From: Candidatus Woesearchaeota archaeon
Lineage (GTDB): Archaea > Nanobdellota > Nanobdellia > Pacearchaeales > GW2011-AR1
DNA: 64,000 nucleotides
Direction: 5' to 3'
Assembly: GCA_964409005.1 (NCBI GenBank)
Contig: CAYPBR010000001.1
Coordinates: 18,383-82,382 of the forward strand
Below are positions 1 to 64,000 of this stretch, one piece after another. The notes under the pieces were generated by a model, which saw nothing but the letters and a program-made list of their open reading frames with translations, made no database searches and was not told the origin of the DNA. Position numbers and translations under genes: made by a program. Positions within the stretch are counted from its first letter, which is position 1, and every line of letters begins with the position of its first letter.

Positions 1-134
1 CTTGCACCATCGACAGGTTTATCTCGTATTGCAGTAATTCCTTCCCAGCCGTTCCTATAGGCATGAATTACTCCATCAAAATCTAATGCAATTGTTTTAT
101 CCTTTCTAAAGCCAAGTGCTACCTGATTTCCCAT
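1..134 (-). CDS. partial CDS, N-terminus only (MGNQVALGFRKDKTIALDFDGVIH...). The DxDGV motif suggests a HAD-superfamily phosphatase or 5'(3')-deoxyribonucleotidase
   Basis: Minus-strand ATG at 132-134 with an open frame to the window edge. 'ALDFDGVIH' resembles HAD motif I. Absent from the ORF track because fewer than 60 aa lie inside the window. Confidence 0.3.
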   Translation of the reverse strand, partial: MGNQVALGFRKDKTIALDFDGVIHAYRNGWEGITAIRDKPVDGA

Positions 135-402
135 AATATTCCTCTTTTAAATCTGTTCTTGAATTTATTAAAGCTCTTAAATCTTTTACACCACGAGTAG
201 AAAAGAACTTTTGATTATATCCTATAGCTTTCAAAAATGCTTTCATTTTATTATATTCTATTGTTTTTCTAAATGTAGGATAACCACTTTTCAAACGTAC
301 CCATTTTTTATCTTTTTTTTGGTATCGTCCGTATTTACCATAATCTCTGATAGTACCTTCAGGAAAAGATTTTCGACCTCTAAATGTTATTTGTGTTTTC
401 AT
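106..402 (-). CDS. hypothetical basic protein (98 aa)
   Basis: Minus-strand ORF co-oriented with its neighbours; K/R/Y-rich; no recognisable motif. Confidence 0.4.
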   Translation of the reverse strand: MKTQITFRGRKSFPEGTIRDYGKYGRYQKKDKKWVRLKSGYPTFRKTIEYNKMKAFLKAIGYNQKFFSTRGVKDLRALINSRTDLKEEYYGKSGSTWL

Positions 403-1192
403 TCATCCTCATATGATTCTTTAACCTTTTTTTCATTACTTCATAATATTTTTTATCTTTTTCTATTAGAATGAATTTGCGTTTAAGATTTAAACAAGCT
501 ATTCCTGTCGTTCCCGATCCAGCACAATTATCTAAAACCAAATCACCTTTATTAGTATATGTTTTTATTAAATACTCAAATAATTCTACAGGTTTTTGAG
601 TAGGATGAATCCGATTTATACTATTACATGCACCTTTAGTCGATTTAATGTTTATTAAATTAACTGGGAATCTTAATTTTTCATTACGTTCTTTAGAAGT
701 CTTACTTCTGCCTATTCCTTGTGTACCATTTTTATCCATAGCATGATTTTTTATATCTCTTATTCTCATATTTTCTTTTTTTACTTTAGTCATTTGTGGA
801 TTATATCGTTTACTATTAAATATTACTATATCTTCAGTTACTCTTAATGGTTGACTTTTAGCAAAAGTAAAATTTCCTGACTTAAATTTATTCCATACCC
901 AGCAATATTTAAACATTTTTATATTACTTGATATTAATACCGTTGTGAAAGGCTGACTTGCTGTAAGTACTATAGCTCCATTATTCTTTATTATTCGTTT
1001 ATAATGATCCCACATTTTATTTAAATCAATTGCTACATCCCACTTACAAGCAGTCATTCCATGTCCATAAGGCATATCACAAAGGATCATGTCAATAGAA
1101 TTGTCCTCTATTTTATACATTGCTTTTAAGCAATCACCTAAAATTATTTTATTCATCCTCGTCGTCTTTTCTACCACGTAATAATTCTTCAT
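380..1192 (-). CDS. beta-class DNA amino-methyltransferase (N6-adenine or N4-cytosine)
   Basis: N-terminal 'SIDMILCDMPYG' is a DPPY-type motif IV. C-terminal 'LVLDNCAGSGTTGIAC' is SAM motif I (FxGxGTT). Motif IV precedes motif I, which defines the beta class. Confidence 0.85.
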   Translation of the reverse strand: MKNYYVVEKTTRMNKIILGDCLKAMYKIEDNSIDMILCDMPYGHGMTACKWDVAIDLNKMWDHYKRIIKNNGAIVLTASQPFTTVLISSNIKMFKYCWVWNKFKSGNFTFAKSQPLRVTEDIVIFNSKRYNPQMTKVKKENMRIRDIKNHAMDKNGTQGIGRSKTSKERNEKLRFPVNLINIKSTKGACNSINRIHPTQKPVELFEYLIKTYTNKGDLVLDNCAGSGTTGIACLNLKRKFILIEKDKKYYEVMKKRLKNHMRMNENTNNI

Positions 1193-3044
1193 TATGAAAA
1201 AACATACTTCTCAAAAAGTTTTCAGCATTAATGACAGATAAATTTTGTATTGTAGGTGAATCTTTAATATCCATAACACCTTTATCAATAGCTTCTTTTT
1301 CATCTACAGACATTCTAGGTATTAACTCTTTTTTTGATCTCTGTTCTTGATTAATCTCTGCTCTTGTTTTCCCAACAAATTCGCTAGTTCTATCACTATA
1401 ATACTGTAATATATTAGGATCAACTAGTTCTGCAAGTTTACAATAGGCTTCTGCAAGAAAAAAATGGTCAGGGCCTGACTCACGCCATTCGAATTTACCT
1501 CTATTACGATTCGCTACCTCTACAAATATCCTTGTTGAACTTAAAAGTTGTTGATAATATTCACCGTAGTCTTCCATAGAATCATTATAAATATCACTTG
1601 TATCTAATGGATTAAGCATTATTTGTTTAACAAAATCAGACTTCACTTCATCTAATATAAATGTTCGATCTATTGTAATACGCTTTTCCTTTTTCCATTT
1701 ATCACGCATTTTTCTAAGCGTCAATATCGTTTGACCTAATTTAAAATTACAGGAATATAACTTCGATATAGATTTTTTTATTCTTTCTACTTCTCTAATC
1801 TCTGGATGTTCATCAATTACCATATATTTTGTATTCTTTATTTTCTTTAAATAGTTTACTAAGTGCTGAGTCGTTTCAATTTTTCTCGCATCAATTAATT
1901 GTCTTTTTCCATTATTTAATGCTGCTCGTACTATAACATAATAATAAGTTCCTACATCAATTCCTATATAAATTCGTTTAAATGAATTAATATATACGGT
2001 TTGACCTTTCAATGTATAATTACTATCTTCTTCTGCCTTTTTCAATAATGAATAAGTTATTTTATTTTCCGATGATGAAAATGGTAATCCTAACTTAGAA
2101 TTAACAAATAACTGCATTTCTTTTGCGTTTCCAAGTGCTTTACCATATTGGTTAACTAATGTTTTTAATTCTATATTTGCTGAAAATAACTGACTTATTC
2201 TTCGCCCTTTTTTATCTTTATTTTTATATGTATCAACCCACAACCCCTTTTTCATTCTATTAATTTTAGTACCGCACTTTGTACATGCTACCCATACATT
2301 ATTGTCATCTTCACTTAATATTCTAAATGTTAATTCACTTGTTTTTTCTATTATATTTTTAAAGAAGTCCAGTACTTGCCAATGATTACAACTAGAACAA
2401 CGAACATTCCATAATCCCTGTGATGATTCCTGCCAGTGTGAATCTATACCCCAATTCTCTACTGAAGGATTCCCTATTCTTCTTATGAATTTATAATCTG
2501 AAGCATCTAATCTATCCGGTGCCATTTTTAAATTAGCTTGATCACACTTATCAACTTCATCGATGTATAAAACGTCAGCAGGATAACTAATAAAGTCAGC
2601 AGGACTATTTGATCCTACAAAGTTAAGCAATCCCTTTCCAAAATGTTTCAATCCTATAGAATCACTATCGCCAGAAGCATTTTTAATCAACTCTATATAA
2701 TATGGTACCGATTTAAGAAGCCGATTTAATCTGTCCTTCACAAACTTCCCTCTTAAATCAATATTAGGCATAACATATAATATTCTTAATCCTATTGACG
2801 CATCATGAAGCGATGACACAATCATCCATTCACTTAATCCACATTGTACTGATTTTTCAGTACAAATATCCCTCTCATCCAGCATATTATATAATGGAAT
2901 TAAAAATCTATACTTATCACCAAACTCCATCGGTTTATTATGTACATTTTTATGATGGAATCTGGCAAGCCATAATTGAGGTTTTCTTTTCCTCATTGAC
3001 TCCCTTCGCAAATCTAACTTTTTTTCTTTCATATCTACCAACAT
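1149..3044 (-). CDS. terL: terminase large subunit, lambda GpA family
   Basis: 'KSVQCGLSEWMI' matches the gpA Walker-A variant 'KSARVGYSKMLL'. 'VLYIDEVDKCD' is Walker-B-like. The zinc-finger pair 'CSSCNHW...CTKCGTK' matches gpA 'CPHCGEE...CEHNAC'. Confidence 0.8.
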   Translation of the reverse strand: MLVDMKEKKLDLRRESMRKRKPQLWLARFHHKNVHNKPMEFGDKYRFLIPLYNMLDERDICTEKSVQCGLSEWMIVSSLHDASIGLRILYVMPNIDLRGKFVKDRLNRLLKSVPYYIELIKNASGDSDSIGLKHFGKGLLNFVGSNSPADFISYPADVLYIDEVDKCDQANLKMAPDRLDASDYKFIRRIGNPSVENWGIDSHWQESSQGLWNVRCSSCNHWQVLDFFKNIIEKTSELTFRILSEDDNNVWVACTKCGTKINRMKKGLWVDTYKNKDKKGRRISQLFSANIELKTLVNQYGKALGNAKEMQLFVNSKLGLPFSSSENKITYSLLKKAEEDSNYTLKGQTVYINSFKRIYIGIDVGTYYYVIVRAALNNGKRQLIDARKIETTQHLVNYLKKIKNTKYMVIDEHPEIREVERIKKSISKLYSCNFKLGQTILTLRKMRDKWKKEKRITIDRTFILDEVKSDFVKQIMLNPLDTSDIYNDSMEDYGEYYQQLLSSTRIFVEVANRNRGKFEWRESGPDHFFLAEAYCKLAELVDPNILQYYSDRTSEFVGKTRAEINQEQRSKKELIPRMSVDEKEAIDKGVMDIKDSPTIQNLSVINAENFLRSMFFHNEELLRGRKDDEDE

Positions 3045-3080
3045 ATATACTCCATCAAAGTAAAAGCATTTTCACCTTGG

Positions 3081-3272
3081 TTATAATAAATCAAGCTCAC
3101 TTTTAACAAACCATTTAGTATGAATAGCACTTGATTCGCTATCAACCCATTCAACATTATATTTAAGACCCGCTACATCTAACCATATTCCATTTATTTT
3201 GCCTCTCATATCATTTACTCGAATTCTTACTCTTTCGCCCATTGCATAATCCACTTTAATTACCTTATCCAT
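3081..3272 (-). CDS. hypothetical protein (63 aa)
   Basis: Minus-strand ORF immediately upstream of terL; a small terminase subunit candidate only by position. Confidence 0.35.
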   Translation of the reverse strand: MDKVIKVDYAMGERVRIRVNDMRGKINGIWLDVAGLKYNVEWVDSESSAIHTKWFVKSELDLL

Positions 3273-3311
3273 TTTTTTACTACTCCTTTGACTCTTCTAT
3301 TTTAATAAACT

Positions 3312-3563
3312 TCAAATTTCCGTACTCCAATGAAGTTCCCATTTAGTAAGTACTTCTTTTAAAATTTTATCCCATAACAAAGTAGTCTTACGTATCTTAA
3401 AACCCCATTCCTTGCTCATACTCGCTTTTACTGTACCATCGCTTCTTTCAATTACACAACATAAATAACATTTTTTATTTAAGGTTACTCTGAAAGTAGC
3501 TCGTGATATAAGTTTTTCTACTTTCGCATTATCACTTGTCATTTTTTTTATCTCTCCATCCAA
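3312..3563 (-). CDS. hypothetical protein (83 aa)
   Basis: Minus-strand ORF, co-oriented and tightly packed. Confidence 0.4.
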   Translation of the reverse strand: MDGEIKKMTSDNAKVEKLISRATFRVTLNKKCYLCCVIERSDGTVKASMSKEWGFKIRKTTLLWDKILKEVLTKWELHWSTEI

Positions 3564-3717
3564 TCATTTATTTCATCCAAATCATATCCATCAGGAAATG
3601 AACAATATTTATTACATGACTTATTCATTTTTTTAATATTACGCTTATCTTCATTTGAAATAATTATCATTACAGGTTCTTTATTGCCATCAAATATTTT
3701 ATCACCTACTTTCACTT

Positions 3718-4005
3718 TCATTTCTTTACTCCTAATTTGAATTTGCTTTCTGCATATAAAAATGGATCATCAACTGTTACCACAATATCATCTTCACTAT
3801 CTACTTCACTATCAAATGAGCATTCAATAGTTCCAATGTTCTGCCCTAAACCTTCTAAATATTGGCATCTCGTACAATTTTCCTGATAAAACTTATCGCT
3901 CCACTTTATTACTTGCTCTTTAAGATGGCAATATAATCTCCCATTCTTATCTGCTATCATAATATGATTTACTCTATTGCTACTTTCACTCTCGACTTTT
4001 AACAA
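3718..4005 (-). CDS. hypothetical Cys-rich protein (95 aa)
   Basis: Contains C-x2-C...C-x...C spacing suggestive of a zinc ribbon. Confidence 0.45.
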   Translation of the reverse strand: MLKVESESSNRVNHIMIADKNGRLYCHLKEQVIKWSDKFYQENCTRCQYLEGLGQNIGTIECSFDSEVDSEDDIVVTVDDPFLYAESKFKLGVKK

Positions 4006-4162
4006 AATAGCCTCCTGTACTTAATTCAAACTTATCTTCTTGATTTGTATCACCACATATTTGACAAATAAATCCTTCAGTATATAGTTTATGATAAGTA
4101 TGTTGTTTACAATTTTTACAACATATCCATCTATCACGAAATTCACCACGTATCCAACACAT

Positions 4163-6040
4163 TTAACTTACCTCTTCATAAGTTCCTGGCTTTGCAAGTT
4201 CAACATCTATCCAATATACAGGTAAAAACTGTTTTGGATTTTTAGATACCCACTCAATATTTCTTAATCCGCCTACACCTTTCGGAGCATAAACTGTATC
4301 ATAGTCCTGAAGAAATTCATTACCACTTTGTCTACTTATATCATAATCTTGAAATAAAGTTTTCTTTTGCCCTAATGCGTTTTTACATACAAATAATACT
4401 CCCCTCGTTCCTATTTGTCTACTAAAGCCTTTACCTACATATTGTAACGACTTTGAACTATTCGATGATCCATAAATTCCGTCACCTATCATTCTACCTA
4501 CTTCAGGTTTTGTTACTTTAAATCCGCCCCTTGCAATCTTAGCAGCGTTCTTAAACGCCGTTCCGTGATATGAGAATGTTACATTCCCTATATCTTTTTC
4601 AACTTTTTTATAATCTTTATAATAACTTGTATCATCAATTTTAAAAATGTTATGTATTTTAAATCCAAAGCTTCCATGTTCATCTTTATCAAAGGTCGAC
4701 TTCATTTTATCGTATACTTTCTTTTGCTCTTTTGACGATGCATTACTTAATGAAAATGTTTTACGCTCTTCACCTTGCTCTGATAATGCCGATAACAGTT
4801 TCTTTTTTGCCGATTCTCCTTTATATGCCTGACTTCTTTTTTCTATAAATAACTTTCTTAATTCTTCAGCATCGTCTACTCCATAAGCTTCTTTTGCATT
4901 TATCAATTTAGAATTTTTTCTCATTTTAGGAAGTAGTATCTTATTTGTATAATATGCTGTATATAGCGCTTCAAACCATTTCTTTGATTTAGGATTATCT
5001 TTTTGAGTGCTCGTAATATCTCTTTTCAATTTCTTTACTACATCTAATTTTATATTTCCAATATCACTCATTATATTTTTATTCCTTTTCATAAAATCTT
5101 TACTTTTTTTCATCGGTTCTGTCTGCACATTAAAAGCATCAATCAATTGTTTTTTTTCTACAGCCGTTATACCTTTAGCTTCTTTAATTATTTTAATATT
5201 ATCTGTATTATCATCACTCCAATAATCAAGCATATAACCTTCATCGGATATAAGCGCTGAATATCTTTTTAATACAATTGGAATCGAGTCTACTATTTCA
5301 GCTCTATCCACTTGAGGCATCATACTTACTTTAGCACTATCAAAATCTTTATAATTATCAACAGTATATCCTCTTTGTTTAGCAACCTTCTTTAAAGTCT
5401 TATTATAATATTTATCATATATTTCTTTTCTTACATTATGTATTGCATTACGTGATCTACTTACTACATTATCTAATTTCTTACTTTCTTTTCTTAACGC
5501 TCGTACATTTTCATCCTTTGCATACTGTTTCAATAATATTTTTCTATATGGTTCTATTACATCTTTCATTTCCTTCGGCATTCCTGTAAACATTTTAACG
5601 CCGTACTTCTTTTCCATTTCTATTATCTCACCTAACTTTAATCCAATTTTATTTGTTGTATACTTACTTGATGATCCCATGCTAGGATGATAAATCCACT
5701 TTATATATCCCGGCAACTTACTATAATCAATTTTAATCGTCGACGCTTTAAATATACTTGCCATTTCATCGCTTACATATTTCAGCGACCTCGTATCTTT
5801 ACATAATATTCCAGTACTATCTAATATTTGCTTCTGCTCTTTATTTATTTTCGGTACTCCCACAACTTTTTCTTTAACAGTCTTTTTTCTTTCTACTGCT
5901 GCAGCCACTCCCACATACTTCATCACTCCAGCAACTTTCTTATACTTCAGTAACCTTCCCTTTATATTATATGTTACTACTTGACCCTCAGCAATTCTTC
6001 TTCTTTTTTGTGCCTTAACAAATAACATATCCTTCCTCAA
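4163..6040 (-). CDS. lysine-rich protein with a C-terminal PARP-like ADP-ribosyltransferase catalytic domain
   Basis: C-terminus matches the PARP/tankyrase catalytic core. 'YHGTAFKNAAKIARGGF' ~ 'FHGSPFVNAIIHKGF' and 'GDGIYGSSNSSKSLQY' ~ 'GAGIYFAENSSKSNQY'. 'LFVCKNALGQ' ~ 'LLLCRVTLGK' and 'NIEWVSK' ~ 'AEYVIYR' (catalytic Glu). The H-Y-E triad is present. Confidence 0.7.
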   Translation of the reverse strand: MRKDMLFVKAQKRRRIAEGQVVTYNIKGRLLKYKKVAGVMKYVGVAAAVERKKTVKEKVVGVPKINKEQKQILDSTGILCKDTRSLKYVSDEMASIFKASTIKIDYSKLPGYIKWIYHPSMGSSSKYTTNKIGLKLGEIIEMEKKYGVKMFTGMPKEMKDVIEPYRKILLKQYAKDENVRALRKESKKLDNVVSRSRNAIHNVRKEIYDKYYNKTLKKVAKQRGYTVDNYKDFDSAKVSMMPQVDRAEIVDSIPIVLKRYSALISDEGYMLDYWSDDNTDNIKIIKEAKGITAVEKKQLIDAFNVQTEPMKKSKDFMKRNKNIMSDIGNIKLDVVKKLKRDITSTQKDNPKSKKWFEALYTAYYTNKILLPKMRKNSKLINAKEAYGVDDAEELRKLFIEKRSQAYKGESAKKKLLSALSEQGEERKTFSLSNASSKEQKKVYDKMKSTFDKDEHGSFGFKIHNIFKIDDTSYYKDYKKVEKDIGNVTFSYHGTAFKNAAKIARGGFKVTKPEVGRMIGDGIYGSSNSSKSLQYVGKGFSRQIGTRGVLFVCKNALGQKKTLFQDYDISRQSGNEFLQDYDTVYAPKGVGGLRNIEWVSKNPKQFLPVYWIDVELAKPGTYEEVS

Positions 6041-6237
6041 TTTACCTTATTAATATACTTCCGCTTCTTTAAACTATTAAGTTCACCTAAATCAATATCG
6101 ACCTTATTAAATCTTCTTGTCGTCTTATTAACCTCTGTCTCTACCATGAATGTAGTGCCTTTTATCTGAGCAATTCTTTTAAATTTCTCATCTTTTTTGT
6201 CTTTCTTTAATTTTGTTTTAAGCTTAATCCATTTCAT
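6037..6237 (-). CDS. hypothetical basic protein (66 aa)
   Basis: Minus-strand ORF whose stop overlaps the start of the downstream gene. Confidence 0.45.
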   Translation of the reverse strand: MKWIKLKTKLKKDKKDEKFKRIAQIKGTTFMVETEVNKTTRRFNKVDIDLGELNSLKKRKYINKVN

Positions 6238-6240
6238 ATT

Positions 6241-6654
6241 TTATACCCTCTTCCCTATTATTTCTATATCACTTGAATCAACTTTTCCTAAAAGTTCACC
6301 ACATGATTCATTTTCTAAACTATAAATACCTTTACCTCTTATTTCAAATATACGCACTGTAAATCCACTTAATATATTATCCTTTATACGTACTATATCA
6401 CCGTCATGTATTTCTTTTTCATTTTTATCCACAAATTTTTCTTTTTTATCTATTATCTTTCTAATGAATGCTATTTGACTATCAACAGTAAGATGACAAT
6501 TAGAAAAGCTATTCTCAATTGCATCTAATTTATCTTTCACAAATCTCATTTCTTCAGTATGATCTTTTTCTTTTATCCAAACTTCGTAATCTGTACTTTG
6601 GCCTTTATTTAATTTCTCCATAAAGATCACTGCTGTACTAATATATCTATTCAT
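6241..6654 (-). CDS. MNRY-family paralog 1 (137 aa)
   Basis: One of three tandem paralogs starting MNRY. Shared motifs 'YEVWIKE.D' and 'DGDI.RI...FEI.G...YSLE...IG(K/R)(R/T)(V/I)'. Confidence 0.55.
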   Translation of the reverse strand: MNRYISTAVIFMEKLNKGQSTDYEVWIKEKDHTEEMRFVKDKLDAIENSFSNCHLTVDSQIAFIRKIIDKKEKFVDKNEKEIHDGDIVRIKDNILSGFTVRIFEIRGKGIYSLENESCGELLGKVDSSDIEIIGKRV

Positions 6655-7061
6655 TATATTGTCCTCCCTATCACTTCCATATCAATTGAGTCAACTTTTT
6701 TTAATGATTCAACATATAAGCCGCTTTCTAAACTATAAATATTACTACCTTTTATTTCAAATACACATAAACTATACTCAAATTTTATACGTGTTATATC
6801 GCCATCTTTTATTTCTCTACCATTTTTATCTAAATGCTTTTCTTCTCTATCTATTATATTTTGAATTCTCTCTACTTGAATCTCCGCGCTTGCATTTGAG
6901 TTCAAACATATTGCAATAAAATTCAATTTACTCTTTGTAAGTCTTTTCTCTTCAACATAATCTCTTTCTTTTATCCAAATTTCTTCTTCTTCATTCATTA
7001 TTGGATTGCCGTTTGGCCTAATCATCCACATACCTTGCTTACCGTAAATATATCTATTCAT
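6654..7061 (-). CDS. MNRY-family paralog 2 (135 aa)
   Basis: Tandem paralog; its start overlaps the stop of its neighbour. Confidence 0.55.
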   Translation of the reverse strand: MNRYIYGKQGMWMIRPNGNPIMNEEEEIWIKERDYVEEKRLTKSKLNFIAICLNSNASAEIQVERIQNIIDREEKHLDKNGREIKDGDITRIKFEYSLCVFEIKGSNIYSLESGLYVESLKKVDSIDMEVIGRTI

Positions 7062-7438
7062 TATACTGTCCTCCCTATCACTTTTATAGTTTTACAATCC
7101 GAATTCTCCAAAAAAGCAAATACAGTTTCATCCCCTTTTACACTAACAATACTGTCGTTATCCCGTATTTCAAATACGCCAATATTATCTATGCAAATAA
7201 TATCACCTTCAGCTATCATTCTTCCAGCTTTATCATAATAATCCCGTGGCCTCTCTATAATTAATCTAATTATAGTTGGGCCTTCCCCTTTTACCAAACA
7301 TTCTTCAATATCTCTCAACTGTTTTTTCATAAACTTTACATCTTCTTCTTTTATCCAAACTTCGTAATCTGTGTTTTCATTTTCATCTAACTTATGCATC
7401 CATTCCATATTATTAGTATATCTAGTATATCTATTCAT
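7061..7438 (-). CDS. MNRY-family paralog 3 (125 aa)
   Basis: Tandem paralog. Confidence 0.55.
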   Translation of the reverse strand: MNRYTRYTNNMEWMHKLDENENTDYEVWIKEEDVKFMKKQLRDIEECLVKGEGPTIIRLIIERPRDYYDKAGRMIAEGDIICIDNIGVFEIRDNDSIVSVKGDETVFAFLENSDCKTIKVIGRTV

Positions 7439-7616
7439 GTAACACCCCCACTACTTTTTGACTTGGAATTAACTGTACTACCGGCCCTACTGTACTCTCT
7501 CTAAGATAAAATCCTTCCGTTAAGCACAAACCATAAACTTGTCTTTCAGTCATTACAACTATACTATACTCTGGATTAATGTCTTTCAATAATTCTATCG
7601 CATCTTTTACTTTCAT
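7431..7616 (-). CDS. hypothetical protein (61 aa)
   Basis: Minus-strand ORF. Confidence 0.4.
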   Translation of the reverse strand: MKVKDAIELLKDINPEYSIVVMTERQVYGLCLTEGFYLRESTVGPVVQLIPSQKVVGVLHE

Positions 7617-7641
7617 TTTTATTCACCTTTAAATTATAACA

Positions 7642-7791
7642 TCATTTTTTACTATAATCAATCTTATCTTCAACTCGTTTAAACAGTTCTAACGACAAAC
7701 CACATAACGGGCATTTATCAAATTTAGCACACTTCCATTGTTTTTCAGTAAGTCTATATCGACATAATACGCACTGATACCAAACATTCAT
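7642..7791 (-). CDS. small zinc-ribbon protein (49 aa; MNVWYQCVLCRYRL...CPLCGL...)
   Basis: Hand-translated minus ORF with two CxxC pairs. Below the 60-aa cutoff of the ORF track. Confidence 0.35.
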   Translation of the reverse strand: MNVWYQCVLCRYRLTEKQWKCAKFDKCPLCGLSLELFKRVEDKIDYSKK

Positions 7792-7977
7792 TTTCCCATC
7801 CTCTCTAAATGCTCGTTTACCTTACATATTAATTTTTCTTTAAATTCTTGTACTACTATTTCATTTTTAAATGCATCGTCACTTAATACTTCAATCTGAT
7901 TTCTTAGTTTTTCAACTTCATCTCCAATTTCTATTTCTTCAAAAAGTGAATCTTGATTATTATTCATTTTTCTCCCC

Positions 7978-8205
7978 TCAATATTTATGAGTTTTATAAC
8001 TACATACCTGACTGATACAACATACAGTTTTATTAAATTTTTTAGCTATTTCATTCATTGACCATCCCTTACTTCTCAAATTTCTTATCTCACATGCCTG
8101 CTTAAATGTTAAATTTTTACTTTCTTTCTTTTCTGATTTCCCTAAATGTAACTTTCCATCCGTTACTGGTAAATTTGACACTCCAATTCCAATCTCAAAC
8201 TTCAT
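7978..8205 (-). CDS. small HTH DNA-binding protein (75 aa)
   Basis: 'IRNLRSKGWSMNEIAKKFNKT' is a helix-turn-helix of the sigma region-4 / LuxR type. Confidence 0.5.
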   Translation of the reverse strand: MKFEIGIGVSNLPVTDGKLHLGKSEKKESKNLTFKQACEIRNLRSKGWSMNEIAKKFNKTVCCISQVCSYKTHKY

Positions 8206-8366
8206 TATTTTTTTACCTTTCTAATTTCATCAACTTGATAACTACATACTTTTTTAACATATTCTCTTGACATTTTAAAGTGTTTTGAAAGCCTTACTAT
8301 ATTCCATCCACATCTCCGTAAAAATCTTATCCTTGTAGCTTTATTTTGTGCAATCTTACATTTCAT
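8205..8366 (-). CDS. small HTH protein (53 aa), paralog of 7978..8205
   Basis: Hand-translated: 'MKCKIAQNKATRIRFLRRCGWNIVRLSKHFKMSREYVKKVCSY...'. Aligns with the HTH of the downstream gene. Its TAA stop overlaps the next gene's ATG. Confidence 0.35.
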   Translation of the reverse strand: MKCKIAQNKATRIRFLRRCGWNIVRLSKHFKMSREYVKKVCSYQVDEIRKVKK

Positions 8367-8382
8367 TTTTTTATCTTCTCTT

Positions 8383-8658
8383 TTACCTTTTTAACTCATC
8401 TTCAATCATTTCTATTAACTTTTTATTAGATAGCTTTTTATTGTAATTATTTACATTTGACTCAATTAACATTTTAGTACAATATATCTTTTTCCTATAG
8501 TTCGCAATCACTTCATCTTTTCTATCAAGTTCTTCTCGCTGTTGTTTTATTAATGCTTCCGCAAACATCTCATCATATAATTTACCTGCTCTAAGTGCGC
8601 CAAAAATAGCCGCTACTACAATTAAACTAAATATCCATACAGGTATTATCCACCACAT
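8383..8658 (-). CDS. membrane protein with an N-terminal TM helix (91 aa)
   Basis: 'WWIIPVWIFSLIVVAAIFGAL' is a hydrophobic helix followed by a charged coiled-coil region. Confidence 0.5.
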   Translation of the reverse strand: MWWIIPVWIFSLIVVAAIFGALRAGKLYDEMFAEALIKQQREELDRKDEVIANYRKKIYCTKMLIESNVNNYNKKLSNKKLIEMIEDELKR

Positions 8659-8682
8659 TTTATTCCTCCTTTAATCTTTCAA

Positions 8683-9216
8683 TTGGTTTTCTTGTCTTCT
8701 CTGGCTCGCTTTATCCCTCTGGTTTTCTTTTTCAGTGTGACTCGCTCTTATAGTCTGGTTTTCTTTTTATTATAGGCTCGCTTCCTCCTCTTGGTTTTCT
8801 CATTTTGACTGGCTCGCTTTACCCATCTGGTTTTCTCATCGAATCTGACCCGCTTCTTTTTTCTGGTTTTCTTATTGATCCCGGCTCGCTCTATGCCTCT
8901 GGTTTTCTTCCCCTCAGTGACTCACTCCTTTTTACTGGTTTTCTCATTGACTTCGGCTCGCTCATGCATGCTGGTTTTCTCTCAAAAAATGGCTCGCTTC
9001 TCTTTGCTGGTTTTCTCGTTGAACCCGGCTCGCTCTGTTTGCTTGGTTTTCTCATTTATTTTGACTCGCTCTTTACGCCTGGTTTTCTCATGTACCTTGA
9101 CTCACTCAAATGAATTGGTTTTCTTTCTTTCTTTGGTTCGCTTTACCCATCTGGTTTTCTTCCTTATTCAGGCTTCATTATGCTTATTCAAATATTCTTC
9201 TTTATATGGTTTTCTT
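8683..9216. repeat. tandem array of about 13 imperfect 36-bp direct repeats, iteron-like (candidate replication origin or centromere-like site)
   Basis: Each unit has invariant blocks GCTCGCT and CTGGTTTTCT separated by variable 8-nt and 10-nt spacers. Half-units lie at both ends. The array is intergenic between minus-strand genes. Confidence 0.8.
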
Positions 9217-9914
9217 ATTGATAGCCCTCTTGACAATCTCCATTCCCTTTGAAAATCAATTTCAAACATTTTTACCATATATCTCATTGAAGCATTATGT
9301 CTATGAAGTAAACTTACTCCCCAATCTGCACTTATTAATCTATTTTTATTGTTATCATAAAATCTTCTATAGGGAGAATTCGTTTTAAGAAATGAAGGAG
9401 CTAACACCCCTAAGAGTTTCGATTTTAAAAATGTATCATAAGGTGATCTAAAGCCCGGAGTGAGTTTATCAATAGGTATCAAAGTATCAGTTTTTACCCA
9501 TTCTCCATGATCCCCTTTTTTCTTATCAAACTTATAACCGAAAGTATCTCCGGTTGCTATACCGCTATAAGCCCACATCTTAGATACGGTAGAGCATTTT
9601 TCTATATCTATTCTTGAAAGCAAAACACTACCTAAGGTCGGCCCTATACCAACTTGATCTTTTAACCATTCATTCCATATATTAAACTCCGGCAATGTCG
9701 ATTCAATAAACTTACCCATATCTTTTTCTAATTTTTTAAATCCTTTAAGGTGTAAAAAAAAGATATTTTCTTCACTCTCCATATAATTGCCTGCTCTTAT
9801 TCTACTTTCTAATGAAATACGCATTTTTTGATAATCATAAAACGTATTCACAGCATCTTTCAAAATCTTTTTGTACTTGTCTTCATGCTCGTTACTTTTT
9901 CTTTTGGTTTTCAT
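9168..9914 (-). CDS. helix-hairpin-helix motif protein (248 aa) adjacent to the iteron array
   Basis: 'VGIGPTLGSVLLSRI' fits the HhH consensus (hxxhxGIGxxxAxxIh). No other domain is recognisable. Confidence 0.45.
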   Translation of the reverse strand: MKTKRKSNEHEDKYKKILKDAVNTFYDYQKMRISLESRIRAGNYMESEENIFFLHLKGFKKLEKDMGKFIESTLPEFNIWNEWLKDQVGIGPTLGSVLLSRIDIEKCSTVSKMWAYSGIATGDTFGYKFDKKKGDHGEWVKTDTLIPIDKLTPGFRSPYDTFLKSKLLGVLAPSFLKTNSPYRRFYDNNKNRLISADWGVSLLHRHNASMRYMVKMFEIDFQREWRLSRGLSIRKPYKEEYLNKHNEA

Positions 9915-9924
9915 TTTTTTTCTC

Positions 9925-10161
9925 CTATTGAGGTTTTTTTAGTTTTAACAATCCTATAATAATCAATCCAAACACAATAAAAACAAATAAGTATTTGAAT
10001 GTAACAAGCGGCATACTCATCATTCCTACGCCTACTCCCAATAACACTAACCATATAGTCCACAATGCAATATGTTGGTTAAGTGTCATTGAAGCCTGAT
10101 CGTTCTTCTTTAAGATTTTATCACACATCCGATTTATCTTTGCTCGCCTTTTCGCTATCAT
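9925..10161 (-). CDS. small membrane protein (78 aa, two TM helices)
   Basis: Two hydrophobic segments: 'ALWTIWLVLLGVGVGMMSM' and 'LFVFIVFGLIIIGLL'. Confidence 0.45.
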   Translation of the reverse strand: MIAKRRAKINRMCDKILKKNDQASMTLNQHIALWTIWLVLLGVGVGMMSMPLVTFKYLFVFIVFGLIIIGLLKLKKPQ

Positions 10162-10261
10162 TATTATTACTCACCTTTAGTACTTGTTACATCTAATTTA
10201 TTACAATCCTTCTTTTGCTACTATGTTTTTTTTACCGAATAGATAAACAGATAGTTACTTT

Positions 10262-10609
10262 CTAACTGATTCTTTCTATTGTTTTACCTTCATCATTAAG
10301 CAAATAAGCCCGACTATTAAAGGCAATGCATAACTCATTTCTACCCTTACCATTAAGATCGTAAGACGAGTGAAAACGAGTAACAATTACCTCACATTGA
10401 GTAGGATCATCTTCAGTTTCCCGTCTTATCCATTGTGCATATAAAGCATTTACATCAAGTCGAGGACTTTTAGTAGAATTAAAATCTCTCTCGAAAATTA
10501 AATTTTCTTCAGTTATAAAATATTCATTATGGTTAAATGAAATACTAGTAATATTATCATAATAATACCACTTTGATTTAATAACTGTATCTTGTATCTT
10601 TAAAATCAT
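10262..10609 (-). CDS. hypothetical protein (115 aa)
   Basis: Minus-strand ORF. Confidence 0.45.
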   Translation of the reverse strand: MILKIQDTVIKSKWYYYDNITSISFNHNEYFITEENLIFERDFNSTKSPRLDVNALYAQWIRRETEDDPTQCEVIVTRFHSSYDLNGKGRNELCIAFNSRAYLLNDEGKTIERIS

Positions 10610-10679
10610 TTTGCTACCTCTCTGTCTTTTTATTCTATCTGTCTACCTATGCGGATTTTAGACTATTTATTATTTTTAT

Positions 10680-10979
10680 TCATTTACCCTTCTTTAGTAA
10701 TTGTAACATTTCCGATACTACTCGCTGTTTAATTGACTCTCTGTTATATTTTTTTCTGAAAGTTTCATGCATATCATATAATTCATCCGCATACTGTTTT
10801 AACAACCATTCCTTTTCCGTCCTCAACCGTTCGTTTTCCTTCTTCAACCATTTTATTTCTGTTTCCAATTCTTCGCATGTTTTGTCAGCTTCGCCTTTAC
10901 GATATATGTCAATAAGATTATCACCACCAAAAATTCCTTCTTGACGCAAATCCTCTTCAAATACTTTATACACTGTCAT
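10680..10979 (-). CDS. coiled-coil protein (99 aa)
   Basis: Heptad, leucine-zipper-like segment 'IKWLKKENERLRTEKEWLLKQ'. Preceded by the conserved motif AACAAGCGCTAAAGGAGG. Confidence 0.5.
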   Translation of the reverse strand: MTVYKVFEEDLRQEGIFGGDNLIDIYRKGEADKTCEELETEIKWLKKENERLRTEKEWLLKQYADELYDMHETFRKKYNRESIKQRVVSEMLQLLKKGK

Positions 10980-11000
10980 TTAATCCTCCTTTAGCGCTTG

Positions 11001-11168
11001 TTATTCCTTGTTCATTTCTATTATACATTCATCACATAAAGCGTGTCCTTGCTTGACCGATATACTACACCGACAACAATTCCAATTGTAATAAGGATTC
11101 CTTGACCGCATCTTAGACTCTATCCTCTCCCACCGCTTGGCATTTTGTGTCATTTCTTCCGCTTTCAT
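11001..11168 (-). CDS. small zinc-ribbon protein (55 aa; ...NWNCCRCS...CDEC...)
   Basis: Hand-translated. Preceded by AACAAGCGTTAAAGGTGGGAGAATG. Below the ORF-track cutoff. Confidence 0.4.
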   Translation of the reverse strand: MKAEEMTQNAKRWERIESKMRSRNPYYNWNCCRCSISVKQGHALCDECIIEMNKE

Positions 11169-11204
11169 TCTCCCACCTTTAACGCTTGTTATCTATTAAA
11201 ATAT

Positions 11205-11402
11205 TTATCCCTGATCTTTACCCGACCACCACAATACTTCTTGCACCTTTCTAACATTCCAATCATCAGCTTTAACTTCACCCCTCTTCGTTTTATATAC
11301 ATCCATTTTTTGAGCCACTTCAAGCGCATCAGAAATATTCTCAGCATCGATAAGCCGACTAAATAAAATTGTCTCTTCATGTACTATTTCAAACTTTCTC
11401 AT
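11205..11402 (-). CDS. hypothetical protein (65 aa)
   Basis: Preceded by the conserved AACAAGCGTTAAAGGAGGG motif. The alternative frame 11189..11380 is judged spurious. Confidence 0.5.
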   Translation of the reverse strand: MRKFEIVHEETILFSRLIDAENISDALEVAQKMDVYKTKRGEVKADDWNVRKVQEVLWWSGKDQG

Positions 11403-11660
11403 TCAACCCTCCTTTAACGCTTGTTGCATTTCTTCAATTAAGTATTTCTTTTGGTCATCTTCCCCGCACCAAATAGCATTTACATTATCACTACTTCCAA
11501 TACATTTTAAAATCAACCATTCCCTTTCCTTCTCCAACCGCTCGTTTTCTTTATAAACAATATCTAATTCATCGCCCACATCATTCAATTTATTCTTACA
11601 TTGATGAAAATGTTGAAAAGCTCTCTGCTTATTTACAACTTCTATAAATGGATTACTCAT
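11403..11660 (-). CDS. hypothetical protein (85 aa)
   Basis: Coiled-coil 'ENERLEKEREWLILK', similar to the 10680..10979 product. Preceded by a variant of the conserved motif. Confidence 0.5.
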   Translation of the reverse strand: MSNPFIEVVNKQRAFQHFHQCKNKLNDVGDELDIVYKENERLEKEREWLILKCIGSSDNVNAIWCGEDDQKKYLIEEMQQALKEG

Positions 11661-11756
11661 TCAATTCCTCTCCTTCAGAGCTTGCTGCAAATTCATATAA
11701 TACCAACCATGCCATACCCATAGATATATATTAATGTAGTACCCTGATATATACAT

Positions 11757-11969
11757 TCACTTACTCTCTTTTCGTACTTGTATGGCTATTTGTTGCATTC
11801 TATCTATACAATCATTTAATTCTGGAGCTTCACTATTCTCATACGTATTAACTGCTTCTTCGTCAATATCATCCAATGCCTTTCTCAATTGCTCAATTTC
11901 CAATATCATCCATCCTATAATTTCATTAGGTACACGGTATTTTTTCTTTATGTCTATCAATCTATCCAT
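11757..11969 (-). CDS. hypothetical protein (70 aa)
   Basis: Minus-strand ORF. Confidence 0.45.
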   Translation of the reverse strand: MDRLIDIKKKYRVPNEIIGWMILEIEQLRKALDDIDEEAVNTYENSEAPELNDCIDRMQQIAIQVRKESK

Positions 11970-11995
11970 TCAACTCTCTCATAAGATATATTAAA

Positions 11996-12223
11996 CTATA
12001 GCAGATCATATATAAATCTAATCGCCGAGGCAGCAGCATGAAGTGCTTCTTTTCTAAGTTGCTGAGGATTCTGTTTTCCTTTTATCTCATCCCACAATTC
12101 ATCAACCTCTTCTTCTAATACTGCTTTTCCTTCGTGATATGAATTATAGGGAGCCCACTTTTTTCTTGCAAACATAATCTGTCTATTAACTTCATCAAGT
12201 ATTGCTATTAACTTCTTATCCAT
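11996..12223 (-). CDS. hypothetical protein (75 aa)
   Basis: Preceded by AACAAGCTTTAAAGGGAGTG. Confidence 0.5.
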   Translation of the reverse strand: MDKKLIAILDEVNRQIMFARKKWAPYNSYHEGKAVLEEEVDELWDEIKGKQNPQQLRKEALHAAASAIRFIYDLL

Positions 12224-12448
12224 TCACACTCCCTTTAAAGCTTGTTGCATTTTATCTATAATTCTACATCATTATTCATCCATTCTCCATACAACTTTTC
12301 CCAATTTCTTATAGCTATATCTTTATCAATTGCATAAACAGTCCAGTCCAAACACAATATATGCCATGCTTTAAATCCTTGATCCCACACTGGTTCAAGC
12401 GACCATCCACATAAAGGACAGTTTTTCATTTTTACTCTCCTTTAAATT

Positions 12449-12781
12449 TTATATTCTTCTTGATCTCTCTATACCTTGTCTACTCATTTTCTTTATAAAT
12501 AACATATTACTATAATCACCTTTCCATCCACATATACAAATTACTCTATTATTATCACTAAGTGGTCTTACAAAAACATATGCTGACTCACCACAACTCG
12601 GACAAACCATTTTACCACCTTTTCCTATCCTAACTATACAAAGACTTTTTCTATATTGTTTACCTCGTTTTATTCTACTTACTGTTGAAGGATGAATATT
12701 TAACCTTTCTGCAATTACCCGATTCAACTCTTTAGAATTAATAATTTCTTTTTTCTCTTCATTAGTCAAACATATAGGCAT
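12449..12781 (-). CDS. HTH plus zinc-ribbon putative transcriptional regulator (110 aa)
   Basis: 'LNIHPSTVSRIKRG' is an HTH. 'CPSCGES...CICGW' is zinc-ribbon-like. Confidence 0.5.
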   Translation of the reverse strand: MPICLTNEEKKEIINSKELNRVIAERLNIHPSTVSRIKRGKQYRKSLCIVRIGKGGKMVCPSCGESAYVFVRPLSDNNRVICICGWKGDYSNMLFIKKMSRQGIERSRRI

Positions 12782-12982
12782 ATTTTCTCCTTAATCTTTT
12801 TGCATTTCTTTTATTAAATAAAGAATTTGCGTTTCAATCATTCTCACTTAAGCACTATAATATACTGAAAGTTTCTCATCATCTTCACTATCGAAAATCT
12901 TTAATAATGCTTTTCGCGATTCTCGTAAATCTTCTATATACTTTTCTTTACCAAATATTGACATTATTTTATCCCTTAAAAT

Positions 12983-13717
12983 TTAATCTTCGTCCAAATA
13001 ATCCATTTCCCTTAGGGCTTGATCAATTTCTTTTTCAGTCATCCCACTATATTCATTATTCTGTATAGCTTGACCTTGACCTTGGTTCTGATTTAATATT
13101 GTTTTCGCCGCGTTAACATTAATTCTTCCAGCATACCCAAGTAAGTCCGAAATTGCTTTTCTTCTTACTTCTGCATTAGTCCTTCGATTCGATATTATCT
13201 GCATCAGCTCCAATATAGCTATCTCTTGATTTTGTGCAAATATCTCGGTTATTCGTTTATCAATGCTGTATTGATAGGTCTCAATCAATCCTTTTGTCCC
13301 ATCAAACGTCAGCCAATTACTGATAGTCGCTACCGACACGCCAAATTGTTTAGCCCAATCTTTATGAGTTTTATGCTTCACACAAGTTGAATAATCTAAG
13401 CAAAACTTTCGCATTTGCGGTGAAACTCTTTGTTTTGCGTTTTGCGCTTCTTCCCAGGTTCGCACAAGCTCGGGATAAGCAATAGGTTTACTGTCTTCCC
13501 ACAATAAAATATTTTCAATAAGTTGAGGTTTAGTTAACCTGCAATAAGGAAGATTTTTCCTCCTGCAAAAAACTTTCAATTTATCACGTAAAACATTTTC
13601 CAACTGTTCTTTTGTATGTTTTTTTCCCGATGGTTTTACAAAGGGTTTTGGATTTTTCACTGGAATCGGCATTTTATCCTCTAAAATAATAATTGAGTTG
13701 TGTATAAAACAAAGCAT
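12983..13717 (-). CDS. HTH DNA-binding protein (244 aa). A small-terminase-like role is possible but unproven
   Basis: 'WAKQFGVSVATISNWL' is an HTH; the C-terminal part is Q/N-rich and acidic. Confidence 0.45.
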   Translation of the reverse strand: MLCFIHNSIIILEDKMPIPVKNPKPFVKPSGKKHTKEQLENVLRDKLKVFCRRKNLPYCRLTKPQLIENILLWEDSKPIAYPELVRTWEEAQNAKQRVSPQMRKFCLDYSTCVKHKTHKDWAKQFGVSVATISNWLTFDGTKGLIETYQYSIDKRITEIFAQNQEIAILELMQIISNRRTNAEVRRKAISDLLGYAGRINVNAAKTILNQNQGQGQAIQNNEYSGMTEKEIDQALREMDYLDED

Positions 13718-13792
13718 AGCATCCCTACAACTGCTATTATAAGTAATATTATACCGACAGCACCTTTTATATTTCTCTTCGGTTTATATCTC

Positions 13793-14149
13793 TCAAATTT
13801 CATTATCTGACACTCCTAACCCAAATTCCTTATTTATTTCTTCTTCTTCCGATACACCTATAGTATCATTATTAACTTGATCAATAGCGTGTACTTTACA
13901 TCCTTTATACTTGCCTGCATTTCTAACTTTTTCAATAGCTTCTTGCATAGTTGAAGCTTCAACATCCAATATTTTCTGAATTGTTATTCTATACTTCATT
14001 TTTCTCTCCTTATTATTTATTTCTTTTAATTCTCGCATTGATTTAACTATATAACCTTTACCGTGAACTATTGTCATTGCCGAACACACATCTTCTGCCT
14101 CAATAACAATCTCATCATCTTTAATTACATCAATTAAATAGCATTTCAT
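13793..14149 (-). CDS. hypothetical protein (118 aa)
   Basis: Minus-strand ORF. Confidence 0.45.
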   Translation of the reverse strand: MKCYLIDVIKDDEIVIEAEDVCSAMTIVHGKGYIVKSMRELKEINNKERKMKYRITIQKILDVEASTMQEAIEKVRNAGKYKGCKVHAIDQVNNDTIGVSEEEEINKEFGLGVSDNEI

Positions 14150-14513
14150 TTTTATTCTCCTTACGATTTATAGAATCTTTCATACTAAAACCATTAGGGT
14201 ATCTTTCTTTAAGCTTTTCTATATTATGTTTCATTATGTCATCAAGACTAAATCCCATAATACTCGCCAACGCTGTAAGATACCATAACGCATCACCTAT
14301 CTCTTCCTTAACATTATTTCTATCCAACTTCCAATCATGATAAAGTACATGCTTAAGATGTCCTGCTAACTCACCCACTTCACTTATTATCCCTAAACAA
14401 TAATTCTTAACTTCTTCATTTTTAGTAATAAGATAATTTCGTGTTCGTTCAACAAGTTCCTGATATTCATTATTCTTCACTATTACGCTCCTTATAACTC
14501 TCAAGTGCATCAA
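14130..14513 (-). CDS. mazG: MazG-like nucleoside triphosphate pyrophosphohydrolase
   Basis: 'GIISEVGELAGHL' and 'KEEIGDALWYL' are the EExx(E/D) metal-binding helices of the MazG/HisE all-alpha NTP-PPase fold. Confidence 0.7.
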   Translation of the reverse strand: MMHLRVIRSVIVKNNEYQELVERTRNYLITKNEEVKNYCLGIISEVGELAGHLKHVLYHDWKLDRNNVKEEIGDALWYLTALASIMGFSLDDIMKHNIEKLKERYPNGFSMKDSINRKENKNEMLFN

Positions 14514-14721
14514 GTTTTTTAATCATCCAATCTTTTACATTGCCGGTCAATTGAATATAATCATAAACCCCTTCAATGCTTTCAAGAGCAAATTCATAAT
14601 AAGGATCATCCATCATATTGTTAATTCGCTCATTCAAATCATCGTCAACTTTATGTTCTTTACACTCTATTTTAAAATCACTTAATTTTGCCATTATTTC
14701 TATCCTTATGAGTTTCATCAT
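14470..14721 (-). CDS. hypothetical protein (83 aa)
   Basis: Overlaps both neighbours by about 44 nt, so its true boundaries are uncertain. Confidence 0.35.
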   Translation of the reverse strand: MMKLIRIEIMAKLSDFKIECKEHKVDDDLNERINNMMDDPYYEFALESIEGVYDYIQLTGNVKDWMIKKLDALESYKERNSEE

Positions 14722-15574
14722 ATTGTTTAACTTTTTTTATTACCTTTTCTGTTGCTTCGTTATAAATATCTTTCACATCTTTAAAATTCCAGACTCGTTC
14801 TTCTATACCTTTAAGACTATATACCTTATTTATTAATCGTTTTTGAAAATCTTTAAAATCTTTATGATAAATATGAAAACTATCTGCCTGCCAATTTAAA
14901 CGCCCCATTACAAGATTGTTATCAATACGAGACTGAACTCTCGGTATTACTACTTCCTTATTAAACATAATAAATCCAAACATATTCATAAAGCTTGCGC
15001 CCCAAGCATCATTACTTCTTATTCTTATATTGCAATTAAGAATATATTCAGTCTTTCCTTTTCTTAAATTAAATTCCTCTGATATTCTATACCAAATACT
15101 TTGTATGCAAGGTGGATCATCTATAAATAAATCAATTTCAGGCTCCCATGTAATCATCTGCGACTGCCTATTAAATGGTTGAACAACTAATTTATCTATA
15201 ACAACATTCAATTGATTTAAAAACCTACCCATCTTCGTAGGATAATTTGTAAGCCTATCATGATAAGTATACGGCCATCTTGTATCATCAGGATCGTCAA
15301 TGTCAGCTTGCCAATGATCTTTAATACCCTCCTCTAATTCCATTACATATTCCCTCAAATCCTCAATCCCACCGCGAAATGCTTTATGTATCATTGGTTC
15401 TGCAAGTGGGTCTTCAATTACAATATTCATAGTGCAATCCAATGTTTTATCTTCTTCTTTCATATCGTACTGTGATTTAATATGTTTTCCCGATGTATAA
15501 AGTTTTATCAAAGCTTTTTCATAAGCCAATGCTAAAGTCTCACCCCTCACTATTATCACTGGTATCCCTTTCAT
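14678..15574 (-). CDS. thymidylate-synthase-family enzyme (ThyA / dCMP- or dUMP-hydroxymethylase homolog)
   Basis: 'PPCIQSIWYRI' corresponds to the catalytic-Cys region (ThyA 'PCH..YQF'; T4 gp42 'FMCTNTVQYLI'). 'RIRSNDAWGASFMNMFGF' matches 'RSNDVVFGFRND' (T4 gp42) and 'RSADVFLGVPFN' (ThyA). Confidence 0.7.
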   Translation of the reverse strand: MKGIPVIIVRGETLALAYEKALIKLYTSGKHIKSQYDMKEEDKTLDCTMNIVIEDPLAEPMIHKAFRGGIEDLREYVMELEEGIKDHWQADIDDPDDTRWPYTYHDRLTNYPTKMGRFLNQLNVVIDKLVVQPFNRQSQMITWEPEIDLFIDDPPCIQSIWYRISEEFNLRKGKTEYILNCNIRIRSNDAWGASFMNMFGFIMFNKEVVIPRVQSRIDNNLVMGRLNWQADSFHIYHKDFKDFQKRLINKVYSLKGIEERVWNFKDVKDIYNEATEKVIKKVKQYDETHKDRNNGKIK

Positions 15575-15825
15575 CGCACTCCTCCTAAATATTTTTCATC
15601 TAATAGTTCGCTTTCTATTAAAATAGTTAATAATCTTTCTTCATCTTCAAAGGGATTATTAATTAATAATCCCTTTGAAAAATATTCTTTTACTTTTTTT
15701 TTAAATAAATCTTTTTGCTTATGAGTAAAATCTTTTTGACAGAGATTACGATTATTTGTTTTCTTTCTCAAGTACATTATTAAATTATATGATATTAATT
15801 CAAGTGGCCTTTCTGCTCTATTCAT
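15571..15825 (-). CDS. hypothetical protein (84 aa)
   Basis: Minus-strand ORF with an ATGA stop/start overlap with the downstream gene. Confidence 0.4.
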   Translation of the reverse strand: MNRAERPLELISYNLIMYLRKKTNNRNLCQKDFTHKQKDLFKKKVKEYFSKGLLINNPFEDEERLLTILIESELLDEKYLGGVR

Positions 15826-16640
15826 TTATTTACTCTTGAATAATTAGCTAAGACTCTATCGGAATAATCTCTATATTTTCCCGGTACATCTTCTGAAAAT
15901 ATGCCTTCTCCATTTTTAAAATATTCATCAGCTCTATAAGGCCCAGCATTATACCCAACTAAAGCCCATTCCACCCTTCCATCAAACTCTTCCAACAACA
16001 ACTTCATATATCTTATACCTAACTTTTTGCTTTCTATTGGATCATACAACATTTCAATAGAATAATTATTAGTTTGCAAATATTCCCACGGTGAAACTGA
16101 ATTTGCTAACATTTTAGCTGTAAATGTCATAAATTGTTCAGTACCTAAAGCGCCCATATCACTTTTAGCATGAATATTAAAACCGGCACTTTCTATAACA
16201 GCTATAAATAAAGAAATATACGGATCAATTCCTACCATCTCACATCCTGTATAAGTTACCTCTAAATATTTTTTTATATTTTCTTTATTCATTCTATCAT
16301 CTTTAGGTGTTTGATATTTTTCCATTTCTTCAAGAATAATTCTCGTACTATTTAACATAAATTCTTCAAACTTTTCTCCATCTTTAATATAATAACCGCC
16401 AGCATAATCTTTAATATATAAAGCAGTCTCCAATATAATTGACTTTTCTTTTTGCACAATTTCAATTCTCTCCTCATAATCTTTCATTATTTGTACTGCT
16501 TCTTTTTTAAGGTTAACATTTATAATTATAAAAATTCCTATTGCGCCCAATAAAAAAGAAAGCATAAGGGCAATTATAAAAATAATTTTCTTATATTGAT
16601 CTTTACTCTTATAACAACTTTCTTTATCATGTGTAGCCAT
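15822..16640 (-). CDS. membrane-anchored lytic transglycosylase (SLT-like)
   Basis: N-terminal TM helix 'IIFIIALMLSFLLGAIGIFIII'. 'FIAVIESAGF...GALGTEQFM' resembles the SLT catalytic E-S...GLMQ region. Confidence 0.5.
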   Translation of the reverse strand: MATHDKESCYKSKDQYKKIIFIIALMLSFLLGAIGIFIIINVNLKKEAVQIMKDYEERIEIVQKEKSIILETALYIKDYAGGYYIKDGEKFEEFMLNSTRIILEEMEKYQTPKDDRMNKENIKKYLEVTYTGCEMVGIDPYISLFIAVIESAGFNIHAKSDMGALGTEQFMTFTAKMLANSVSPWEYLQTNNYSIEMLYDPIESKKLGIRYMKLLLEEFDGRVEWALVGYNAGPYRADEYFKNGEGIFSEDVPGKYRDYSDRVLANYSRVNK

Positions 16641-16651
16641 GTTTAACTCTC

Positions 16652-16885
16652 CTATTTTCTATTTTTTAATGTTGTAGCAATTTGACTTATGCTTGCTATA
16701 GTTGCATTACCTCCTGTATAAGCAGTGCCCGAAATTACAGTCCACTTACAAATAATTTCTAATTTCTCTGCTCCAATGTTCATAAACTTAGATAGAATAA
16801 AAAATAATGCTAACATCGATGCTGTAATTATAAAGACAATAAGTTTTCTGCCTAATTTCTTTGATACAAACTTATCCTCTGCCAT
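16652..16885 (-). CDS. small TM protein (77 aa), a holin candidate by position
   Basis: Single TM helix 'LIVFIITASMLALFFIL'. Sits between the transglycosylase and the endolysin. Confidence 0.35.
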   Translation of the reverse strand: MAEDKFVSKKLGRKLIVFIITASMLALFFILSKFMNIGAEKLEIICKWTVISGTAYTGGNATIASISQIATTLKNRK

Positions 16886-16896
16886 TTATACGCTCC

Positions 16897-17658
16897 TCAA
16901 TATATAATAAAATCTTTATTTTTATAACTTCTTATCTTTAGAGCTACCTCTATTCCTTCACGCTCGCCTTTCGAGTTAGTATTCCCTTCAATCGCCATAA
17001 AGACTTTATCTCTTACTTCAATTATAATTCCAATATGAATCCAGTCGCCCCATTCTTTTCTTATTACATAAAATGATCCAGGAATTATTTTATCCTTTTT
17101 TACTTCATTTTCTTTATAAAATATTCCGTTTCGTATAGCATCATTCACTATTGCATCTACTGAAAATGATTTAATAAATGGCATTGACACAATAGGATCA
17201 TCATTACCTTTATCTTCATTCTTGTATAACTCATCATATGCTTGTTGTAACACATAACACACAAACCCTGCACACCACGGCCAAGCATTCCCTTCGTAAC
17301 CATCCATATACATTCTTACCCAAGGCCCCATATTTTGACCACCTACTTCTTTCGGTTTTTGTCTCAAATGTTGTTTTGCATATTCAACAACTAAATCATG
17401 TGATGGAATTAATTCTCCTTGAAATAATGCAGGACGAGACATATTCGCTTTTGCCATCGGTTCTATTAATTTTTCAAATGTTTTATCGCCTACAATTCCA
17501 TCAACTATTAAAATATTATGATTTTGAAACAACATTACACCGTGTTCAGTTGCGGGCCCAAAATCCCCATCTATAGCAAGTCCAAATCCATGTAAATTAA
17601 GCCATTCCTGAACTAGTTTTACATTTGCTCCCTTACTTCCCTTTTTGATTAATACCAT
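16897..17658 (-). CDS. endolysin with a peptidoglycan-binding domain plus CHAP-type peptidase/amidase
   Basis: N-terminal 'VKLVQEWLNLHGF...DGDFGPATEHGVMLFQ' is a PG_binding_1 domain. 'NAWPWCAGFV' supplies the CHAP catalytic Cys and 'WIHIGIIIE' the His. Confidence 0.65.
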   Translation of the reverse strand: MVLIKKGSKGANVKLVQEWLNLHGFGLAIDGDFGPATEHGVMLFQNHNILIVDGIVGDKTFEKLIEPMAKANMSRPALFQGELIPSHDLVVEYAKQHLRQKPKEVGGQNMGPWVRMYMDGYEGNAWPWCAGFVCYVLQQAYDELYKNEDKGNDDPIVSMPFIKSFSVDAIVNDAIRNGIFYKENEVKKDKIIPGSFYVIRKEWGDWIHIGIIIEVRDKVFMAIEGNTNSKGEREGIEVALKIRSYKNKDFIIY

Positions 17659-17953
17659 ACTTCGTCACCTCTTCAGCTAAATCGATTTTACATCCTTTTG
17701 GAAGAACTGATTTAAAATTTTTTCTACCGTAAAAATCAACTAAATCTAAAGGTATCATATATTCAAAAAAATACTTCCTTTCATTACTTTGTTTACTTAC
17801 AAATACATAAATATCAAGTTGTGTTTCATATTTTTTAATATAAGTATTCATCAAACTTGTTAGGAACTTTTCCCATAGATAATGTGTATATGCATTTGCA
17901 AAACTTTCATTTTTAACTTCTACTAAGCATGTAATACCCACAACCAAGCACAT
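17633..17953 (-). CDS. hypothetical protein (106 aa)
   Basis: Minus-strand ORF. Confidence 0.4.
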   Translation of the reverse strand: MCLVVGITCLVEVKNESFANAYTHYLWEKFLTSLMNTYIKKYETQLDIYVFVSKQSNERKYFFEYMIPLDLVDFYGRKNFKSVLPKGCKIDLAEEVTKYGINQKGK

Positions 17954-18238
17954 TTAAGCTTCCTTATTTTTTAAAGTTTCAATCATTTGCTCTTCTATTG
18001 ATCTATACAAAACAGCTCCAGCATCTAAAAGAAATGAAATTGCTCTATCCATTCTAACATCAGTAACTCTTTTTAAATCATGCAATGCATCTAAAGTACT
18101 ATCTTGAATGACTAAATTCAATTCCATAAAATGTAATTTCCTTAAAATTACATTTTCTTCACTAGACTGAATACTTTGTACAGTTGCAGATTTATCAACT
18201 GCTCCTTTAACCTTGATATGTTTTTTTTCTTCCGGCAT
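17954..18238 (-). CDS. hypothetical protein; the start may be the internal Met near 18127
   Basis: Overlaps the FEN gene's 3' end by 90 nt, so a later start is likely. Confidence 0.3.
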   Translation of the reverse strand: MPEEKKHIKVKGAVDKSATVQSIQSSEENVILRKLHFMELNLVIQDSTLDALHDLKRVTDVRMDRAISFLLDAGAVLYRSIEEQMIETLKNKEA

Positions 18239-19020
18239 GGTAAGTCCTCCACTATAACATCTGATTTTAATTTTAAAAGTTCATAATTATCAGTCAAGAG
18301 CGACTTGTTCTCTTCCAAACTAATAATCCATTTTTTATATTTTACATTAAGTGGTTTGTATTTTAATGCTTCGCTTAAATCTTTGCAATTGCTAACAATG
18401 CTTTTAGCTAACTCTTCAGGAAAATAGCGTATACCAGTAATATTATCTTTTTTATCACCACGTATCATTTTGTAAAGAAGTATTCGTTCAGGTGGGTAAC
18501 CATATAAATCTTTTAAATGTTCGTAACTTAAAACTTTATTCTTTTTAAAAACTTCACAATTCTCATTCATTATTTGTAACCAGTCACTATCCTCCGATAC
18601 TAGCATTATTTTATATTTATCTTTATATTTTTCACAATAATAAGCTGCAACATCATCCGCTTCATATCCAGGTACAAATTTCTGTTCAATTCCTAAAAGC
18701 GATAGCAACTCTTTTAAGTACACTATAGCTTTTGTTAAATCGTCAGGTCTTGCTGATCTATTAGCTTTATATGTTTCATTGATTTTCTTTCTAACTAAAG
18801 AATTCCCTTCCCATGCTACAATTAATTTCATTTCTTCATGATCTCTTTTCAATCTTAAAACTAAAGAAAGAAAACCATGATATAAACCTGTTTTAGTACC
18901 GTCTTTACTTCTAAGTTTAGAAAGTCCATAATAGTAATTATAAACTTGATTCATCGCGTCTACAATAATATAACCCTGTACTACACCTTTCTTTTTAACT
19001 TCTTTAGTTAGCGATGTCAT
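18148..19020 (-). CDS. flap endonuclease / 5'-3' exonuclease (FEN, RNase H-like)
   Basis: 'YIIVDAMNQVY' and 'FVPGYEADDVAAYY' are the conserved acidic metal-binding motifs of 5'-3' exonucleases (Pol I N-terminal domain / T4 RNase H / T5 D15). Confidence 0.75.
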   Translation of the reverse strand: MTSLTKEVKKKGVVQGYIIVDAMNQVYNYYYGLSKLRSKDGTKTGLYHGFLSLVLRLKRDHEEMKLIVAWEGNSLVRKKINETYKANRSARPDDLTKAIVYLKELLSLLGIEQKFVPGYEADDVAAYYCEKYKDKYKIMLVSEDSDWLQIMNENCEVFKKNKVLSYEHLKDLYGYPPERILLYKMIRGDKKDNITGIRYFPEELAKSIVSNCKDLSEALKYKPLNVKYKKWIISLEENKSLLTDNYELLKLKSDVIVEDLPCRKKKNISRLKEQLINLQLYKVFSLVKKM

Positions 19021-19040
19021 ATTAACTATCCATTAATTTT

Positions 19041-19466
19041 TTATATACTCTCATTATTCTTAACTCCGTAGTCCACCATCCCTTTAAAATCCGACCACTC
19101 TAATGATACCACTATATTCTCGAATTGTAAATCCCTTTTACCATTTTTTATCCAACGATAAAGTTTCTTGAAATATTTTAATCTCATCAGTACCTTAGTC
19201 TTATTACTATATGTCTTTCTATAACAAATTAGTAATATATCACTTTCGTTTTCCCGGTACTTCTCAATTTCTTTTATTTCCTTTTCAATAATCAAATTAT
19301 TCCTATTTTTACATTCAATAAGTAATCGATTTCCAGGATCAAGACACTTTACAACATCAGGTACACTTTCTCCAAGATGAGACTTAGAGTATCTTTCAAC
19401 TCCCAAAGCTCTCGCTATATCAAGTTCGAATTTCTTCCATCCAGTTTTACTCATTATTTTTTCCAA
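19041..19466 (-). CDS. PD-(D/E)xK nuclease, possibly a Holliday-junction resolvase (Hjc-like)
   Basis: 'VPDVVKCLDPGNRLLIECKNR' gives a PD...(E)xK core. Confidence 0.45.
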   Translation of the reverse strand: MEKIMSKTGWKKFELDIARALGVERYSKSHLGESVPDVVKCLDPGNRLLIECKNRNNLIIEKEIKEIEKYRENESDILLICYRKTYSNKTKVLMRLKYFKKLYRWIKNGKRDLQFENIVVSLEWSDFKGMVDYGVKNNESI

Positions 19467-19768
19467 CCATTAGTCACATAGTAATCCATACGTTCATCCA
19501 TCATATCTTTTTCTACCCTTTGATATAAATTACTTATTGAATGATCTTCTGTAACTTTAGCAACTAATAAATTGTCTGGTAAAGAATACTTAACGAGCTG
19601 AACTACTTCTTTAAGTTGCCAAACTCCAAATAATTCAAGACCTTCAAATGGTAAAAAAGGTAATTGAATTTCTCTCGTAACAATATAATGCAGTTCCCAG
19701 TCTTCTCGATTAAATATACAACTCGGTATTACTATTTCTTTTTCTAAAGTAACATCATAATAATACAT
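19454..19768 (-). CDS. hypothetical protein (104 aa)
   Basis: Minus-strand ORF. Confidence 0.4.
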   Translation of the reverse strand: MYYYDVTLEKEIVIPSCIFNREDWELHYIVTREIQLPFLPFEGLELFGVWQLKEVVQLVKYSLPDNLLVAKVTEDHSISNLYQRVEKDMMDERMDYYVTNGWKK

Positions 19769-19790
19769 TTTTTTCTCCTTTTTAAAAATT

Positions 19791-20183
19791 TTAATAACTA
19801 CAATACTGTACTACATACAAACTAAACTTCTTTTCATCCCACATTCCCAAAGGACTTAATATATTTTTTATATCTTCTTTCATTTGTAGAGTGTTTGAAA
19901 TATCCATAAATCTTGATGGAGTACCGTCATCAGCTTTTACAAAATATCCTATAAAAGCTTCTCGTTGATCTGTAGACCATATTAATTCCAGAACCCCTAA
20001 TTTATCTTCTAAGTCAATTTCCACAACTTCTTTTTTTCTAACAACTTCACCACATATAGGACAAAAATTGGTATCAGGAAGTGTAGTATGTCTATGTACA
20101 AATTCAACAACCTCCTCCTTAAATAGTTTCCCAAGTGGTATTTGACAACCAATCACAGCATAAGAATAATAAGATACACTCAT
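19791..20183 (-). CDS. hypothetical protein (130 aa) with a CxxC motif
   Basis: 'CPICGEVV'. Confidence 0.4.
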   Translation of the reverse strand: MSVSYYSYAVIGCQIPLGKLFKEEVVEFVHRHTTLPDTNFCPICGEVVRKKEVVEIDLEDKLGVLELIWSTDQREAFIGYFVKADDGTPSRFMDISNTLQMKEDIKNILSPLGMWDEKKFSLYVVQYCSY

Positions 20184-20196
20184 TTTTTTCTCCTTT

Positions 20197-20517
20197 CTAA
20201 AGGTCTATAACATTTATAGTTGATTTTATTTTAGGTACTATTGCTTCACCTTCAATTAATATTTTACCTTGAAATGCCTTCAAATCCATATTATGGCAGC
20301 GAAAACTTTTAACAAACTGTTTTAAATATTTTACACTATCCTTTTCTAAAGGTGTACCCCCGATCTCATCTTTTTCAACATCCAACCATTCATCCCTGTC
20401 ATCATAAATATTTAACTGAATAAACCCCTCATCACAAACTATTTCAAATATCATTTTTTTCTCCTCTTTATAAAAGTGCGTTCCAGTATCGCCATTACAG
20501 CATACCTCAATTACCAT
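20197..20517 (-). CDS. hypothetical protein (106 aa)
   Basis: Minus-strand ORF. Confidence 0.4.
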   Translation of the reverse strand: MVIEVCCNGDTGTHFYKEEKKMIFEIVCDEGFIQLNIYDDRDEWLDVEKDEIGGTPLEKDSVKYLKQFVKSFRCHNMDLKAFQGKILIEGEAIVPKIKSTINVIDL

Positions 20518-20732
20518 TCTTCTACTCCTTTAACACCGGCTTTTTCCAATGCCGTTTTAGAACAATCTTTTAACAAAGTTCTTTTCTTTTTAGTTTTTCT
20601 TATTGACCTCGGAGCTAACAACTCTCCAGTGATAAAATCCCTACGTCGCACTCCATCGTGATATTCTATTGATTTAGATTTCCCTGAATTCCTACCTACT
20701 GCTTTTTCTTTTTTCCTACTTTTTACTTTCAT
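20511..20732 (-). CDS. hypothetical highly basic protein (73 aa)
   Basis: K/R-rich. Confidence 0.4.
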   Translation of the reverse strand: MKVKSRKKEKAVGRNSGKSKSIEYHDGVRRRDFITGELLAPRSIRKTKKKRTLLKDCSKTALEKAGVKGVEEW

Positions 20733-21225
20733 GTTTTATTACCTCCTTAGATAATTCGTCTGCTCCTTCAAATAAGTTTACTAACATAATAATAACTTCA
20801 CGTGAGTCTAAACACTCCAACCCTTTAAAATCTCTCATCAAATCCCTATGATTAATATAATTAATTAAATCGGTTATCTCGCTTTTAATATGTTCATTAA
20901 TATCACATGTTACACTATTCTCAAAGCTTATTTGAAAAGAATAGTTTCCATATTTTTTCAAACCAAATCTTCTTTTATCAGCGGTAAAATCTTGTATTCT
21001 TTTAGGTATTACATACTGGTTTTCTCTTTTTATTATAGCTTCTTCATAGATTGTTTCATAATCATGTAATTTCTTTTTTTCATCCATTTCGATTTCATGA
21101 TCTTCTTTAGTAAATTCAAATCCTATAATACTTTTTTTATCCTGCAAATCACTACGTAATGGATCAACCAAAAAAGCGCCATTACTAGTTCCTACACTTT
21201 TATTATCTACTTTATCTACTCCCAT
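20716..21225 (-). CDS. hypothetical protein (169 aa)
   Basis: Minus-strand ORF. Confidence 0.4.
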   Translation of the reverse strand: MGVDKVDNKSVGTSNGAFLVDPLRSDLQDKKSIIGFEFTKEDHEIEMDEKKKLHDYETIYEEAIIKRENQYVIPKRIQDFTADKRRFGLKKYGNYSFQISFENSVTCDINEHIKSEITDLINYINHRDLMRDFKGLECLDSREVIIMLVNLFEGADELSKEVIKHESKK

Positions 21226-22784
21226 ACTATTGCCTCCTTAAACCATTTTGGTAACATCTTTTTATTCATTCCATAAAACATTCTAAAGTTTTTATCAATA
21301 CAATATGTTTCACAATAATCTTCATCAGTTCTTACACTACGTCCATAAGACTGTACCAATTTTAATGCAGTTAACCAACCATAATAAGATTTATCAATAT
21401 CCATCCTTGCTTTTATTTGTTTATCACTAAGATCAGGATAAGGTACCTTCATAATAATCTGGAATCTACTTAAATCATCTTTTAAATCAAGTCCTTCATG
21501 AAACCCACTCGCAACTATGACGCTATTTTTTCTCGCACTATGTTTTTTTAAAAGATCACTTGTACTACTAAAGTCACCTTTAAATAACATTCGTTTAAGA
21601 GTCTTTGCATTACAATGATTTTTAATATAAAACACTATCTTATTAGTGTGAGTATGTATTATACCTCGATCATCAGAATGCATATCCAAATATTGTTCTA
21701 TAATTTTCGGTATCTTTTTTATCTCTTCTTTATATGTTTTCCATGTTAAATTAATTTGATCTGTGATATAAAATAATCTATTTTCTACAGGAAATAGAGA
21801 AGGCATCTCCATAAAACAGTACTCATCTTTTTTTATTCCAATATTTTTAGCAAAATTATCAGCATCTAAAATAGTCGCACTCATCATAAGAACATTATCA
21901 GCAAAATTAAATATTTGTGAGGTAAATGACCATACAAAAATTGGTTTGAATTTAATTTTTTGATATTCTCTTTCTTGAGTATATTCAAATACAAATTGTA
22001 TTCCCTGTTTTTTAACACGTTGAAAAATTGAAATTTTTTGAGCAAGTCTGTCAACCTTATCTTTAAATATTACTTGATCTATTGTCAATGATGCTCGACT
22101 ATCCAAGTCATTATATTTAGATAAAAGTTCTGTCTTATAACTTTCAACAAAAGTGTCATAATAGGTTATATCCGTAAAATCATTAGGTTTCGGAATTTCA
22201 CTATTAGTCAATAACCTATTATCAATAGTAAATGAAACAAAGTCCATAAACTTACTCTCTAAGTTATGAACCTCATCTATTATCATCAAAGGTCTTTTAG
22301 TAAAAAATATACCTTTCTGATAGTAAAATGAATCAAAGTTATGCACTGTTATGTCGGCTTTTTCTGCTTTATGCGCTTCTATTTTGTACGGACATTTACA
22401 TTCAGATTTCAATTCTTTATTATTAGTTTTCTCACATTCCCCAAGTGTGCATTTATCCCCATTTATTTTACAAATAAAATTACTCTTCCCTTTCATTACG
22501 AATAATTGACCTTCAAAATCTCTTGCATACTGATCTTGTAATAATTTTTGTATTGTAAGAATATGGGTTTTCTTACTCAATCGTTTATTCAAATCTGCTA
22601 AAGTCATAGCTATAGCTGATTTTCCACTTCCAGTTGGAGCTTCAAGAATTACATACTTATATTTTTTAAAGGCTTTAAGTATATCTTCTATCACTTCCTT
22701 TTGATTTTCCCTATATTCATTAAACGGAAAGGAATCATCAATTAACTTCTTCAAATCCACACTCACTACAGGTTTTATAGCCAT
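21216..22784 (-). CDS. SF2 helicase of the Rad3/XPD/DinG family, with an Fe-S-like Cys cluster
   Basis: Walker A 'EAPTGSGKSAIAM'. DEAH-like 'MIIDEVHNL'. Four-Cys insert 'CKINGDKCTLGEC...CKCPY' between the helicase motifs. Confidence 0.7.
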   Translation of the reverse strand: MAIKPVVSVDLKKLIDDSFPFNEYRENQKEVIEDILKAFKKYKYVILEAPTGSGKSAIAMTLADLNKRLSKKTHILTIQKLLQDQYARDFEGQLFVMKGKSNFICKINGDKCTLGECEKTNNKELKSECKCPYKIEAHKAEKADITVHNFDSFYYQKGIFFTKRPLMIIDEVHNLESKFMDFVSFTIDNRLLTNSEIPKPNDFTDITYYDTFVESYKTELLSKYNDLDSRASLTIDQVIFKDKVDRLAQKISIFQRVKKQGIQFVFEYTQEREYQKIKFKPIFVWSFTSQIFNFADNVLMMSATILDADNFAKNIGIKKDEYCFMEMPSLFPVENRLFYITDQINLTWKTYKEEIKKIPKIIEQYLDMHSDDRGIIHTHTNKIVFYIKNHCNAKTLKRMLFKGDFSSTSDLLKKHSARKNSVIVASGFHEGLDLKDDLSRFQIIMKVPYPDLSDKQIKARMDIDKSYYGWLTALKLVQSYGRSVRTDEDYCETYCIDKNFRMFYGMNKKMLPKWFKEAIVWE

Positions 22785-23166
22785 TAGCCACCTCTCTAAG
22801 ATATTTATATGTATTACGACCTATTAAAATATTTATAACTCTTTCCCTAAATATTTTAGTATTATCAAATTTTTTATGACATAGATTGCAAGCACACCAA
22901 CCATTCTGTAAAATATATCTTGTTGCTATTATTTTGCGTGGTATAATATGAGCAACTCCATGCCCTTCCTTACCACACCATTCACATTTACAACCATTTT
23001 TAAGTCTTATCGCCATCGACCACCTGCGGGCTCGACGGTCTAATGCCAGTCTTTGCATTTTTTTGTACTTCTTTTGTAAGTGATGTTTCGGTTTCATGTA
23101 TAACTCCCTCATCGTCAAATACTCCTTCAAAATCTTCTCCAAGAAGTTCATCATCGCCACTTTCAA
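22738..23166 (-). CDS. Cys/His-rich HNH-like protein; the true start is probably an internal Met near 23016-23058
   Basis: 'CKCEWCGKEGHGVAHIIPRK...CACNLCHKKFDN'. The 5' end overlaps the upstream acidic-protein ORF. Confidence 0.4.
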   Translation of the reverse strand: MKVAMMNFLEKILKEYLTMRELYMKPKHHLQKKYKKMQRLALDRRARRWSMAIRLKNGCKCEWCGKEGHGVAHIIPRKIIATRYILQNGWCACNLCHKKFDNTKIFRERVINILIGRNTYKYLREVANGYKTCSECGFEEVN

Positions 23167-23467
23167 CCATTACTATTCCAGTCTCTTCTATTTTTTCATC
23201 TAAAGTACTATCAATAAATGCATCTTCCGTATCAATCGGTTCTTCATCTTTTTCAATTCTCTGTTCATTCAAAGTAGGAACGCTTTTACCTTGATCTATA
23301 GCTTCAATAACAAGGCCCATTGTCTCTACCATTATCTTATTTAAATCTATATTTCTCCAAGATAAATCTTTAGCATTATAATGTATCCTATTTTTTTTCA
23401 TATCATCTAAAATGATTTTTGCATTTTTTACTGCTTCATAAGCATTATTCAACTTTTCATTTTCCAT
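23000..23467 (-). CDS. acidic protein (155 aa)
   Basis: C-terminal D/E-rich tract. Confidence 0.45.
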   Translation of the reverse strand: MENEKLNNAYEAVKNAKIILDDMKKNRIHYNAKDLSWRNIDLNKIMVETMGLVIEAIDQGKSVPTLNEQRIEKDEEPIDTEDAFIDSTLDEKIEETGIVMVESGDDELLGEDFEGVFDDEGVIHETETSLTKEVQKNAKTGIRPSSPQVVDGDKT

Positions 23468-23479
23468 CTTTTTCGCTCC

Positions 23480-24034
23480 TTAGGCTATTTTATTACTTTT
23501 CTTTAAATTATCTTCCCACCATAAAGGTTGTAAATTACTATAATGAAAACATTTTCTTTGCTCTTTTAATTTAGTCAAATCAAATTCAGAGCATGGTATT
23601 ATATGATCAATATGCCATTCTCCATAATTTTCAAAAGTCATTCCCACTTGAAATTGAGATTCCAAATGAGATAAAAATTCCTCAATACTGCATCCTAATA
23701 GTTTTATTGTAAAAGCTGATTTATTTGTTCCCTTTAATGCTTGCCGTATTCTACTTCTCAAATTATTAATAATACGTCCCTGTAATGTCTGACTATATTG
23801 CTTATTGTTCCGCTTTTTATATTTCTTATATTTTTCAGATTGATAATATCGCTTTCTTATTTTTTTAAATTTTTCAGTTTGAGAATATTCCTTATAATAT
23901 TCATTCATACATTCTTTACACCAATTACAATATCCATCTCTTTGAAATTTATTTTTACTAAACTCTATTAAAGATTTTTCTTTACCGCATCCACTACATC
24001 TTTTTTCTTCTTTTACTATCAGTTTTATTCTCAT
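23480..24034 (-). CDS. HNH endonuclease (paralog of 38550..39074)
   Basis: Zinc-finger 'CSGCGKEK...CNWCKEC'. HNH core 'EWHIDHIIPCSEF' and 'NLQPLWWEDNLKKSNK'. Confidence 0.65.
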   Translation of the reverse strand: MRIKLIVKEEKRCSGCGKEKSLIEFSKNKFQRDGYCNWCKECMNEYYKEYSQTEKFKKIRKRYYQSEKYKKYKKRNNKQYSQTLQGRIINNLRSRIRQALKGTNKSAFTIKLLGCSIEEFLSHLESQFQVGMTFENYGEWHIDHIIPCSEFDLTKLKEQRKCFHYSNLQPLWWEDNLKKSNKIA

Positions 24035-26145
24035 ACTATTGCCTCTGTTTTTAGTTCTGTAAATCCCTCTTCGTTCATTTCAACTTCAATTATATATTCA
24101 AACGTACTTTGTAATTCTGTATGAGTTATAACAAATATTTGTGCAAATTCTTCTTTCATTAATTTTATCATATTAGCAAGTTCAACTCTTGAGTTATCAT
24201 CAAGAGCACCAAATATTTCATCAAGTATTACAAAATCAATTATCGAATTCATTCTCAATAATTTATATCTTGCTAACGATGTTCTTAAAGCAAAAGAAGT
24301 CAAATCCCACTCACCACCAGACAATCCATTAACCATTCTTTTGCCTTTATCATCTATTAAATAAATATCAATTACATCTGATATATTACCTTTTTGACCT
24401 TCCTTAGTTTTTTCAAATATAATTTCCTTATGAACTGCTCCCACTTCACTCATTACATTATTGGCGTGTTCTTCAAGTTCTTCTATACCAATTGAAATTA
24501 TTTCCATTTTACATTTTTCAAATATATCTTCAAGAACAGCTCTATCGGAAACTTTTCTACGTAATTCATTTTGAATTCTTTTAACTTCAGCAATTTTTTT
24601 CTTTAATTTTTTAACTCGTTCCAGCAATGTTTGTTTTTTTGATAACTCACTTATCTTTTCTTCTATTGATAAGTTATATAAACTAACTTTATTATTAATC
24701 ACTTTTTTTTCTTTATTTAGTTTTTCTAAAATAACTTTATCAACTCTTAATTCTCCTATTTTTGTCTTACTTATATTTACTAAATCAAGTTTATGTTTCC
24801 ACTCTTCTATTTGAGTTAAATAAGCATCCAAAAAATCTTGCTTACCCTTTAATGATATTGATAAAGTTTTAATTTTAATTTCTATTCTTTGCTGATCATT
24901 CCATTTTTTTATTTGAAGTTGCTTTACTCTTTTAATTTCAGCAATTTTACGCTGTTCTATTGTAATTGAATTACTTAAATCAATATTGCTTTCCTGCAAA
25001 TCCTTTATGATATTTTTAGCGAATTTAGTTTTAGCTTTCTTTATTTCACTTGACATTTTAGCTCCGCAAGTGGGACAAATATCAAAATTAAGATTTTCTA
25101 AAGCCGAAACAGCAAGTTGTATCTTAGCATTATTTACTTGTACATCAACTGTCTTTTTATCAACTACATCCTTTTTATTGTCTAATTTCTCCTGATTTTT
25201 TTCAGACCATTCTTTAACAGATGTCTTGATTAATAATTTCTTTGAATTTATATCTTTATTAATAAACATTATTTCTCTCAAATACTTATTTTTACTAACA
25301 ACTCCTTTTTCAATTTCATATTCAATATCTTGAATCTTATCTTTTACTACCTGAAGTTTTCTTTTATTTTCAATCGCTTTAGCGTTTTTATTAACTTCTT
25401 CTTTTATTTTTGTTTCTATTAAAATATTCTTTTTATTTAAGCTTTGTATACTTCTTTTTAACTCCTCAACTGAAACCTTTAGTTTTACAACAGTAGATTT
25501 AAGATCACTCTCGGTTGACATATCCTTTTGCTCTTCTAAAAGAGTATATAATCTGCCTTCATGTTGTATTAATTCAGTAGAGAATATATTTCTTTCTTTA
25601 GCTGATTTCTTTTTAGCATCATCAAAAATATATGACTTAAAAAACTTCTGCAAAAATTTAATTCTTTCCGATGATCCTGATTTTAATAATGTATCATGTT
25701 CTTTTTGTCTAAAGAAATAAGATGCTTTAAAATCTTCAGGAGTAATAGAAAAATATTTATTTATATATTGCTGTCCTTCACGTGTACCTGATGCAACTAT
25801 CTCTTTATTTAATTTTACTTCAACAGTACTGGAAGTAGCTTTGCTGTTTACTTTCTTTTTTAATATCCTAGTTATTTCTAATTTATTCTTTTTGTTGATA
25901 TGAATCATACTAACCTTAGTAAAATCTTGTCCTATTCGTATTACTTCAAAATCTGTTTTATATCTATGATTTCCAGTTACTGCAAAATGAATAGTTTCAC
26001 TTAATGAACTTTTACCTGTACCATTTGAATAACCTTTTTTATCTTTATAACTTCCAAGTATACATACAATATCAATCTTACTAAGATTATTAAGTTCAAT
26101 TTTCTTTATAGATAAAAAGTTTTCGATACATAGAGACTCAATCAT
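24031..26145 (-). CDS. sbcC: SbcC/Rad50-like ATPase (T4 gp46-like)
   Basis: Walker A 'GSYKDKKGYSNGTGKSSL'. Long coiled coil with a CxxC zinc hook 'CPTCGAKM'. ABC signature 'LSGGEW'. Walker B/D-loop 'FVILDEIFGALD'. Confidence 0.8.
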   Translation of the reverse strand: MIESLCIENFLSIKKIELNNLSKIDIVCILGSYKDKKGYSNGTGKSSLSETIHFAVTGNHRYKTDFEVIRIGQDFTKVSMIHINKKNKLEITRILKKKVNSKATSSTVEVKLNKEIVASGTREGQQYINKYFSITPEDFKASYFFRQKEHDTLLKSGSSERIKFLQKFFKSYIFDDAKKKSAKERNIFSTELIQHEGRLYTLLEEQKDMSTESDLKSTVVKLKVSVEELKRSIQSLNKKNILIETKIKEEVNKNAKAIENKRKLQVVKDKIQDIEYEIEKGVVSKNKYLREIMFINKDINSKKLLIKTSVKEWSEKNQEKLDNKKDVVDKKTVDVQVNNAKIQLAVSALENLNFDICPTCGAKMSSEIKKAKTKFAKNIIKDLQESNIDLSNSITIEQRKIAEIKRVKQLQIKKWNDQQRIEIKIKTLSISLKGKQDFLDAYLTQIEEWKHKLDLVNISKTKIGELRVDKVILEKLNKEKKVINNKVSLYNLSIEEKISELSKKQTLLERVKKLKKKIAEVKRIQNELRRKVSDRAVLEDIFEKCKMEIISIGIEELEEHANNVMSEVGAVHKEIIFEKTKEGQKGNISDVIDIYLIDDKGKRMVNGLSGGEWDLTSFALRTSLARYKLLRMNSIIDFVILDEIFGALDDNSRVELANMIKLMKEEFAQIFVITHTELQSTFEYIIEVEMNEEGFTELKTEAIV

Positions 26146-27244
26146 TTACGTCCTCCAAAATTGTTTTTCCTAAGCTCATAATTCTTTTTCTACTTTCAAC
26201 TTTTTTAACCATTTTATTTATATTTCGTATAAATATTTTATTAGGTGTCATTGATAAAGTTTTACTATCGGAATTTTCCAGCTCTTCTATATTTTCCTTT
26301 ACCGTACGTACTTCATAATCCATAACCCTCGCGTTAACTTGTTCAAATTTATCCGATATATCCCTTGCACTAATTTTATATCTATTTTTCTTATTAGCTG
26401 TTACTCTTATATATACTAAAAAGTTTTTATACTTTTTTAACTTTGCAATTGGTAGTGAAAATGTATCTTTACTATGTAAATCAATATTTATAAGTGCCAT
26501 TTGTTGACAATGTAAAGGTATGCTTTCAAGATTCTGAGTTTCAGTATCATATATCACAAATCTTTTTATCTCTTTTCTTTCAGCTAATGAATGTCTAACA
26601 GGACTCCCAGGAATAATAACTCTTCCAATGTCCTGCGCTTTGTGTACATGACCGCATATTACAAGTGAATTCTTAAATATAGAACAGTCAATATATCTTG
26701 TACTTCCAGCAAACATTTCCTGCTCTGCTCCAGGCACAGAAGTTGTAGGTTGAAAATGTCCTATAATAATAGGCTTACTTATTTTATATTTAGATATTTC
26801 ACTTTTTACATATTCAGTATAGTTTTTAAAATCTTTATATATTTCTTTTTTAATATGCGGAACAAAAATTATACCTGCTTCTTCAAACAATTGTATTCTA
26901 TCAGTTACATAAATGCTTTTATCATGTAGCTTTCCTAATATATTAGTTAAGGCCGTACCTGATTCTTTTGTTTCGTGATTGCCGGAAATAACAGCTACTT
27001 TAATATTTTTTAAATGGAACCGCCTAAATGCATTAACTACTTTAATAAAGTAATAAGCCGACACAACGCTTTTATCAAATAAATCTCCGGCAACTACAAA
27101 CCATTCAACTTTACGTTTACAACATTCATCAAGCATCGTTGTTATCTGCTTATCTAAATCGAGTTCTCTATTAGGAATTCCGTCAATCAAGTATGTTTTA
27201 TTCATATAATCCAAATGCCAATCTGCACTTATGGCTATTTTCAT
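26138..27244 (-). CDS. sbcD: SbcD/Mre11-like nuclease (T4 gp47-like)
   Basis: Calcineurin-like phosphoesterase motifs 'IAISADWHLD', 'VVAGDLFD', 'GNHE' and 'GHVH'. Confidence 0.8.
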   Translation of the reverse strand: MKIAISADWHLDYMNKTYLIDGIPNRELDLDKQITTMLDECCKRKVEWFVVAGDLFDKSVVSAYYFIKVVNAFRRFHLKNIKVAVISGNHETKESGTALTNILGKLHDKSIYVTDRIQLFEEAGIIFVPHIKKEIYKDFKNYTEYVKSEISKYKISKPIIIGHFQPTTSVPGAEQEMFAGSTRYIDCSIFKNSLVICGHVHKAQDIGRVIIPGSPVRHSLAERKEIKRFVIYDTETQNLESIPLHCQQMALINIDLHSKDTFSLPIAKLKKYKNFLVYIRVTANKKNRYKISARDISDKFEQVNARVMDYEVRTVKENIEELENSDSKTLSMTPNKIFIRNINKMVKKVESRKRIMSLGKTILEDVND

Positions 27245-27421
27245 TCTTTTATCCCTCCTACAAAATATATATAGAGTTCCCTCTAATTACTATCTCTTGC
27301 CATTCCAACTTTTTACCGGTTCCCTTACATTGTTCACATTTATTAGAATAACTATAAGGTATTACTCTAATACCTTTACCTTTGCAAAATTCACATTCAT
27401 CATCAGTTTGCAATAGTATTT

Positions 27422-28378
27422 TCATTGTTTTAACAATTCCTTTATTTTTTTTACAAATACTTTATCAGTATCTAATCTCTTTGAAAAGGTAGAAAAATTA
27501 ATTTGTTTCATTCCCTTAATAGTTACTGTTTTGCTTGTTTTTATAGCTAATTCTTTTTCAACTAATACTTGAATCACATCTCGCTTTTTGTCAACTCCAA
27601 CACTATAAATTATAGGGATTGTAGTTTTTTGATAAGGTGGGAAAATTCTATTCTTAATGGTTTTGGCTGTAATATGTTTACCACGCTCAATTTTATTTTC
27701 AACCATTTTTCCTTTTCTCGGATCGCGAATTTCTATTCGTACATCAGCCCAAAACTTAAGCGCCTTCCCTCCCGGTTGAACTTCAGGATTGCCAAAAACT
27801 ACACCTATTTTATATCTTATTTGATTTGTAAATATTACTGCAGTAGGTGTCTTCATTTTTATTTTTGATGTTAGTTTCCGCAACCCTTTACCCATAAGCC
27901 TTGCATGTACACCCATTAAATCTTGATCCATTTCAGCCTCAATTTCAGCTAAAGGAGTCATACTTGCAACTGAATCAATAACAACTAAATCAACATTATG
28001 ATCAACTGCCCAAAATATCATTTCAAATGCTTCTTCACCAGTCCCCGGTTGACTAAATAATAAATCTTCAAAATTAACTCCTATATTTTTTGCATATTCA
28101 ATATTTAATGCATGTTCAGCATCTACAAACATCACTTTACCTTTTTGCCTTTGACACGAAGCTATCGCTTCCAATCCTAAAGTAGTTTTTCCGGAACCTT
28201 CCATCCCATATATTTCATATATTCTACCACGCACCACTCCAATTTCAGTATTGCCTGTAACTATTCTATTTAAAGCCCTTGAGCCTAAAGAAATATTACT
28301 GTTCTTTAGGCTATAAGCTTTAACTTGATTCCAATCAATAACTGATTCCCCAAAAGATGCTTTAAATTGATCTATCAT
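27422..28378 (-). CDS. RecA/UvsX-family recombinase
   Basis: Walker A 'GMEGSGKTTLGL'. 'VMFVDAEHALN' and 'LVVIDSVASM' are the RecA core motifs. Confidence 0.75.
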   Translation of the reverse strand: MIDQFKASFGESVIDWNQVKAYSLKNSNISLGSRALNRIVTGNTEIGVVRGRIYEIYGMEGSGKTTLGLEAIASCQRQKGKVMFVDAEHALNIEYAKNIGVNFEDLLFSQPGTGEEAFEMIFWAVDHNVDLVVIDSVASMTPLAEIEAEMDQDLMGVHARLMGKGLRKLTSKIKMKTPTAVIFTNQIRYKIGVVFGNPEVQPGGKALKFWADVRIEIRDPRKGKMVENKIERGKHITAKTIKNRIFPPYQKTTIPIIYSVGVDKKRDVIQVLVEKELAIKTSKTVTIKGMKQINFSTFSKRLDTDKVFVKKIKELLKQ

Positions 28379-29290
28379 TTAAAATGGTATCTCATCATCA
28401 TCCAAGATTTCAGCATCTTTAGTGCTGATTGTATTTTTCTTCTTTACTGTTGTTGTTTTCTTCCCAGTTTTCTTTTTAGATGCGGAGCTTTGTTTTGGTT
28501 CCAACTCTTGCTCTTCATATTCACCTTCACTTTCAGTTTCATCTTCACCGTTATAAAGAGCAACTACCTTTTCCAAATCATCTGTAAAATCAAATTCCTT
28601 TGAAGTTTCAGGTATGTCATCTTCGGCAATTTCAAATTCAATAACTTTCTTCATTGGTGTTATTGATTTAAGTTCAGAATACAACTTTTCACCTTCTTTC
28701 CCTTTAAGAAAATCAAGAGGCCTATTAACTAAATCCTCTCCACTGGAAATAAAATCATAAGGATAATCACCAGTTTCCTCATCGATTTCAATTAGTTTAA
28801 AAACTTTTTTCAATTGTGAATGTGTTAGTGAAAGTTTTCCAACTTGAATCGATTCAAGATCAGGTACATACCTTTTCATCGGTTTGCCAGTTTTCTTGTT
28901 TTTTCCTTGTTTTAACTTATTACCTAACTTTATAGCTTTAAAGACAGCGCCATAATTTGCTCTCAATTTATTGCCTCTTTCATTATATTCCTTTACAACT
29001 GCTTTATCGCCATCTGTTTTTGCTTCTTTTTTAATATCATATTGATCTTTAGCAAGAGAACAAAGATCACATTCTTCAACAGCCCACCCCTTCCCTTCAA
29101 GTCCGCCTGCACAAACTCTACGAAGTGTTTTTTCGCCAATAGGAACCCAGTGAATAAATCCTTGCTCAAAATCTTCTTCAAGAAAAATGATCCAATTATG
29201 ACCATCTTCAATCTTAATAATATCTCCTCTTGAACTATCTACTGCTGATTCCGCTTCTTGTCTATCTTCTTCTTTTGACAACTTTGCCAT
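28379..29290 (-). CDS. single-stranded DNA-binding protein, T4 gp32-like
   Basis: C-terminal acidic tail ending 'DDDEIPF', the SSB-type tip. His plus three Cys 'HWVPIGEKTLRRVCAGG...CDLC' spaced like the gp32 zinc site. Length similar to gp32. Confidence 0.55.
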   Translation of the reverse strand: MAKLSKEEDRQEAESAVDSSRGDIIKIEDGHNWIIFLEEDFEQGFIHWVPIGEKTLRRVCAGGLEGKGWAVEECDLCSLAKDQYDIKKEAKTDGDKAVVKEYNERGNKLRANYGAVFKAIKLGNKLKQGKNKKTGKPMKRYVPDLESIQVGKLSLTHSQLKKVFKLIEIDEETGDYPYDFISSGEDLVNRPLDFLKGKEGEKLYSELKSITPMKKVIEFEIAEDDIPETSKEFDFTDDLEKVVALYNGEDETESEGEYEEQELEPKQSSASKKKTGKKTTTVKKKNTISTKDAEILDDDEIPF

Positions 29291-29304
29291 TTTTTTTCTC
29301 CTTG

Positions 29305-29844
29305 TTATTTTTTAGCACTTAAAGAAGTACTTTGTTTTTTTTCTGTTATAATAGGGTTTTCTTCTTCAAACATTTTTTCTTCTCTATTAATTTTTGCTTT
29401 AATCGACCGCATTAATTCAGATTGTATTTCAAAGGCTTTCATTACTCTTTTTACTTTTTCAAGCGCACTACTAACCTGTCGCATTTTTTTTCTTTTTATA
29501 TTATATTCTTCAACATTATCTAAAATTGCTTTTTCTTCAACTTTACCTTCAGTAGCTTTTGCATCCAACCCTTTTCTTGATACACTTTTTATTCGTCTGA
29601 TGAACATAGAATATTCATCATTTAATAACTCTGAATAGGTTAACAAGTCACCCCTCACAACTCCCCATCTCGCATACTTAGATGCACATTGAGCCATTTT
29701 AGACATTAAATCTGCTGGTAGTGCTTGATTAACTAAAAGCTGTTCGCTTATTCTAACCTTTAGTCCACCGCCATCCGGCATAACAATTTTTATCAAATCA
29801 AAATCAACATCAAAATCTTTTAACTTTATTTTTTTAACTGGCAT
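29305..29844 (-). CDS. hypothetical protein (179 aa)
   Basis: Adjacent to the SSB and recombinase; no recognisable motif. Confidence 0.45.
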   Translation of the reverse strand: MPVKKIKLKDFDVDFDLIKIVMPDGGGLKVRISEQLLVNQALPADLMSKMAQCASKYARWGVVRGDLLTYSELLNDEYSMFIRRIKSVSRKGLDAKATEGKVEEKAILDNVEEYNIKRKKMRQVSSALEKVKRVMKAFEIQSELMRSIKAKINREEKMFEEENPIITEKKQSTSLSAKK

Positions 29845-30151
29845 ATACTGTCTCCGGTTTTAGTGTCCATAAAGGCAGTAAATCTTGTTTAACTATTTGT
29901 TTCATTTCCTTATCAAAGGATTTTAAGTTTGTTAATACAGAATGTTTTCCACCACTGTAGCCTGAAATAACAACTCCTTTTCTAATACGCATTCCAAGTT
30001 TTTTAATACAGTCTTCAGGATGACAATAAACAAACAATAAATTATTCAATGTTTCACTCTTTCCATTAAACAATAATATAATTGTCAAGTCACCACCATA
30101 ATCTTTATAAATCTTTCCATGCGGTGACTTGACATATCCTTTGCAACACAT
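29834..30151 (-). CDS. hypothetical protein (105 aa)
   Basis: Minus-strand ORF. Confidence 0.4.
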   Translation of the reverse strand: MCCKGYVKSPHGKIYKDYGGDLTIILLFNGKSETLNNLLFVYCHPEDCIKKLGMRIRKGVVISGYSGGKHSVLTNLKSFDKEMKQIVKQDLLPLWTLKPETVYAS

Positions 30152-30180
30152 AACTCTATATGCAGATTCACTCTTGCACT

Positions 30181-30762
30181 TTAGAAGTCTTCGTCCAATA
30201 GTTCCTCGTCCGACTTCTCTTGGTAATCCTCGTCCTGTTGCTCCTCTTCTTCCACGAACTCCTCGTCGAGCTCCTCGTCCGCAAACTCTTCTTTGCCCGG
30301 CTTTACTTTCGGCTTTGCTTTCGGCTTTGCTTTTGGCTTTACTACTGCTGTCTTTTTTTTTACGACCGGCTTTGCTTTCGGCTTTGTTTTTGACTTTACT
30401 ACTGCTGTCTTTTTTTTTACGACCGGCTTCTTTACAACAGACTTCTTTGTAGTAGAACCGCGAACAGTACCATATCCCTCTTTGACAGCCATTTTTGCAA
30501 CAACCTGAGCTGCTGAACTACAACCAAGTTCCTTTAATTTAGCAGTAGCCTTCTTCCGGTTACCATCTGTCTTTGTAAGTACCTCTCTTGCAACCTGTGA
30601 ATAGCTTTTACCACCGGCAACATTAGCAGAAGGTCTATATCCAGGATTCTTCTTGGTTACAGACTTCTTTTTTGCAACAGGATTTTTTGCCGTTGTTTTC
30701 TTTGCAACGGGCTTTTTTGTCGCTGTTTTCTTTTTCTTTACAACCATTTTCTTCTTCGCCAT
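30181..30762 (-). CDS. histone H1-like lysine-rich DNA-binding protein with an acidic C-terminal tail
   Basis: AKKKxVVKKK(T/P) repeats; internal tandem DNA repeat near 30290-30430; C-terminus 'DEELDEEFVEEEEQQDEDYQEKSDEELLDEDF'. Confidence 0.55.
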   Translation of the reverse strand: MAKKKMVVKKKKTATKKPVAKKTTAKNPVAKKKSVTKKNPGYRPSANVAGGKSYSQVAREVLTKTDGNRKKATAKLKELGCSSAAQVVAKMAVKEGYGTVRGSTTKKSVVKKPVVKKKTAVVKSKTKPKAKPVVKKKTAVVKPKAKPKAKPKVKPGKEEFADEELDEEFVEEEEQQDEDYQEKSDEELLDEDF

Positions 30763-30806
30763 CTGCTTTCTCCTTCATAAATTTTTATTTATATACTATA
30801 TACTAT

Positions 30807-30838
30807 ATATAAACCCATGAAAATGTAAATCGTCCACT
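30807..30838 (-). promoter_or_regulatory. conserved intergenic motif M1 (GTGGACGATTTACATTTTCATGGGTTTATATA) with an embedded sigma-70-like -35 and -10
   Basis: TTTACA, then 16 nt, then TATAGT, when read on the minus strand. Sits between dnaE and the H1-like gene. Confidence 0.4.
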
Positions 30839-30845
30839 CTTTTTT

Positions 30846-33800
30846 TTACAAATTAATATTATTTAGCAAATCTCTCAATTTTCTAAATGGCTTTTTTACC
30901 TTTTCAAAGCCAATTCCAACAAGAATTTTGCCATTACTTAATTTCCCCTGTGCAACATAATAATCATCATTACTAGCTTCATCCAAAACTTTAGCACACA
31001 TCTTATATATATTATGAAATACAACTATTTCAGTTTGATTATTTTCCCAGTCTTTTCCAACAAGAAATATCATTTTCTTATTATTCTTATCAACTATATT
31101 TTTTTTACTTAATATTTTAAAACAATAATATTGATCTCCACTATCTAAATGCTGATTTAATAAAGCTGTTTTTTTATTTTTAATTATATAACTAAGTTTT
31201 TTTATCGTTTCGACAGATTCACTACAAAAAATATTAAACTTACAAACTTCTTTCTCCAATTTCCTTTTCTCTTCCATTGTAAAATCACCTCTATCTTTAT
31301 ATTTATTCCAATGTTTCCATAATTCCTTTCTTACAACCTTCTCATCTTTATTCTTATACTTAGTTTTAACTACCGACCAATTAACCCAAAAATCATGTAG
31401 TGCTTTTCTATTGCCGTTTAAATTATCAAAGGCACCTATATCTATAAGATTTAAAATAGCAGTCTTATTGGATTTCATTTTCAATTCTTTTATACAAAAA
31501 TCAGAAAAAGAAATAAACGGTTTTGCCTTAGATATTTCAAACGGTAACGCACTTCCAACTCCATGTACAATTGACAAAGGTACTCTTATATTTTCACCTT
31601 CCATATAAAATTTATCAGTAGATTTACCTATATCAATTTTATTAAAAACATTAGCATTAGTTTTACGTTTCATAAAATTCATATAAACTTCCAGCTCATT
31701 TCTCTTTTTAAAATCTTGAACTGATTCTTTATTTTCAACAGTATTAAGTAAAGCAGTAAAATAATATTTTGTATAATATTCTCTCATGTATAGTGTCTGC
31801 ATTGCTATGATAGAATACGATACAGAATGACTCCTATTAAAACTATACTCAGCAAAATAAGCTAATTTATCAATCAACTTATCAATTGCTTTATCTTCCA
31901 TTTGAGCATTTTCTCTTGCTCCCTTTCTAAGTTTAGTCATTGTAACAACTAATCTTTTATCCAATTTTTTATTTTCAGTACTTGTTTCCATTAAATATAA
32001 ATCTTTAAAAATCTTTCTTGATTTATCGGCTTCTTCAAGCGTGAAACCACCAAGTTTATGAAGTATCTCTATAAATTGTTCTTGATACGCAATAGTTCCA
32101 TAAGTACTATTAAGAATCTCACCGAAAATTGGCACTTTATAATGTTCGCTAAATTTCTTTCCTAACTGTTTAAGTTTTCTTCTTCTATGTACATATTTCA
32201 TATGCTCATTTGCCTTTACCACTGCAGGTCTATATAGTGCATTTATAACCGCCACATCTTCAAAATTTTCAGGCTGTACTTCTTTTAAAAAACTATTTAT
32301 TCCATAAGCCTCAAATTGAAAAATACCAATACAATCTTCATTGCATAGTACTTCATATAAATGTTTATCATATATATAAGCCGATACATCATTAAGATCA
32401 ATTTGTATACCAAGATCATCTTCAACCATCTGTACAGCATTTTTCAATATACTTACATTTTCAAGTCCTAATATATCAATCTTCAATACTCCAAGTTGTG
32501 TTAATTCTCTAAAATCTTTTCCCTCTTTAAATGCTGTTACTATATCTCCTTTAATTTTAGACACTGGTATATAATCATAAATAGGACTTGGAGTAATAAC
32601 TGTACCTCCAGCATGTCTACTAAATTGTCTTATTCTACCTATTAATCTATCTGCCATTAAAAACATTTCTTTATTCTTTTTAAAATAAGTCTTTTCTTTA
32701 TTTGTCCATTCTTTGTCTTTTATTTGATCTTTAAGATAATAAATAGCACCAACATTATCATTATCTATCTTTTTAATTATAGTTCTAAACTCATCATCTT
32801 TATCTTTTTCTTTTACACGGGCCATATCCCACAATGCACCCTTTGTCCTAAATGTACTAAATGTAATTATATGTGCAACTCGATCTTCGCCATATTTCTG
32901 TTTTAAGTACTCTTCAATTTCAGATTTACGACTACTTTCAAAATCTAAGTCAATATCAGGAGCATCATTTCTATCCTTATTTAAAAATCTTTCAAACAAT
33001 AAATTAAATTTTATAGGATCAACTTTTGTTATTTCCAATAAATAAGAAATAAGCGAGCCAGCCGCACTCCCTCTTCCCGGCCCAACTGCTATATCTTTCT
33101 TATTACAAAAATTAATAATATCATGTACAATCAAAAAATAATCAGCATAATTTTTATCTATAATTACCTTTAATTCTTTTTTAGTTCTTTCAATATAATT
33201 TTCAGGTATTTTCAATCCGTTAAATATTCTTTTTAATCCTTTTTTACACTCTACTTTAAGCATAACATTTGAATTTACTTCATATCCATCTTTATCAATA
33301 AAAGCAGGAAACTTATTTTCTTCATCAGATAAACTAAAATTACATTTGTCAGCAACATCTTTAGTAGTTTTAATTGCATTATCCATTACATGCTTTGCAA
33401 ATCCATATCTTAACTTTTTGTTTACCTCATAATAATATTCAGGTGTATGAAAATATAATTGTCTAGCATCAAATCTAAAAATGCTTTTATCACTTTCTTT
33501 TTTTCTTTGATTAATCATTAATAAATAATCTTGTAATTCAACATCATTCTTTTTTATATAATGACAATCACCAGTAGCTACATAGTCAATTCCATGCTGT
33601 TGACATAAATATTGAATACCTCTTGTTACATCTACTTGATCTTTTATTTCATTAAAATGTAATTCTCCATAAAAATCATCTTTAAATACTTTTTTCCATC
33701 TTAAAAATATTTTTTCTGCTTTTTGCATATTTCCATTTATTAAAGGTTCTGCAATTATACCTCCCATACACGCTGTAAGGCATATTAACCCTTTTGAATG

Positions 33801-34175
33801 TTTTAATACAAAATCTGTTGTAGTTCTTCCCTTATAGTAAAATCCATTCTTAAATGAATCATAATTTATTTTAAGTAAATTTTTATACCCTGTTTTATTC
33901 TTTGCTAAAAGGACTACATGCTTATTAGTTCTTTTTTCCTTCCCTTTTCCATTATCTCTATTGTCATTCAAATAAAATTCACATCCAATAATAGGTTTAA
34001 TTCCATTCTTCTTACAGCTATTTGAAAATCTCAATACACCTGACATGCTACCATGATCTGCTATTGCAATTGCTTTCATCCCGACTTCTTTAGCTTTTTC
34101 CACGTATTCTTCAGGACTCGGAATTCCGTCAAGCAACGAATAATAAGTATGAATATGTAATTGACAAAAATTCAT
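30846..34175 (-). CDS. dnaE: DNA polymerase III alpha subunit (DnaE-type, with N-terminal PHP domain)
   Basis: 'QLHIHTYYSLLDGIPSPEEYVEKAKEVGMKAIAIADHGSMSGV' is the PHP domain. 'GPGRGSAAGSLISYLLEITKVDP' is the Pol III alpha palm. Length 1109 aa. Confidence 0.9.
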   Translation of the reverse strand: MNFCQLHIHTYYSLLDGIPSPEEYVEKAKEVGMKAIAIADHGSMSGVLRFSNSCKKNGIKPIIGCEFYLNDNRDNGKGKEKRTNKHVVLLAKNKTGYKNLLKINYDSFKNGFYYKGRTTTDFVLKHSKGLICLTACMGGIIAEPLINGNMQKAEKIFLRWKKVFKDDFYGELHFNEIKDQVDVTRGIQYLCQQHGIDYVATGDCHYIKKNDVELQDYLLMINQRKKESDKSIFRFDARQLYFHTPEYYYEVNKKLRYGFAKHVMDNAIKTTKDVADKCNFSLSDEENKFPAFIDKDGYEVNSNVMLKVECKKGLKRIFNGLKIPENYIERTKKELKVIIDKNYADYFLIVHDIINFCNKKDIAVGPGRGSAAGSLISYLLEITKVDPIKFNLLFERFLNKDRNDAPDIDLDFESSRKSEIEEYLKQKYGEDRVAHIITFSTFRTKGALWDMARVKEKDKDDEFRTIIKKIDNDNVGAIYYLKDQIKDKEWTNKEKTYFKKNKEMFLMADRLIGRIRQFSRHAGGTVITPSPIYDYIPVSKIKGDIVTAFKEGKDFRELTQLGVLKIDILGLENVSILKNAVQMVEDDLGIQIDLNDVSAYIYDKHLYEVLCNEDCIGIFQFEAYGINSFLKEVQPENFEDVAVINALYRPAVVKANEHMKYVHRRRKLKQLGKKFSEHYKVPIFGEILNSTYGTIAYQEQFIEILHKLGGFTLEEADKSRKIFKDLYLMETSTENKKLDKRLVVTMTKLRKGARENAQMEDKAIDKLIDKLAYFAEYSFNRSHSVSYSIIAMQTLYMREYYTKYYFTALLNTVENKESVQDFKKRNELEVYMNFMKRKTNANVFNKIDIGKSTDKFYMEGENIRVPLSIVHGVGSALPFEISKAKPFISFSDFCIKELKMKSNKTAILNLIDIGAFDNLNGNRKALHDFWVNWSVVKTKYKNKDEKVVRKELWKHWNKYKDRGDFTMEEKRKLEKEVCKFNIFCSESVETIKKLSYIIKNKKTALLNQHLDSGDQYYCFKILSKKNIVDKNNKKMIFLVGKDWENNQTEIVVFHNIYKMCAKVLDEASNDDYYVAQGKLSNGKILVGIGFEKVKKPFRKLRDLLNNINL

Positions 34176-34475
34176 TTACGCTCCCTTCCTTTTTTTTATC
34201 CTGTCCTTTATCTTTTGTGATAACTGTTATATTATTTCTAATATAACCTCATCTGAAAAGTTGTCTGTATACTTCAAGACATCACGCACTATAACTTTTT
34301 GTTTCATATTTATATCTCTTTTATTTAATTTCTCCATAAAACCATGAAAAAACTATACATGGTAATAGATTAAAATAAATCATTTCTTTCTTTTTGTCCA
34401 CAAACACACCCACCCAAAAATCATATAAAGCAAAAAATAATTTAAACCTTTTACTTTTTTTCATTTAGTAATCCT

Positions 34476-35102
34476 TTAAGGTCTTTTTCTTCTATAAAAA
34501 TATTCAGATGGAAGCCAGTAATGAGCCTTCAATCCCTTAACATTCCAAATCAATATCTCCGAATGAAATTCAACATTTACAAATACATCCAAAGGCATAC
34601 TAATTATTGATGTTATTTCAGCTTTACAATCGTCTCTAAAATATTCTGATCGTTTACTAAATACCCTTTGATTTAAGCGAAAACCCATAGGAGCAAATAA
34701 CACTACTGAAACTTTCTCTCCAAACAATTCAAATATCTTTTTAAGAAAAACTTCAGGCATTAATTGCCGACCTTTAATATTATTAAAAGGTGGATTGCAC
34801 ATTACTAATGATGGTTTTTCAACATGGTCATAATCCGGTAAACCAAGAAAATCTTCATGAAGAAATGTATTCAAATTATTTTTTATTTTCTTATCATCAA
34901 TTCCTATAGTATAACAATTCTTAAATGCTTCTGCCAATCTTCCATCGCCGCATCCCACATCAACTATTCTTGGACGTTTACCACTAATATTGTTATACAA
35001 TAATTCAGCTAAAAAGTCACATATTCCGTAAGGAGTTTTAATATCGCATTTCTTCTTGTTTTCATGATAGTTATTTCTCGTTACTGTAAGTGGTGATGCC
35101 AT
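34476..35102 (-). CDS. SAM-dependent methyltransferase with an NPPF motif (gamma-class amino-MTase; DNA N6-adenine MTase candidate)
   Basis: Motif I 'IVDVGCGDGRLAEAF'; motif IV 'LVMCNPPFNN'. Confidence 0.55.
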   Translation of the reverse strand: MASPLTVTRNNYHENKKKCDIKTPYGICDFLAELLYNNISGKRPRIVDVGCGDGRLAEAFKNCYTIGIDDKKIKNNLNTFLHEDFLGLPDYDHVEKPSLVMCNPPFNNIKGRQLMPEVFLKKIFELFGEKVSVVLFAPMGFRLNQRVFSKRSEYFRDDCKAEITSIISMPLDVFVNVEFHSEILIWNVKGLKAHYWLPSEYFYRRKRP

Positions 35103-35103
35103 T

Positions 35104-35358
35104 TTATTTTACCTCACTTTTTTCAAATAATATATAGCCTATATCTTTCAACCATTCTTTTCTGTACTTATAACCATCAGCGTCAATATAATCATAAAAT
35201 TTTTTATCGTTACCAGTTGTAAATTTTACATCTATTGTTTTGCCCATTTTTCTCTGCATACTAATAACAAATCCATAATCCCCTCTTTCATCATGGCCTA
35301 TAAATGATAATTTTAAATAATCCGGCATTTTTTTAAAACATTTTACTGTAGCTTTCAT
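35104..35358 (-). CDS. hypothetical protein (84 aa)
   Basis: Minus-strand ORF. Confidence 0.45.
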   Translation of the reverse strand: MKATVKCFKKMPDYLKLSFIGHDERGDYGFVISMQRKMGKTIDVKFTTGNDKKFYDYIDADGYKYRKEWLKDIGYILFEKSEVK

Positions 35359-35370
35359 TTTTTTATTCCT

Positions 35371-36522
35371 TTATTTTTTTATCTCCTTCCAAGTATCATT
35401 TAATCTTCCCTTTATAATATTAATACTACTTTTATCCTTCTCAATCAATATGCACTTTCTATTGTTTTTCATACAAGCAACTCCAACAGTTCCAGCACCA
35501 GCAAATGGTTCTAATATAGTTTGTTTAGGTATAGTAAACTTTTCCAACAGTATTTCAAATCCTGCTACTGCCTGTTGCCAAGGATGAAGTTCTTTTTCTT
35601 CCTTTAAATCACTTTCAAAAAAATCAACAGTCATAAATCTTTGTTTTTTTATTGGCAATTTTTGAAATATTATAATAGACCTATAAAGTTGATATATATT
35701 TCTCGGAAAAACCCTAGCGTGTTTACCACGTAATTTCATACACATCTGCCAATAATACTCAAGATGTTCTTCCATCCTATTTAACACTTCAGGTAAATAA
35801 TAAACTCCTGTATATGTAATACAAAACCCACTCGGTTTAAGCACTCTATTAGCTACTTCACCTAACTGACTCCATAATGGTAAAAATTTCTTTGGATAAG
35901 GAGGATCAGTTATTATATGATCTATAGAATTAGGCTTTATATTTTCCATACAATAAGAATAAAAGTCACCGTGTATTACAGAAAACAATTCTTCTCCTTT
36001 ATACAAACTACCTTTCCTTTTCATTGCTTTCCTATCTTTTTCAGTCTTTTTCTCTCTTACTTTTTTAATAACTTTTTCTCTTGTAGGTAAATTTCCTTTT
36101 TTTGTTTCCTCATTGATTACTTCCTCTATAGCATCTTCATTATCAGCTAAAGTTTGAGCACGCATTATATCTGTTCTGTTAATACCAGTTTTTTGTAATG
36201 GAGTTAAGATCGTTACACCGGTGGAACGATCTGACTTCTTTTTTCTATATTTACCACTAATCGTTCCTCCGGACGTTCTAGGAACTTCCTTTAATAAATT
36301 TCCCATCTTCGCTTCTGCATACAATACTACTCCACCCATGAATTGAGTCTCTTCTAATTTTTGATCATAGACGCTCTTTGAAAGTCCTAATCTTTTAATT
36401 GCGTCTATTTGAACTTTATGAGATTCAATTCGTCTTTTCGTTATAATTATAAATTGTTTTAACTCATCAATCGTCGCCGGCAAATTCTCTTTTCTCAATA
36501 CTAACGCTTTTGATTTATCCAT
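35371..36522 (-). CDS. beta-class DNA amino-methyltransferase with an N-terminal extension
   Basis: 'DHIITDPPYPKKF' is motif IV; 'ILEPFAGAGTVGVAC' is motif I. Confidence 0.8.
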   Translation of the reverse strand: MDKSKALVLRKENLPATIDELKQFIIITKRRIESHKVQIDAIKRLGLSKSVYDQKLEETQFMGGVVLYAEAKMGNLLKEVPRTSGGTISGKYRKKKSDRSTGVTILTPLQKTGINRTDIMRAQTLADNEDAIEEVINEETKKGNLPTREKVIKKVREKKTEKDRKAMKRKGSLYKGEELFSVIHGDFYSYCMENIKPNSIDHIITDPPYPKKFLPLWSQLGEVANRVLKPSGFCITYTGVYYLPEVLNRMEEHLEYYWQMCMKLRGKHARVFPRNIYQLYRSIIIFQKLPIKKQRFMTVDFFESDLKEEKELHPWQQAVAGFEILLEKFTIPKQTILEPFAGAGTVGVACMKNNRKCILIEKDKSSINIIKGRLNDTWKEIKK

Positions 36523-37075
36523 TTGATTTCCTTTTAACTAATTTTATATCACTCTTTACTTCGTTTCCCCACACATCCCAACCTTTAATTTTCTCTCTTG
36601 CAAATAATTCTATTCTTAATAAATCACCAAACAGTTTTACAATTTTATCTCTAATAATATCTGGTTTGCGACTATGTTCACGAACAGGTGATACTATAAC
36701 TGAACGCACACTATGGGACAATCTTTTTAATGGTTTGCCCTTTGTTGCTAATAAACATATTTCAGCATTACTACGAGTATAATAACCCATTCCTAAAAAA
36801 ACACCCTTACCTGATTTATTCTTTTTAATCCAAGTAAATGCATTTGTTTTATATTCAAATCCCCAACTTTCTATTATTGGAATAGCCCAACTTAATTTAG
36901 GAAATGTAACCCACATAAGCAATACTGAATTCTCATCAGATATATTATTAACAGGTAATTTTTTTAATTCGTCTAATGTCATCGTACTATACTTGTTAAC
37001 AACATATCTACTACTTGATTGACCAAATTTATAATGCCATGGTGGATCAGCATATATTATTTTATATTTCTTCAC
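36515..37075 (-). CDS. MT-A70 / Dam-like N6-adenine DNA methyltransferase
   Basis: 'IIYADPPWHY' is the DPPW catalytic motif of the MT-A70 family. Confidence 0.8.
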   Translation of the reverse strand: MKKYKIIYADPPWHYKFGQSSSRYVVNKYSTMTLDELKKLPVNNISDENSVLLMWVTFPKLSWAIPIIESWGFEYKTNAFTWIKKNKSGKGVFLGMGYYTRSNAEICLLATKGKPLKRLSHSVRSVIVSPVREHSRKPDIIRDKIVKLFGDLLRIELFAREKIKGWDVWGNEVKSDIKLVKRKSNG

Positions 37076-37959
37076 AGGCGTACTTCTTTATTTTCCAACA
37101 TTTCAATAAGTTTATCAACCGTAAAATCTTGCTGTAATGTCGCGCATCGCCCTATGTGCGTAACATTTTTAATACTTGATACTTTAAGTCCCTTTATCAT
37201 TCTTCCAAAAGGAATCTGAATTGTCTTTAACACCTTACAGGAGTAATCTAAATCAACTTTTGGAATGAATACACGTTCGGACTCTACGCAAAACTGTTTT
37301 TCAGCGATCTTTGTAATTCGATAATAAGGTACACTTTTATCACAGTATACAAAATCAACATCTTTCATTTTTTTCGCAAGTGCATTACTCTCGATTATAC
37401 AAATATACATCTGTGCATTTACAACTTTAATAAATTCACCTTCTATTAATGAATCAAATAAAGGCACTGGTAATGTATTTATTAACTGATTGTAAAAATA
37501 CGCTATTTGAATCTGTTTGTGAACAGGATTAATTCCACTTAGCATTCTACTTTTTACATTAATCTTTTTTATATTTAAAAACATTTTTCTTGTTCTAATA
37601 TTAAATCTATTCATTAATTCCCGATATAATTTTACCATATCATATCCCTCAATATCAGTAAAATCATTATCAACGTTCCAATTGTTATCCATATAATCCT
37701 GCTTTAATGCATCACTAACTTTTGTTGTTACTTTATTATCAACAAAAAATCCAATTTTATAAACTCGAGGTTTAAAAAGTTTATAAGATTTTTCATTAAT
37801 AAACTTACTAATAAACTCATCCACTGCTTTTGTTCTTCTTAATATTTTCAAACCAGAATATTCAGCATCTTGTCCTTTACCTCTTGTAATAATACTGAAA
37901 GTTTTAAAATAAAAAGAAATTATTAAACCTGTTATGCCCCCACCTAATATTAAATTCAT
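37072..37959 (-). CDS. Rossmann-fold (GxGxxG) nucleotide-binding protein, possibly FAD/NAD-dependent
   Basis: N-terminal 'LILGGGITGLIISFY' is a dinucleotide-binding motif. Immediately upstream of the tandem methyltransferases. Confidence 0.4.
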   Translation of the reverse strand: MNLILGGGITGLIISFYFKTFSIITRGKGQDAEYSGLKILRRTKAVDEFISKFINEKSYKLFKPRVYKIGFFVDNKVTTKVSDALKQDYMDNNWNVDNDFTDIEGYDMVKLYRELMNRFNIRTRKMFLNIKKINVKSRMLSGINPVHKQIQIAYFYNQLINTLPVPLFDSLIEGEFIKVVNAQMYICIIESNALAKKMKDVDFVYCDKSVPYYRITKIAEKQFCVESERVFIPKVDLDYSCKVLKTIQIPFGRMIKGLKVSSIKNVTHIGRCATLQQDFTVDKLIEMLENKEVRL

Positions 37960-37971
37960 TTAAAGCTCCTT

Positions 37972-38514
37972 TTATAGTTTATTCATTATTGATTGTAATG
38001 TTTTTTTTATTTTTTCTTGCTTGATTTTACTAACATTCGACCTTTTCATCCCTAGTTCTCCAGCAATATCACGTACACTCATACTTTGCATAATCAACTT
38101 CGCAATTTTATTTGCTCTTGATCCTTCTCCTCCTAATTTATATACCAATTTATCTAATATATTATTTGTTTCAATTTTATTCAATACAGCATTATCATCG
38201 TATTTATCATCAAGCAATTCATATTGACAAGTATTGTCCTCCTCTGTTTGTAATACTTCAATATAAAGAAGGTTTAAATTAGCTTGATTACTTATATAAT
38301 ATTTTCTTAATATTCTTATATTGGCATAATAAAGACGCTTTTGAACAAAAAACTTAGTTAATTTTTCTTTTTTACTCCACATTTTAAATACAGCAATAAG
38401 CAATTCCTGATAAGCATCATCTCGGTCTACCCCAAAATTAGTATTAATCTGAATACTATTAGCCCAGTACGAAATATTCTTTTTTACCATTTCATAAATT
38501 TGAAAAAATTCCAT
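37972..38514 (-). CDS. small sigma-factor-like protein (region 2 and region 4 HTH)
   Basis: 'DDAYQELLIAVFKMW' is region-2-like. 'SVRDIAGELGMKRSNVSKIKQEKIKK' is a region-4-type HTH. Confidence 0.45.
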   Translation of the reverse strand: MEFFQIYEMVKKNISYWANSIQINTNFGVDRDDAYQELLIAVFKMWSKKEKLTKFFVQKRLYYANIRILRKYYISNQANLNLLYIEVLQTEEDNTCQYELLDDKYDDNAVLNKIETNNILDKLVYKLGGEGSRANKIAKLIMQSMSVRDIAGELGMKRSNVSKIKQEKIKKTLQSIMNKL

Positions 38515-38549
38515 TTTTAAATCCTCCTATAGGTTTTTTACATACACTA

Positions 38550-39074
38550 TTATTTTGGATTATTATGTATCGTTGTAACTTTTAATATTTTTCCTCTTTC
38601 TTTCAAATTATCTTCCCACCATAAAGGCCAAAGATTATCTAAAGCCCAGCACTTTTTAAATTCAGGATCGTTAACGCTTTTATATGAAAAGCTTGAAATA
38701 GGTTTTCTATGATGAACTTCCCATAATCCATAATTCTCTATTATCATTCCCGGAAGAAATCTTGAAGTTAAAGTTTCTACAAATTCTTCAAACGTATATC
38801 CTAATATTTCACAGTAATGTTGACTAAATTCCTTTTTATCCTTAAGAGATTGAGACATAGCAGTTATCATATTTTTACTCAATTTAAACATAGGATCATT
38901 TTTTCTTCTTTTCCTCATATATCGCTTATAATATTCTTTACCTTTTCCAAATTGATAATATTCATGCATACAATCCCTACACCAAGTACCATATCCATCT
39001 CTTTGAAATTTATTTTTATTAAATTTGTTTATCGGTCTTATCTTACCGCATTTACTACATTTTTTCTTTACCAT
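38550..39074 (-). CDS. HNH endonuclease (paralog of 23480..24034)
   Basis: 'CSKCGK...KNKFQRDGYGTWCRDCMHEYY' and 'EVHHRKPISSF' and 'LWPLWWEDNLKERGK' are shared with the paralog. Confidence 0.65.
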   Translation of the reverse strand: MVKKKCSKCGKIRPINKFNKNKFQRDGYGTWCRDCMHEYYQFGKGKEYYKRYMRKRRKNDPMFKLSKNMITAMSQSLKDKKEFSQHYCEILGYTFEEFVETLTSRFLPGMIIENYGLWEVHHRKPISSFSYKSVNDPEFKKCWALDNLWPLWWEDNLKERGKILKVTTIHNNPK

Positions 39075-39114
39075 AATTTACGCTCTCTTTTTTTACAAAT
39101 TAATATTGTAGCTT

Positions 39115-39399
39115 CTAACGAATTTTACGGTTTTTTCTTCCTTTTAACTTAATAGTATCATCTTCACTATAAGATTTTTGAGGCGTTACATCAACAACCT
39201 GTTTTGCTTCAGGTTCTTGAATTTCTTTAACAACATAATCAGAAGTAATTATTACTTTCTTCTGTTTTTGAAAATCTCTTTTCTTTTTTCTAACAACAGC
39301 TTTAACAACATCAAATTCTGACTTGCGCTCATTTAAAACTTCTTCAATCAAACCGTCGACCATCTTTACTACTTTGTCCCTTAATTTTGATCTATCCAT
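39115..39399 (-). CDS. hypothetical basic protein (94 aa)
   Basis: Minus-strand ORF. Confidence 0.4.
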   Translation of the reverse strand: MDRSKLRDKVVKMVDGLIEEVLNERKSEFDVVKAVVRKKKRDFQKQKKVIITSDYVVKEIQEPEAKQVVDVTPQKSYSEDDTIKLKGRKNRKIR

Positions 39400-39409
39400 T
39401 TTCTTTCTC

Positions 39410-39634
39410 CTATTTAATTTTTATAATTATCTTTAAAAAGCACTTAATAAATATAGCAACACCAACAAGAAAAATAAAATCTACGAAGCAAATAATAATA
39501 AATCCAACAAACGGGTATACAACTATAAACCATGAAACATAAATATAACCAAATAATTTTAAAATGCATAACACTAAACTAAGTTGAAAAGCTATTGCAA
39601 GTATAATTATATCTTTTTTTACATTTGCATCCAT
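39410..39634 (-). CDS. small membrane protein (74 aa, two TM helices)
   Basis: Two long hydrophobic segments. Confidence 0.4.
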   Translation of the reverse strand: MDANVKKDIIILAIAFQLSLVLCILKLFGYIYVSWFIVVYPFVGFIIICFVDFIFLVGVAIFIKCFLKIIIKIK

Positions 39635-39645
39635 AATCTTTACCT

Positions 39646-39912
39646 CTACTTAATTTTTTTTACATCTTTAATAATATGTTCTTTCCCAACTTTACTTATT
39701 GTAAAAGTGTATTCAGGTGGTATACAACCCATTCCAATCGCTTCAAAGTATTTGCTTATAGCTGTATATTCCAGTTCTTGAGTAGCATAAAAAAACTCAC
39801 ATCTAACAACTATAAAATCTTTTAATATATTAACTAAAGATTCATAATTTACAGATTCTATTACAACCTGTGAGATTTTTAATCTTCCAATTCGATTTTT
39901 ATTTTCATTCAT
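39646..39912 (-). CDS. hypothetical protein (88 aa)
   Basis: Minus-strand ORF. Confidence 0.4.
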   Translation of the reverse strand: MNENKNRIGRLKISQVVIESVNYESLVNILKDFIVVRCEFFYATQELEYTAISKYFEAIGMGCIPPEYTFTISKVGKEHIIKDVKKIK

Positions 39913-39924
39913 TTTTTTATCCTC

Positions 39925-40134
39925 TTATCTTTCTGTAATATTGACTTGCAACAACTTTTCGCTATTTTTAGATGTAGCGTGACTTGCAGCTAAAGCTCTA
40001 TTTATCCCATTTACTACTTCATTTAAAACAACACCCTCTAAAACAATATCAACACCTACATTTGAACTTTTTATAACACCTACTCTCTGAACTCGTCTTA
40101 TTTTAAAACTAATTATTTCCATTTTATTCCTCAT
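39925..40134 (-). CDS. hypothetical protein (69 aa)
   Basis: Minus-strand ORF. Confidence 0.4.
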   Translation of the reverse strand: MRNKMEIISFKIRRVQRVGVIKSSNVGVDIVLEGVVLNEVVNGINRALAASHATSKNSEKLLQVNITER

Positions 40135-41081
40135 TTTATAAACTCCCTAAATAATGTTTTAACTTCATTAATACTTAATTCATTTGGGTCTTTATCAATA
40201 GGCAATCTAATAACTTTAACAGGTATAACTTCCCTAATAAATTTGGTTATATCATTAATACCCAAAATTAATTTACTTCTTTTTCTTATGGTTTTTTCAG
40301 GTACATCACCGTCTAATGTAAGAATGACTTTAGAACAATACTTTACCATTTTCATTAATTGAATTTCTGTAGGCTTTTTTGTACCTATTGAAACAGCCGG
40401 GACTCCATATTGCTGTAAATATATTGCATCAAATTCACCTTCAACTAATACAATAGTTCTTCTTTTTTTCAAGTGCTCAAGCCCAAATAAAATCATTCCA
40501 GTATCAGCATCTTTGCTCTTTCGTATTCGTATAGTTTTATCATCAGTAATTGATCTGCCATATATTGCAATCAATCTTTTATGCTCATCTCTCATCGGTA
40601 CTAAAACTCTCTCAACTCCTTTCCAATAACCACAACGTATATCAAATTTTTTAACTGAAGTATAATTAATATTTCTACTACGTAAATAATTATAATATTG
40701 AATATGACCTTTATTAACAAGTGGATAATTATTAAAAAAATTAGGATGAATCAATACCTTAATCTTTAGTTTAGAAGTGGTTCCCAAATTATCTAATCTT
40801 TTTCTTAATCTATCTGTTGATTTTAATACCTGAACAGCTTCGCTTTCATTAAAATCTTCTTCAATAATTTCTGTATCATCTTCAAACAATGCTTTTTTAA
40901 GACGATCAATATTGCCAACCACTCCACAAGAAAAACAATGAAATTTATCTTTCTTAAAGGAAACTCCCAAAGAAGGATTTTTCTCTCCATGAAAAATACA
41001 ATTCATCATTATAGTATGACTTGATTTAAAGTATCGAATATCTCTTTTTTCCAACTCTTTAATAAGTTGCCTTTCAGTCAA
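40131..41081 (-). CDS. DnaG-like DNA primase (CHC2 zinc finger plus TOPRIM)
   Basis: 'CIFHGEKNPSLGVSFKKDKFHCFSCG' is the CHC2 finger. 'IVLVEGEFDAIYL' is the TOPRIM motif. Confidence 0.75.
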   Translation of the reverse strand: MTERQLIKELEKRDIRYFKSSHTIMMNCIFHGEKNPSLGVSFKKDKFHCFSCGVVGNIDRLKKALFEDDTEIIEEDFNESEAVQVLKSTDRLRKRLDNLGTTSKLKIKVLIHPNFFNNYPLVNKGHIQYYNYLRSRNINYTSVKKFDIRCGYWKGVERVLVPMRDEHKRLIAIYGRSITDDKTIRIRKSKDADTGMILFGLEHLKKRRTIVLVEGEFDAIYLQQYGVPAVSIGTKKPTEIQLMKMVKYCSKVILTLDGDVPEKTIRKRSKLILGINDITKFIREVIPVKVIRLPIDKDPNELSINEVKTLFREFIK

Positions 41082-41093
41082 TTTTATTTTCTC

Positions 41094-41309
41094 CTAATCA
41101 ACATAGGTTATAGAATTGCCAGTTGCAATATTGACTTTATCACCACTTCGTGTGTAAAATGGCTTCAATATTTTGCCTTTATATTTGTGTGATAATCCAA
41201 GAAAAAACTTTTTGAATAGTCTCCATGTATATTTTGAAGCCTTTGCATTTCGCTTTTTTACTGCGTTTAGATATGCTCTCTTTAATGCTTTCGTTGTTTG
41301 CCCGTTCAT
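41094..41309 (-). CDS. hypothetical basic protein (71 aa)
   Basis: Minus-strand ORF. Confidence 0.4.
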   Translation of the reverse strand: MNGQTTKALKRAYLNAVKKRNAKASKYTWRLFKKFFLGLSHKYKGKILKPFYTRSGDKVNIATGNSITYVD

Positions 41310-41366
41310 TTTATTTTTCTCCTACCTTTTTAATTTTTCTCTTTAGAATTTAAAGTAACTGAATAC

Positions 41367-41633
41367 TCATTTTATCTCATTCATTCTTTTCTCAAAAAGA
41401 CCTTCATCCTTTTTTGCCCGATTTAAAAGCATATCAAAAATCTTTTTATCTTTTGCACATATAACTAAATAAGCCTCTCTATCAGCAAGTAGTTCTTTCA
41501 TACCTCTTATTAAGATAGGAGATTCTTCTGTACCTATCATATAAATTCTTGTTTTATTATTCTTATCGTTCCGAGTTAATTCTATCTTACTAACCAAATC
41601 TTTTATCTCTTTAATCCTTTTCGAACTAATCAT
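41367..41633 (-). CDS. hypothetical protein (88 aa)
   Basis: Minus-strand ORF. Confidence 0.4.
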   Translation of the reverse strand: MISSKRIKEIKDLVSKIELTRNDKNNKTRIYMIGTEESPILIRGMKELLADREAYLVICAKDKKIFDMLLNRAKKDEGLFEKRMNEIK

Positions 41634-43018
41634 TTTTTTCTCCTCACTTTTATTTTTTGTTTCTCTGAAAGACTTTTAGGCTTTCTTTGCAAACTGCCTT
41701 CCGATTCCTGTCTATACTCATCATCAAGACACATTATATCAAAATTAGGTCGTAATATAACTGGATCAATTACTTCTAAATCTCTCATTTTAATTGACTG
41801 TAATCTCATAATATTTTCAAACTCATCATCTTTATCTTGTACTAACCCAACTACCATATTAGCTACTTCAACTATACCTCGTCCATATTTTACATGCTTC
41901 TTTTTTAATATACTTAATCCTTCAGCTTCATCAGTTAATTGGTTGCCTGTCCATACTGCTATTCCTTCATCTTGAAAATCTGTTGCAACTTCTTTTAAAT
42001 TCCATGCAATTTCAACTTGAGATTCCCAACTACGAGCACTTCCTAAATTAGAATTGTTAGGTCTCATAATATTAAGATAATCTGCAACGATCAAATCAAT
42101 TTTTTGACCATGTTGATCTTGTATTCGATCTGCTTCATTCTCCATTTCCGCTACTGTACTACTTCTTGGCAATGATACTATTTCAAAAAAGTTTTTTTTA
42201 GTTTTTCTATATTTTTGTATACCTTTTTCCCACACTAATAATTGTTTATCTGTAAACTTACCTAATCTAAAATTTGTATATTTTAATCTCATCAATCTTG
42301 AATCTGCTCTAAAGCCTACTTGTTCTTTTGACATTTCATAAGAAAAATAAGCTACATTAAACCCGTTATCCCATGCATATAATCCAAAATTCTCAAGTCC
42401 GATTGACTTTCCCATTCCAGATTCACCTATAAGAATTCCTATTTCACCTTTCATTAATCCACCGGAAGAATCATCAAATTTTTTAATTCCAGTTGGTATA
42501 CCTACGCTTGGTTGCTCCATTCTCGTTTTTATAATTGCTTTCCGTTCTTCATAATCTTTTAAATACTCACCTGTATAAATTCTTTTTCTTGTTATATCCA
42601 TTGACGATATTTGTCTAGCAATTTTTTTAACGCCTTCAATATCTTCTTTATCGACACACTCAAGCATATCCTCAGTTCTTTCAACTGAAAATCTAAGATA
42701 AAATAACTTATTTATTTTTTTAGTCATTGTAACAATATTTTTTGAAGAGATATTATCAATTCGACATTTAAACAATTTAATTATATATGGATTTACTAAC
42801 TCAATCTTTTTTACTCTTTCTTGTATTAATTCTCGAAACATATCTTTTGGAAATGTTGTTCGGTGTGTTTGTACTATATCAAAAAACAGTTTATAAGCCT
42901 TAATGGAAAATAAATCACGTCTTAAATTATCACACAACTTATAATCTTTTCTAACCAAATAAGAAATTATTCTTAATTCAAGTACAGTATCTCTAAATTG
43001 ATCATTTGTATCTGTCAA
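41630..43018 (-). CDS. DnaB-family replicative helicase
   Basis: RecA-like C-terminal domain with Walker A 'IGESGMGKSIGL' and Walker B 'DLIVADYLNIM'. The N-terminal region is DnaB-like. Confidence 0.7.
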   Translation of the reverse strand: MTDTNDQFRDTVLELRIISYLVRKDYKLCDNLRRDLFSIKAYKLFFDIVQTHRTTFPKDMFRELIQERVKKIELVNPYIIKLFKCRIDNISSKNIVTMTKKINKLFYLRFSVERTEDMLECVDKEDIEGVKKIARQISSMDITRKRIYTGEYLKDYEERKAIIKTRMEQPSVGIPTGIKKFDDSSGGLMKGEIGILIGESGMGKSIGLENFGLYAWDNGFNVAYFSYEMSKEQVGFRADSRLMRLKYTNFRLGKFTDKQLLVWEKGIQKYRKTKKNFFEIVSLPRSSTVAEMENEADRIQDQHGQKIDLIVADYLNIMRPNNSNLGSARSWESQVEIAWNLKEVATDFQDEGIAVWTGNQLTDEAEGLSILKKKHVKYGRGIVEVANMVVGLVQDKDDEFENIMRLQSIKMRDLEVIDPVILRPNFDIMCLDDEYRQESEGSLQRKPKSLSEKQKIKVRRKK

Positions 43019-43805
43019 ATTTCATCCTCTCAATTTTCTTTAAAAAATATTCATCAAGATAATCTACTGTCTTATGTATTAAATTATTTTCCCATTCCAT
43101 ATTAATTTCTCTGCTTTTATCTTTTCCTAAAATATGTAACAGTTTCATTTTTCTTAACATTATTGAATATATACTTCTTCCTAGTTCTCTTTTTATATCT
43201 TCTTCTTTCCAATTAGTAGCAATATTAACTACTTTATTTTTCGGCAGTGTATTTCTAAAAAAATTTTCTAAACTTGATAATACATAATCCGATCCTTTTT
43301 TTCTATATGGTTTATCAAGTTCATCTAATAAAATTATATCTGCTGATTGTACTCTATTAACATTATATAAATCATCAACCATTTTATAGCTAATATAATC
43401 TTGAGTTGTTACATAAATTACCTTATAGCCTTTAATAATTGCTTCTTCACCTAATTTACATAATAAAAAAGTTTTTCCAATACCATTATTACCAATAAAT
43501 CCTAAAGCCAATCCTTTGTCTATTGCTGTTTCATAATTTTTAAGATATTTTAAAAAAAGTGTTTTTACATGAGGTGGTGATAATTGTAAGTCTTTAAATT
43601 TTAAGTGCCAATATTCTTTTGGTATCCTTGCATAAACTAATTCTTTAAGATATACAAAAATTTTCCTACAACTACATGCTTGTGTTTCATCATTTTTTAT
43701 AATCCATCCATCTTCACATTTTTCTTTACAACTATAAATTGTTTGATCTCTAAGTTTATATATTAATTTTGATTCAACATCAGTATATATTCGTTCGCTA
43801 ATCAT
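43002..43805 (-). CDS. DnaC/IstB-like AAA+ helicase loader
   Basis: Walker A 'FIGNNGIGKTFLL'; Walker B 'IILLDELDKPY'. Confidence 0.65.
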   Translation of the reverse strand: MISERIYTDVESKLIYKLRDQTIYSCKEKCEDGWIIKNDETQACSCRKIFVYLKELVYARIPKEYWHLKFKDLQLSPPHVKTLFLKYLKNYETAIDKGLALGFIGNNGIGKTFLLCKLGEEAIIKGYKVIYVTTQDYISYKMVDDLYNVNRVQSADIILLDELDKPYRKKGSDYVLSSLENFFRNTLPKNKVVNIATNWKEEDIKRELGRSIYSIMLRKMKLLHILGKDKSREINMEWENNLIHKTVDYLDEYFLKKIERMKFDRYK

Positions 43806-44517
43806 TTACCCATCCCTCTTCTTTATAATAGTCCAGTAGCTCCTCATCATATTCATCTAAGGTTCCTGCATCTCTGCGCTTAATGAGACTTTCAAATATT
43901 TTTCTCTCTTCAATTTTTGATTCTTCTTCATATCCTTTATCATAATCAACTTGTTTCAATTTAATAGACTTATTTTCTAAGTTAAAATCACTTATTATAT
44001 TCTTATGACAAAATACTGCGGAATTAAAATAAGAAATACGTGGTGCTTTTACTCTAAAATACCAATTAATATAATTCTCTAAATTCTCATCTCCTATTTT
44101 ATCCAGAAGATTTTTTAATTGTACCGATATTCTCCAATAAAATTTAGAGTATACTGTAATACTAGTATAGTAATCTTTAGCTCTCTTTACTATAGTTTCC
44201 CATACCTTCTCCATAATATCAGTCTTATTAGTTGTAACATTCCTATAGTTCTCAGCTATCTTAATAGTAGTAGGTAGTAAAAATAAAAACCTCTTATATA
44301 GTATATTGTGAGCGTCGGCGTCGTTTAAAAATTCTGAAATTTGAGTATAAGATTTCCTTATAGTATGATAACCAATTTTAATTTCATTAGAAATATGTTT
44401 CATAGAAGGTACTTTATTATATTTTTGATAGTAAGCTGTACAATAAAGAAGAATAGTAATTGAATGATGATCTAGCTCTTGAAACATACTCTTGTTTACT
44501 TCAATAGTTAATTCCAT
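43798..44517 (-). CDS. hypothetical protein (239 aa); a replication-initiation accessory role is suggested only by position
   Basis: Immediately upstream of the helicase loader. Confidence 0.4.
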   Translation of the reverse strand: MELTIEVNKSMFQELDHHSITILLYCTAYYQKYNKVPSMKHISNEIKIGYHTIRKSYTQISEFLNDADAHNILYKRFLFLLPTTIKIAENYRNVTTNKTDIMEKVWETIVKRAKDYYTSITVYSKFYWRISVQLKNLLDKIGDENLENYINWYFRVKAPRISYFNSAVFCHKNIISDFNLENKSIKLKQVDYDKGYEEESKIEERKIFESLIKRRDAGTLDEYDEELLDYYKEEGWVND

Positions 44518-44555
44518 AGTTGGATAACCTAATATTAATTTTTTAAATAGTCAAA

Positions 44556-44903
44556 TTATTTTTGTTCTTCTATAGAAAGAAGTGATTTATCATATTTATT
44601 TAAAAAACTCGTATCCATTAATCTAAAAAAAGATATTTCTTTAGCGAGAATAAAAGCAACGTATTTTTCTTCAATATCCCTATAATCAAAATCTGAATCC
44701 TTATCATCATCTAAAAACTTTCTTAAAAGCAAAGCCATCCCAGGAAACGGAGTTGCTTCAATTTTAACTAAATTAAAATCAAATAAAATTTCATTCACAT
44801 TGGTTTGTTGCTCTTGAGGATAATTTTTAAGAATATTGCTTTTAAGAATTACATCGTTTTTTAAATGAATTTCTATTATAATATTATTATCTAAAAATGA
44901 CAT
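44556..44903 (-). CDS. hypothetical protein (115 aa)
   Basis: Minus-strand ORF. Confidence 0.4.
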   Translation of the reverse strand: MSFLDNNIIIEIHLKNDVILKSNILKNYPQEQQTNVNEILFDFNLVKIEATPFPGMALLLRKFLDDDKDSDFDYRDIEEKYVAFILAKEISFFRLMDTSFLNKYDKSLLSIEEQK

Positions 44904-44921
44904 TTATAAACCTCCTATACC

Positions 44922-44954
44922 ATATATAAACCCACGAAAACGCAAATCGTCCAC
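44922..44954 (-). promoter_or_regulatory. conserved intergenic motif M2 (GTGGACGATTTGCGTTTTCGTGGGTTTATATAT)
   Basis: Second copy of the motif, upstream of 44556..44903. Confidence 0.4.
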
Positions 44955-44993
44955 AAAAAAATAAACCCGACCATATTTCAGGTCGGGTTAAAA

Positions 44994-45230
44994 TCATTTA
45001 ATATCATTAAGTATTATATTTGTTCTCTCTTGTCTTGGTGGATAAATATTCATAGGTGTATGAGCAATATCTTCACCACTATAGATAAAAAAATCTTTAA
45101 AAAATGCTTTTCCATCATTTAAAAATTTTGCACGTTCCCATATATTAGGAAAGTCTTTATACCACCAAGGCCCACCTTCTCTACTTATAGGTGCCCCTTT
45201 AAACCAATAATAAAGTCTTATAACTTTCAT
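44994..45230 (-). CDS. hypothetical protein (78 aa)
   Basis: Minus-strand ORF. Confidence 0.4.
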   Translation of the reverse strand: MKVIRLYYWFKGAPISREGGPWWYKDFPNIWERAKFLNDGKAFFKDFFIYSGEDIAHTPMNIYPPRQERTNIILNDIK

Positions 45231-45280
45231 TTTTCTACCTCCTTATTAAAATTGCAAACCCTCAATTGAGGGCTATTTGT

Positions 45281-45472
45281 TTAACACCTCTTTTTCTTTT
45301 TTTTCTTTAATCGCTCAATTAGATTTTCTAATTGCTCAATTTTTTTATTCTTTTCCTCTATGATTTTATTACAATACTCTTTATGATCTTGATACATTAC
45401 TACATAACCATCAGATTCTTCACTATATTCAATTAATCCTCCCAAAGCCTCTACTGCATCGTATCTTTTCAT
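45281..45472 (-). CDS. hypothetical protein (63 aa)
   Basis: Flanked by conserved hairpins. Confidence 0.4.
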   Translation of the reverse strand: MKRYDAVEALGGLIEYSEESDGYVVMYQDHKEYCNKIIEEKNKKIEQLENLIERLKKKKKKRC

Positions 45473-46007
45473 TTTGTTACCTCCGTTATTAAAATTGCAA
45501 GGGAGTCAATCGACTCCCATTTACCTATAGTCTAATTTTTAATTGATCTTTCTGTGCTCTTGCAGGATCACCGTTTAACAATCTCACAACATAATCGAAA
45601 GAACCAAGTTTCAATTCAACTATAGCTTGAGTTAAAAATAGTATAGAAATTTTGCTTCGATACCAAACTTTATCACCTACTTCATAATTCATATTGCCCT
45701 CCATTTTTAAAATTGCAAGCCAGTCAATTGACTGGCTATTATAACTAATTTGCTACTCTTTCTCCGTCTATATCACAAAGCCACCTACATCACGAAGAGT
45801 GTAATCAGTTATTTCTAATTCAACACTATCAACCAAACTACGTTCTTGATTGATATTCAAAGAATTAAGTATATAATCAAAATACTCAATTTTTTCCGAA
45901 TCTCTATTGCCGTTAAAATCGTCTCTGTGAATTGTTATAATCATCTTACTACCTCCTTAATTAGTTTATTCAACAGGAAGCTCTTTTGGAGCTTCCCATT
46001 TAACAAA

Positions 46008-46433
46008 CTACCATTCTATTCCTACCGCAAATCTTGTTCTAATGCCACTCGCAAACTTGTCATAAAATTGGCCTTCATGACTATAGGCCGGGCGGATATA
46101 GTGACGATACAAATCCACATACAAATCCTTTGTTATGTTGATTTTTGTACCGACAATATAGATATCGCGATAAGGAGAAAAGCTGAGCTTTTCACTACGC
46201 TCCACCACACTACGCTCCACCAATACACTGATGCCACCATAAAGTGTCATCCAGTGCCAAGGCACAAATTGTACATTAATCTCTGTTTCAAATAACTCTA
46301 CTTCTTCTACATATCCAAATTGTGCGTTACCATGTATCTCAGCTCCCTCTGCTTTAAAGGCTATCATCATCTCAAGAGTAAAAATGACGAGAAAGATGAG
46401 TACTACCAAGCAAATCTTTTCAAATCTTTTCAT
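46008..46433 (-). CDS. outer-membrane beta-barrel protein (Lom/Ail/OmpX-like) with a signal peptide
   Basis: N-terminal signal 'MKRFEKICLVVLIFLVIFTL'. Alternating amphipathic strands. C-terminal 'RFAVGIEW' ends on an aromatic residue, typical of OMP beta-barrels. Confidence 0.55.
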   Translation of the reverse strand: MKRFEKICLVVLIFLVIFTLEMMIAFKAEGAEIHGNAQFGYVEEVELFETEINVQFVPWHWMTLYGGISVLVERSVVERSEKLSFSPYRDIYIVGTKINITKDLYVDLYRHYIRPAYSHEGQFYDKFASGIRTRFAVGIEW

Positions 46434-46483
46434 AATGTTACCTCCTTAATAAGATTGCAAGGCCCCCAATTGGGGGCCTGTTC

Positions 46484-47386
46484 TTAAAGTCCGAATCGCT
46501 CACTGATCTGCCGGGAAAGGTCATTACGTCTTTCTTCACTAATGACATTATTGTGACTTAATGTATTAGTGAATGTATTCAGTAAATCCCATGAAGTCAT
46601 TTTCCTGGTCATCTCAAGTTCAACAGCACCTTCATTATCATTAAACTTTACAAACTTGTGATGTTCAAGATAATCCAATGCCTCATCCTGCATAAATCCC
46701 GGCACATCGTTCAAGTGCTCCTGTAATACAACAGGATTAACTTGTTGTTTTGAAAGAGCCACGATTTGCGGAAGAACCTTTCTATCAAAGTTAGCAAACT
46801 TTTCCATAAAACGTTCAACCATCTGTTGAATGTCAAGATTCTTTGAATGACGCTTTCTTTCAGAATAGAGCATTTCATTTACAGTTGCTCCATTTGTACA
46901 GATCAGTCTCAATATGTATGCACTGATCTCATATTTGATTGACCTGTCATAAGAATTCGTAATCTTAAATCCCGGTGCAATAACATCACCGACTTTAGGA
47001 TTTTCAACAGCGCATATACCAAGTTCCATTTCTTGTTTAAATCTGAACTCAGCATACATTCTCGCACCACCTCCTGACATTCTCATATTCACAGGTTCAA
47101 CTTCCGGCAATCCGTTTTTCTTGAAGGTGTCAATAACATTATAAACTGCTTCTTTGTGAGAAACAAGCTTATATTCTCTTGACACTACTCCAAGATTAAT
47201 ACCAGTCTTAGCATTATAAACGTTGTCAAAACCAGTATCATTCCCCTGTGAGTTAAACGACTCTTCCCTTTCAACTGGAAAGTTAAAAGCTTTAAGCTGT
47301 TCGGGTTTAAAAATTGTTTTAGTACTCATAGAGTACCTCCTTAAAAAGATTTTTGAATTGATATAACTTAATTCAACAGGAAACAC
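46484..47386 (-). CDS. phage/plasmid-associated protein (280-300 aa). The likely real start is 'MSTKTIFK'. It may belong to a DUF932-type family, but that is uncertain
   Basis: Noticeably higher GC than the flanking genes; no catalytic motif recognised. Confidence 0.45.
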   Translation of the reverse strand: MFPVELSYINSKIFLRRYSMSTKTIFKPEQLKAFNFPVEREESFNSQGNDTGFDNVYNAKTGINLGVVSREYKLVSHKEAVYNVIDTFKKNGLPEVEPVNMRMSGGGARMYAEFRFKQEMELGICAVENPKVGDVIAPGFKITNSYDRSIKYEISAYILRLICTNGATVNEMLYSERKRHSKNLDIQQMVERFMEKFANFDRKVLPQIVALSKQQVNPVVLQEHLNDVPGFMQDEALDYLEHHKFVKFNDNEGAVELEMTRKMTSWDLLNTFTNTLSHNNVISEERRNDLSRQISERFGL

Positions 47387-47427
47387 TCTTTCAAATGTTT
47401 CCCATTTAATTAAGTTTATAAAAGATT

Positions 47428-47787
47428 TTACTCTTCTACAAGATACTCAATTAAAACATTGTAATAAATATTGTACCATACTTCTTTTTGATTCTCGTCA
47501 ATAAAACAATCATTAATGATTTTCATTAAAGGTTCATAATCACCAAACGTTGTAAAAGTTTTCATAAGTCTATAAATCGCAACAGAATCAATTTGCGTAT
47601 CTATATACTCTTTGTAAGTTGCTTCCATATAAACGCTAGCTAAACCTCCGAAATAACCCCGAAGATATATTTCTTTCTCACGATTAGTAAATGAAAGCCA
47701 ATCTTCTTTAATAAGCTCATACGCCATTGACTGGGAAACAATTAAAGCAAATAGCACAACTAAAACTAAAATCTTTTTAATGTTCAT
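47428..47787 (-). CDS. secreted / periplasmic protein with a signal peptide (119 aa)
   Basis: 'MNIKKILVLVVLFALIVSQSMA' is a signal peptide. Confidence 0.5.
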   Translation of the reverse strand: MNIKKILVLVVLFALIVSQSMAYELIKEDWLSFTNREKEIYLRGYFGGLASVYMEATYKEYIDTQIDSVAIYRLMKTFTTFGDYEPLMKIINDCFIDENQKEVWYNIYYNVLIEYLVEE

Positions 47788-47834
47788 AATAAACCTCCTT
47801 AAAGATTTTTAATAGAGTTTTACATTTAATTAAG

Positions 47835-48056
47835 CTAAATACTATTTGTATTACGATAATTAATATAATCTCTATATCTTTCTTTTCTTCTATCACCAAC
47901 ACCAACCCACGCAACATTACTAAAACATTCTTTGATATACCATCTTAGTTCAACTCCATCCCAATTATCAGGCATCTTGCTGATTTTCTCTAAAATCTCT
48001 TTCTTCACAATTTCAATCATTCCTTCGAGAAAATTTTTTCTTTCTTTTTCATTCAT
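47835..48056 (-). CDS. hypothetical protein (73 aa)
   Basis: Minus-strand ORF. Confidence 0.4.
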   Translation of the reverse strand: MNEKERKNFLEGMIEIVKKEILEKISKMPDNWDGVELRWYIKECFSNVAWVGVGDRRKERYRDYINYRNTNSI

Positions 48057-48114
48057 TTTACTACCTCCTTATAAGATTACGAAGGGAGTGTAAATTAAAT
48101 ACTCCCTTACTGAA

Positions 48115-48294
48115 TTAATTTTCTTTCCGTACAATTTGAAAGCCTGCGCTTTTAAGAGCAACTCTGATTGAAGTAGCTATATCATATGGTTTATCTAATT
48201 TCATATTCTTAGCTGATACGACTCCTAAAATCATCGCATTTTCAATCATTGCATTCTTAACTACTTTATCTGTTTTTTTATCTGAAGCTGTCAT
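48115..48294 (-). CDS. small hypothetical protein (59 aa; MTASDKKTDKVVKNAMIENAMILGVVSAKNMKLDKPYDIATSIRVALKSAGFQIVRKEN)
   Basis: Hand-translated; sits between two hairpin elements with an RBS 'GGAGGTAGCAAAATG'. Confidence 0.35.
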   Translation of the reverse strand: MTASDKKTDKVVKNAMIENAMILGVVSAKNMKLDKPYDIATSIRVALKSAGFQIVRKEN

Positions 48295-48354
48295 TTTGCT
48301 ACCTCCTTAAATTTAATTCAGCAAGGGAGTCTTTTTCAAAACTCCTATGCTCAA

Positions 48355-48660
48355 TCAAATAGTCTGTGGTTTCATAGCTTCTATATCAGTCAAACACAAT
48401 AATTTTACTTCTTTTTCAGTAAGGTAACTACAATTCCACAAACCATTTTTAATAGGTAATTTAAATTCATCAGGTCTTGTTTTCCATGTCTTTAAATTAC
48501 CATTCACCCTCCATCTTTGAGGAGTTCCATCTGCATTACGATTTATAACATGGTATAATATATCGCCATGTTTTAAGTTGTTTACTTCTTTTCTTGTTAT
48601 CATTTTAATACCTCCTTGTAAAATTACAAGGGAGTCGATTGACTCCCTGTTAAAGATCAT
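48355..48660 (-). CDS. hypothetical protein (101 aa)
   Basis: Minus-strand ORF. Confidence 0.4.
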   Translation of the reverse strand: MIFNRESIDSLVILQGGIKMITRKEVNNLKHGDILYHVINRNADGTPQRWRVNGNLKTWKTRPDEFKLPIKNGLWNCSYLTEKEVKLLCLTDIEAMKPQTI

Positions 48661-48809
48661 TTAATAAATATCGCAACATGATCTTTATTTTCTCTAATAA
48701 TTATCTTTTCCAAATGCGAGCAACAGTTACCTGTCCACGTATCAACTTTAATATTACATACAGGACAAATAATATTTCTTGATTCAATTACTACTTTAAT
48801 CTTTTTCAT
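48657..48809 (-). CDS. small zinc-ribbon protein (50 aa; ...CPVCNIKVDTWTGNCCSH...)
   Basis: Hand-translated; below the ORF-track cutoff. Confidence 0.35.
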   Translation of the reverse strand: MKKIKVVIESRNIICPVCNIKVDTWTGNCCSHLEKIIIRENKDHVAIFIK

Positions 48810-48860
48810 TTTGTTACTCCCTTATAAGATTGCAAGGGAGTCGATTGACTCCCTGTGTAA

Positions 48861-49073
48861 TTAATGTTTTTGAACTGTTATATAAAATTGTTCATCTGCT
48901 TTTGTTGTAATTACAATTCCTACATCATTAGTTAAAACACCTTGTTCTTCAAAACTGTTAAAAGTTCTAATCTCATCGACAATACTATCGTACATATCAT
49001 TGTCGCCTACTAATGTAATTCCTTCACAAAGTAAATCAATCACATCATTTACATCCATTTTTTTCTCCTTCAC
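48861..49073 (-). CDS. hypothetical protein (70 aa)
   Basis: Minus-strand ORF. Confidence 0.4.
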   Translation of the reverse strand: MKEKKMDVNDVIDLLCEGITLVGDNDMYDSIVDEIRTFNSFEEQGVLTNDVGIVITTKADEQFYITVQKH

Positions 49074-49110
49074 TTCTAAGATTACAAGGGAGCCGATTGA
49101 CTCCCTGTTA

Positions 49111-49353
49111 TTATATCGCTAAAGCCTTTGCAAGATATTTAAAGAAGTGTAAACAATTACCATTTTTAAAATCAATCTTAACTAAAATATTTTTGATTTG
49201 TTTTTTTCTTTCTATGCAAGTATTTTTAATAGTATCTAAAACTACTTGCAATGGTATCATGTTTTCACCGCTCTCACCTTCTACAAAAAAGAAATCTTCA
49301 ACGTCATAACCTTTTTCTTCAACTAATGTATCTAACCATTCAGCAAATTTCAT
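49111..49353 (-). CDS. hypothetical protein (80 aa)
   Basis: Minus-strand ORF. Confidence 0.4.
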   Translation of the reverse strand: MKFAEWLDTLVEEKGYDVEDFFFVEGESGENMIPLQVVLDTIKNTCIERKKQIKNILVKIDFKNGNCLHFFKYLAKALAI

Positions 49354-49433
49354 TTTATTTCTCCTTCATTTAATTTACTGCTTTGGCACTTCCAGAGCAT
49401 GATCTCTGATAAAGACTTCAAAGTGCCATAAAT

Positions 49434-49661
49434 CTAATTCTTGCGGTAAATATTTATGCCGACATTGAAGTCAGCAACCTTTACGTTACCGCGAGTTGAA
49501 GCAAGAACCATTGATTTTCCTGATCCACTCAACGTTCCCTTTCCGCCCAAGTTAATTTCCATTTTGAGCTTCTTTGTTTTTGTATCATACTCGTACTTAA
49601 TCTCATCTGTTAATTTCTCCATCTTACTACCTCCGCATTTAATTTTACTTTTTTCTCTCAT
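49434..49661 (-). CDS. hypothetical protein (75 aa)
   Basis: Preceded by promoter-like motif copy P1. Confidence 0.45.
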   Translation of the reverse strand: MREKSKIKCGGSKMEKLTDEIKYEYDTKTKKLKMEINLGGKGTLSGSGKSMVLASTRGNVKVADFNVGINIYRKN

Positions 49662-49692
49662 TAAGTATATTACGTAGTTACGTAACTTATGA
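49655..49692 (-). promoter_or_regulatory. phage-specific promoter-like motif, copy P1
   Basis: Minus-strand TCATAAGTTACGTAACTACGTAATATACTTAATGAGAG. Confidence 0.45.
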
Positions 49693-49734
49693 TTAATTCA
49701 GCAAGGGAGCCTCTTACGAAGCTCCTATGCTCAA

Positions 49735-49980
49735 TTAAAGATGCTCAAGGTATCTTGTTTTTCCACAATACTCACATGACAATCCTTTATCTGATATTCC
49801 ACTACACCAATGACATTTCATTTTCTGCGGTCTTATATCATCAATAACTTTTTCAACCATGTTCTGCATTATTCGCATACCACTTTTAGATATGCTTTTA
49901 ATTGGAGTAGTATTGAATTGATCTTTAAAAAGATAATCAGTTTCAACTTCAACTGTCATATTCTCAATTGCCTTGATCAT
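49735..49980 (-). CDS. hypothetical protein with a CxxC...CxxC motif (81 aa)
   Basis: 'CHWCSG...CEYCGK'. Confidence 0.4.
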   Translation of the reverse strand: MIKAIENMTVEVETDYLFKDQFNTTPIKSISKSGMRIMQNMVEKVIDDIRPQKMKCHWCSGISDKGLSCEYCGKTRYLEHL

Positions 49981-50135
49981 GTCAGCCTACTGCCAATTAA
50001 CATGTCCAAATTTTGATATGTTGTGGATGTAAATACTTGATGCATTTGCTTTGATTTTAATCTTCATTTTGTTACCTCCGTCTTAGGATTGCGTCGGATC
50101 AAAGGAAAAGCGTTTTCACCTTGATCCGGTTAAAA

Positions 50136-50468
50136 TTAAATAGTTGGTAGTCCAAGATAGTTATCGTCGCTCTCAAACCACTTTTTGAGTTTGGCGCACA
50201 TCTTTACAGATGCTTCATTTCTTAAATCGTACCAACCATCTTTGTCCAGTTCAGCATACTTCTTTGCAACTTCAACTATTGTTCTCCAAAAGCTCTGTTG
50301 TAAAGTTCTATGCTGATGAGTGATTGCATCGAAGAAATATTTAACGTGTTTTTCATAAGAAAAGTTATTAATCTCATTAAATAGCTGATCGACAATTTTT
50401 CTCATTGATTCACGTTCAGTTCTTTCTCTCATTGCATCTTCCATTTTTTCTTCTTCTGCTGGACTCAT
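50136..50468 (-). CDS. hypothetical protein (110 aa)
   Basis: Minus-strand ORF. Confidence 0.4.
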   Translation of the reverse strand: MSPAEEEKMEDAMRERTERESMRKIVDQLFNEINNFSYEKHVKYFFDAITHQHRTLQQSFWRTIVEVAKKYAELDKDGWYDLRNEASVKMCAKLKKWFESDDNYLGLPTI

Positions 50469-50534
50469 TTTACTACCTCCTTAAAGGATTTTTTATTTCT
50501 AAGATTGCAAGGGAGTCAATTGACTCCCTTTTGT

Positions 50535-50738
50535 TTAGCAAGATGTATTCAACTGTTCTTTAGTAGCGTAAAAAATTGCACAACTAACTTCAACTTCAGC
50601 TTTTGTCAATGAGCTAATAGTTGACAAGTTTGCTCTTGAGTTGGGTATACTTTCTTTTACTTTAATAAGGTCTTCCCTTGCTCTAAGTAATCTATCTTGA
50701 ACTGTCATTATGCTACCTCCTAAAGTTTTATATTTCAT
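50535..50738 (-). CDS. hypothetical protein (67 aa)
   Basis: Preceded by the terminator plus promoter-like motif copy P2. Confidence 0.45.
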   Translation of the reverse strand: MKYKTLGGSIMTVQDRLLRAREDLIKVKESIPNSRANLSTISSLTKAEVEVSCAIFYATKEQLNTSC

Positions 50739-50741
50739 TCT

Positions 50742-50779
50742 CCCTCACTAAATATATTACGTAACGCCGTAACTTATGA
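50742..50779 (-). promoter_or_regulatory. phage-specific promoter-like motif, copy P2
   Basis: Minus-strand TCATAAGTTACGGCGTTACGTAATATATTTAGTGAGGG. Confidence 0.45.
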
Positions 50780-50817
50780 TAAAGTACATTTCTATATATA
50801 TATGCCTTAACTTTTAG

Positions 50818-50850
50818 TTAAAAAAAACAGGGATCGTTAAATCCCTGTTT
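50818..50850 (-). terminator. rho-independent terminator (CAGGGATTTAACGATCCCTG followed by T8 on the minus strand)
   Basis: GC-rich stem followed by a U-run, read on the minus strand. Confidence 0.6.
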
Positions 50851-50855
50851 CGTGT

Positions 50856-51110
50856 TTAATATGTAAATTTTGCATCTTTTGTCATTGACCACAACAAGGC
50901 ATCAGCATTAATTATTCCAACTCTGTTGTCATTAAGATATATACTAATCTCTTTTCCTACCAAGGACTTTGGTGTCCTATCGTTTATAAGATTAATAACA
51001 TCTTTTGTGATCTTTAACTCGCTCCTTTCCCTTATCTTATAGGTAAAGTTAAGTGCGTTTAAAGCTATACCTGTTTTTTCGGCATCGCCTTCACTCATTG
51101 TTCTCACCAC
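50856..51110 (-). CDS. hypothetical protein (84 aa)
   Basis: Minus-strand ORF. Confidence 0.4.
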   Translation of the reverse strand: MVRTMSEGDAEKTGIALNALNFTYKIRERSELKITKDVINLINDRTPKSLVGKEISIYLNDNRVGIINADALLWSMTKDAKFTY

Positions 51111-51134
51111 CTTTCATTATAAGATTGCTTTTAA

Positions 51135-51180
51135 AAAAGAAGGAAGGGAAGGCCTTTTCCGGAAAAGGCCTTTTATCTTT
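51135..51180 (-). terminator. bidirectional intrinsic terminator (GGCCTTTTCCGGAAAAGGCC with T-runs on both sides)
   Basis: Perfect 8-bp GC-rich stem. TTTTATCTTT follows on the plus strand; TTCCCTTCCTTCTTTTTT follows on the minus strand. Confidence 0.6.
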
Positions 51181-51440
51181 ATAGTGGGTTTCAGTTAGTT
51201 GATATTTTCAATCCACTAGGGATTAATTATAAACCTCCAAACCTATCGGAAGTACTCTCATAAGAGCCTCGGTCTACGGATAAAACCGCTTCCTTCCCGA
51301 GCTGTCACCCGGACTAACCTACATCAGTCTTTCCTGATAGCCAGATTATCTCGAAAACTTAGTGTCAAGTCCCTTCCTTCAGTCGTACGACTTCTTATGT
51401 TACTGCTCCGATACCTTAGCGGATTCAGAATAACGAAGCA
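51181..51440 (-). ncRNA. candidate structured non-coding RNA, about 260 nt, GC-enriched, bounded by two terminators
   Basis: No ORF on either strand. Markedly higher GC than the surroundings. Multiple nested inverted repeats (TACTGCT...AGCAGTA; AGTCGTACGACT; CTTCC...GGAAG). Confidence 0.3.
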
Positions 51441-51443
51441 GTA

Positions 51444-51477
51444 GCATAAAAAGCGGAATATATTTCAACTCCGCTTC
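51444..51477 (-). terminator. rho-independent terminator (GCGGAGTTGAAATATATTCCGC followed by TTTTTAT on the minus strand)
   Basis: Stem-loop plus U-run directly after the stop of the 51487..51912 gene. Confidence 0.6.
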
Positions 51478-51486
51478 TCACGACAG

Positions 51487-51912
51487 TCATTTTACCAGGC
51501 TTATTTTCTTCTTTCCAGTTTTCTTTTTGGCAGTAACCGTGATCGTTTTCTTCCGTGTACCATTGGTTGCGCCAGAAGGAATGTCTCTCATGTCCAATTT
51601 ACCGAGTTCAACTGAAACAAGACCGGCATTCGTTTTGCGGGGAATATCAGGATTCATACTCTCAAGCTTGTCAAGAATCTGTTTTCTTGTCTTCCCAGCA
51701 CTTGCCATCTTGCGAATGACTCCAGTCTTTCCGCCTTTTCCATACTGATTATCAACAGTATGGACAGCAACTTTCTTTTCCGACGTTGTCTTCTTTACAA
51801 CGGGTTTTTTTGAAGTTGCTTTCTTTGTTGCTACTTTCTTTTTTACTACTGTCTTTGCTTTTGCCATTACTGGCCTCCTTAGAGTTTTTTTTATGAGGCT
51901 TTTTTTCCTCAC
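51487..51912 (-). CDS. histone H1-like lysine-rich DNA-binding protein (paralogous core with 30181..30762)
   Basis: 'AKAKTVVKKKVATKKATSKKPVVKK...'. Central 'GGKTGVIRKMASAGKTRKQILDKLESM' aligns with 'GGKSYSQVAREVLTKTDGNRKKATAKLKEL'. Confidence 0.55.
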   Translation of the reverse strand: MRKKSLIKKTLRRPVMAKAKTVVKKKVATKKATSKKPVVKKTTSEKKVAVHTVDNQYGKGGKTGVIRKMASAGKTRKQILDKLESMNPDIPRKTNAGLVSVELGKLDMRDIPSGATNGTRKKTITVTAKKKTGKKKISLVK

Positions 51913-51943
51913 TTATTTTATTATGTAGTGACGTAACTTATGA
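51907..51943 (-). promoter_or_regulatory. phage-specific promoter-like motif, copy P3
   Basis: Minus-strand TCATAAGTTACGTCACTACATAATAAAATAAGTGAGG. Lies 30-45 nt upstream of the ATG of 51487..51912. Confidence 0.45.
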
Positions 51944-51964
51944 CTTTTCACTACATAATAAAAT

Positions 51965-52060
51965 AGTCGCTGCTTTTTAAGAGCAAGGCTTTAAATTATT
52001 TTGTGTTTCAACGGTAATGTCTACTGACCGTTATCTTCTAAAGTAGCTAAAGCAGCGACT
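51965..52060 (-). other. extended stem-loop of about 95 nt (AGTCGCTGCTTT...AAAGCAGCGACT with inner AACGGT...ACCGTT); candidate terminator or small structured RNA
   Basis: Long outer stem with a nested inner hairpin; TTTTATTATG follows on the minus strand. Confidence 0.4.
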
Positions 52061-52067
52061 ACTTAAT

Positions 52068-52307
52068 TTACGCTTCCACAAAAGGTACTTTGAATAAATT
52101 GAGAAATATTTTATTCAACGAAACACGACCAATTACTTCGCTGTTCAATACTACTGCTACACTAGTCTTTGTTAGAGACTTTTCTTCTTCTTTCATCATA
52201 GACATGAGTTCTTTAGCAGTAAAATGATTCATCAATTCACTTAGCGAAGTAAAATGATAAAACTTACCATTTTGTGAGAACTGTACTCGGTATCTAATAT
52301 CTTCCAT
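52068..52307 (-). CDS. hypothetical protein (79 aa)
   Basis: Preceded by the terminator plus promoter-like motif copy P4. Confidence 0.45.
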   Translation of the reverse strand: MEDIRYRVQFSQNGKFYHFTSLSELMNHFTAKELMSMMKEEEKSLTKTSVAVVLNSEVIGRVSLNKIFLNLFKVPFVEA

Positions 52308-52332
52308 AATACACTCCCTAAATAGTTTATTC

Positions 52333-52370
52333 CCCTCACTTATATTATTGTGTAACGCCGTAACTTATGA
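52333..52370 (-). promoter_or_regulatory. phage-specific promoter-like motif, copy P4
   Basis: Minus-strand TCATAAGTTACGGCGTTACACAATAATATAAGTGAGGG, directly after the terminator and before the RBS. Confidence 0.45.
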
Positions 52371-52377
52371 CTTTAAT

Positions 52378-52410
52378 AAAAAAAAGAGGCTAGTTTAAAC
52401 CTAGCCTCTT
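52378..52410 (-). terminator. rho-independent terminator (GAGGCTAGGTTTAAACTAGCCTC followed by T8)
   Basis: Read on the minus strand, downstream of the 52613..54430 gene. Confidence 0.6.
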
Positions 52411-52579
52411 AAAGCTCCCTAGAATATTCTATTTATATTTTTTCGCGCTCTTCACGCCAATATTTAGAACATTAGAACCACCCCCTAGTTTACTCACGGG
52501 TACTCATCCAATTACGTTCTGAAAGGGTTATCCCTTCCCCACACAATATAAAATTATTTAAAAACATTAAACTATACAC

Positions 52580-52612
52580 CTATAATAAACCCATCAAATC
52601 TTTATTTGTCCA
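52580..52612 (-). promoter_or_regulatory. conserved intergenic motif M3 (GTGGACAAATAAAGATTTGATGGGTTTATTATA)
   Basis: Third, more divergent copy, just after the stop of the sigma-like gene. Confidence 0.3.
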
Positions 52613-54430
52613 CTATTTTTTTTTAAAACCTAATAATGGTTGTTGCATTTCACTGGTATCGATTATTTGATCTATTTTTGATTTAGGTTTATAGTTACCA
52701 ATCAAACTTGAAAGATTTAACATTGTTTGTTCTATTATTTTATAAATTGAAATCCAGTATATCAACAAACCTACATCAGACCATTCTTTTTCCTGTTTTC
52801 CAGATTTTACAAAATCTTCCATTTCTCTTTTAAATTTTTCATCTTCACCAAGTTTGATTAATAATTTTATTTCTCTTCTATTAACATCGCCAGCGCTCCA
52901 CTTCTTCTGTGATCCTTTTCTTTTTTCATATTGTGTTAAGAAATTTGCTACTTCACCGGGGGCCCATCCTTGAGCATACCTTCTAAGTGAAGCGGGAGAA
53001 TCTTCATCTATAAATAAACCAAATCTTCTCGTCAAAATTTCTCTATCAATAGGATTTTTAAAGACTCTATTTAAAGATTGTTTGACTCCACTTTTCACTA
53101 CTGCTTTTTGAGCTTCAACCCACGGATCAATTCTATAATGACCAAATGTTTCTATCTCCTCATCATTAAGTATACTTTGCATAGTTGTTGCCGTATTGCT
53201 CTTCGGATCAGCAATTATTTTCTGAAGTGATTCCATTTTTTTACTTTGACTTTTTGCATTTCTTACTTTTTCAAGTGTCCACGGATAAGCAATGAAAGTT
53301 TTGTTACCTTTAATATTCGCAAGACTTTTACGTTTAGATTCTAATGTTTCGAGAATTTCAGCATCGGAAGGTATTGCTTTATCATGTGCTTCTTTATATT
53401 CATCAAGCGTATCTTTAAAGAACCACAAGTACATTTGATTTTTAGCGGAAGCCTTTAAATGACCACCAGCACCACTTCCCACAGCAAGAGCCGCCGCCAA
53501 ATCAGCTTTAAGAAATGAAAGCACATAAGTTTTAAAAGTCGCTCTTTTATCTTTCGGTTTATTTATTAAAAATGATTGAGCCGCTTTCATCACTACAACA
53601 GCGGCTTCCATTTTTAAATCTTCTTGTTCAAATCCAAATTTTCTTGCATCCCATCCACCTTTAAGACGAGTGTTATAATACTTACCTGCAATTTTTTCAA
53701 ACATATCCCAGTTTGCTCTTACTAATTGCTGAGCTTGATCTTTGATGCCTTCACTAATAAGCCTTGTGTTCATTGCTCTAACTTCTATTTCTGTTTGATC
53801 AGCTTTTTTCTTTTGAGTTAATTGCTTTTTTGTCCAACTTGACTTTGCTTTTCTTTTTACATTTTCTCTTGGTACGCCTTTTTTAATATAAGTTTTACTA
53901 TTAGATATAAATTCAATATCAAGTTGTGTAGGCGCTTGAGTAGTAGTCCCATTTGTTGCAATAACTTTACCAGTATAACTTTCTCCACCAAAATTAAATG
54001 ATACAGAAGTTCCAATCTTTATTCTTTCGGCAGTAAAAATTTTTTGACCTTTACCTCCTGCCATTCCTAATTTTTGTTTTTCAAGAAATTTCTTCTTTTG
54101 CTTTCGAGTTTCAAAATATTTATGTTTTCCTTCTTGATAAAAGTCTTCAATTTTTACTTTTTTCTTAGTTATGACAGGTTTTTTCTTAACTGTGAGCTTA
54201 GGCGTCGTTTTCTTTACAACAGGCTTCTTTTCAATAACAAGTTTTTTAGTAACAGGTTTTTTTACAACTAACTCTTTTTTAGCAATAGACTTTTTCTTTA
54301 TAGGTTTTTTTACAACTAATTTCTTCTTCGGTTCGTCATAAGTATAATACCACTTACCTTTTATCTTTTTCTTGCTTTTATATTTTGATCCTGCTACTGA
54401 ACTTCCTTTAACTGGCATGATTACCTCCAT
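52613..54430 (-). CDS. lysine-rich N-terminal domain protein with a sigma-70 region-4-like motif; candidate phage sigma or transcription factor
   Basis: N-terminal KKP(V/I)KKK repeats. 'RATFKTYVLSFLKADL' is region-2.3/2.4-like. 'DREILTRRFGLFIDEDSPASLRRYAQ' resembles region 4.2 ('ERE.L.LRFGL'). Confidence 0.4.
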   Translation of the reverse strand: MEVIMPVKGSSVAGSKYKSKKKIKGKWYYTYDEPKKKLVVKKPIKKKSIAKKELVVKKPVTKKLVIEKKPVVKKTTPKLTVKKKPVITKKKVKIEDFYQEGKHKYFETRKQKKKFLEKQKLGMAGGKGQKIFTAERIKIGTSVSFNFGGESYTGKVIATNGTTTQAPTQLDIEFISNSKTYIKKGVPRENVKRKAKSSWTKKQLTQKKKADQTEIEVRAMNTRLISEGIKDQAQQLVRANWDMFEKIAGKYYNTRLKGGWDARKFGFEQEDLKMEAAVVVMKAAQSFLINKPKDKRATFKTYVLSFLKADLAAALAVGSGAGGHLKASAKNQMYLWFFKDTLDEYKEAHDKAIPSDAEILETLESKRKSLANIKGNKTFIAYPWTLEKVRNAKSQSKKMESLQKIIADPKSNTATTMQSILNDEEIETFGHYRIDPWVEAQKAVVKSGVKQSLNRVFKNPIDREILTRRFGLFIDEDSPASLRRYAQGWAPGEVANFLTQYEKRKGSQKKWSAGDVNRREIKLLIKLGEDEKFKREMEDFVKSGKQEKEWSDVGLLIYWISIYKIIEQTMLNLSSLIGNYKPKSKIDQIIDTSEMQQPLLGFKKK

Positions 54431-54489
54431 TATAAATCCACCCCTCCCGTCAGGGATGGGACGAAAGGGGTGGTGAGAAAGAAAAAAAT

Positions 54490-54933
54490 TTATTTAGATA
54501 TTAATGCTACAGTTAATCCCCCACCAAGAAAAGACACCACTCCTATAATAACTCCTGTTAATATATTTTTACGTCGATTTTCTTTTTTATCATCTACTTG
54601 AAAATTTTCAATTACTGTATCTTCAAGTTCAAATTCATAACGAAGATGAGCAATTTCTATACGAACAGGTTCTTCATATGATATATAAAGATCACTATCT
54701 GCAAGAATATAAGTTGCAGGCGGCAATATTATTTCAGCAGAAGCTTTCTCAATATAATCATACATTTGAATGAAAACTATTAACTGCTCCAAACTTACAG
54801 ACCTTAACCATATTTCTACTTCTTCATCCGTTAACGGTTTGTAATCATTTGGATAAATTGAGACTATCGAGAGCATTATCATCAATAGGCTTAACATTAC
54901 GACGATCAGTGACTTCATGTTTTCCCTCCGCAA
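54490..54933 (-). CDS. membrane protein with N- and C-terminal TM segments (147 aa)
   Basis: 'LIVVMLSLLMIMLSIVSI' and 'ILTGVIIGVVSFLGGGLTVALI'. Overlaps the upstream gene by 89 nt. Confidence 0.4.
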   Translation of the reverse strand: MRRENMKSLIVVMLSLLMIMLSIVSIYPNDYKPLTDEEVEIWLRSVSLEQLIVFIQMYDYIEKASAEIILPPATYILADSDLYISYEEPVRIEIAHLRYEFELEDTVIENFQVDDKKENRRKNILTGVIIGVVSFLGGGLTVALISK

Positions 54934-55216
54934 TTATAATTTTTCCTTCTACTATTCCAGCCGATTTGACGTCTTTTGCTTTTATTTGTTTTCCCTTCTT
55001 ATTAATTGGCAATTTAACCGGAATATACCTTGTACCATTCTTTACATGAATAATTGTATCATCATTAACATCCGCTATAAAAGCTATTGGCTTTTCTACT
55101 TTCCCTATAATGACTTTTCTTATCTTTAAAGTTGCTATAGTCCCAGCAATAGCAACTGCAATAAATCCTATAACTTTTATTACGACCTTCCAATTCTTTT
55201 TTATCCATTTCCACAT
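54845..55216 (-). CDS. N-terminally anchored membrane protein (123 aa)
   Basis: 'VVIKVIGFIAVAIAGTIATL' TM helix. Confidence 0.4.
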   Translation of the reverse strand: MWKWIKKNWKVVIKVIGFIAVAIAGTIATLKIRKVIIGKVEKPIAFIADVNDDTIIHVKNGTRYIPVKLPINKKGKQIKAKDVKSAGIVEGKIIIAEGKHEVTDRRNVKPIDDNALDSLNLSK

Positions 55217-55221
55217 TTTTT

Positions 55222-55959
55222 TTATCCCTTTTCAATTAATTTTATTTCTTTTCTACAATTAGCTAAAAAATCTTCAACTTCCTTAATAACAAATTTACTA
55301 CCTATTTCAACTTGATACTCATTATTTATAACAGGATTTTCTTCTATATGATCTATAGCTTCCCATATTCCCTCTGTTATACCAGTTTCTCTTTGTTTAA
55401 ACTGTTGAAGAGCTTTTTTCATAACAAACCATTTCCAGTATAATGGTTCTTCTTTTTGATATTGTTCATTAGTAGGTGCATTGCCATTATTTTGTTTTAT
55501 AAGAAATTGTCTACACTTCTCAAAATGTTCAACCATACAAGCTTGATTTGTCATATTAATATCTTCTGAATCGATTGCATTTTGTAAACGTTTTATCTCA
55601 ATATCCAAATATCTTTTTTCTTCTATTGCACTTTTACGTTCTGGCATTGAAACTGTAACAGTTATGGTATCAACATTTTTATTTTCTTTCATATCGATAT
55701 ATTCATTTAATCTACGTGTTTTTTCTTCTTTATCCAATAACATTCTACGAAGTTCAAATAAAGCAAATTGATACTGTCTCATAAGAAAATGAAAATTATG
55801 AGCTATAAAATTACCCTCTTTTCTAATTGTAAATTTTTCAATGTCGAATTCTGATTTTAATTGCCCCATTTCAATAAATTGATTTTTAAGATTGTTAAAT
55901 TTCTCATCAACACCCTTTAATGAGATTGACTTAATAAAATCTATCATACTTTCTTTCAT
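55222..55959 (-). CDS. hypothetical protein (245 aa)
   Basis: Lies between the tail module and the membrane proteins. Confidence 0.45.
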   Translation of the reverse strand: MKESMIDFIKSISLKGVDEKFNNLKNQFIEMGQLKSEFDIEKFTIRKEGNFIAHNFHFLMRQYQFALFELRRMLLDKEEKTRRLNEYIDMKENKNVDTITVTVSMPERKSAIEEKRYLDIEIKRLQNAIDSEDINMTNQACMVEHFEKCRQFLIKQNNGNAPTNEQYQKEEPLYWKWFVMKKALQQFKQRETGITEGIWEAIDHIEENPVINNEYQVEIGSKFVIKEVEDFLANCRKEIKLIEKG

Positions 55960-55984
55960 TTTTTTTCTCCCTATTATTTTTAAA

Positions 55985-57052
55985 TTATGCTCCAGAAGTA
56001 TTCTCTATAGCATAAGGTAAATCGCCTTTATCGACTGCATTACCTATTGTTAAACTAGTATCCATATACTGAATAACGTTAATTCCTCCCTCTAATGTAC
56101 TTCCCCCGCTTAAAAAGCCTAAATTATTTGAGTTATAAGAACTACTATTACCTGCTCTCCAAAGCGATACAGTTAAATTACCTCTATCAATTGCATTACC
56201 AGTAGTAGTTAACATATTTATATAATCTATTACATTATATCTTTCTCCACCTCCACACATAAAGCCATAAGTAGAGCCTGATACTCCTACGACAGACCAA
56301 CCAGCAATAGTTAAATTCCCTTTATCTAATGCGTTACCAGTTGTTGTTGTAACATTTATATAATCAATATAATTTCTTCTATTGCCGCTATAATATCCAC
56401 CACATATGAATCCATAAGTAGAACTATTCACTCCACCACATAAATAAGTTATAGCTCGTGATAAATTTCCTTTATCAACTGCATTTCCTGAAAGAATCGA
56501 TGTATCAATATAATCTATTACATTATAATAAACACTACCAGGATCGTTTTCTCCTCCTGCCCAAAAACCATATTGAGGCCCATGAACAGAACTAAGTGAA
56601 TGTCTTGCTACAGTTAAGTTACCTCTATCAATTGCATTACCAGTAGTAAGCGTATTATCTATATAATCTATTACATTATAAAGTTGATTAGGCAAAACTC
56701 CTAAGGGGTCTATATAATGACCACCACCAAAAAAATCATATAATCCTCCAGCAAGACCAGCTAACAAATAAACTAATCTTGTTAAGTTACCTCTATCAAC
56801 TCCATTACCTGTAGTAGTATTTACATTAAAATAATTAATTTCACTAACACATGTAAGAGCACCACCAATAACACGTTTTCCACCAGCATTATAAGCGTAA
56901 CGATTTGTAGTTACTGCCATTGGCTCCCAAATACCGGAAACTTTAACCCAAATATTTTTTAACTCTTCCCAGTTTCCTGATACTCGTGTAAATGATCTTA
57001 TCATTCTTTCCCATACACCACTTTTACGAGACCAAATATTAAAACCAAACAT
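55985..57052 (-). CDS. tail fibre / receptor-binding protein built from six tandem repeats of about 45 aa
   Basis: Repeats of 'YNVIDYID..(T/L)TTGNA(I/V)D(R/K)GNLT' are visible in the translation. Confidence 0.5.
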   Translation of the reverse strand: MFGFNIWSRKSGVWERMIRSFTRVSGNWEELKNIWVKVSGIWEPMAVTTNRYAYNAGGKRVIGGALTCVSEINYFNVNTTTGNGVDRGNLTRLVYLLAGLAGGLYDFFGGGHYIDPLGVLPNQLYNVIDYIDNTLTTGNAIDRGNLTVARHSLSSVHGPQYGFWAGGENDPGSVYYNVIDYIDTSILSGNAVDKGNLSRAITYLCGGVNSSTYGFICGGYYSGNRRNYIDYINVTTTTGNALDKGNLTIAGWSVVGVSGSTYGFMCGGGERYNVIDYINMLTTTGNAIDRGNLTVSLWRAGNSSSYNSNNLGFLSGGSTLEGGINVIQYMDTSLTIGNAVDKGDLPYAIENTSGA

Positions 57053-57061
57053 ATAAGCTCC

Positions 57062-58168
57062 TTAATATTTAAACCACATATCTCCGTCCGCACCACCGGA
57101 GGGATCATTGATAGAAACAGTTTTTTTACTACTACCCCACATTTCAGAATTTAAATTAACACAAAGTGATCCATTTGCCAACCCTACATTTCCCGAAGCA
57201 TTACCGGCATCCGCTCCATCAACTTTATCTGCATTAAAAGAATTTCCGGTTCCTTGACGAGCTCCATGCACAACAGCCGAATTAGTATCTATTGCTTTGT
57301 GAGTATTTATATTATCAGCATTGCCTTTAATATTCTCAACTGTCCTTCCAGCTCCTGCTATTTCTTGCAACGCATTTTCAACCTCTGTCGCTGTAATTCT
57401 CCCACCTGCGTCAGCAATTGCCATATCTATAGCTTTAACTTGACTTGCTCCAAGTCCCCAGTCTATATCTTCCGTTTTTATTGTATCGTTAGAATGACTA
57501 CCATCTTCATTATGACTTATTCTAAATAAGGTTTTAAAATCTGAAACACTTCCCATTCTAAATGTTGCTGCTGTTTCTGTTGTCCAGTTAGCAGTTACTT
57601 CAGTATCATATCCACTTGTACAATTTTCTATATCAGCATCCAAAATAGAAGTAGATTCTCCGGTATCAACTGTTATTTCTGCTATTTTTACCCACCCGGC
57701 TGTATGAGTAGGTGCAACTCCAGCCCCCACTATACCATTAATAACCTGCGCTTCTAACTCATATCTTTTTTTTGTATATATATTCTGGTAAGAAATATCC
57801 TTAGTAACAGGATTTTTAAAAGCTCTTTGTTGCGAATCATAATCTGTTTCAAGCACTCTCACTTCCAGTGTATCAATTCTCGCTGAAGCTCCTCCGTTAG
57901 TTATTGAAATCGGCCCAAATAAACTTCCTGTATGAGCAACTTTACCTGTACTCCGACAATAACCCAACCCTATAGTAAAGTCTACATTCATTGAAGGCGT
58001 ACCACGTTGTTGAACATTTAATCCTGCAACTATAATATCGTTTGTAGCGTGACTAAAAAGCTCTTCAAAAATTGTAACTAAATTACTATATTCCTGTGTT
58101 TCAATAAAATTATAATCTTCGCTTTTAGCTATCTCATTACCTTCAAATCTAGCTGTTAAAATATCCAC
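57062..58168 (-). CDS. tail-fibre-like structural protein (368 aa)
   Basis: G/S/T/N-rich beta-rich composition; position within the fibre cluster. Confidence 0.4.
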   Translation of the reverse strand: MDILTARFEGNEIAKSEDYNFIETQEYSNLVTIFEELFSHATNDIIVAGLNVQQRGTPSMNVDFTIGLGYCRSTGKVAHTGSLFGPISITNGGASARIDTLEVRVLETDYDSQQRAFKNPVTKDISYQNIYTKKRYELEAQVINGIVGAGVAPTHTAGWVKIAEITVDTGESTSILDADIENCTSGYDTEVTANWTTETAATFRMGSVSDFKTLFRISHNEDGSHSNDTIKTEDIDWGLGASQVKAIDMAIADAGGRITATEVENALQEIAGAGRTVENIKGNADNINTHKAIDTNSAVVHGARQGTGNSFNADKVDGADAGNASGNVGLANGSLCVNLNSEMWGSSKKTVSINDPSGGADGDMWFKY

Positions 58169-58177
58169 TTTATTCTC

Positions 58178-60697
58178 CTATCCAGAAATTATTTCTACTA
58201 TACCCTTAACACCTGCTGTTTTTACTAACTCTAAAAGGTCTGAATAAACTGTTGAAACATATCCACCACCCGGCCCGGCAATATAATCACTACTATAAAA
58301 AGAAGCTTGTTCTATATCTTGATCAGCACTAGCTTCAACTATTCTTATATTGTCTATCTGTATTTCTGAATTTAAAACAGCGGCCGATTCTATAAATACA
58401 GAAATAGCAAATCCAGTAGTAGCGGCATTCATAGTCCACACAATTTTTAGTCTTTCATAAGCGGAAGCGGCTTGTACTAAAATTTCTGTTGTATTCCACG
58501 CACTACTATAATATTCGTGTATTATAATTTTGTGTTCATTTGTAACTTCGTCAGCTTTTGCCCGACATTCAAAAACATAATCCGTACCTGCTACCAGTCC
58601 ATGCATATTAGATGTAGCTTTATCATCTGTTAAAAAAGTTTCAGCATCACCACCAGCGGCGGCTGTATCTTTATTAAGTTTCCAACTATACGTACCCATA
58701 TAAGGATCAGTATCTCTAGCCCATGTTTGACTTCCTGGAATAGGTTCGTAAGGAGTTGTTTCGTTAAATAACATGGGTGAAGTTGTACTTTCACATTCAC
58801 TATTATCCATCAAACTATCTTCATCACCAGGCCATGTACTTAAATAACCACCGCCAAAACTCCCTACAACTTTTATTAAAACCTTAATAGAAGGATATAA
58901 CTGCCAAATACCAAATTTAAGTAAATCAATACGAAATTTATAAGCTGTACCTGACGCTCCAGCATTAGACAAAGTAAAGGTAAGGTCTCTTGTATCTGCA
59001 TTACTCAAATAAACGCCTGCATATACATATCCAAGACCAACAGTTTCAAAATATTTTCCAGTTGAGCCTGATTGCCAAGTGTTATCAGAAAAATTATAAT
59101 AATAACTATCACCTGATCTTTGCACCTGAAAATAAATAAGGTTATCATCTGGGCACAATTCATTATCTTCATAAAAAAATGATATTTTATAATCACCTGC
59201 AACTACGGAACTTATTGTTTGATCTAAAGAGGCATTACTATTTGAACTGTCTATTTGATATTCAGGTGCCCTTAATCCAGAAAATCCTAACATCCTTCTA
59301 GCATCTCCTATCTTTCCAGTTTGTGAAACAGCCTTAACTCGTTCAATACCACTTGAAATACCGTATATATCTGAAGTGCCAAATGGACTTTCAAGCTGTG
59401 TCCATCCTGTCATACCATCTGTTGAAGTAGCTATTTGACCATCTTTTCCAACATCTATCCATTTCCCATCTATACTGTCATAAACTATATCACTTATAAT
59501 ATCGGTACCAAAAGTACTCGTTCTTTGTGTCCACGTACTACCATCCGGCGAAGTTATAAGAATACCATTATAACCTACAACTACCCATAAAGCAGAACCG
59601 CCTGTCAATTGATTATGGGCTACAGCATAAAGATCATCCTCAGTTGGAGTAGTTTTTAAAGAACTCCACACTTTACCATCTACTGAAGTAATCAATTTAC
59701 CCCTACTTCCAACAGCCACCCACAAATCAGTACCGTTATACCCAACGCTATAAATACCAGAAATGCCAAACACAGTACTTACTTGTGTCCAATTTATACT
59801 ATCGGAAGAATAATTAATTTTTCCGGATGACGAACCCATAACCCACAATCCTTCTGTACCTATTTTTTTATTATGATCAATACTAAAATGATTAAGAAAT
59901 CCTGGTATTGATCTAGCAGTCCAAGTTTCACCATCTGTTGATGTAATACAAGTATTAATCATTCCAACTGCTACCCACATACTATGTCCATTATAACCTA
60001 TAGCTTTTAGTTGTTGAGTAGTACCACTTATTTGAAGTATCCACTCTACTCCATCCGTTGAAGTAGCTATTTTACCTAAATCTGCTACTGCTATCCAAAA
60101 AGAAGAATTATCATTTTCTATACCATTAATAGATGAATAATTAAAAGGATTTGATACTTGAAGCCACCAGGCATCAACTACATTAACTATAATAGATGAG
60201 CCTGTTTCTGTCTTATTCCAATTAGTAAAAACATCACCTGATCCAATTTCAAAATCACTATTTAATAAAAGATTAGTTTCAATATAATTTTCTATTATAT
60301 AAATATCATCCTTATCAAAATAATAACCAAAAACATCTTTAAGGCACCATTTTGTCATCCAACTCTTATTGCCATTCCTTAATATAAGAGCATCAAATCT
60401 ATTCTTTAAGTCATCGTCTTCTTCGTCAAATATTCTTTGCAGTCCTAAAAAAAAGTATGCAAGTTTCTCTAAAAATTCGTCAGCAGCGAAATTAATATTT
60501 AAAGAATCGATTACAAAGTTAATATAACCTCTTAAAAACTCTAGTTCGTTAGCAATAGCACCCGAATTATAGTCCGAACTCTGCACTATAGGAATATTTG
60601 AAGCATAAATATCTTTACCAAAAATTGCCTCATATTCCTCACTAGTTTTATTTATAGGTATAAGAGCATTAATTTGATCAATTATTCTTGTACTCAT
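58178..60697 (-). CDS. large tail fibre / receptor-binding protein with an Asp-box (BNR) beta-propeller domain
   Basis: At least five 'S-x-D-G-x-(T)-W' Asp-box repeats (ATSTDGVEW, ITSTDGETW, ITSVDGKVW, ITSPDGSTW, ATSTDGMTGW). 839 aa. Confidence 0.55.
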   Translation of the reverse strand: MSTRIIDQINALIPINKTSEEYEAIFGKDIYASNIPIVQSSDYNSGAIANELEFLRGYINFVIDSLNINFAADEFLEKLAYFFLGLQRIFDEEDDDLKNRFDALILRNGNKSWMTKWCLKDVFGYYFDKDDIYIIENYIETNLLLNSDFEIGSGDVFTNWNKTETGSSIIVNVVDAWWLQVSNPFNYSSINGIENDNSSFWIAVADLGKIATSTDGVEWILQISGTTQQLKAIGYNGHSMWVAVGMINTCITSTDGETWTARSIPGFLNHFSIDHNKKIGTEGLWVMGSSSGKINYSSDSINWTQVSTVFGISGIYSVGYNGTDLWVAVGSRGKLITSVDGKVWSSLKTTPTEDDLYAVAHNQLTGGSALWVVVGYNGILITSPDGSTWTQRTSTFGTDIISDIVYDSIDGKWIDVGKDGQIATSTDGMTGWTQLESPFGTSDIYGISSGIERVKAVSQTGKIGDARRMLGFSGLRAPEYQIDSSNSNASLDQTISSVVAGDYKISFFYEDNELCPDDNLIYFQVQRSGDSYYYNFSDNTWQSGSTGKYFETVGLGYVYAGVYLSNADTRDLTFTLSNAGASGTAYKFRIDLLKFGIWQLYPSIKVLIKVVGSFGGGYLSTWPGDEDSLMDNSECESTTSPMLFNETTPYEPIPGSQTWARDTDPYMGTYSWKLNKDTAAAGGDAETFLTDDKATSNMHGLVAGTDYVFECRAKADEVTNEHKIIIHEYYSSAWNTTEILVQAASAYERLKIVWTMNAATTGFAISVFIESAAVLNSEIQIDNIRIVEASADQDIEQASFYSSDYIAGPGGGYVSTVYSDLLELVKTAGVKGIVEIISG

Positions 60698-60706
60698 TAT
60701 GTTATC

Positions 60707-61780
60707 CTACGTAAATGTTATTAAAATAGTACCTGTACGAGCAATTTGACTATCGCTTATTGTCGTATTGCCTGAAGGCACTGTTAAGTTTATATCTAAA
60801 ACTCCATCAACCGCCATTAATACTTGTCTTATTTTATTTTGTATTACGTCGTCGCCTATAGAAAGATTATTTATATAATTTTCTATAGTAACTTGAGCGT
60901 TATATTCAATAGTAGTTTGAGAAATTGTACCGTCATCTGTTATTTCAACTGTAACGGCGATTGTAACTTTTGTAGGCGCTAAAACTCTTATATTTACGCC
61001 ACCAGCCTTATAACCTGGATTTGAAGCAGTACCATCACCCTCAATAACACTTAAAACAGAAGCTACTAAATCCGCCGAAGCTTCCCCAGCTCCATCATCA
61101 ATATATACAGTAGCATTATAGCTTGATACCGGCGGAAAATGTTCTATTACAGAAGCCGATCTCACACCCGTAACTAACTTAGCGCCTGTTATAAGACCAT
61201 TTATATTTGATCTCCCAAGTCCTAAAATATATTGTTGAAATCTTAATGCATACTCGCTATTAGTTTCTTCATTTTGACCACCTGTTGTGCCTGAAGCGTT
61301 GTCCACTGTTTCAACTCCTACTACTGGAGTCGTTATAGTTGTAATAGTATTTGCTGGTACATTTCCATCTGTACCTGTATCTTCGGCTAAAATTGCTATA
61401 GCGGCTGAATCTGTATTTCCATTTATTATTGACCCAAGTGCTGTTGTTTCAAAACGTGTACCATCCGAAGTACTTACAACAGTTCCTATTGCTATACTAA
61501 CAGTACCAATAGTTCCGGTTCTGGAAAATATAACACTGCCTGAAGCTGCCTGACCTGCTTCTCGATCAAAATTAAAAGCTTGAAATGGCGTTAAAAGAAG
61601 ACCTTTATCAAATCCAATTCGTGTTTTTATATAAAGTCTTTCCGCCACTATAGAAACTGCTTCACAATAAGTTCTTATAATTGATCCTTCATTAAAATCT
61701 GTTATTTTATCTTGATTAGCTATAATCCAAGAAGTCATATCATCTAACAAAGCCGAAAAAAGTTTAACTGCAAAAGCCAT
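60707..61780 (-). CDS. baseplate / tail structural protein (357 aa)
   Basis: Position and composition only. Confidence 0.4.
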   Translation of the reverse strand: MAFAVKLFSALLDDMTSWIIANQDKITDFNEGSIIRTYCEAVSIVAERLYIKTRIGFDKGLLLTPFQAFNFDREAGQAASGSVIFSRTGTIGTVSIAIGTVVSTSDGTRFETTALGSIINGNTDSAAIAILAEDTGTDGNVPANTITTITTPVVGVETVDNASGTTGGQNEETNSEYALRFQQYILGLGRSNINGLITGAKLVTGVRSASVIEHFPPVSSYNATVYIDDGAGEASADLVASVLSVIEGDGTASNPGYKAGGVNIRVLAPTKVTIAVTVEITDDGTISQTTIEYNAQVTIENYINNLSIGDDVIQNKIRQVLMAVDGVLDINLTVPSGNTTISDSQIARTGTILITFT

Positions 61781-61781
61781 T

Positions 61782-63467
61782 TTAGACCTCTCCTGTAAAT
61801 GGAATCACATCACCTATTTTAATTGCTTTAGTATTGAAATTTAATAGTAACTGATCACCGATTGATCCTATTTTTATATCATTAATTTCTGAAATCCTCG
61901 GATCTTGTAAAAGTGTATCTTTCAAATTAGAAACTGCATAAGATAAAGGAGCTGAATTTGACATAGCAAATCCTACACTGTCGTTTATACCATATATTGT
62001 AAGCCTTAATCTTGCACCTAGTTTCTCATTAAGTCTTAAATTCATAGCTTGAATTAAATTATTTGTACCTTCTATTTGAGATAAGTCTCCAGCGGCTGCA
62101 ACTACCATTTTATCATCAATATCTAATTTTATATCAATGCCATAAACATCTTTGCTTGTTAAACTATATACAAAGTTGTCCTCAGGTGAAGCTCCTCGTG
62201 TAAGAATTGGTATGCGAACCTGATCGCCTGGATTTATATCATCGTCTGAAAGAAAACTATTAAATGATGCTATTAAATACGATTGTGATGGATTGCCAAA
62301 ATATTCAAGTGCCAATTTCTCCATAGTAGTTGATCCAGTAGCTATTACGGTAAAATACCCATATATAATATAAGCATCTATATTTTCTGTCTCTTGATCT
62401 AAAACATCAGATACTATTTCAGCTTCTAAAGCAGTCATACCTTCATATTTTATTATTCCTACTTTTGTTGTAGAAATTTCCGTAGTTAATCTCCTTGCTT
62501 CACTTCCAACTGATTGAGGTGTCTTTGAAAAAACAATAAGATAATTTGCTGAATACGTTACTTCTCTTGAACTTATTAATACATCGTAAAATTCATCTGC
62601 ATCTTTATCAGCTAAAGTTACCATATTATAAAAAGAATCTTCTATATCCAAACCTAAAGTTTTTACTAAAGTTAAAACTCTTTGAGATAGCTCAACTGGA
62701 TACATAATAAGATCGCCTGTTTGATATATAAAAGAAGTCATCTTAGTTTCTAAATCGTCTATAATTTCTAAAACAGCATCTACTTGATCAAATATATTCC
62801 TCAAAGAAGTAAAATAGCTTTGAATCATTCTTAATCCTCTTCTCAAAGTATTTAAAAGTGAAAATGGATTTGAAGATGAAACAGGAGCTTTATATATTTT
62901 AGCTGCCGAACCAAGTTTTCTCAATGCAATCATTTCTATACTATAATTATAAAATAAAGGTTTATCTTTATTTCTAGTCATTTTAAATTTTTCAAGTGAT
63001 ACAACATAACCTTCAGCAATACTTTCAAGATTTTTAGTAGCTAAGCCTATATTCTGAGGTACTACGCTCAAATCATAAAGATGTATATCGTAATTATGAT
63101 ATGTATTTTTTCTTGACTTATCATCCTTATATCGCATTATTGTATCTCTAAACTGAAAAAATGATTCTCTACCACTAAGCTTTCTATGCGATGTAGTAAC
63201 TCCAACAGTTGAAGTAGGCTTAAAAGTCTTACGAACCATCGAACCACCTGTATGTCCAGATATTCTTATAGGCATTATGTCGGGCCCCATATCATCAACA
63301 AATACACCTCCGAATGTTTTAGTCCTTGTTATCCTTTGCGGTTCTTCTATCTCTACGTTCTCCGGTGGTATAGTGAGAGTAAATGCTTCTATAAAAATAC
63401 CTGGATTATTCCTATCTACTATTTCAAAAAGATAAGATTTTTTATATAATTCTTTTACACCTGCCAT
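61782..63467 (-). CDS. baseplate / tail structural protein (561 aa)
   Basis: Position and composition only. Confidence 0.4.
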   Translation of the reverse strand: MAGVKELYKKSYLFEIVDRNNPGIFIEAFTLTIPPENVEIEEPQRITRTKTFGGVFVDDMGPDIMPIRISGHTGGSMVRKTFKPTSTVGVTTSHRKLSGRESFFQFRDTIMRYKDDKSRKNTYHNYDIHLYDLSVVPQNIGLATKNLESIAEGYVVSLEKFKMTRNKDKPLFYNYSIEMIALRKLGSAAKIYKAPVSSSNPFSLLNTLRRGLRMIQSYFTSLRNIFDQVDAVLEIIDDLETKMTSFIYQTGDLIMYPVELSQRVLTLVKTLGLDIEDSFYNMVTLADKDADEFYDVLISSREVTYSANYLIVFSKTPQSVGSEARRLTTEISTTKVGIIKYEGMTALEAEIVSDVLDQETENIDAYIIYGYFTVIATGSTTMEKLALEYFGNPSQSYLIASFNSFLSDDDINPGDQVRIPILTRGASPEDNFVYSLTSKDVYGIDIKLDIDDKMVVAAAGDLSQIEGTNNLIQAMNLRLNEKLGARLRLTIYGINDSVGFAMSNSAPLSYAVSNLKDTLLQDPRISEINDIKIGSIGDQLLLNFNTKAIKIGDVIPFTGEV

Positions 63468-63478
63468 TTATATTACTC

Positions 63479-63667
63479 CTAACTAGTTTCCAACCGAGCT
63501 GCTTCTGCTGTACTTATATCCAACGATAACGGTGTAACAGGTATTGCTGAACTTCCACCACCTGTCGTTACTCCTGAATGAACATGGCTATTAAGAGCTG
63601 TTATAAAATTTTGTAAAGCCGTATCCAATTCAGCGTGTGTAACTAAATTTTTTGTATTACCAGCCAA
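63479..63667 (-). CDS. small hypothetical protein with a TTG start (62 aa)
   Basis: Same frame as the upstream partial gene but separated from it by in-frame TAA and TGA stops (63812-63823). Weak start context. Confidence 0.3.
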   Translation of the reverse strand: MAGNTKNLVTHAELDTALQNFITALNSHVHSGVTTGGGSSAIPVTPLSLDISTAEAARLETS

Positions 63668-63820
63668 TTCTATATTTTCGCCTGCATTTGGAGTAATAAT
63701 AACTCCGCCATTTGCATCAATTTGAATAGTCGCTCCGTTTATTTCTAATGTATAAACACCTGTTATTTTATCGTAAGTCTCTTTTAATCCACCTTCCCTT
63801 ATTTTTAATGATTCATCTTC

Positions 63821-64000
63821 TTTATCTGAAACTAAAAATTCAATTTTATTTTGTTTTCCAACCGTTCCTATTGTTTCTAAAACTGAACATAATACAAAAG
63901 CATTTTCTATTATTCCATCAGGAAATATAATTACTACTCTACAATCCTTTGGTGGTAAGTCCCTTTCTCCAAAAGGATTACTTCCATCAGTTCCTGCCCA
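63821..64000 (-). CDS. partial CDS, C-terminal end of a structural gene that extends beyond the window
   Basis: The frame is open from the window edge to the TAA at 63821-63823. Confidence 0.3.

Follow-up and report, generated by a model that had tools for sequence, protein, structure and literature searches.

Stand-alone methyltransferase genes and a putative FAD-binding protein at a variable locus of a phage contig

Gene content of the cluster

The stretch of DNA analysed here (the window) covers 64 kb of an apparently 96-kb contig, an identical NPPF protein being recorded on one of that size, and all absences reported for the window refer to these 64 kb. Positions 34476-37959 contain five open reading frames on the minus strand, which code for a methyltransferase with an NPPF motif, an 84-aa product, a methyltransferase with a DPPY motif, one of the MT-A70 type with a DPPW motif, and a protein with a GxGxxG motif, which we call the Rossmann protein (Table 1). 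The MT-A70 gene begins with a GTG codon overlapping the stop codon of the Rossmann gene, and its end overlaps the start of the DPPY gene. The four genes that an earlier note on this DNA had described were all recovered at its coordinates and on the minus strand. It had placed the three methyltransferase genes back to back, and all three are present, but the 84-aa frame separates the DPPY gene from the NPPF gene. All open reading frames of at least 50 aa between the methylase genes are accounted for. The 84-aa frame is also present in locus L010, and homologues were found in none of 64 NPPF-family loci and none of the 64 other Rossmann-family loci. The 180-aa protein, which looks sigma-factor-like when read by eye, has homologues immediately upstream of the Rossmann gene in loci L002 and L004; in L001 the homologue lies upstream at a distance of 1.2 kb.

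Table 1. Features of the cluster and of related genes elsewhere in the window.
Feature	Coordinates	Strand	Remarks
Fourth methyltransferase, beta-class N6/N4	380..1192	-	N6_N4_Mtase, DMPY; adjoins probable terminase gene
MazG-type nucleotide pyrophosphohydrolase	14130..14513	-	Pfam MazG; adjoins ThyA homologue
Divergent thymidylate-synthase homologue, 298 aa	14678..15574	-	Pfam Thymidylat_synt
DNA polymerase III alpha subunit gene	30846..34175	-	52% identity to L001 gene annotated PHP/DNA_pol3_alpha
NPPF methyltransferase, compact gamma-type, 208 aa	34476..35102	-	HsdM-like catalytic domain, without target-recognition domain
84-aa open reading frame between two methylase genes	35104..35358	-	No Pfam or PHROG match in searches
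DPPY DNA methyltransferase, beta-class, 383 aa	35371..36522	-	N6_N4_Mtase; N-terminal extension of ~180 aa
MT-A70 family DPPW methyltransferase, 186 aa	36515..37075	-	Pfam MT-A70, phrog_359
Rossmann protein, putative FAD-binding, 295 aa	37072..37959	-	GxGxxG; family model and profile
180-aa protein preceding the Rossmann gene in related phages	37972..38514	-	Matches only PHROGs of unknown function

Methyltransferases and their probable substrates

The MT-A70 enzyme carries DPPW at residues 10-13 and matches the full Pfam MT-A70 model (E-value 3.3e-30) and phrog_359 (6.5e-79); its nearest solved chains are entries named 'MT-a70 family protein' (4.8e-18), followed by METTL3 (1.8e-15). The DPPY enzyme shows its motif at residues 206-209 and FAGAG near residue 345, and it matches Pfam N6_N4_Mtase over residues 201-371 with 45.1 bits (cutoff 26.7; E-value 1.6e-11) as well as phrog_67 (8e-28), with DpnA and CcrM as nearest solved structures. 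Its N-terminal ~180 residues had no Pfam or PDB match; the enzyme is kept at full length in L004 with 67% identity, and the N-terminus is conserved in L002. The fourth enzyme matches N6_N4_Mtase (1.4e-28) and phrog_67 (1.4e-66), and its nearest structures are DpnA, CcrM and RsrI.

The NPPF enzyme (NPPF at residues 103-106, preceded by the motif I sequence VDVGCGDG at residues 47-54) stays below the threshold of Pfam N6_Mtase, with 17.1 bits against a cutoff of 20.4, and the MTS family scores close to this. Its assignment as a methylase therefore relies on the family members and the family profile rather than on its own Pfam score. PF02384 was matched by 20 of 46 members, and the profile matched the HsdM-like adenine DNA methyltransferase 7vru (5e-9, residues 12-196) and type I M-subunit DNA methylases (8.7e-6), both over nearly the full length, and also TaqI; weaker matches were METTL5 (1.4e-4) and RsmC (8.8e-4). 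The 124 homologues are about 200 aa long each, and many viral contigs carry the family, with 64 loci in IMG/VR. Among 48 non-redundant viral loci it has no conserved neighbour, and no HsdS, HsdR or other nuclease or specificity subunit was found as one; as a control, ThyX and MazG-NT5C genes each occur in one of the 64 NPPF-family loci.

With family scores far above chance expectation, the three cluster genes and the gene at 380-1192 are, by sequence, methyltransferase genes. The classes given in the earlier note (gamma with NPPF, beta with DPPY and an N-terminal extension, MT-A70-like with DPPW) hold for the cluster; its fourth enzyme is likewise a beta-class one, with DMPY instead of DPPY in motif IV. 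In their catalytic motifs, in the motif order (the SAM-binding motif follows DPPY or DPPW but precedes NPPF), in their significant family HMM matches and in standing alone without a nuclease partner, these enzymes resemble the orphan DNA methyltransferases of phages (DpnA, CcrM, RsrI; MT-A70-type; HsdM/TaqI-type). They differ from them in that the NPPF enzyme consists of the catalytic core only, lacking both a target-recognition domain and an HsdS partner, and in the unassigned N-terminal 180-aa domain of the DPPY enzyme and the DMPY motif of the fourth one. The three genes of the cluster are thus confirmed, but as phage accessory genes they are ordinary.

The methylases probably act on DNA, likely at N6 of adenine. 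Because they lack a restriction-enzyme partner, anti-restriction methylation, as the earlier note had suggested for these orphan enzymes, is a sensible reading, and we infer both DNA as the substrate and this role. Once the phage has replicated its own DNA, the enzymes would modify it, probably at N6 of adenine and each in a different short motif, which would keep host restriction enzymes from cutting it. We consider it rather unlikely that at least one of them, above all the NPPF protein, acts on RNA or protein in the manner of METTL5, RsmC or HemK and gives DNA no protection. The sub-cutoff N6_Mtase score with its MTS competitor, the missing target-recognition domain, the profile matches to RsmC and to the rRNA methylase METTL5, one homologue labelled 'predicted RNA methylase' by one source, and the RNA enzyme METTL3 among the MT-A70 relatives speak for such a substrate. 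However, the longest and best NPPF matches are DNA methylases, 20 of 46 family members match N6_Mtase, the family is common in viral contigs, and the other three enzymes match DNA-methylase families strongly. A HemK/RsmC-like NPPF enzyme, named in the earlier note as what would overturn its reading, is the less likely reading, the HsdM-type match ranking ahead of METTL5 and RsmC. That the methylases are modification halves of complete phage-borne restriction-modification systems is extremely improbable: an HNH/endonuclease VII-like gene lies at 38550-39074, two genes upstream of the Rossmann gene, but it matches phage endonuclease VII/HNH PHROGs, its paralogue at 23480-24034 adjoins no methylase, the NPPF family has no HsdS, HsdR or other nuclease as a conserved neighbour, and the frames of at least 50 aa between the methylase genes are all accounted for.

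The Rossmann protein family and its genomic linkage

The earlier note had seen in the Rossmann protein, of unknown function, a possible new modification enzyme, and our searches agree that it is an uncharacterised enzyme: it carries G6-x-G8-x-x-G11 near the N-terminus, and the single sequence has no match in Pfam, PHROG or PDB, nor in 50,697 GenBank phage records. We found 245 family representatives, and an AlphaFold2 model based on a 117-sequence alignment reached a pLDDT of 92.7. Foldseek matched this model to KMO, TetX and UDP-galactopyranose mutase (UGM) at E-values of about 5e-9 and TM scores of about 0.55, with the T. cruzi UGM among the best matches and glycine oxidase also present. The family profile matched eukaryotic UGM (2e-10) over a YFP..PF.R.T stretch, and the 117 sequences show little or no variation at GxGxxG, Y205, R214 and G270-R271. 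Strand 2 of FAD-binding Rossmann folds usually ends in an acidic residue, which in this family is replaced mostly by T, S or G, followed by K; this weakens the case for FAD as the cofactor. From the deep alignment and the model, we assign this unnamed family a flavoprotein fold with confidence, and we regard the window protein as a putative FAD-binding protein distantly related to UGM and amine oxidases. At several conserved positions it carries residues other than those of the consensus (L for P37, L for W275, C for Y272), and therefore its role here could differ from that of the family, or be decaying.

The genomic neighbourhood was surveyed in 65 non-redundant loci of uncultivated phages, 64 of them other than the window. 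A MazG/NT5C-type gene lies within about 2.3 kb of the Rossmann gene in 52 loci; in 41 loci MazG and NT5C are fused in one gene, which in most cases overlaps the Rossmann gene or follows within 40 nt downstream, and in 13 MazG or NT5C stands as a gene of its own. In five loci a MazG/dUTPase-like domain is fused directly to the Rossmann protein (partner-HMM E-values of 1e-20 to 1e-28), and the fusion protein of L029 shows Pfam dUTPase_2 on its C-terminus. ThyX is encoded within 8 kb in 50 loci and directly adjacent in several, including four of the five with direct fusions. A Tmk-like gene is present in 37 loci, a ThyA-like gene in 34 and an NAD-dependent epimerase/dehydratase gene in 24; dCMP deaminase genes also travel with the family, and no conserved neighbour was recognised as a glycosyltransferase. 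The linkage of the family to MazG/NT5C, ThyX, Tmk-like (thymidylate-kinase-like) and ThyA-like genes is thereby shown. Methylases of the N6_N4 type occur in three of the 64 other loci, including the two most closely related to the window; the remaining 61 have no methylase, and homologues of the MT-A70 and NPPF enzymes are found in none of the 64.

ThyX, NT5C, Tmk-like, mini-ThyA and epimerase genes were not detected in the window, neither near the Rossmann gene nor elsewhere in the 64 kb. Its only MazG-like gene (Pfam MazG 3.3e-13; MazG half of the partner-gene HMM 1.5e-9) lies 22.5 kb away, beside a ThyA homologue (Pfam Thymidylat_synt 2e-9; phrog_160 1.9e-13). In a BLASTP comparison with E. 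coli ThyA, this homologue keeps C146, D169 and N177 and has D for L143, and published criteria for typing ThyA homologues (PMC13326640) predict a dUMP hydroxymethylase-type enzyme. The ThyA homologues of the Rossmann-family loci are unusually small (160-215 aa); a rough pattern match found N at the D169 equivalent in 13 of the 38 scored, and the residue aligned with N177 is an invariant Asp. Together, D169N and the Asp at N177 mark 5-hydroxy-dCMP synthases that depend on flavin and O2 (PMC13326640).

These loci resemble the pre-replicative pyrimidine-replacement gene sets, i.e. dCMP hydroxymethylase, dCTPase and dNMP kinase of T4 and the flavin-dependent 5-hydroxy-dCMP synthase clusters of RB69 and DLP3 (PMC13326640). 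The gene types in common are dCMP deaminase, a gene resembling dNMP kinases, a phosphatase of the HAD type, a pyrophosphatase of the MazG/dUTPase-like kind, and ThyA homologues that carry the dCMP-type Asp and in many cases also D169N. However, the sets described in that paper have no counterpart of the Rossmann protein; its loci additionally have ThyX and unusually small ThyA homologues, and the window misses most of the set, retaining only the distant ThyA-like and MazG pair.

Possible roles of the Rossmann protein

The Rossmann protein is probably a nucleotide-pathway flavoenzyme and not a methylase partner. We tentatively propose that it may act on a pyrimidine deoxynucleotide in a MazG-fed pathway, as a nucleotide-pool or base-modification enzyme whose chemistry is inferred; it would work in this pathway and not alongside the methylases.

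It is unlikely, if conceivable, that the protein is a redox helper. As a flavin reductase or oxidoreductase using NAD(P)H, it would then maintain the reduced flavin of ThyX, or that of a flavin-dependent ThyA-like hydroxylase. The frequent ThyX neighbours, adjacent in four of the five fusion loci, and the 5-hydroxy-dCMP synthase signature of the ThyA-like proteins are what such a helper would serve. But ThyX reduces its own FAD with NADPH, typical flavin reductases have another fold, the model shows a single dinucleotide-binding domain without an evident further one for NAD(P)H, and the gene persists in the window and in L004, neither of which showed a ThyX or mini-ThyA gene.

We give a rather low probability to a minimal UGM, a pyranose-furanose mutase supplying a furanosyl donor for the glycosylation of phage DNA at pyrimidines that are hydroxylated or hydroxymethylated, as proposed for the canonical UGM of Rhizobium phage RL38J1 (PMC13326640). 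The protein shares with UGM, especially the eukaryotic enzymes (PDB 3uka, 3ute, 4dsg), the N-terminal GxGxxG dinucleotide-binding fold, a '...Y.YFP....PF.R.T...' stretch whose Tyr and Arg are invariant or nearly so in the family, a C-terminal 'GR.A.W' motif and the overall two-domain flavoprotein fold. The epimerase genes in 24 of 65 loci would also fit, as would NT5C-lookalike HAD phosphatases, which can act on sugar phosphates in pathways of this kind (PMC13326640). On the other hand, it has about 300 aa compared to 365-510 aa, its model lacks the helical uridine-binding domain, the sequence alignment spans only 90 residues, matches to bacterial UGM structures and Pfam GLF are absent, and its fold scores for UGM are no better than those for hydroxylases. 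Moreover, its genomic context is nucleotide metabolism instead of polysaccharide synthesis, the fusions to a dUTPase-like domain point to nucleotides rather than sugars, no glycosyltransferase is a conserved neighbour, and the window lacks the epimerase.

The earlier note had raised a multi-step DNA modification, with the Rossmann protein as a possible new modification enzyme. In a joint pathway of this kind, the flavoprotein would alter a base and the methylases decorate it, or the reverse. The tight packing, common orientation and overlaps of the genes favour this, and FAD-dependent enzymes acting on modified DNA bases exist: gp47 of phage PaMx11, a flavoprotein whose fold belongs to the same broad class, is the glycinyl-thymine lyase of thymidine hypermodification (PMC8989533), and glycine oxidase is among the fold matches of the Rossmann protein. 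However, gp47 is reported to resemble MnmC1 (PMC8989533), while the sequence signal here is UGM and amine oxidases, and its partners, 5-hmdU DNA kinase and aGPT-Pplase, were not found among the roughly 60 window frames scanned. Because the methylase content differs among close relatives sharing the Rossmann gene 61 of the 64 other loci lack any methylase, and MT-A70 and NPPF homologues are absent from all 64, a joint pathway is very improbable.

We therefore return to a nucleotide-pathway flavoenzyme separate from anti-restriction methylases, which we regard as the probable explanation of the whole locus. The cluster would form the end of a phage replication-gene operon, with the conserved Rossmann gene followed by a slot whose conserved downstream boundary is the DNA polymerase III alpha gene. 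This slot varies among relatives: in L002 the Rossmann gene is followed by a DPPY methylase; in L004 a MazG half and a DPPY methylase, the only methylase there, precede the polymerase gene; L001 has the pyrimidine-nucleotide gene set and no methylase; and L084 has this set together with an NPPF methylase, the only type present, before the polymerase gene. In the window, the slot would hold three stand-alone DNA methyltransferases, each acquired independently, and this lineage would have swapped them in for the nucleotide gene set present in L001 and L084. Methylases and nucleotide gene set would then represent two alternative routes to DNA protection.

The E family and its predicted fold

The 295-aa protein encoded beside the methylase genes (here called E; see the table for coordinates) does carry a GxGxxG motif at its N-terminus, as the earlier note had reported, and its single sequence found no match in Pfam, PHROGs or the PDB. 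Searching GenBank phages by tblastn with four members of its family gave no match, leaving the family without a member in 50,697 GenBank phage records. A word-indexed search recovered 13 close homologues, and searching 1.84 billion cluster representatives with a profile yielded 245 homologues at an E-value of ≤1e-3, which puts the family at no fewer than 245 sequence clusters at 50% identity; nearly all of the best 150 of these 245 are about 300 aa long and match end to end. IMG/VR contained no close relatives of the window protein, and a metagenome scan contributed two distant loci. Pfam searches of 117 members returned nothing but a few weak NAD_binding_8 or Amino_oxidase matches, and no informative names.

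An AlphaFold2 model of E computed from 14 close homologues was unusable (pLDDT 55.6) and was replaced by one based on an alignment of 117 sequences (pLDDT 92.7), which contains a beta-alpha-beta unit at residues 2–25 and only short helices, with no helical bundle. The conserved positions of the family are GxGxxG, GGQ, LGPR, Y89, T162-I-P, Y205, R214, E226 and G270-R271; within the motif of the predicted FAD-type Rossmann fold, G6, G8 and G11 show little or no variation across the 117 sequences. In the window protein, a few of the conserved sites deviate from the consensus. Foldseek placed the model among two-domain flavoproteins (kynurenine monooxygenase, TetX, UDP-galactopyranose mutase, glycine oxidase and amine oxidases) with E-values near 5e-9 and TM-scores of only about 0.55, and the best fold matches among viral models were uncharacterised phage proteins. 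By sequence and model, E belongs to an undescribed family of putative flavoproteins.

With an E-value of 2e-10, the profile of the family aligns with eukaryotic UDP-galactopyranose mutases (UGM) over profile positions 135–225 only, a stretch that includes the nearly invariant Y205 and the invariant R214. E was rejected as a UGM because its model has no counterpart of the helical domain with which these enzymes cover the active site and bind uridine; it also gave no GLF/Pfam match, and the family members measure about 300 aa compared to 484–519 aa for the matched UGM chains. The model predicts that E retains a UGM-like core. Alternatively, E may be a minimal mutase acting on sugar nucleotides for the glycosylation of DNA, with a precedent in the phage-encoded UGM proposed for RL38J1 (PMC13326640); NT5C-like HAD enzymes can be sugar-phosphate phosphatases (PMC13326640).

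The N-terminus of the family resembles amine and protoporphyrinogen oxidases, but assignment to these enzymes (PF01593) was rejected: the window protein is unmatched, only one of 117 members matches (5.7e-4), and PF01593 proteins (426–459 aa) are only remote matches of the family profile, at E-values of 1e-6 to 1e-12. Class A monooxygenases of the KMO, TetX and PHBH type were the top Foldseek matches (TM-scores 0.43–0.58, 8–13% identity); conserved DG and GD(AAH) motifs mark these monooxygenases, and the E family ends in a GR(Y/F)A.W motif in place of GDAAH. Thioredoxin reductase, considered for its length, was dismissed with weak and local matches and no conserved cysteine pair.

Linkage of the E family to nucleotide-metabolism genes

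IMG/VR loci obtained via sub-family alignments were combined with metagenomic loci to give 65 non-redundant E loci, whose neighbouring genes were clustered and searched with HMMs, the clusters being anchored by Pfam. In 41 of the 65 loci, E was accompanied by a gene fusing a dUTPase_2/MazG-like pyrophosphatase to a HAD/NT5C phosphatase, mostly overlapping E or starting at most 40 nt downstream. Separate MazG and/or NT5C genes were present in 13 loci, and E itself was fused to a MazG-like domain in five; overall, MazG and/or NT5C occurred in 59. Other neighbours were ThyX within the fetched flanks (50 loci), a thymidylate-kinase-like (Tmk-like) gene (37), the DNA polymerase III alpha gene (31), an NAD-dependent epimerase/dehydratase (24) and dCMP deaminase (13). 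As a control, the same HMMs were run on 64 viral loci built around the NPPF methylase family and matched in one. Homologues of the MT-A70 and NPPF methylases and of the 84-aa ORF were absent from all 64 other E loci, and the proposal that the Rossmann protein joins the methylases in one modification scheme is thus unsupported. The fusions of E to MazG, and a dNTP-pyrophosphatase-like gene that is almost always its neighbour, speak for a function of E in deoxynucleotide metabolism or base modification and against one alongside the methylases. The family co-locates with the pre-replicative gene set for pyrimidine modification, which comprises a ThyA-superfamily synthase, a dNTP pyrophosphatase and a dNMP kinase. 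ThyX directly adjoins the fusion gene in four of the five fusion loci.

ThyA-superfamily genes were found in 34 of the 65 loci, and many of their products are only 160–215 aa long (mini-ThyA), much shorter than the characterised flavin-dependent 5-hydroxy-dCMP synthases. The mini-ThyA alignment keeps the catalytic Cys and the Arg-Ser pair and has an invariant Asp where N177 of E. coli ThyA aligns, the N177D exchange having been reported in 2026 as a change to dCMP specificity in ThyA homologues (PMC13326640). At 1.8e-10, the profile of this alignment finds T4 dCMP hydroxymethylase as well as two recent entries, 9iqu and 9iqc. An Asn at the position of D169, an exchange by which 5-hydroxy-dCMP synthases that depend on flavin and O2 are recognised (PMC13326640), was present in 13 of 38 ThyA-like proteins as scored by a rough pattern match. 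Another role that E may have beside these genes is that of a redox helper for ThyX or the ThyA-like flavoenzymes.

The window E lacks the usual partners of the family, and only a distant pair of ThyA-like and MazG genes lies within the window. A ThyA homologue together with MazG is the classic pairing for thymine replacement by 5-hydroxymethyluracil. Aligned with E. coli ThyA, the divergent window homologue keeps C146, D169 and N177 and has L143 replaced by D; this single pairwise alignment (E-value 3e-4) suggests a dUMP hydroxymethylase by the published criteria (PMC13326640). With this pattern the phage may carry modified thymine in its DNA, independently of any methylation. Genes for thymidine hypermodification (5-hmdU kinase, aGPT-Pplase) were not found among about 60 ORFs scanned in the window.

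The methylases and their exchangeable slot

The window has a G+C content of about 30% with almost all long ORFs on the minus strand and, judged by its genes, comes from a tailed phage, including a baseplate J gene, cell-wall hydrolases and a replication block of DnaB-like helicase, primase, DNA polymerase III alpha, RecA, SbcCD-like proteins and a 5'-3' exonuclease. A protein identical to its NPPF protein is on record from a 96-kb metagenomic contig, and a search with the methylase/E region found no DNA-level kin among GenBank phages beyond a 200-bp methylase match in Methylophilales phage Venkman. Promoter and terminator scans of this region stayed at background level, Rfam gave no credible match and no tRNAs were found.

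Three methylase ORFs and E lie where the earlier note had placed them, and the cluster is real and ordinary. The genes are not strictly back to back as described, since the 84-aa ORF sits between the DPPY and NPPF genes. Beta-class enzymes have motif IV, (D/S)PP(Y/F), ahead of the SAM-binding motif I (FxGxG). This order is found in the 383-aa DPPY protein (DPPY at 206, the C-terminal SAM-binding motif FAGAG near 345) and in the 270-aa fourth enzyme (DMPY at 39, AGSG near 225); both exceed the PF01555 (N6_N4_Mtase) gathering score of 26.7, with 45.1 and 100.8 bits, respectively, and their nearest solved structures are DpnA, CcrM and RsrI. The beta-class assignment of the fourth methylase holds, with the canonical DPPY replaced by DMPY. 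The DPPY enzyme has a 180-aa N-terminal extension that is kept in two relatives and for which Pfam and the PDB gave no match. The MT-A70 protein covers the complete Pfam model PF05063 (E-value 3.3e-30, positions 1–172 of 172; DPPW at residues 10–13) and matches phrog_359, annotated as 'DNA methyltransferase' (6.5e-79). Among solved chains, the nearest carry no label beyond 'MT-a70 family protein' (4.8e-18), and the RNA enzyme METTL3 comes next (1.8e-15).

The NPPF protein shows the gamma-class order, with motif I ahead of NPPF and no recognition domain between them. Alone it scores below the PF02384 gathering cutoff (17.1 vs. 20.4 bits), and the class assignment stands on its family: 20 of 46 members match PF02384 (E-value ≤0.001), and the best match of the family profile is the HsdM-like adenine DNA methylase 7vru (5e-9), ahead of the type I M subunit 5ybb (8.7e-6), with TaqI, METTL5 and RsmC scoring lower. 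Because the profile aligns almost over its full length with the catalytic core (residues 162–384 of the 499-aa chain 7vru), the protein is predicted to be a catalytic-core-only gamma-type methylase. The family is large, with members of about 200 aa (124 homologues, one identical, the rest at 39–78% identity), and frequent on viral contigs (64 loci in IMG/VR). HsdM itself works with a nearby HsdS (and HsdR) and contacts HsdS via N- and C-terminal domains, whereas the NPPF protein consists of the core only, and no conserved neighbour such as HsdS or HsdR was found in 48 non-redundant loci; identity as HsdM was therefore rejected. The 84-aa ORF has no homologue in the 64 NPPF-family loci and is not a partner of the NPPF gene, which stands alone.

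No nuclease partner for the methylases is evident. An HNH/endonuclease VII-like gene nearby has a paralogue elsewhere in the window, and both may be homing endonucleases. GATC (ratio 0.94) and GANTC are not depleted in the window and give no clue to methylase specificity. Three 6-base palindromes are depleted over the whole window, namely AGATCT (0 seen vs. 6.1 expected), GATATC (1 vs. 14.4) and TGATCA (15 vs. 33.3), which, at these small counts, hints that host restriction enzymes recognising these palindromes have exerted selection.

The slot between E and the polymerase III alpha gene differs in content among relatives that share replication genes at 44–75% protein identity. Starting from E, the window carries the MT-A70 and DPPY methylases, the 84-aa ORF, the NPPF methylase and the polymerase. 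One relative (L002) has a DPPY methylase before the contig ends, and another (L004) a 117-aa MazG-like gene, a DPPY methylase (67% identical) and the polymerase. Locus L001, with dCMP deaminase and ThyA-like genes upstream, has mini-ThyA, HAD phosphatase, an 88-aa ORF, Tmk-like, dUTPase-like and polymerase genes and no methylase. Locus L084, with a ThyA-like gene upstream, has mini-ThyA, HAD, a Tmk-MazG fusion, an NPPF methylase (55% identical), two unknown ORFs and the polymerase. The window thus keeps E and has methylases where relatives carry nucleotide-metabolism genes. The methylases are accessory and each is exchangeable on its own, which is in keeping with an anti-restriction role and speaks against a fixed pathway.

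Coordinates of the features in the window and in homologous loci carrying the E family
Sequence	Feature	Position (strand)	Remarks
Window	Fourth methylase	380-1192 (-)	DMPY where DPPY is canonical
Window	Transposase-like ORF	9168-9914	phrog_4285, transposase-annotated (E-value 1.3e-25); genome otherwise lytic-looking
Window	MazG pyrophosphohydrolase	14130-14513	
Window	ThyA homologue	14678-15574	Directly upstream of MazG
Window	Endonuclease VII/HNH-like	23480-24034	phrog_1035
Window	Polymerase III alpha	30846-34175	
Window	NPPF-polymerase gap	34176-34475	300 nt; by eye two tiny ORFs (~47 and 26 codons), the first hydrophobic-looking
Window	NPPF methylase	34476-35102 (-)	208 aa; VDVGCGDG 47-54, NPPF 103-106
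Window	84-aa ORF	35104-35358 (-)	
Window	DPPY methylase	35371-36522 (-)	
Window	MT-A70 methylase	36515-37075 (-)	186 aa
Window	E	37072-37959 (-)	
Window	180-aa protein	37972-38514	Ahead of E, also in L002, L004, L001; by eye sigma-factor-like with C-terminal helix-turn-helix; PHROG matches all of unknown function
Window	Endonuclease VII/HNH-like	38550-39074	phrog_1035; two genes upstream of E
L001	Mini-ThyA	10930-11577	
L084	Mini-ThyA	1790-2353	
L026	Mini-ThyA	11050-11568	Also in about 30 loci other than L001, L084 and L026
L005	Tad6 (PF25188) match	6083-6781	Few genes upstream of E, in nucleotide-metabolism block
L007	Tad6 (PF25188) match	6002-6694	As in L005
L007	Polymerase III alpha	13190-16939	1349-1390 aa (with L012); Pfam UDG (uracil-DNA glycosylase) + PHP + DNA_pol3_alpha
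L012	Polymerase III alpha	11357-15406	
L029	E-dUTPase_2/MazG-like fusion	8001-9350	Single gene
L030	E-dUTPase_2/MazG-like fusion	7998-9305	Single gene
L031	E-dUTPase_2/MazG-like fusion	7983-9266	Single gene
L061	E-dUTPase_2/MazG-like fusion	3207-4466	Single gene
L072	E-dUTPase_2/MazG-like fusion	7983-9224	Single gene

A possible role of E in phage DNA chemistry

The role that we favour for E, with a reaction that we infer, is a flavin-dependent step on a pyrimidine deoxynucleotide, which E would perform or enable. Tentatively, and as a possibility rather than a probability, E would be a new flavoenzyme of phage DNA-precursor metabolism and an unrecognised component of a widespread set, in which E, MazG/NT5C, ThyX, a dNMP kinase and mini-ThyA (often with the 5-hydroxy-dCMP-synthase signature) would supply the DNA of uncultivated phages with a non-canonical pyrimidine; on this view, the lineage of the window would have traded most of this set for post-replicative methylases and retained E. 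Because the partners are absent in the window and its E departs from the consensus, this role is less certain there than for the family.

Several orphan methylases in one phage are common, so the cluster on its own contributes little. A single slot filled, depending on the relative, by methylases or by a set of nucleotide genes represents a compact natural case of two anti-restriction strategies being swapped. The E family is nameless in Pfam and PHROGs and is among the most tightly linked genes in the nucleotide-modification neighbourhood of uncultivated phages; this association is unusually strong and specific and merits experiment. Thymidylate-synthase homologues have lately been shown to perform flavin-dependent hydroxylation, and knowing what E catalyses could add a new step or base to the DNA chemistry of viruses.

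Follow-up and report, generated by a model that had tools for sequence, protein, structure and literature searches.

The closest described counterparts are the PeSL (promoter-early stem-loop) elements of T4-like myoviruses, which, like the elements described here, join a repeated stem-loop to a conserved regulatory sequence, an SD and a start codon (PMC2839356; PMC4122927). Both are concentrated in hyperplastic regions rich in small genes of unknown function, both lie at break points of insertions, deletions and replacements among close relatives, and in both cases the phage encodes recombination functions of its own. The elements studied here, termed class A, lie in a window of 64 kb, the whole stretch of DNA that was analysed. 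They lack a -35/N17/-10 promoter in the space from stem-loop to SD, where just a 9-nt box is found, and their stem-loop has no U-tract. Nor is the phage T4-like: it carries a PolIII-alpha type polymerase, a DnaB helicase and a terminase only distantly related to SPO1-like phages. The full layout of terminator, promoter and SD is found in L006 and L008, two relatives at a greater distance.

Stem-loops without a U-run also occur at cistron 3' ends in polycistronic operons subject to selective RNA processing and stabilisation (SRPS), eg the cip-cel operon of Clostridium cellulolyticum (PMC4423207). There, as here, the stem-loop is tied to the upstream gene, and free energies are similar (-6.6 to -31.8 kcal/mol, compared with -10 to -18 kcal/mol for class A). 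Unlike class A, the SRPS stem-loops do not form a family by sequence, lack a conserved box alongside and follow selected genes only, whereas nearly every junction of the class A cluster is occupied; processing has been demonstrated for the SRPS stem-loops. The SAS and ESAS motifs of cluster K mycobacteriophages are likewise short conserved sequences just 5' of many starts, often with an inverted repeat 5' of the motif. The SAS differs in being 13 bp long, RBS included, and 3-9 bp from the start codon, and the ESAS repeats are sequence-conserved and are now interpreted as SigA-type promoters accompanied by an operator-like repeat (PMC3203893; PMC11373665). They have no sequence similarity to class A, and no cassette shuffling has been reported for them. 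Between early genes of phages T7 and SP82, RNase III sites form conserved hairpins that punctuate polycistronic RNA and leave a protective 3' hairpin upstream, and it is in this punctuation that class A resembles them. RNase III requires about two helical turns, however, and class A stems are of 7-9 bp; in the cluster only the class B and B' hairpins (18-22 bp, internal loop) fit the shape.

The class A element is oriented with the coding strand and limited to a cluster of small genes. Reading 5' to 3', it consists of a 7-9 bp GC-rich hairpin, 0-2 nt, the box G(C/T)AAT(C/T)TTA, 1-17 nt, a strong Shine-Dalgarno sequence (SD), AGGAGG, and ATG. Nine copies are present in the window, all on the minus (coding) strand and spanning 45244-50533 (Table 1). 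GC-rich hairpins occupy almost all the gaps of this minus-strand cluster of an uncultivated phage, and the flanking small genes are of unknown function. The original prediction of eleven hairpins with a conserved flank was right about the hairpins and the conserved 3' flank, but nine copies have the flank and six other hairpins differ (two class B, two class B', one with a degenerate box and one imperfect). A covariance model trained on 16 copies and scanned against the window gave nine full-length matches, minus strand only and all inside 45244-50533, with none in the rest of the window. E values were 4e-11 to 8e-7 for eight of them and 0.19 for the long-loop copy (48069-48111). The exact sequence TTGYAATYTTA occurs nine times in the window, eight of these inside the 5.3-kb cluster and on a single strand. 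In 683 kb of unrelated viral contigs with a chance occurrence of box plus SD, the model found one marginal match. The predicted folds have z values of -2.7 to -5.4 against shuffles, with the box unpaired. Loops are AATT in four or five window copies, AATC in three and GATT in one, and four copies (50528, 46480, 45735, 45275) are perfect DNA palindromes of 14-18 bp including the loop (CAATTG).

Table 1. Hairpins, promoter-like boxes and terminators of the small-gene cluster. Scores are covariance-model bits and E values; energies are in kcal/mol, with z against shuffles.
Feature	Position	Strand	Sequence	Context	Score	Energy
Class A, element 1	50500..50530	-	AAGGGAGTC-aatt-GACTCCCTT (50530-50509) + box GCAATCTTA (50508-50500)	5' of gene 50468-50136	53.9, E 4e-11	-15.2, z -4.95
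Class A, element 2	49077..49106	-	AGGGAGTC-aatc-GGCTCCCT (one U.G pair) + t + box GTAATCTTA (49085-49077)	5' of gene 49058-48861	48.8	-14.1, z -4.25
Class A, element 3	48825..48854	-	AGGGAGTC-aatc-GACTCCCT + t + box GCAATCTTA (48833-48825)	5' of gene 48809-48657	51.8	-14.0, z -5.4
Class A, element 4	48619..48648	-	AGGGAGTC-aatc-GACTCCCT + t + box GTAATTTTA (48627-48619)	5' of gene 48603-48355	49.1	z -5.2
Class A, element 5 (long-loop variant)	48072..48108	-	AAGGGAGT-atttaatttac-ACTCCCTT + c + box GTAATCTTA (48080-48072)	5' of gene 48056-47835	18.1, E 0.19	-10, z -2.65
Class A, element 6	46450..46479	-	AGGCCCCC-aatt-GGGGGCCT + t + box GCAATCTTA (46458-46450)	DUF932 gene on one side, gene 46433-46008 on the other	50.1	-18
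Class A, element 7 (H1)	45708..45737	-	AGCCAGTC-aatt-GACTGGCT + t + box GCAATTTTA (45716-45708)	5' of gene 45692-45525	49.5	-13.5
Class A, element 8 (H2)	45490..45518	-	GGGAGTC-gatt-GACTCCC + tt + box GCAATTTTA (45498-45490)	5' of gene 45472-45281	51.9	-12.8
Class A, element 9	45247..45274	-	AGCCCTC-aatt-GAGGGTT (one G.U pair) + t + box GCAATTTTA (45255-45247)	5' of gene 45230-44994	38	-10.1, z -2.76
Long hairpin related to class A	50084..50129	-	CCGGATCAAGG...CCTTTGATCCG, then degenerate box GCAATCCTA	followed by SD		
Imperfect hairpin	49427-49385	-				
Class B' bipartite hairpin	49694..49737	-	lower stem TAATTGAGCA/TGCTGAATTA with stop codon, upper stem GGAGCTTC/GAGGCTCC; no T-tract	promoter-like box 49690-49657 directly 3'		
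Class B' bipartite hairpin	48314..48357	-	TGATTGAGCA...TGCTGAATTA	3' of gene 48603-48355		
Class B long hairpin, 21-nt arms	47365..47416 (hairpin 47407-47368)	-	core GGGAAACA...TGTTTCC; tail TGTTGAATTAAGTT pairs with upstream flank	5' of DUF932 gene		-25.3 (whole gap)
Class B long hairpin, 22-nt arms	45962..46010 (hairpin 46001-45965)	-	core GGGAAGCTC...GAGCTTCC; stop codon TAG in lower stem			
Promoter-like box	50744..50777	-	ATAAGTTACGnnnnTACnnAATA......RTGAG	start of cluster		
Promoter-like box, further copies	52368-52335, 51941-51908, 49690-49657	-	ATAAGTTACGnnnnTACnnAATA......RTGAG			
Classical intrinsic terminator	50824..50851	-	hairpin + T8	upstream boundary of cluster		
Classical intrinsic terminator	44964..44989	-	hairpin + TATTTTTTT	end of cluster		
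Second promoter type	44954-44916	-	GTGGACGATTT...TATATAT	3' of terminator 44964..44989		

The hairpin is under selection for pairing and not for sequence, as had been proposed. Among 40 non-redundant copies, from the window and seven contigs of related phages, there are 35 different stems (5' arms), and Watson-Crick pairs account for 324 of 340 stem cells. In 21 model-aligned copies from five phage contigs all eight modelled pairs covary, with both sides changed, and 93.4% of cells are paired compared with 40-60% in slid controls; these copies were aligned by fitting them to the model, and some of the variation reflects a few stem families spread within genomes, not independent events. None of 500 shuffles reached the observed values on four of five measures, and one did so on the fifth. 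Scanned across related genomes, the covariance model found the element in the relatives and, by sequence comparison, it is conserved down to 61% identity of the cluster-encoded DUF932 protein. The relatives also redefine its constant part. The conserved core is the 9-mer GCAATCTTA and not TTGCAATCTTA as first proposed, the two bases 5' of the box varying (TT, AT, AC, TC, CC), and an alternative box, GCACTAATA, is found. The loop, thought to be conserved, is diverse (TTAATT, ATAAAA, TTACG and others). The stretch from box to SD, supposedly constant, measures 1-6 nt in 36 of the 40 copies and 9-17 nt in the other four, whereas stem and box are 0-2 nt apart in 39 of 40. The box carries a -10-like hexamer (yAATyT), so a promoter role is conceivable.

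Intrinsic (Rho-independent) terminators also have a 7-9 bp GC-rich stem and a short loop immediately after the stop codon, and those of related phages have stem families in common with class A hairpins. In class A, however, the U-tract is replaced by GCAAUCUUA and genes go on downstream without a promoter. That the hairpins are not classical terminators was confirmed: the T-run after the stem never exceeds four in the 40 copies (mean 3.7 T in the first 10 nt), while terminators with at least seven T occur elsewhere in the same genomes (44989-44964, 50851-50824, 52410-52384). A lenient filter for a hairpin plus T-run was passed by one of the nine window copies, element 4. With a rough classifier, hairpin-plus-box gaps had a T-tract in 0 of 38 cases and a promoter box in one of 38; T-tract terminators were followed by a promoter box in 16 of 20 cases, and by the hairpin-less box as a restart in none of the 20. 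In L006 and L008 the equivalent gaps contain a classical terminator, a promoter-like box and an SD, their hairpins having the same AT-rich loops as class A plus T-tracts and promoters. The L021 stem GGGAGTC/GACTCCC is followed in one place by T9 and a promoter and in four by ATGCAATCTTA. A class B' hairpin lies 3' of the orthologue of gene 48603-48355 in the window, L021 and L023, despite a different next gene, and in L023 and L024 the upstream stop codon is within the hairpin loop, ie the 5' arm is coding. The hairpin thus travels with the upstream gene. We would give an even chance to the favoured reading that the elements are terminator-derived read-through hairpins at the intercistronic junctions of a variable small-gene array, serving as RNA-level punctuation and as homology for cassette exchange.

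Alternatively, hairpin and box could together form a pause or weak terminator, ie an attenuating or factor-dependent signal that sets an expression gradient along the array, or that a phage factor turns into a terminator, shutting the array off. The 9-nt box sits next to the stem at the position of the RNA-DNA hybrid, has the length normally filled by the U-tract and is A/U-rich at its 3' end, and the stems are shared with genuine terminators of relatives. Bacterial RNA polymerases need a U-rich hybrid for release in intrinsic termination, however, and the box is 3/9 G/C with no U-run. It also misfits the G-10 Y-1 G+1 pause consensus in every fixed register, no candidate factor was found, and promoters are present at only two of about 17 gaps, which suggests that most RNA reads through. 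We consider a stop or pause signal unlikely.

Compact terminator-promoter units, ie true PeSLs, are rather unlikely. Each small gene would then be transcribed separately by the host RNA polymerase, either unaided or together with a phage factor, from a start just 5' of or at the SD; the box would be the -10 of a minimal promoter and the hairpin would end the previous unit. PeSLs are by definition such composites (PMC4122927). The L006 and L008 gaps, all terminator plus promoter plus SD, have a sigma70-like TTGTCT-16-yAaAAT whose start is necessarily at the SD; the type-1 box has yAATyT, meeting -11A and -7T, and the type-2 box GCACTAATAT is similar to the 3' half of the full promoter box TACATAATATA. 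Against this, there is no -35, its position being filled by a hairpin of variable sequence, which without a U-tract would fail to terminate. The TG before GCA varies in relatives (AC, TC, CC), which leaves no extended -10, and base 10 (-7 in the alternative register) is unconserved. Sigma70-like matches in the region are at chance (48 compared with 42.5 +/- 5.3), a box-to-SD spacing of 1-6 nt would place the start inside the SD in most copies, and real T-tract terminators are followed by the full promoter box, never by the 9-mer alone.

Under the read-through reading, the RNA mechanism is most likely 3'-end protection or processing plus a standard leader. Transcription would begin at 50777 and 49690, where promoter boxes of the ATAAGTTA type lie, and yield one long polycistronic RNA, passing through the hairpins to the true terminator at 44989. 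Each hairpin would cap the 3' end of the preceding cistron and block 3' exonucleases, probably once an endonuclease has cut in or beside the box, and box plus SD would give every cassette an identical short leader. U-less intergenic stem-loops are known to stabilise processed operon transcripts (PMC4423207). Against this reading, a plain 3' stabiliser needs no conserved 9-mer, so that a sequence-specific reader is implied by the box. In a rival reading the element is a translational operator: a phage RNA-binding protein, a T4 RegA-like global repressor or RegB-like nuclease, would recognise the foot of the hairpin and the box beside the SD, all array mRNAs being switched off or destroyed together. 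With the box mostly 1-6 nt away from the SD, a protein bound there would cover the ribosome site, free stem sequence and variable loops are expected if shape and box alone are read, and cluster K mycobacteriophages also have conserved start-associated sequences (PMC3203893). The box, however, keeps a tighter spacing to the hairpin than to the SD, lying 9-17 nt from the latter in four copies; a box-like tail in L024 is located between a hairpin and a full promoter; and no RNA-binding or RNase family is among the 25 Pfam families listed for window proteins, a partial list with 32 kb of the genome outside it. An operator of this kind has, in our view, a slim chance.

The elements are the break points of single-gene insertions, deletions and rearrangements between relatives, and this comparison shows their role as cassette junctions. 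Gene order is shuffled between the window, L022, L021 and L023. Three single-gene indels distinguish the window from L022, all breaking inside elements; the junction in L022 is chimeric between window hairpins H1 and H2, and homology between the window and L022 stops at the final base of the element 6 box (46450). Crossover positions differ, falling in the 5' arm, the 3' arm, the box or after the box.

Integron attC sites, too, are hairpins that keep their shape while their sequence varies, one at the 3' end of each promoterless same-orientation cassette. Were the elements structure-specific DNA recombination sites, formed by extrusion or by folding of single-stranded DNA and cleaved by a dedicated enzyme, the array would be an integron-like cassette platform. 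The conserved end of the hairpins, the one-gene cassettes that they bound and the break points within them fit such a site, and an RNA hairpin has no need of a perfect palindrome, so the four palindromic copies weigh against an RNA reading. The excess of G.U over A.C mismatches, a test for sense-strand RNA, was not significant (10 to 4, p 0.18), which leaves room for a DNA-level structure; T-tract hairpins used as control were equally weak (8 to 5). However, the varied crossovers fit homologous exchange and not a fixed cut, the stems are perfect and only 7-9 bp, and R/L boxes (RYYYAAC/GTTRRRY), extrahelical bases and attI are absent. No integrase or HUH nuclease is among the 25 Pfam families listed for window proteins, and we regard a dedicated site as very improbable. 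With homologous exchange, as in the read-through reading, hairpin, box and SD, near-identical over 40-50 bp, would supply the homology for swapping single-gene cassettes, as has been proposed for the PeSL elements of T4-like phages (PMC2839356, PMC4122927). The phage encodes RecA, an SbcCD-like nuclease and a 5'-3' exonuclease, which could perform the exchange.

The cluster as a whole is bracketed by a promoter-like box at one end and a true terminator at the other. Homologues of the promoter-like box are present in L021-L024.

The phage behind this sequence is uncultivated and AT-rich (about 30% GC); the window comes from a 96-kb contig and carries all its genes on the minus strand. It is a contractile-tailed phage, encoding a Baseplate_J protein and a tail-tube initiator, together with a large terminase, DnaB, a DnaG-type primase, a PolIII-alpha polymerase, several DNA methylases and the recombination genes RecA, SbcCD-like nuclease and 5'-3' exonuclease. 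Blastn of the region against GenBank phages gave no nucleotide similarity. The polymerase reaches about 32% identity with its best matches in phages, and PolIII-alpha, DnaB and terminase are closest to SPO1-like and unclassified phages, at 23-32% identity. The cluster studied here (50738-44556) contains about 17 small genes of 50-281 aa, of which only a DUF932 protein has a recorded Pfam match, and its gaps measure 47-112 nt compared to typically about 10 nt elsewhere in the window. Related metagenomic phage contigs (numbered L006 to L025, in their own coordinates) were reached through homologues of DnaB, the DUF932 protein and a 115-aa protein adjoining the cluster. A metagenome scan with a three-sequence alignment yielded nine short contigs, L019 proving useful among them, and DnaB found relatives in IMG/VR at 27% identity only. 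An exact 18-mer (hairpin arm plus flank) had two matches in IMG/VR, both inside coding sequence without a hairpin and dismissed as chance.

Nine gaps share a common layout on the minus strand, referred to here as the class A element: a stop codon, 2-30 nt, a hairpin, a box, a Shine-Dalgarno sequence (SD) and ATG. The stems are GC-rich, 7-9 bp long, and close a loop of 4 nt (AATT, AATC or GATT), or of 11 nt in one copy. They are followed by 0-2 nt, the box G(C/T)AAT(C/T)TTA, 1-17 nt, and a strong SD and ATG. The exact string TTGYAATYTTA occurs nine times in the 64 kb, eight of these in this stretch, on a single strand. Folding energies of the hairpins range from -10 to -18 kcal/mol (z from -2.7 to -5.4 versus dinucleotide shuffles); the minimum-energy structures leave the box single-stranded. 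A covariance model trained on 16 class A copies gave nine full-length matches in the window, all on the minus strand between 45244 and 50533; its plus-strand matches were the palindromic stems only. The cluster's other hairpins fall into different classes: two of class B, with 21-22 nt arms and a tail, TGTTGAATWAA, that pairs with the upstream flank; two bipartite hairpins of class B', with the stop codon inside the lower stem; one long hairpin with a degenerate box; and one imperfect hairpin. The core of the original prediction stands, whereas its count of eleven and the flank ascribed to every copy were therefore overstated, nine copies having it.

Other ways of folding or extending the set were tried and rejected. 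Stem extension through pairing between the box and the upstream flank or stop codon gives only 2-5 weak, inconsistent pairs, and minimum-energy folds leave the box free. A CAAUUG pseudoknot between loop and box does not fit loops that are 4 nt and variable in relatives while the box is constant. A box at 51128, after a T-tract terminator, was set aside; the orthologous L021 sequence AAAGCTTAAAATG suggests a partial chance resemblance.

The same composite occupies nearly every small-gene array gap of L021-L025, L011/L018 and L019; the DUF932 proteins of L021-L025 are 61-89% identical to that of the window, and the clade is one of phages without a cultured member. Stems in these relatives are diverse (GGGAGTC, GGGGAG, GGAGAGA, GAGGTAGA, GAGACAGA, GGAAGGA, GTGGAGGA, GCGGAGA, CAGGGAGG and others) and loops are variable, and the box is GCAATCTTA or the alternative GCACTAATA(TTATAA). 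The conserved core is a 9-mer, because the two bases preceding GCA vary. Forty non-redundant elements were tabulated from the window and its relatives. They have 35 distinct 5' arms, 324 of their 340 stem cells are Watson-Crick, the stem lies 0-2 nt from the box in 39/40, the box lies 1-6 nt from the SD (AGGAGG), followed by ATG, in 36/40, and the T-run after the stem is 4 or less in all 40. The upstream stop codon is often within the loop in L023 and L024; the 5' arm there is therefore coding sequence, and pairing is still kept.

Covariation was measured in a 21-copy alignment fitted to the model, in which 93.4% of cells are paired and all eight pairs have changes on both sides, part of the variation being stem families spread within genomes. 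None of 500 shuffles reached the observed fraction of cells paired, both-side cell changes, further pair types or covariation score, and one of 500 reached the number of pairs with double changes. When the partner was slid by one to three columns, pairing fell to 40-60%. Compensatory change between orthologues is seen just past the DUF932 gene, where the hairpin arms read GGCCCCC/GGGGGCC in the window but in L022 GGCCCTC/GAGGGCT. The box + SD pattern matched at least 120 single-copy loci in IMG/VR, and 80 were searched with the model as a negative control; these 683 kb of unrelated viral contigs, picked for chance box + SD, yielded one marginal match. An underpowered strand test counting G.U against A.C gave 10 to 4 with fair scoring (p 0.18) and 11 to 1 with asymmetric scoring; on T-tract hairpins, used as a control, it gave 8 to 5. 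The class A structure is under selection, gene-oriented, free of a U-tract and restricted to the variable array, and a single-stranded 9-mer is tightly coupled to it.

Class A elements do not fit the pattern of terminators, RNase III sites or attC sites, nor do they belong to a known Rfam family; Rfam gave zero curated RNA family matches to 44000-53000 at E up to 1. An intrinsic terminator has a U-tract of about 7-9 nt right after a GC-rich stem. The GC-rich hairpin is shared by class A, but directly after its stem the longest T-run is 4, with a mean of 3.7 T in 10 nt, and one of the nine window copies passes a lenient terminator filter. The box occupies the position of a terminator's hybrid, where a pause or attenuation signal might act; it is, however, neither U-rich nor a fit to any pause consensus, which makes that reading unlikely. 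An RNase III site is a stretch of double-stranded RNA, which may be interrupted, of at least about 20 bp, and class A stems, at 6-13 bp and most often 8, are too short, whereas those of class B and B' reach 18-22 bp. The class B' shape resembles RNase III processing sites: the lower stem, TGATTGAGT.../...ACTAAATTAAT, is conserved and takes in the stop codon of the upstream gene, and the upper stem varies. These hairpins have an internal loop and total 18-20 bp. Six of them are consecutive in L021.

More distant relatives are punctuated differently. In L006 and L008 (DnaB 56% identity) the small-gene array is on the opposite strand, and every gap contains a hairpin with a similar AT-rich loop, a classical T-tract and a conserved sequence resembling a promoter. 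This can be read as TTGTCT-16-yAaAAT, TTGTCT being a -35-like hexamer and the spacer containing AAGTTACG, and it stops a few bases upstream of the SD. In the window phage and closer relatives a related promoter-like box, ATAAGTTA-N7-TACATAATATA, is kept at only a few places, four of them in the window (52368, 51941, 50777 and 49690). When 101 gaps across eight arrays were sorted by a rough classifier, a T-tract was assigned to none and a promoter box to one of 38 hairpin+box gaps, and, by the same rough classification, a promoter box follows 16 of 20 T-tract terminators. The two gap types show a complementary pattern. One L021 stem, GGGAGTC/GACTCCC, is accompanied in a single instance by T9 and a promoter, and in four others by ATGCAATCTTA. 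From these sequences we read class A hairpins as probably of terminator stock: lacking the U-tract, they would let transcription continue and need no promoter, and real termination would be followed by a full promoter.

The last point bears on the possibility that the box is itself a minimal promoter in a -10 role. It does contain yAATyT, but there is no -35, the TG is not conserved, the start would land within the SD, and real terminators are followed by full promoters; we regard this as unlikely. Two fuller versions were rejected. Taking TTGCAA as a -35, with its -10 at a spacing of 16-18 nt, fails on the distance to downstream sequence, which is not the same in every copy, and on the TT, which relatives do not conserve; an extended -10 (TGn) meets CG in place of TG in many relatives.

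A box-like tail lies between the hairpin and a full promoter in L024 and, as TTGCTGAATTA, at 49737-49657 in the window. The tail therefore behaves as part of the hairpin unit rather than of the ribosome site alone. That the box adjoins the SD would suit a translational operator for a global regulator, but it is coupled more tightly to the hairpin, and such an operator is very unlikely.

Features of the window and of related contigs, in the coordinates of each
Feature	Position	Strand	Remark
34-nt promoter-like box ATAAGTTACGnnnnTACnnAATA......RTGAG	52368-52335, 51941-51908, 50777-50744, 49690-49657	minus	four window copies; 50777-50744 follows the upstream terminator and opens the cluster
Second promoter-like sequence GTGGACGATTTrCrTTTTCrTGGGTTTATATATrGTATA	44954-44916, 30837-30799	minus	ahead of replication modules
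Classical terminator	50851-50824	minus	bounds cluster upstream
Classical terminator	44989-44964	minus	cluster end
388-nt GC-richer intergenic region	51099-51486	minus	upstream of gene 51098-50856
Kept ends of the 388-nt region	L021 1119-1236, L023 171-357		upstream of the orthologous gene
Class B' sites	49737-49694, 48357-48314; L021 1878-3504; L023 1734-1811
Tandem 36-nt units	8683-9107	minus	in a 509-nt gap; conserved frame as read on the minus strand
625-aa protein with PARP-type domain	4163-6040	minus	just upstream of terminase region
tRNA-like sequence (…GGTTCGAATCCTAACAGTGCCA)	L006 4680-4883	minus of locus	in one small-gene array gap
Tubulin-like protein	L006 12302-13390, L008 12534-13631		replication module; not in window

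The 34-nt box has a TAnnnT hexamer without a recognisable -35, with homologous boxes in L021-L024, and a conserved AAGTTA roughly at the position of the MotA box in T4 middle promoters. The second promoter-like sequence can be read as TTTACA-16-TATAGT; in L010, L011, L019, L021 and L024 it also follows the terminator that closes the array. The 388-nt intergenic region folds at -128 kcal/mol (z -5.3 against shuffles) and had no Rfam match. Its ends are kept in two relatives; about 250 nt of its mid-part, with a T-tract terminator of its own at the end, is window-only. It may be a structured leader or noncoding RNA with an inserted element.

The order of the small genes was compared by tblastn of the window proteins against the relatives, and break points were located by blastn. 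The order is shuffled. Gene 50738 precedes 50468 in the window and is downstream of the DUF932 gene in L021; genes 48603 and 48294, neighbours in the window, are reversed and separated in L021. L022, the closest relative, is without genes 48294, 46433 and 45692, and there gene 45472 is followed by gene 49622. L022 1748-2659 corresponds to window 47358-46450, with homology ending at the last base of the box; after the stop at 46450 it restarts at window 45957, immediately ahead of the following SD. Each of the two window hairpins flanking gene 45692 aligns with the L022 hairpin at 2882-2907, and a three-way alignment resolves the junction into the 5' flank and both arms of the hairpin upstream of that gene (45737-45708) and the post-box sequence of the one upstream of gene 45472 (45518-45490). 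In a second case the crossover is between box and SD. Class A elements thus coincide with recombination break points, and they work like promoter-early stem-loops (PeSLs) as cassette junctions. Crossover positions vary by case (5' arm, 3' arm, box, after the box), a pattern that fits homologous exchange across the roughly 45 bp in common, not cutting at one set point.

The same variability counts against a structure-specific DNA recombination site, as does the absence of attC features: there are no R''/R' boxes (RYYYAAC ... GTTRRRY) and no extrahelical bases, stems are perfect or G.U only, and the flanks are A-rich on the 5' side and GCAATCTTA on the 3' side. Nor was a tyrosine-recombinase integrase or attI seen among the 25 Pfam families listed for the 80 proteins of the window (64 of the 96 kb). 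Such a site is highly unlikely.

N4-type hairpin promoters have a 5-7 bp stem and a 3-nt loop and are read by a giant virion RNA polymerase. Class A loops are mostly 4-6 nt, not 3, and the largest window ORF is the 1109-aa polymerase III alpha. What we take to be a loose likeness exists to boxB-boxA (nut or rrn antiterminator) and to the T7 epsilon enhancer. The PeSLs of T4-like phages consist of a stem-loop, a promoter, an SD and a start codon, the promoter being sigma70-like and early, with -35/N17/-10 (PMC4122927). Class A elements resemble them in having the stem-loop immediately upstream of regulatory sequence (9 window copies, 40 in total), an SD and start codon at the 3' end, and a location in a hyperplastic region of small genes without a Pfam match, at indels and replacements between relatives. 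They differ in having no sigma70-like promoter: 10-20 nt separate stem and SD, there is no -35, and a consensus scan is at chance level. The full architecture of stem-loop, promoter and SD occurs only in L006 and L008, and the window phage is not T4-like.

A further likeness is to operons with selective RNA processing and stabilisation (SRPS), in which U-less intergenic stem-loops are a precedent for a 3'-cap role (PMC4423207). Such operons are further marked by a processing site mapped beside the stem-loop and by a more abundant upstream transcript. Class A is likewise a stem-loop without a U-run at a cistron's 3' end within a putative operon, but it is a sequence family with a conserved tail. 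We propose that the array would be expressed as one or two long transcripts, in which the hairpins could form 3' caps for the upstream cistrons; a cut in or beside the box would probably precede capping, and box and SD would supply all cassettes with a uniform leader. Where the downstream neighbour differs, the hairpin class tends to remain with the upstream gene, which favours a 3'-end role. The conserved box is the weak point of the 3'-cap account. A passive stabiliser needs no conserved sequence, so a sequence-specific reader (an RNase, RNA-binding protein or polymerase) must exist. A bolder reading, which we hold to be decidedly unlikely, is that hairpin and GCAATCTTA form a self-contained, U-tract-less signal read by a dedicated phage factor, through transcript stop-and-restart or cleavage, or else a structure-specific DNA site making the array an integron-like cassette platform in a virulent myovirus; either way, some undescribed machinery would recognise the box by its sequence and use the shape of the hairpin as its anchor.

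Variable small-gene arrays of large virulent phages hold most of their anti-host and anti-defence genes, and to our knowledge the expression and fast turnover of such arrays are poorly understood beyond T4. The cassette-junction behaviour seen here extends a T4-specific idea to an unrelated, uncultivated phage lineage and suggests that the PeSL principle, a repeated regulatory junction doubling as a recombination handle, arose there too. The clade has two states, terminator plus promoter per gene in the distant relatives and read-through hairpin plus 9-nt box in the window phage and closer relatives, and so allows transcription units of one gene to be compared, in nature, with a punctuated polycistron. 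A strongly conserved short box without a known reader gives a concrete starting point in the search for a new factor acting on RNA or DNA, and the element could be used to search metagenomic phage contigs for such arrays.

Several minor observations were made elsewhere in these genomes. A tRNA-like sequence lies in one array gap of L006, and the replication modules of L006 and L008 encode a tubulin-like protein with a weak or faint Pfam match. In the window, a 625-aa protein has a PARP-type ADP-ribosyltransferase catalytic domain (E 1.3e-16) and may be an enzyme that modifies host or defence components. A 36-nt unit, repeated in tandem about 12 times, has a conserved GAGAAAACCAG ... GAGCGAGCC frame around variable spacers; judged by its sequence this looks like iterons or a replication or packaging site, and the combination of conserved frame and variable segment is also array-like.

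Follow-up and report, generated by a model that had tools for sequence, protein, structure and literature searches.

This locus carries a short repeat ahead of several small genes, and it raises two questions: whether the repeat is a promoter, and which transcription machinery would then read it. The sequence analysed (the window) is 64 kb of a phage genome of approximately 96 kb, and approximately 20 kb was read for each related phage. We use class A for the repeat and class B for the canonical host-type promoters found in the same genomes.

The repeats and their conservation

The window contains four exact copies of the 12-mer TCATAAGTTACG, each of them on the minus strand (52370..52359, 51943..51932, 50779..50768 and 49692..49681), where zero are expected and where 100 dinucleotide-preserving shuffles contained none. 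With up to two mismatches allowed, there are eight occurrences against 6.3 expected, which is not above chance, so the signal of the 12-mer resides in its exact copies. The four copies align over approximately 37 nt as TCATAAGTTACG N4 TAC N2 AATA N3 T N A N TGAG. This alignment has no gaps, so those in the consensus of a preliminary description of this DNA were unnecessary.

That description had reported a 38-nt motif (52370..52333 at copy 1) recurring four times directly upstream of gene starts. Its placement is borne out: each copy lies 33–46 nt before a predicted start codon equipped with a Shine-Dalgarno sequence, and the gene calls here are consistent with independent calls on the same phage. 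Its four copies are genuine, but the window holds a fifth that it missed (38581..38561), located 41 nt upstream of the start of a gene for a 180-aa sigma-like protein. The terminators that it saw before copies 1 and 3 correspond to intrinsic-terminator-like elements, each a hairpin with a T-run (Table 1). Upstream of copy 2 there is a long-range stem plus ATTTTATT, and upstream of copy 4 a hairpin without a T-run. Copy 4 probably also drives approximately 17 small genes as far as a terminator at 44989..44964.

Table 1. Predicted transcription-related features of the window
Feature	Position	Strand	Sequence or composition	Predicted +1	Predicted target or context
Class A promoter, copy 1 (predicted)	core 52346..52366 (21 nt)	-	AAGTTACGGCGTTACACAATA	~52340	79-aa gene 52307..52068
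Class A promoter, copy 2 (predicted)	core 51919..51939	-	AAGTTACGTCACTACATAATA	~51913	Lys-rich 126-aa gene 51867..51487 and structured noncoding stretch 3' of the gene
Class A promoter, copy 3 (predicted)	core 50755..50775	-	AAGTTACGGCGTTACGTAATA	~50749	57-aa gene 50708..50535
Class A promoter, copy 4 (predicted)	core 49668..49688	-	AAGTTACGTAACTACGTAATA	~49662	gene 49622..49434
Weaker fifth copy (predicted)	38561..38581	-	AAGTTACAACGATACATAATA, one mismatch to the 21-nt core	~38555	within the 3' end of ORF 38550..39074
Intrinsic-terminator-like element	52384..52410	-	hairpin and T-run		directly 5' of copy 1
Intrinsic-terminator-like element	50824..50851	-	hairpin and T-run		45 nt 5' of copy 3
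Putative two-domain ECF-like sigma	37972..38514	-	180 aa; sigma-2 and sigma-4
Putative large divergent sigma-70-family protein	52613..54418	-	601 aa from ATG 54418
GC-rich hairpin	54438..54473	-	CU-rich tract 5' of the hairpin		directly before the Shine-Dalgarno of the 601-aa gene

A weight matrix found 57 sites in the window and eight related metagenomic phage loci, whereas a shuffle control, limited to the first five of these sequences, predicts approximately 0.3. An independent fixed pattern gave 40 matches where 0.035 would be expected (193 kb). The conserved core is AAGTTnnG-N5-ACAnA(A/T)TA, i.e., 21 nt rather than 38 nt, with positions 1–6, 8, 14–16 and 18–21 invariant or nearly so. The spacing of the two half-elements is free of indels at every site, and conservation does not extend beyond core position 21. 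A same-strand Shine-Dalgarno and start codon lie 3' of 55 of the 57 sites. A T-run lies no more than 45 nt upstream at 43 of them.

Divergent pairs of sites occur where the small-gene cluster meets the DUF932/replication genes, and in most relatives a predicted class A promoter also heads the DUF932/replication operon. In IMG/VR, this phage group alone has contigs with more than one match. Across nine related phage lineages the motif is conserved, keeps its orientation, lies close to genes and follows terminators; together with the missing canonical -35, this upholds the earlier suggestion of a phage-specific promoter class. On comparative sequence evidence, the four repeats are true copies of a predicted promoter type that an uncultivated tailed-phage family sets before its small genes.

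Predicted promoter anatomy

Shine-Dalgarno positions constrain where class A transcripts can begin. No Shine-Dalgarno begins before core position 29–30, and 21 of 55 begin at positions 29–31, so the mRNA 5' end should be at or before approximately position 28. This floor puts the predicted transcript start at approximately position 27 and makes CAwAAT (positions 15–20) the -10 element. Its bases are close to fixed (A16 in 31, A18 in 32, A19 in 33 and T20 in 32 of 33 sites), giving the nearly invariant A-11 and T-7 of a sigma-70-family -10, with C rather than T at -12.

The upstream part is different. A TTGACA-like hexamer 16–18 nt 5' of the -10 was not found, and none of the four window sites is among the sigma-70-like matches of a consensus scan of the window. 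The upstream flank carries less than 1 bit per position and shifts register among lineages (e.g., -35-like bases are offset by 15 nt in the window, by 16 nt in lineage L001 and farther in L102), and a TG extended -10 is absent. Instead of a -35, there is the conserved box AAGTTnnG at about -26..-19. The preliminary description had stated that the motif does not fit sigma-70 spacing; since a sigma-70-style -10 is present, a misfit to sigma-70 is true only of the -35 and the spacer.

From this layout, we infer that transcription starts at class A sites. The 3' half of the core would act as a sigma-70-family -10, with A-11 and T-7 as the bases that such sigmas flip out, and transcription would begin approximately 6–7 nt past it, often at AGTGAG. 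The AAGTTnnG box would sit at fixed spacing from the -10, one helical turn closer in than is usual for a -35. The family also has canonical host-type promoters, such as TTTACA-17-TATAAT (L003) and TTTACA-16-TATAGT (window), and because these class B promoters coexist with class A, class A is a separate class.

The retained A-11, A-9, A-8 and T-7 could also belong to promoters of host sigma-A whose -35 is weak or missing, in which case AAGTTnnG would be a spacer-overlapping site for a separate phage or host protein, either an activator replacing the -35 contact (compare MotA/AsiA at T4 middle promoters) or a repressor of the cassettes. Such strong conservation inside a spacer is operator-like, small HTH genes adjoin the cluster, and L001 and L005 have a TTGTCT-like hexamer 16 nt upstream of the -10. 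Furthermore, early regions, which unmodified host polymerase reads, typically have such cassettes of terminator, promoter and small gene. We nevertheless consider host sigma-A unlikely to be the reader: C at -12 and A at -13 are each present in 32 of 33 sites, whereas a sigma-A set would be expected to have T-12 sometimes. The faint, drifting -35-like bases and the missing TG also speak against it, as do half-sites that are non-palindromic in most copies and canonical promoters in the same genomes that are quite unlike class A.

Candidate readers of class A

The preliminary description had named two sigma-like proteins in the window, and both assignments stand. The gene for the smaller (180 aa) follows the primase gene within the replication block. 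By itself, the window protein has no Pfam match above threshold, but its family does: of 18 members, three match Sigma70_r2 (best E 2.3e-11), eight match Sigma70_r4_2 and three match Sigma70_ECF. The family profile matches the ECF sigma 9m7y_F, SigH and FliA, and the top fold matches of the model (pLDDT 78) are sigma factors. By these matches, the family is recognisable as a two-domain (group 4 / ECF-like) sigma without sigma-3.

The larger candidate (601 aa; its ORF as listed begins at 54430) has a predicted domain order of a Lys-rich tail, a Tudor/KOW-like barrel, sigma-2, a conserved insertion (GSGAGGHLKAS..YLWFFKDT), sigma-3 and sigma-4. Sequence matches in Pfam, PHROG and PDB were absent, PDB profile searches were empty, and the best Pfam score among 21 homologues was Sigma70_r3 at E 0.13. 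With hhalign, residues 230–472 align weakly (E 0.066) to regions 2.1 to 4.1 of B. subtilis SigA, including DREIL..RFGL. In this alignment, Ala occupies the positions of the two SigA residues responsible for T-12 recognition (Q437 and T440 in E. coli numbering), and this fits a different -12 base. A Foldseek search with the structural model returned sigma factors as all 50 of its top 50 matches (E down to 3e-4, over approximately 300–340 columns of whole sigma chains), and the sigma-2 domain fold is present, in a model with a mean pLDDT of only 63.7 (50–90 in the sigma-3/sigma-4 part). The protein is sigma-like, as recognised by predicted fold only.

The 601-aa gene closes the tail/lysis block, and in all lineages with readable flanking DNA its homologue stands immediately ahead of the promoter cluster. 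It appears to be co-transcribed with the late genes: no promoter is visible directly upstream, and in two lineages there is zero intergenic gap upstream. The arrangement of CU-tract, hairpin and Shine-Dalgarno before it is kept in five lineages.

On balance, we think it somewhat probable that the repeats are a phage-specific promoter class, whose most likely reader is host core RNA polymerase with a phage sigma, and that the 601-aa protein is the best candidate for this sigma. Short cassettes of terminator, promoter and small gene, set between the tail/lysis and replication modules, would be read by host core enzyme carrying this divergent sigma. We infer its assignment to the motif from synteny, co-occurrence and logic.

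Some observations sit awkwardly with this assignment. Sigma-4 in its usual seat cannot reach -26..-19, so another part of the protein or another factor is needed, and late co-transcription is odd for a factor that would switch on early-looking cassettes. Covariation of protein residues with the lineage-specific core positions 6–7 was seen at three sites only, all outside sigma-2, sigma-3 and sigma-4.

The family of the 180-aa protein is clearly sigma-like, and this small sigma could read class A instead. Host sigma-A would then transcribe the replication block first from class B, the class A cassettes would be middle genes, and the fifth copy would boost the sigma's own gene, self-activation being typical of ECF sigmas. 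Host-type promoters do lie 5' of the replication block in the window and L003, and small phage sigmas (SPO1 gp28 and gp34, T4 gp55) read A/T-rich -10 boxes. We doubt this version, however. Class A sites lie upstream of the DUF932 and replication genes in L001, L004, L005 and L101; where the operon headed by class A holds the small sigma gene (as the operon of L003 does), the small sigma would be needed for its own synthesis. The L003 homologue has no class A copy in front, and a -10 with A-11/T-7 analogues and an 8-nt span resembles those of group 1–3 sigmas more than those of ECF sigmas. It would also leave the large sigma, always beside the cluster, without a role.

Readings outside sigma factors altogether strike us as very improbable. 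The element could be the promoter of a phage non-sigma RNA polymerase (T7-like single-subunit), since it is a continuous block of approximately 21–30 nt ending in ATA and then AGTGAGAG, reminiscent of T7, SP6 and T3 promoters; L101 has ACTATAGTGAGAGA, and the SP6 promoter has TTAGGTGAC in common with L004. However, no RNA polymerase domain was detected in the 30 window proteins scanned (approximately two-thirds of the genome was read), the large unannotated proteins sit among tail-fibre genes of variable size, and a phage with two sigma genes would be relying on the host core enzyme. Alternatively, it could be a non-promoter element at cassette borders, acting at the RNA level or in recombination: repeated terminator-promoter units can be recombination points (e.g., the PeSL elements of T4), and the gene content and orientation of the cluster vary among relatives. 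Against this, the element is upstream of the inferred 5' end and would therefore be absent from the RNA, and its strict gene-ward orientation and fixed distance to the earliest Shine-Dalgarno fit a promoter.

If the 601-aa sigma is the reader, its apparent transcription with late genes makes delivery in the virion possible. Its Lys-rich tail and Tudor/KOW-like barrel, both ahead of the sigma domains, are further features behind this idea. The CU-tract, hairpin and Shine-Dalgarno may throttle its translation, and the small amounts produced late would go into the virion with the DNA and be delivered by injection. It would then capture host core polymerase and fire class A before any phage protein is made; meanwhile, host sigma-A would read class B, and late promoters would fall to the small sigma. 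We know of no injected sigma factor, none was found in the literature searched, and we rate this idea as rather unlikely. If true, it would be the first injected sigma and a cheaper route than the injected polymerases of N4, phiKZ and crAss-like phages.

Significance and relation to known systems

Phage sigmas with their own promoters are textbook material, but only a few have been studied, all in cultured phages. The phages that carry the class described here are uncultivated; it is defined from sequence alone, and the comparative support for it is unusually clean. Its geometry is unusual (a -10 with C-12 and an invariant box one helical turn too near for a -35), and it is paired with a candidate sigma that is seen only by structure prediction and carries an extra N-terminal domain. 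This makes a concrete pair for studying how the sigma family reads DNA outside the -35/-10 frame, and the 21-nt core offers a part list for orthogonal transcription.

SPO1 uses gp28 for middle promoters and gp33/gp34 for late promoters; its sigmas have approximately 200 aa, and its promoters keep a -35/-10 layout with 17–18 nt between boxes. The likeness is that a lytic myovirus swaps the host sigma for its own sigmas on phage-only promoters unlike host hexamers. Two phage sigmas are predicted here too, and the terminase of this phage is a distant relative of those from Bacillus, Staphylococcus and Listeria myoviruses. However, the upstream box here is at approximately -26..-19, and the candidate sigma (601 aa) has a predicted sigma-3 and, at its N terminus, a Tudor-like domain; it lacks detectable sequence similarity to known sigmas, and its gene closes the late block.

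T4 middle promoters likewise pair a sigma-70-type -10 with a conserved box upstream, which takes the place of the -35 at a shorter distance from the -10. In T4 this is the MotA box, (a/t)(a/t)TGCTT(t/c)A, with its centre near -30; AsiA/MotA is a case of sigma appropriation. We rejected a MotA-dependent middle promoter, as AAGTTnnG is centred near -22 and does not match the MotA sequence; the -10 here also differs in its C at -12.

The -10 boxes of the Bacillus sporulation sigmas F/G/E/K (CATnnTA and CATA... types, 7–8 nt) share C at -12 followed by A, and CATAATA in the window copies fits the SigG-type CATnnTA. The T4 late promoter box, TATAAATA, has no upstream box and covers the same -13..-6 as the -10 here. 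The -35 boxes of the sporulation sigmas, and their absence in T4, are unlike AAGTTnnG at -26..-19.

In phiEco32, the gp36 sigma with gp79 is an ECF-like two-domain phage sigma that steers host core polymerase to phage promoters (PMC12276001; PDB 9m7y). The 180-aa family profile matches this chain marginally (E 1.6e-3), a likeness of the small sigma only and not of the large.

Virion-packaged transcription machinery includes N4 vRNAP, the phiKZ virion RNAP, that of crAss-like phages and T4 Alt, and a PARP-domain protein in the window recalls packaged Alt. The N4 polymerase starts early transcription from non-host promoters in the next cell (PMC4496689). These systems inject whole polymerases or an ADP-ribosyltransferase, whereas the factor delivered here would be a sigma.

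Class A sites in the window and in related phages

The sequence TCATAAGTTACG occurs exactly four times in the window, always on the minus strand, and in none of 100 shuffles, which bears out the four copies of a promoter-like motif claimed in the preliminary description (here class A, core AAGTTnnG-N5-ACAnA(A/T)TA). The copies can be aligned over ~37 nt without gaps, and a gene with a Shine-Dalgarno sequence lies downstream of each. That each copy precedes a gene start, as had been proposed, holds up in our own gene calls, which match independent calls for the same phage in another assembly. The two copies said to follow terminators (1 and 3) do have a terminator-like hairpin and T-run upstream; copy 2 is preceded by a long-range stem and copy 4 by a hairpin without a T-run. 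A weaker fifth site, with one mismatch to a 21-nt degenerate pattern, lies upstream of the gene for the 180-aa protein (small sigma), with 41 nt between its predicted transcription start and the gene. Literature searches returned no description of the motif, and near-identical DNA and protein searches of INPHARED with the region and both sigma-like proteins returned nothing.

The phage looks like a lytic myovirus of a bacterium. The source samples appear to be sediment and other environmental metagenomes, and the host is probably a low-GC bacterium that relies strongly on Shine-Dalgarno sequences. All sizeable ORFs in the window are on the minus strand, its GC content is 31%, and gene identities were taken from Pfam and PHROG scans; copies 1–4 lie within a small-gene stretch, with the tail/lysis block on one side and the replication block on the other. 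Our class A mapping covers 64 kb of a phage genome of roughly 96 kb. The INPHARED phages include no close relative, and terminase identity to Bacillus, Staphylococcus and Listeria myoviruses is only ~23%. A tRNA scan gave no hit, and an Rfam scan of the window gave no match. Just upstream of the terminase gene, a 625-aa protein carries a PARP catalytic (ADP-ribosyltransferase) domain (E 1.3e-16), reminiscent of packaged ADP-ribosyltransferases, e.g., T4 Alt. Three DNA methyltransferase-type genes (MT-A70, N6_N4_Mtase, MTS-like) stand in tandem between the small sigma and polymerase genes. About 12 degenerate 36-nt repeats, TGGTTTTCT...GGCTCGCT, lie amid short ORFs only; they are iteron-like and could mark a replication origin or packaging site.

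Features of the phage region, in window coordinates
Feature	Position	Strand	Remark
Baseplate and tail genes	63467..55000	minus	Pfam/PHROG
CU-rich tract CTTTCCTTTC, then GC-rich hairpin	54438..54500	minus	conserved; immediately 5' of large sigma Shine-Dalgarno
Large sigma gene	52613..54418	minus	601 aa
Sigma-70-like TTGATA-17-TAAAAT	52765..52737		
ORF-free gap	52400..52612	minus	~200 nt
Class A copy 1	52370..52359	minus	
Class A copy 2	51943..51932	minus	
Lys-rich gene	51487..51867	minus	126 aa
Noncoding stretch	51140..51490	minus	~350 nt
Class A copy 3	50779..50768	minus	
Hairpin GGGAGTCAATCGACTCCC then TTGCAATCTTA	50528..45490	minus	e.g., 50500-50528, 49077-49105, 48825-48853, 48619-48647, 45490-45518
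Class A copy 4	49692..49681	minus	
DUF932	47386..46484	minus	Pfam/PHROG
Class B, GTGGACGATTTnCnTTTTCrTGGGTTTATATAT	44922..44954 and 30805..30837	minus	2 copies vs 0 expected
AAA/IstB-like loader and DnaB	43018..41630	minus	Pfam/PHROG
DnaG-type primase	41081..40131	minus	Pfam/PHROG
Fifth class A site	38581..38561		weaker
Small sigma gene	37972..38514		180 aa
Methyltransferase-type genes	34476..37075	minus	three, in tandem
PolIII-alpha	34175..30846	minus	Pfam/PHROG
36-nt repeats	8683..9107	plus	degenerate
PARP-domain protein gene	6040..4163	minus	625 aa
Large terminase	3044..1149	minus	Pfam/PHROG
RecA, SbcCD, 5'-3' exonuclease	window	minus	Pfam/PHROG
Transglycosylase; thymidylate-synthase-like protein	window		Pfam/PHROG

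The 605-codon ORF of the larger sigma-like protein (large sigma) has 20 metagenomic homologues at 38–83% identity, and we obtained flanking DNA for nine, covering a minor part of each relative. On contigs that extend far enough, gene order is conserved: baseplate/tail fibres, lysis-type small genes, large sigma, small-gene cluster (frequently on the opposite strand), DUF932, AAA, DnaB and primase. Across the window plus eight loci, 57 sites passed the threshold of a weight matrix derived from the first copies, with ~0.3 sites expected from a shuffle control that used the first five sequences only and a lower threshold. As an independent check, the fixed pattern AAGTTnnG-N5-ACAnA[AT]TA matched 40 times in 193 kb, where 0.035 matches would be expected, and in IMG/VR the exact pattern gave one chance-level match per contig, contigs of this phage group excepted. 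A Shine-Dalgarno sequence and start codon follow on the same strand at 55 of the 57 sites, and a T-run lies within 45 nt upstream at 43. Divergent pairs of sites sit where a leftward small-gene cluster meets rightward DUF932/replication genes in three loci (L001, L004, L005).

One relative, L098 (BPTK01000156.1, 8.3 kb), carries seven class A sites and a large sigma homologue and was deposited within a Candidatus Heimdallarchaeota MAG; it was probably mis-binned, because the phage group has bacterial-type gene content. In L004, the gene after primase (21381..21575) has a weak tubulin match (PF00091), and its product may be a PhuZ/TubZ-like phage tubulin.

Anatomy of the predicted promoter

We numbered the motif from the first A of AAGTT and computed information content per position. 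Positions 1–6 and 8 vary little or not at all, conservation is partial at G10 and A11, and A14, C15, A16, A18, A19, T20 and A21 are nearly invariant. Conservation ends at position 21, each upstream position contributes under 1 bit, and no site has an indel between the two halves. Across lineages, AAGTT, G8 and ACAnAATA stay constant, and box positions 6–7 are lineage-dependent (mostly AC, but AG in L004, CT in L096 and mixed in L102).

Among the 55 sites with a Shine-Dalgarno sequence, it begins at position 29–31 in 21 and never earlier, so the RNA should start at or before about position 28, and this bound in turn selects CAwAAT (positions 15–20) as the −10 hexamer. A16 would then be A−11, T20 would be T−7 and A18/A19 would be A−9/A−8; A−11 and T−7 are the bases that sigma-70-family proteins flip out. 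The predicted start falls near position 27; A is the commonest base there, AGTGAG often comes next, and AAGTTnnG would sit at about −26..−19. C occupies −12 in 32 of 33 sites, and the −35 region has no conservation. The preliminary description held that the motif does not fit sigma-70; in a consensus scan this stands for the −35 and spacer, but not for the −10, which does fit.

Other placements were rejected. With the −10 at TAnnnN (positions 20–25) and the box at −31..−24, T−7 would be unconserved and, in 21 sites, transcription would begin within the Shine-Dalgarno sequence; a start would likewise clash with it if AAGTTnnG were a true −35 with the −10 farther downstream. An archaeal TATA/BRE promoter, considered on account of the Heimdallarchaeota-binned relative, was rejected because RecA, DnaB, DnaG, PolIII-alpha, the peptidoglycan-binding domain and the transglycosylase are bacterial and the phage has two sigma genes. 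The motif does resemble T7 and SP6 promoters (TTAGGTGAC in L004, ACTATAGTGAGAGA in L101), but there is no polymerase gene among the window proteins scanned, and we consider another polymerase, or a non-promoter element, very improbable.

Host-type promoters are also present in these genomes. TTTACA-17-TATAAT stands ahead of the L003 replication operon, and a second repeated motif in the window, class B, contains TTTACA-16-TATAGT in its copy 2 (30837). Both class B copies have a terminator or T-run before them and a gene after them (44903..44556, which opens the replication block, and 30762..30181). The class B spacer TTCrTGGGwT recurs in the near-consensus L003 promoter (~15390..15430); otherwise class B was not found in the DNA fetched from relatives. 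The usual preferences are therefore probable for the host sigma, with class A something else, set apart by an invariant −12 C and −13 A. It is unlikely that class A is read by host sigma-A together with a separate activator or repressor that binds AAGTTnnG, in the manner of T4 MotA/AsiA: C at −12 argues against it, canonical promoters are very different, and the −35-like bases drift (TTGTCT-like at 16 nt upstream in L001 and L005, (A/T)TCA at 15 nt in the window, farther in L102).

Two sigma-like proteins and the candidate reader of class A

Both proteins named as sigma-like in the preliminary description proved to be so. The true start of the larger ORF (52613..54430) is the ATG at 54418, and neither the protein nor its 21-sequence profile had a Pfam, PHROG or PDB sequence match. 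An AlphaFold model made on the 21-sequence alignment is of moderate confidence, with pLDDT 63.7 overall and 70–90 in the helical core. In Foldseek, each of its best 50 matches is a sigma factor (SigA, SigS, Sig32), over 300–340 columns with probability ~1, and the modelled protein is sigma-like, with three predicted domains plus an extension. By hhalign, residues 230–472 align weakly (E 0.066) with regions 2.1 to 4.1 of B. subtilis SigA. In this alignment the region 2.3 FxTY is retained, S, A, A and A stand in place of E. coli W433, Q437, T440 and R441, respectively, and region 2.4 is followed by an invariant insertion of 30 residues, GSGAGGHLKAS..YLWFFKDT. The N-terminal part as a protein query returned nothing; its tail (54100..54300) shares the nonapeptide KKPVVKKTT with the Lys-rich product encoded behind copy 2.

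The 180-aa protein has few close homologues, but 16 came from an exhaustive profile search. Among 18 family members, Sigma70_r2 matches three (best E 2.3e-11), Sigma70_r4_2 eight and Sigma70_ECF three, and the family profile matches the phiEco32 ECF sigma chain 9m7y_F, SigH and FliA. The top fold matches of its model (pLDDT 78, moderate confidence) are sigma factors, and family, profile and fold together identify a sigma-like protein of two domains.

By position, the large sigma is the obvious candidate reader of class A, as its gene adjoins the promoter cluster in each lineage seen. The protein type fits too, because the sigma-2 domains of groups 1–3 read a −10 with A−11 and T−7, and its altered −12-reading residues are consistent with C at −12. 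From its seat on the beta flap, a sigma-4 domain contacts −35 rather than −22; AAGTTnnG may be read by the conserved insertion after region 2.4, by sigma-3 or by the N-terminal barrel. Among nine sequences, three residues, all N-terminal, are fixed in AAGTTACG lineages and different in both L004 and L096, which is only a hint that the N-terminal part reads box positions 6–7. The small sigma is a doubtful reader. In most relatives, DUF932 and the replication genes have class A sites ahead of them. If the same operon also includes the small sigma gene, as in L003, where a homologue is downstream of primase, the small sigma cannot be the starter of class A, though it could reinforce it.

Timing, RNA elements and known systems

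The large sigma gene is the final gene of the tail/lysis block. It has no gap to the upstream gene in L003 and L004, and the gap found in the window, L100, L001, L005 and L102 is taken up by just the CU-rich tract, the GC hairpin and the Shine-Dalgarno sequence (tract and hairpin at ~9900-10000 in L001, ~9730-9810 in L005, ~5020-5095 in L100 and ~5060-5150 in L102). The CTTTCCTTTC tract is anti-Shine-Dalgarno-like and could pair with the Shine-Dalgarno sequence, limiting translation or transcriptional read-through. No promoter is visible in this gap, so the gene looks co-transcribed with the late genes, possibly at a low level. However, class A heads replication genes in relatives, and cassettes of this type are usually expressed first, which makes the timing a puzzle. 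An embedded promoter may precede the large sigma gene, or the class A cassettes may not be early genes. It seems improbable that the phage carries late-made large sigma into the next cell, and we found no description of an injected sigma in the literature.

Several RNA elements lie nearby. The GGGAGTCAATCGACTCCC/TTGCAATCTTA hairpin occurs in small-gene gaps directly before the Shine-Dalgarno sequence (at least five close copies against 0 expected), with looser variants in most gaps down to ~45200 and no U-tract; it may be a processing, stability or attenuation signal inside a long operon starting at copy 4. Downstream of the Lys-rich gene is a noncoding stretch that class A copy 2 would transcribe. 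Relatively rich in GC, it folds strongly (MFE −121 kcal/mol, z −5.2, 0 of 100 shuffles as stable), ends in a terminator, has no Rfam match and is a candidate structured phage RNA. The gap from the large sigma stop to the terminator at 52410..52384 may encode a small RNA; the sigma-70-like sequence in the 3' end of the sigma gene is directed into it.

The closest kind of system is the SPO1 phage sigma cascade (gp28, gp33/34), together with phiEco32 gp36, which is a phage sigma (PMC12276001). In P100-like Listeria phages, late promoters without a −35 have been mapped and credited to a phage sigma (PMC12282133). The logic of a phage sigma with its own promoters is the same in all of these, but the present phage differs in promoter geometry, in the position of the sigma gene, and in the size, domain make-up and extreme divergence of its candidate sigma.
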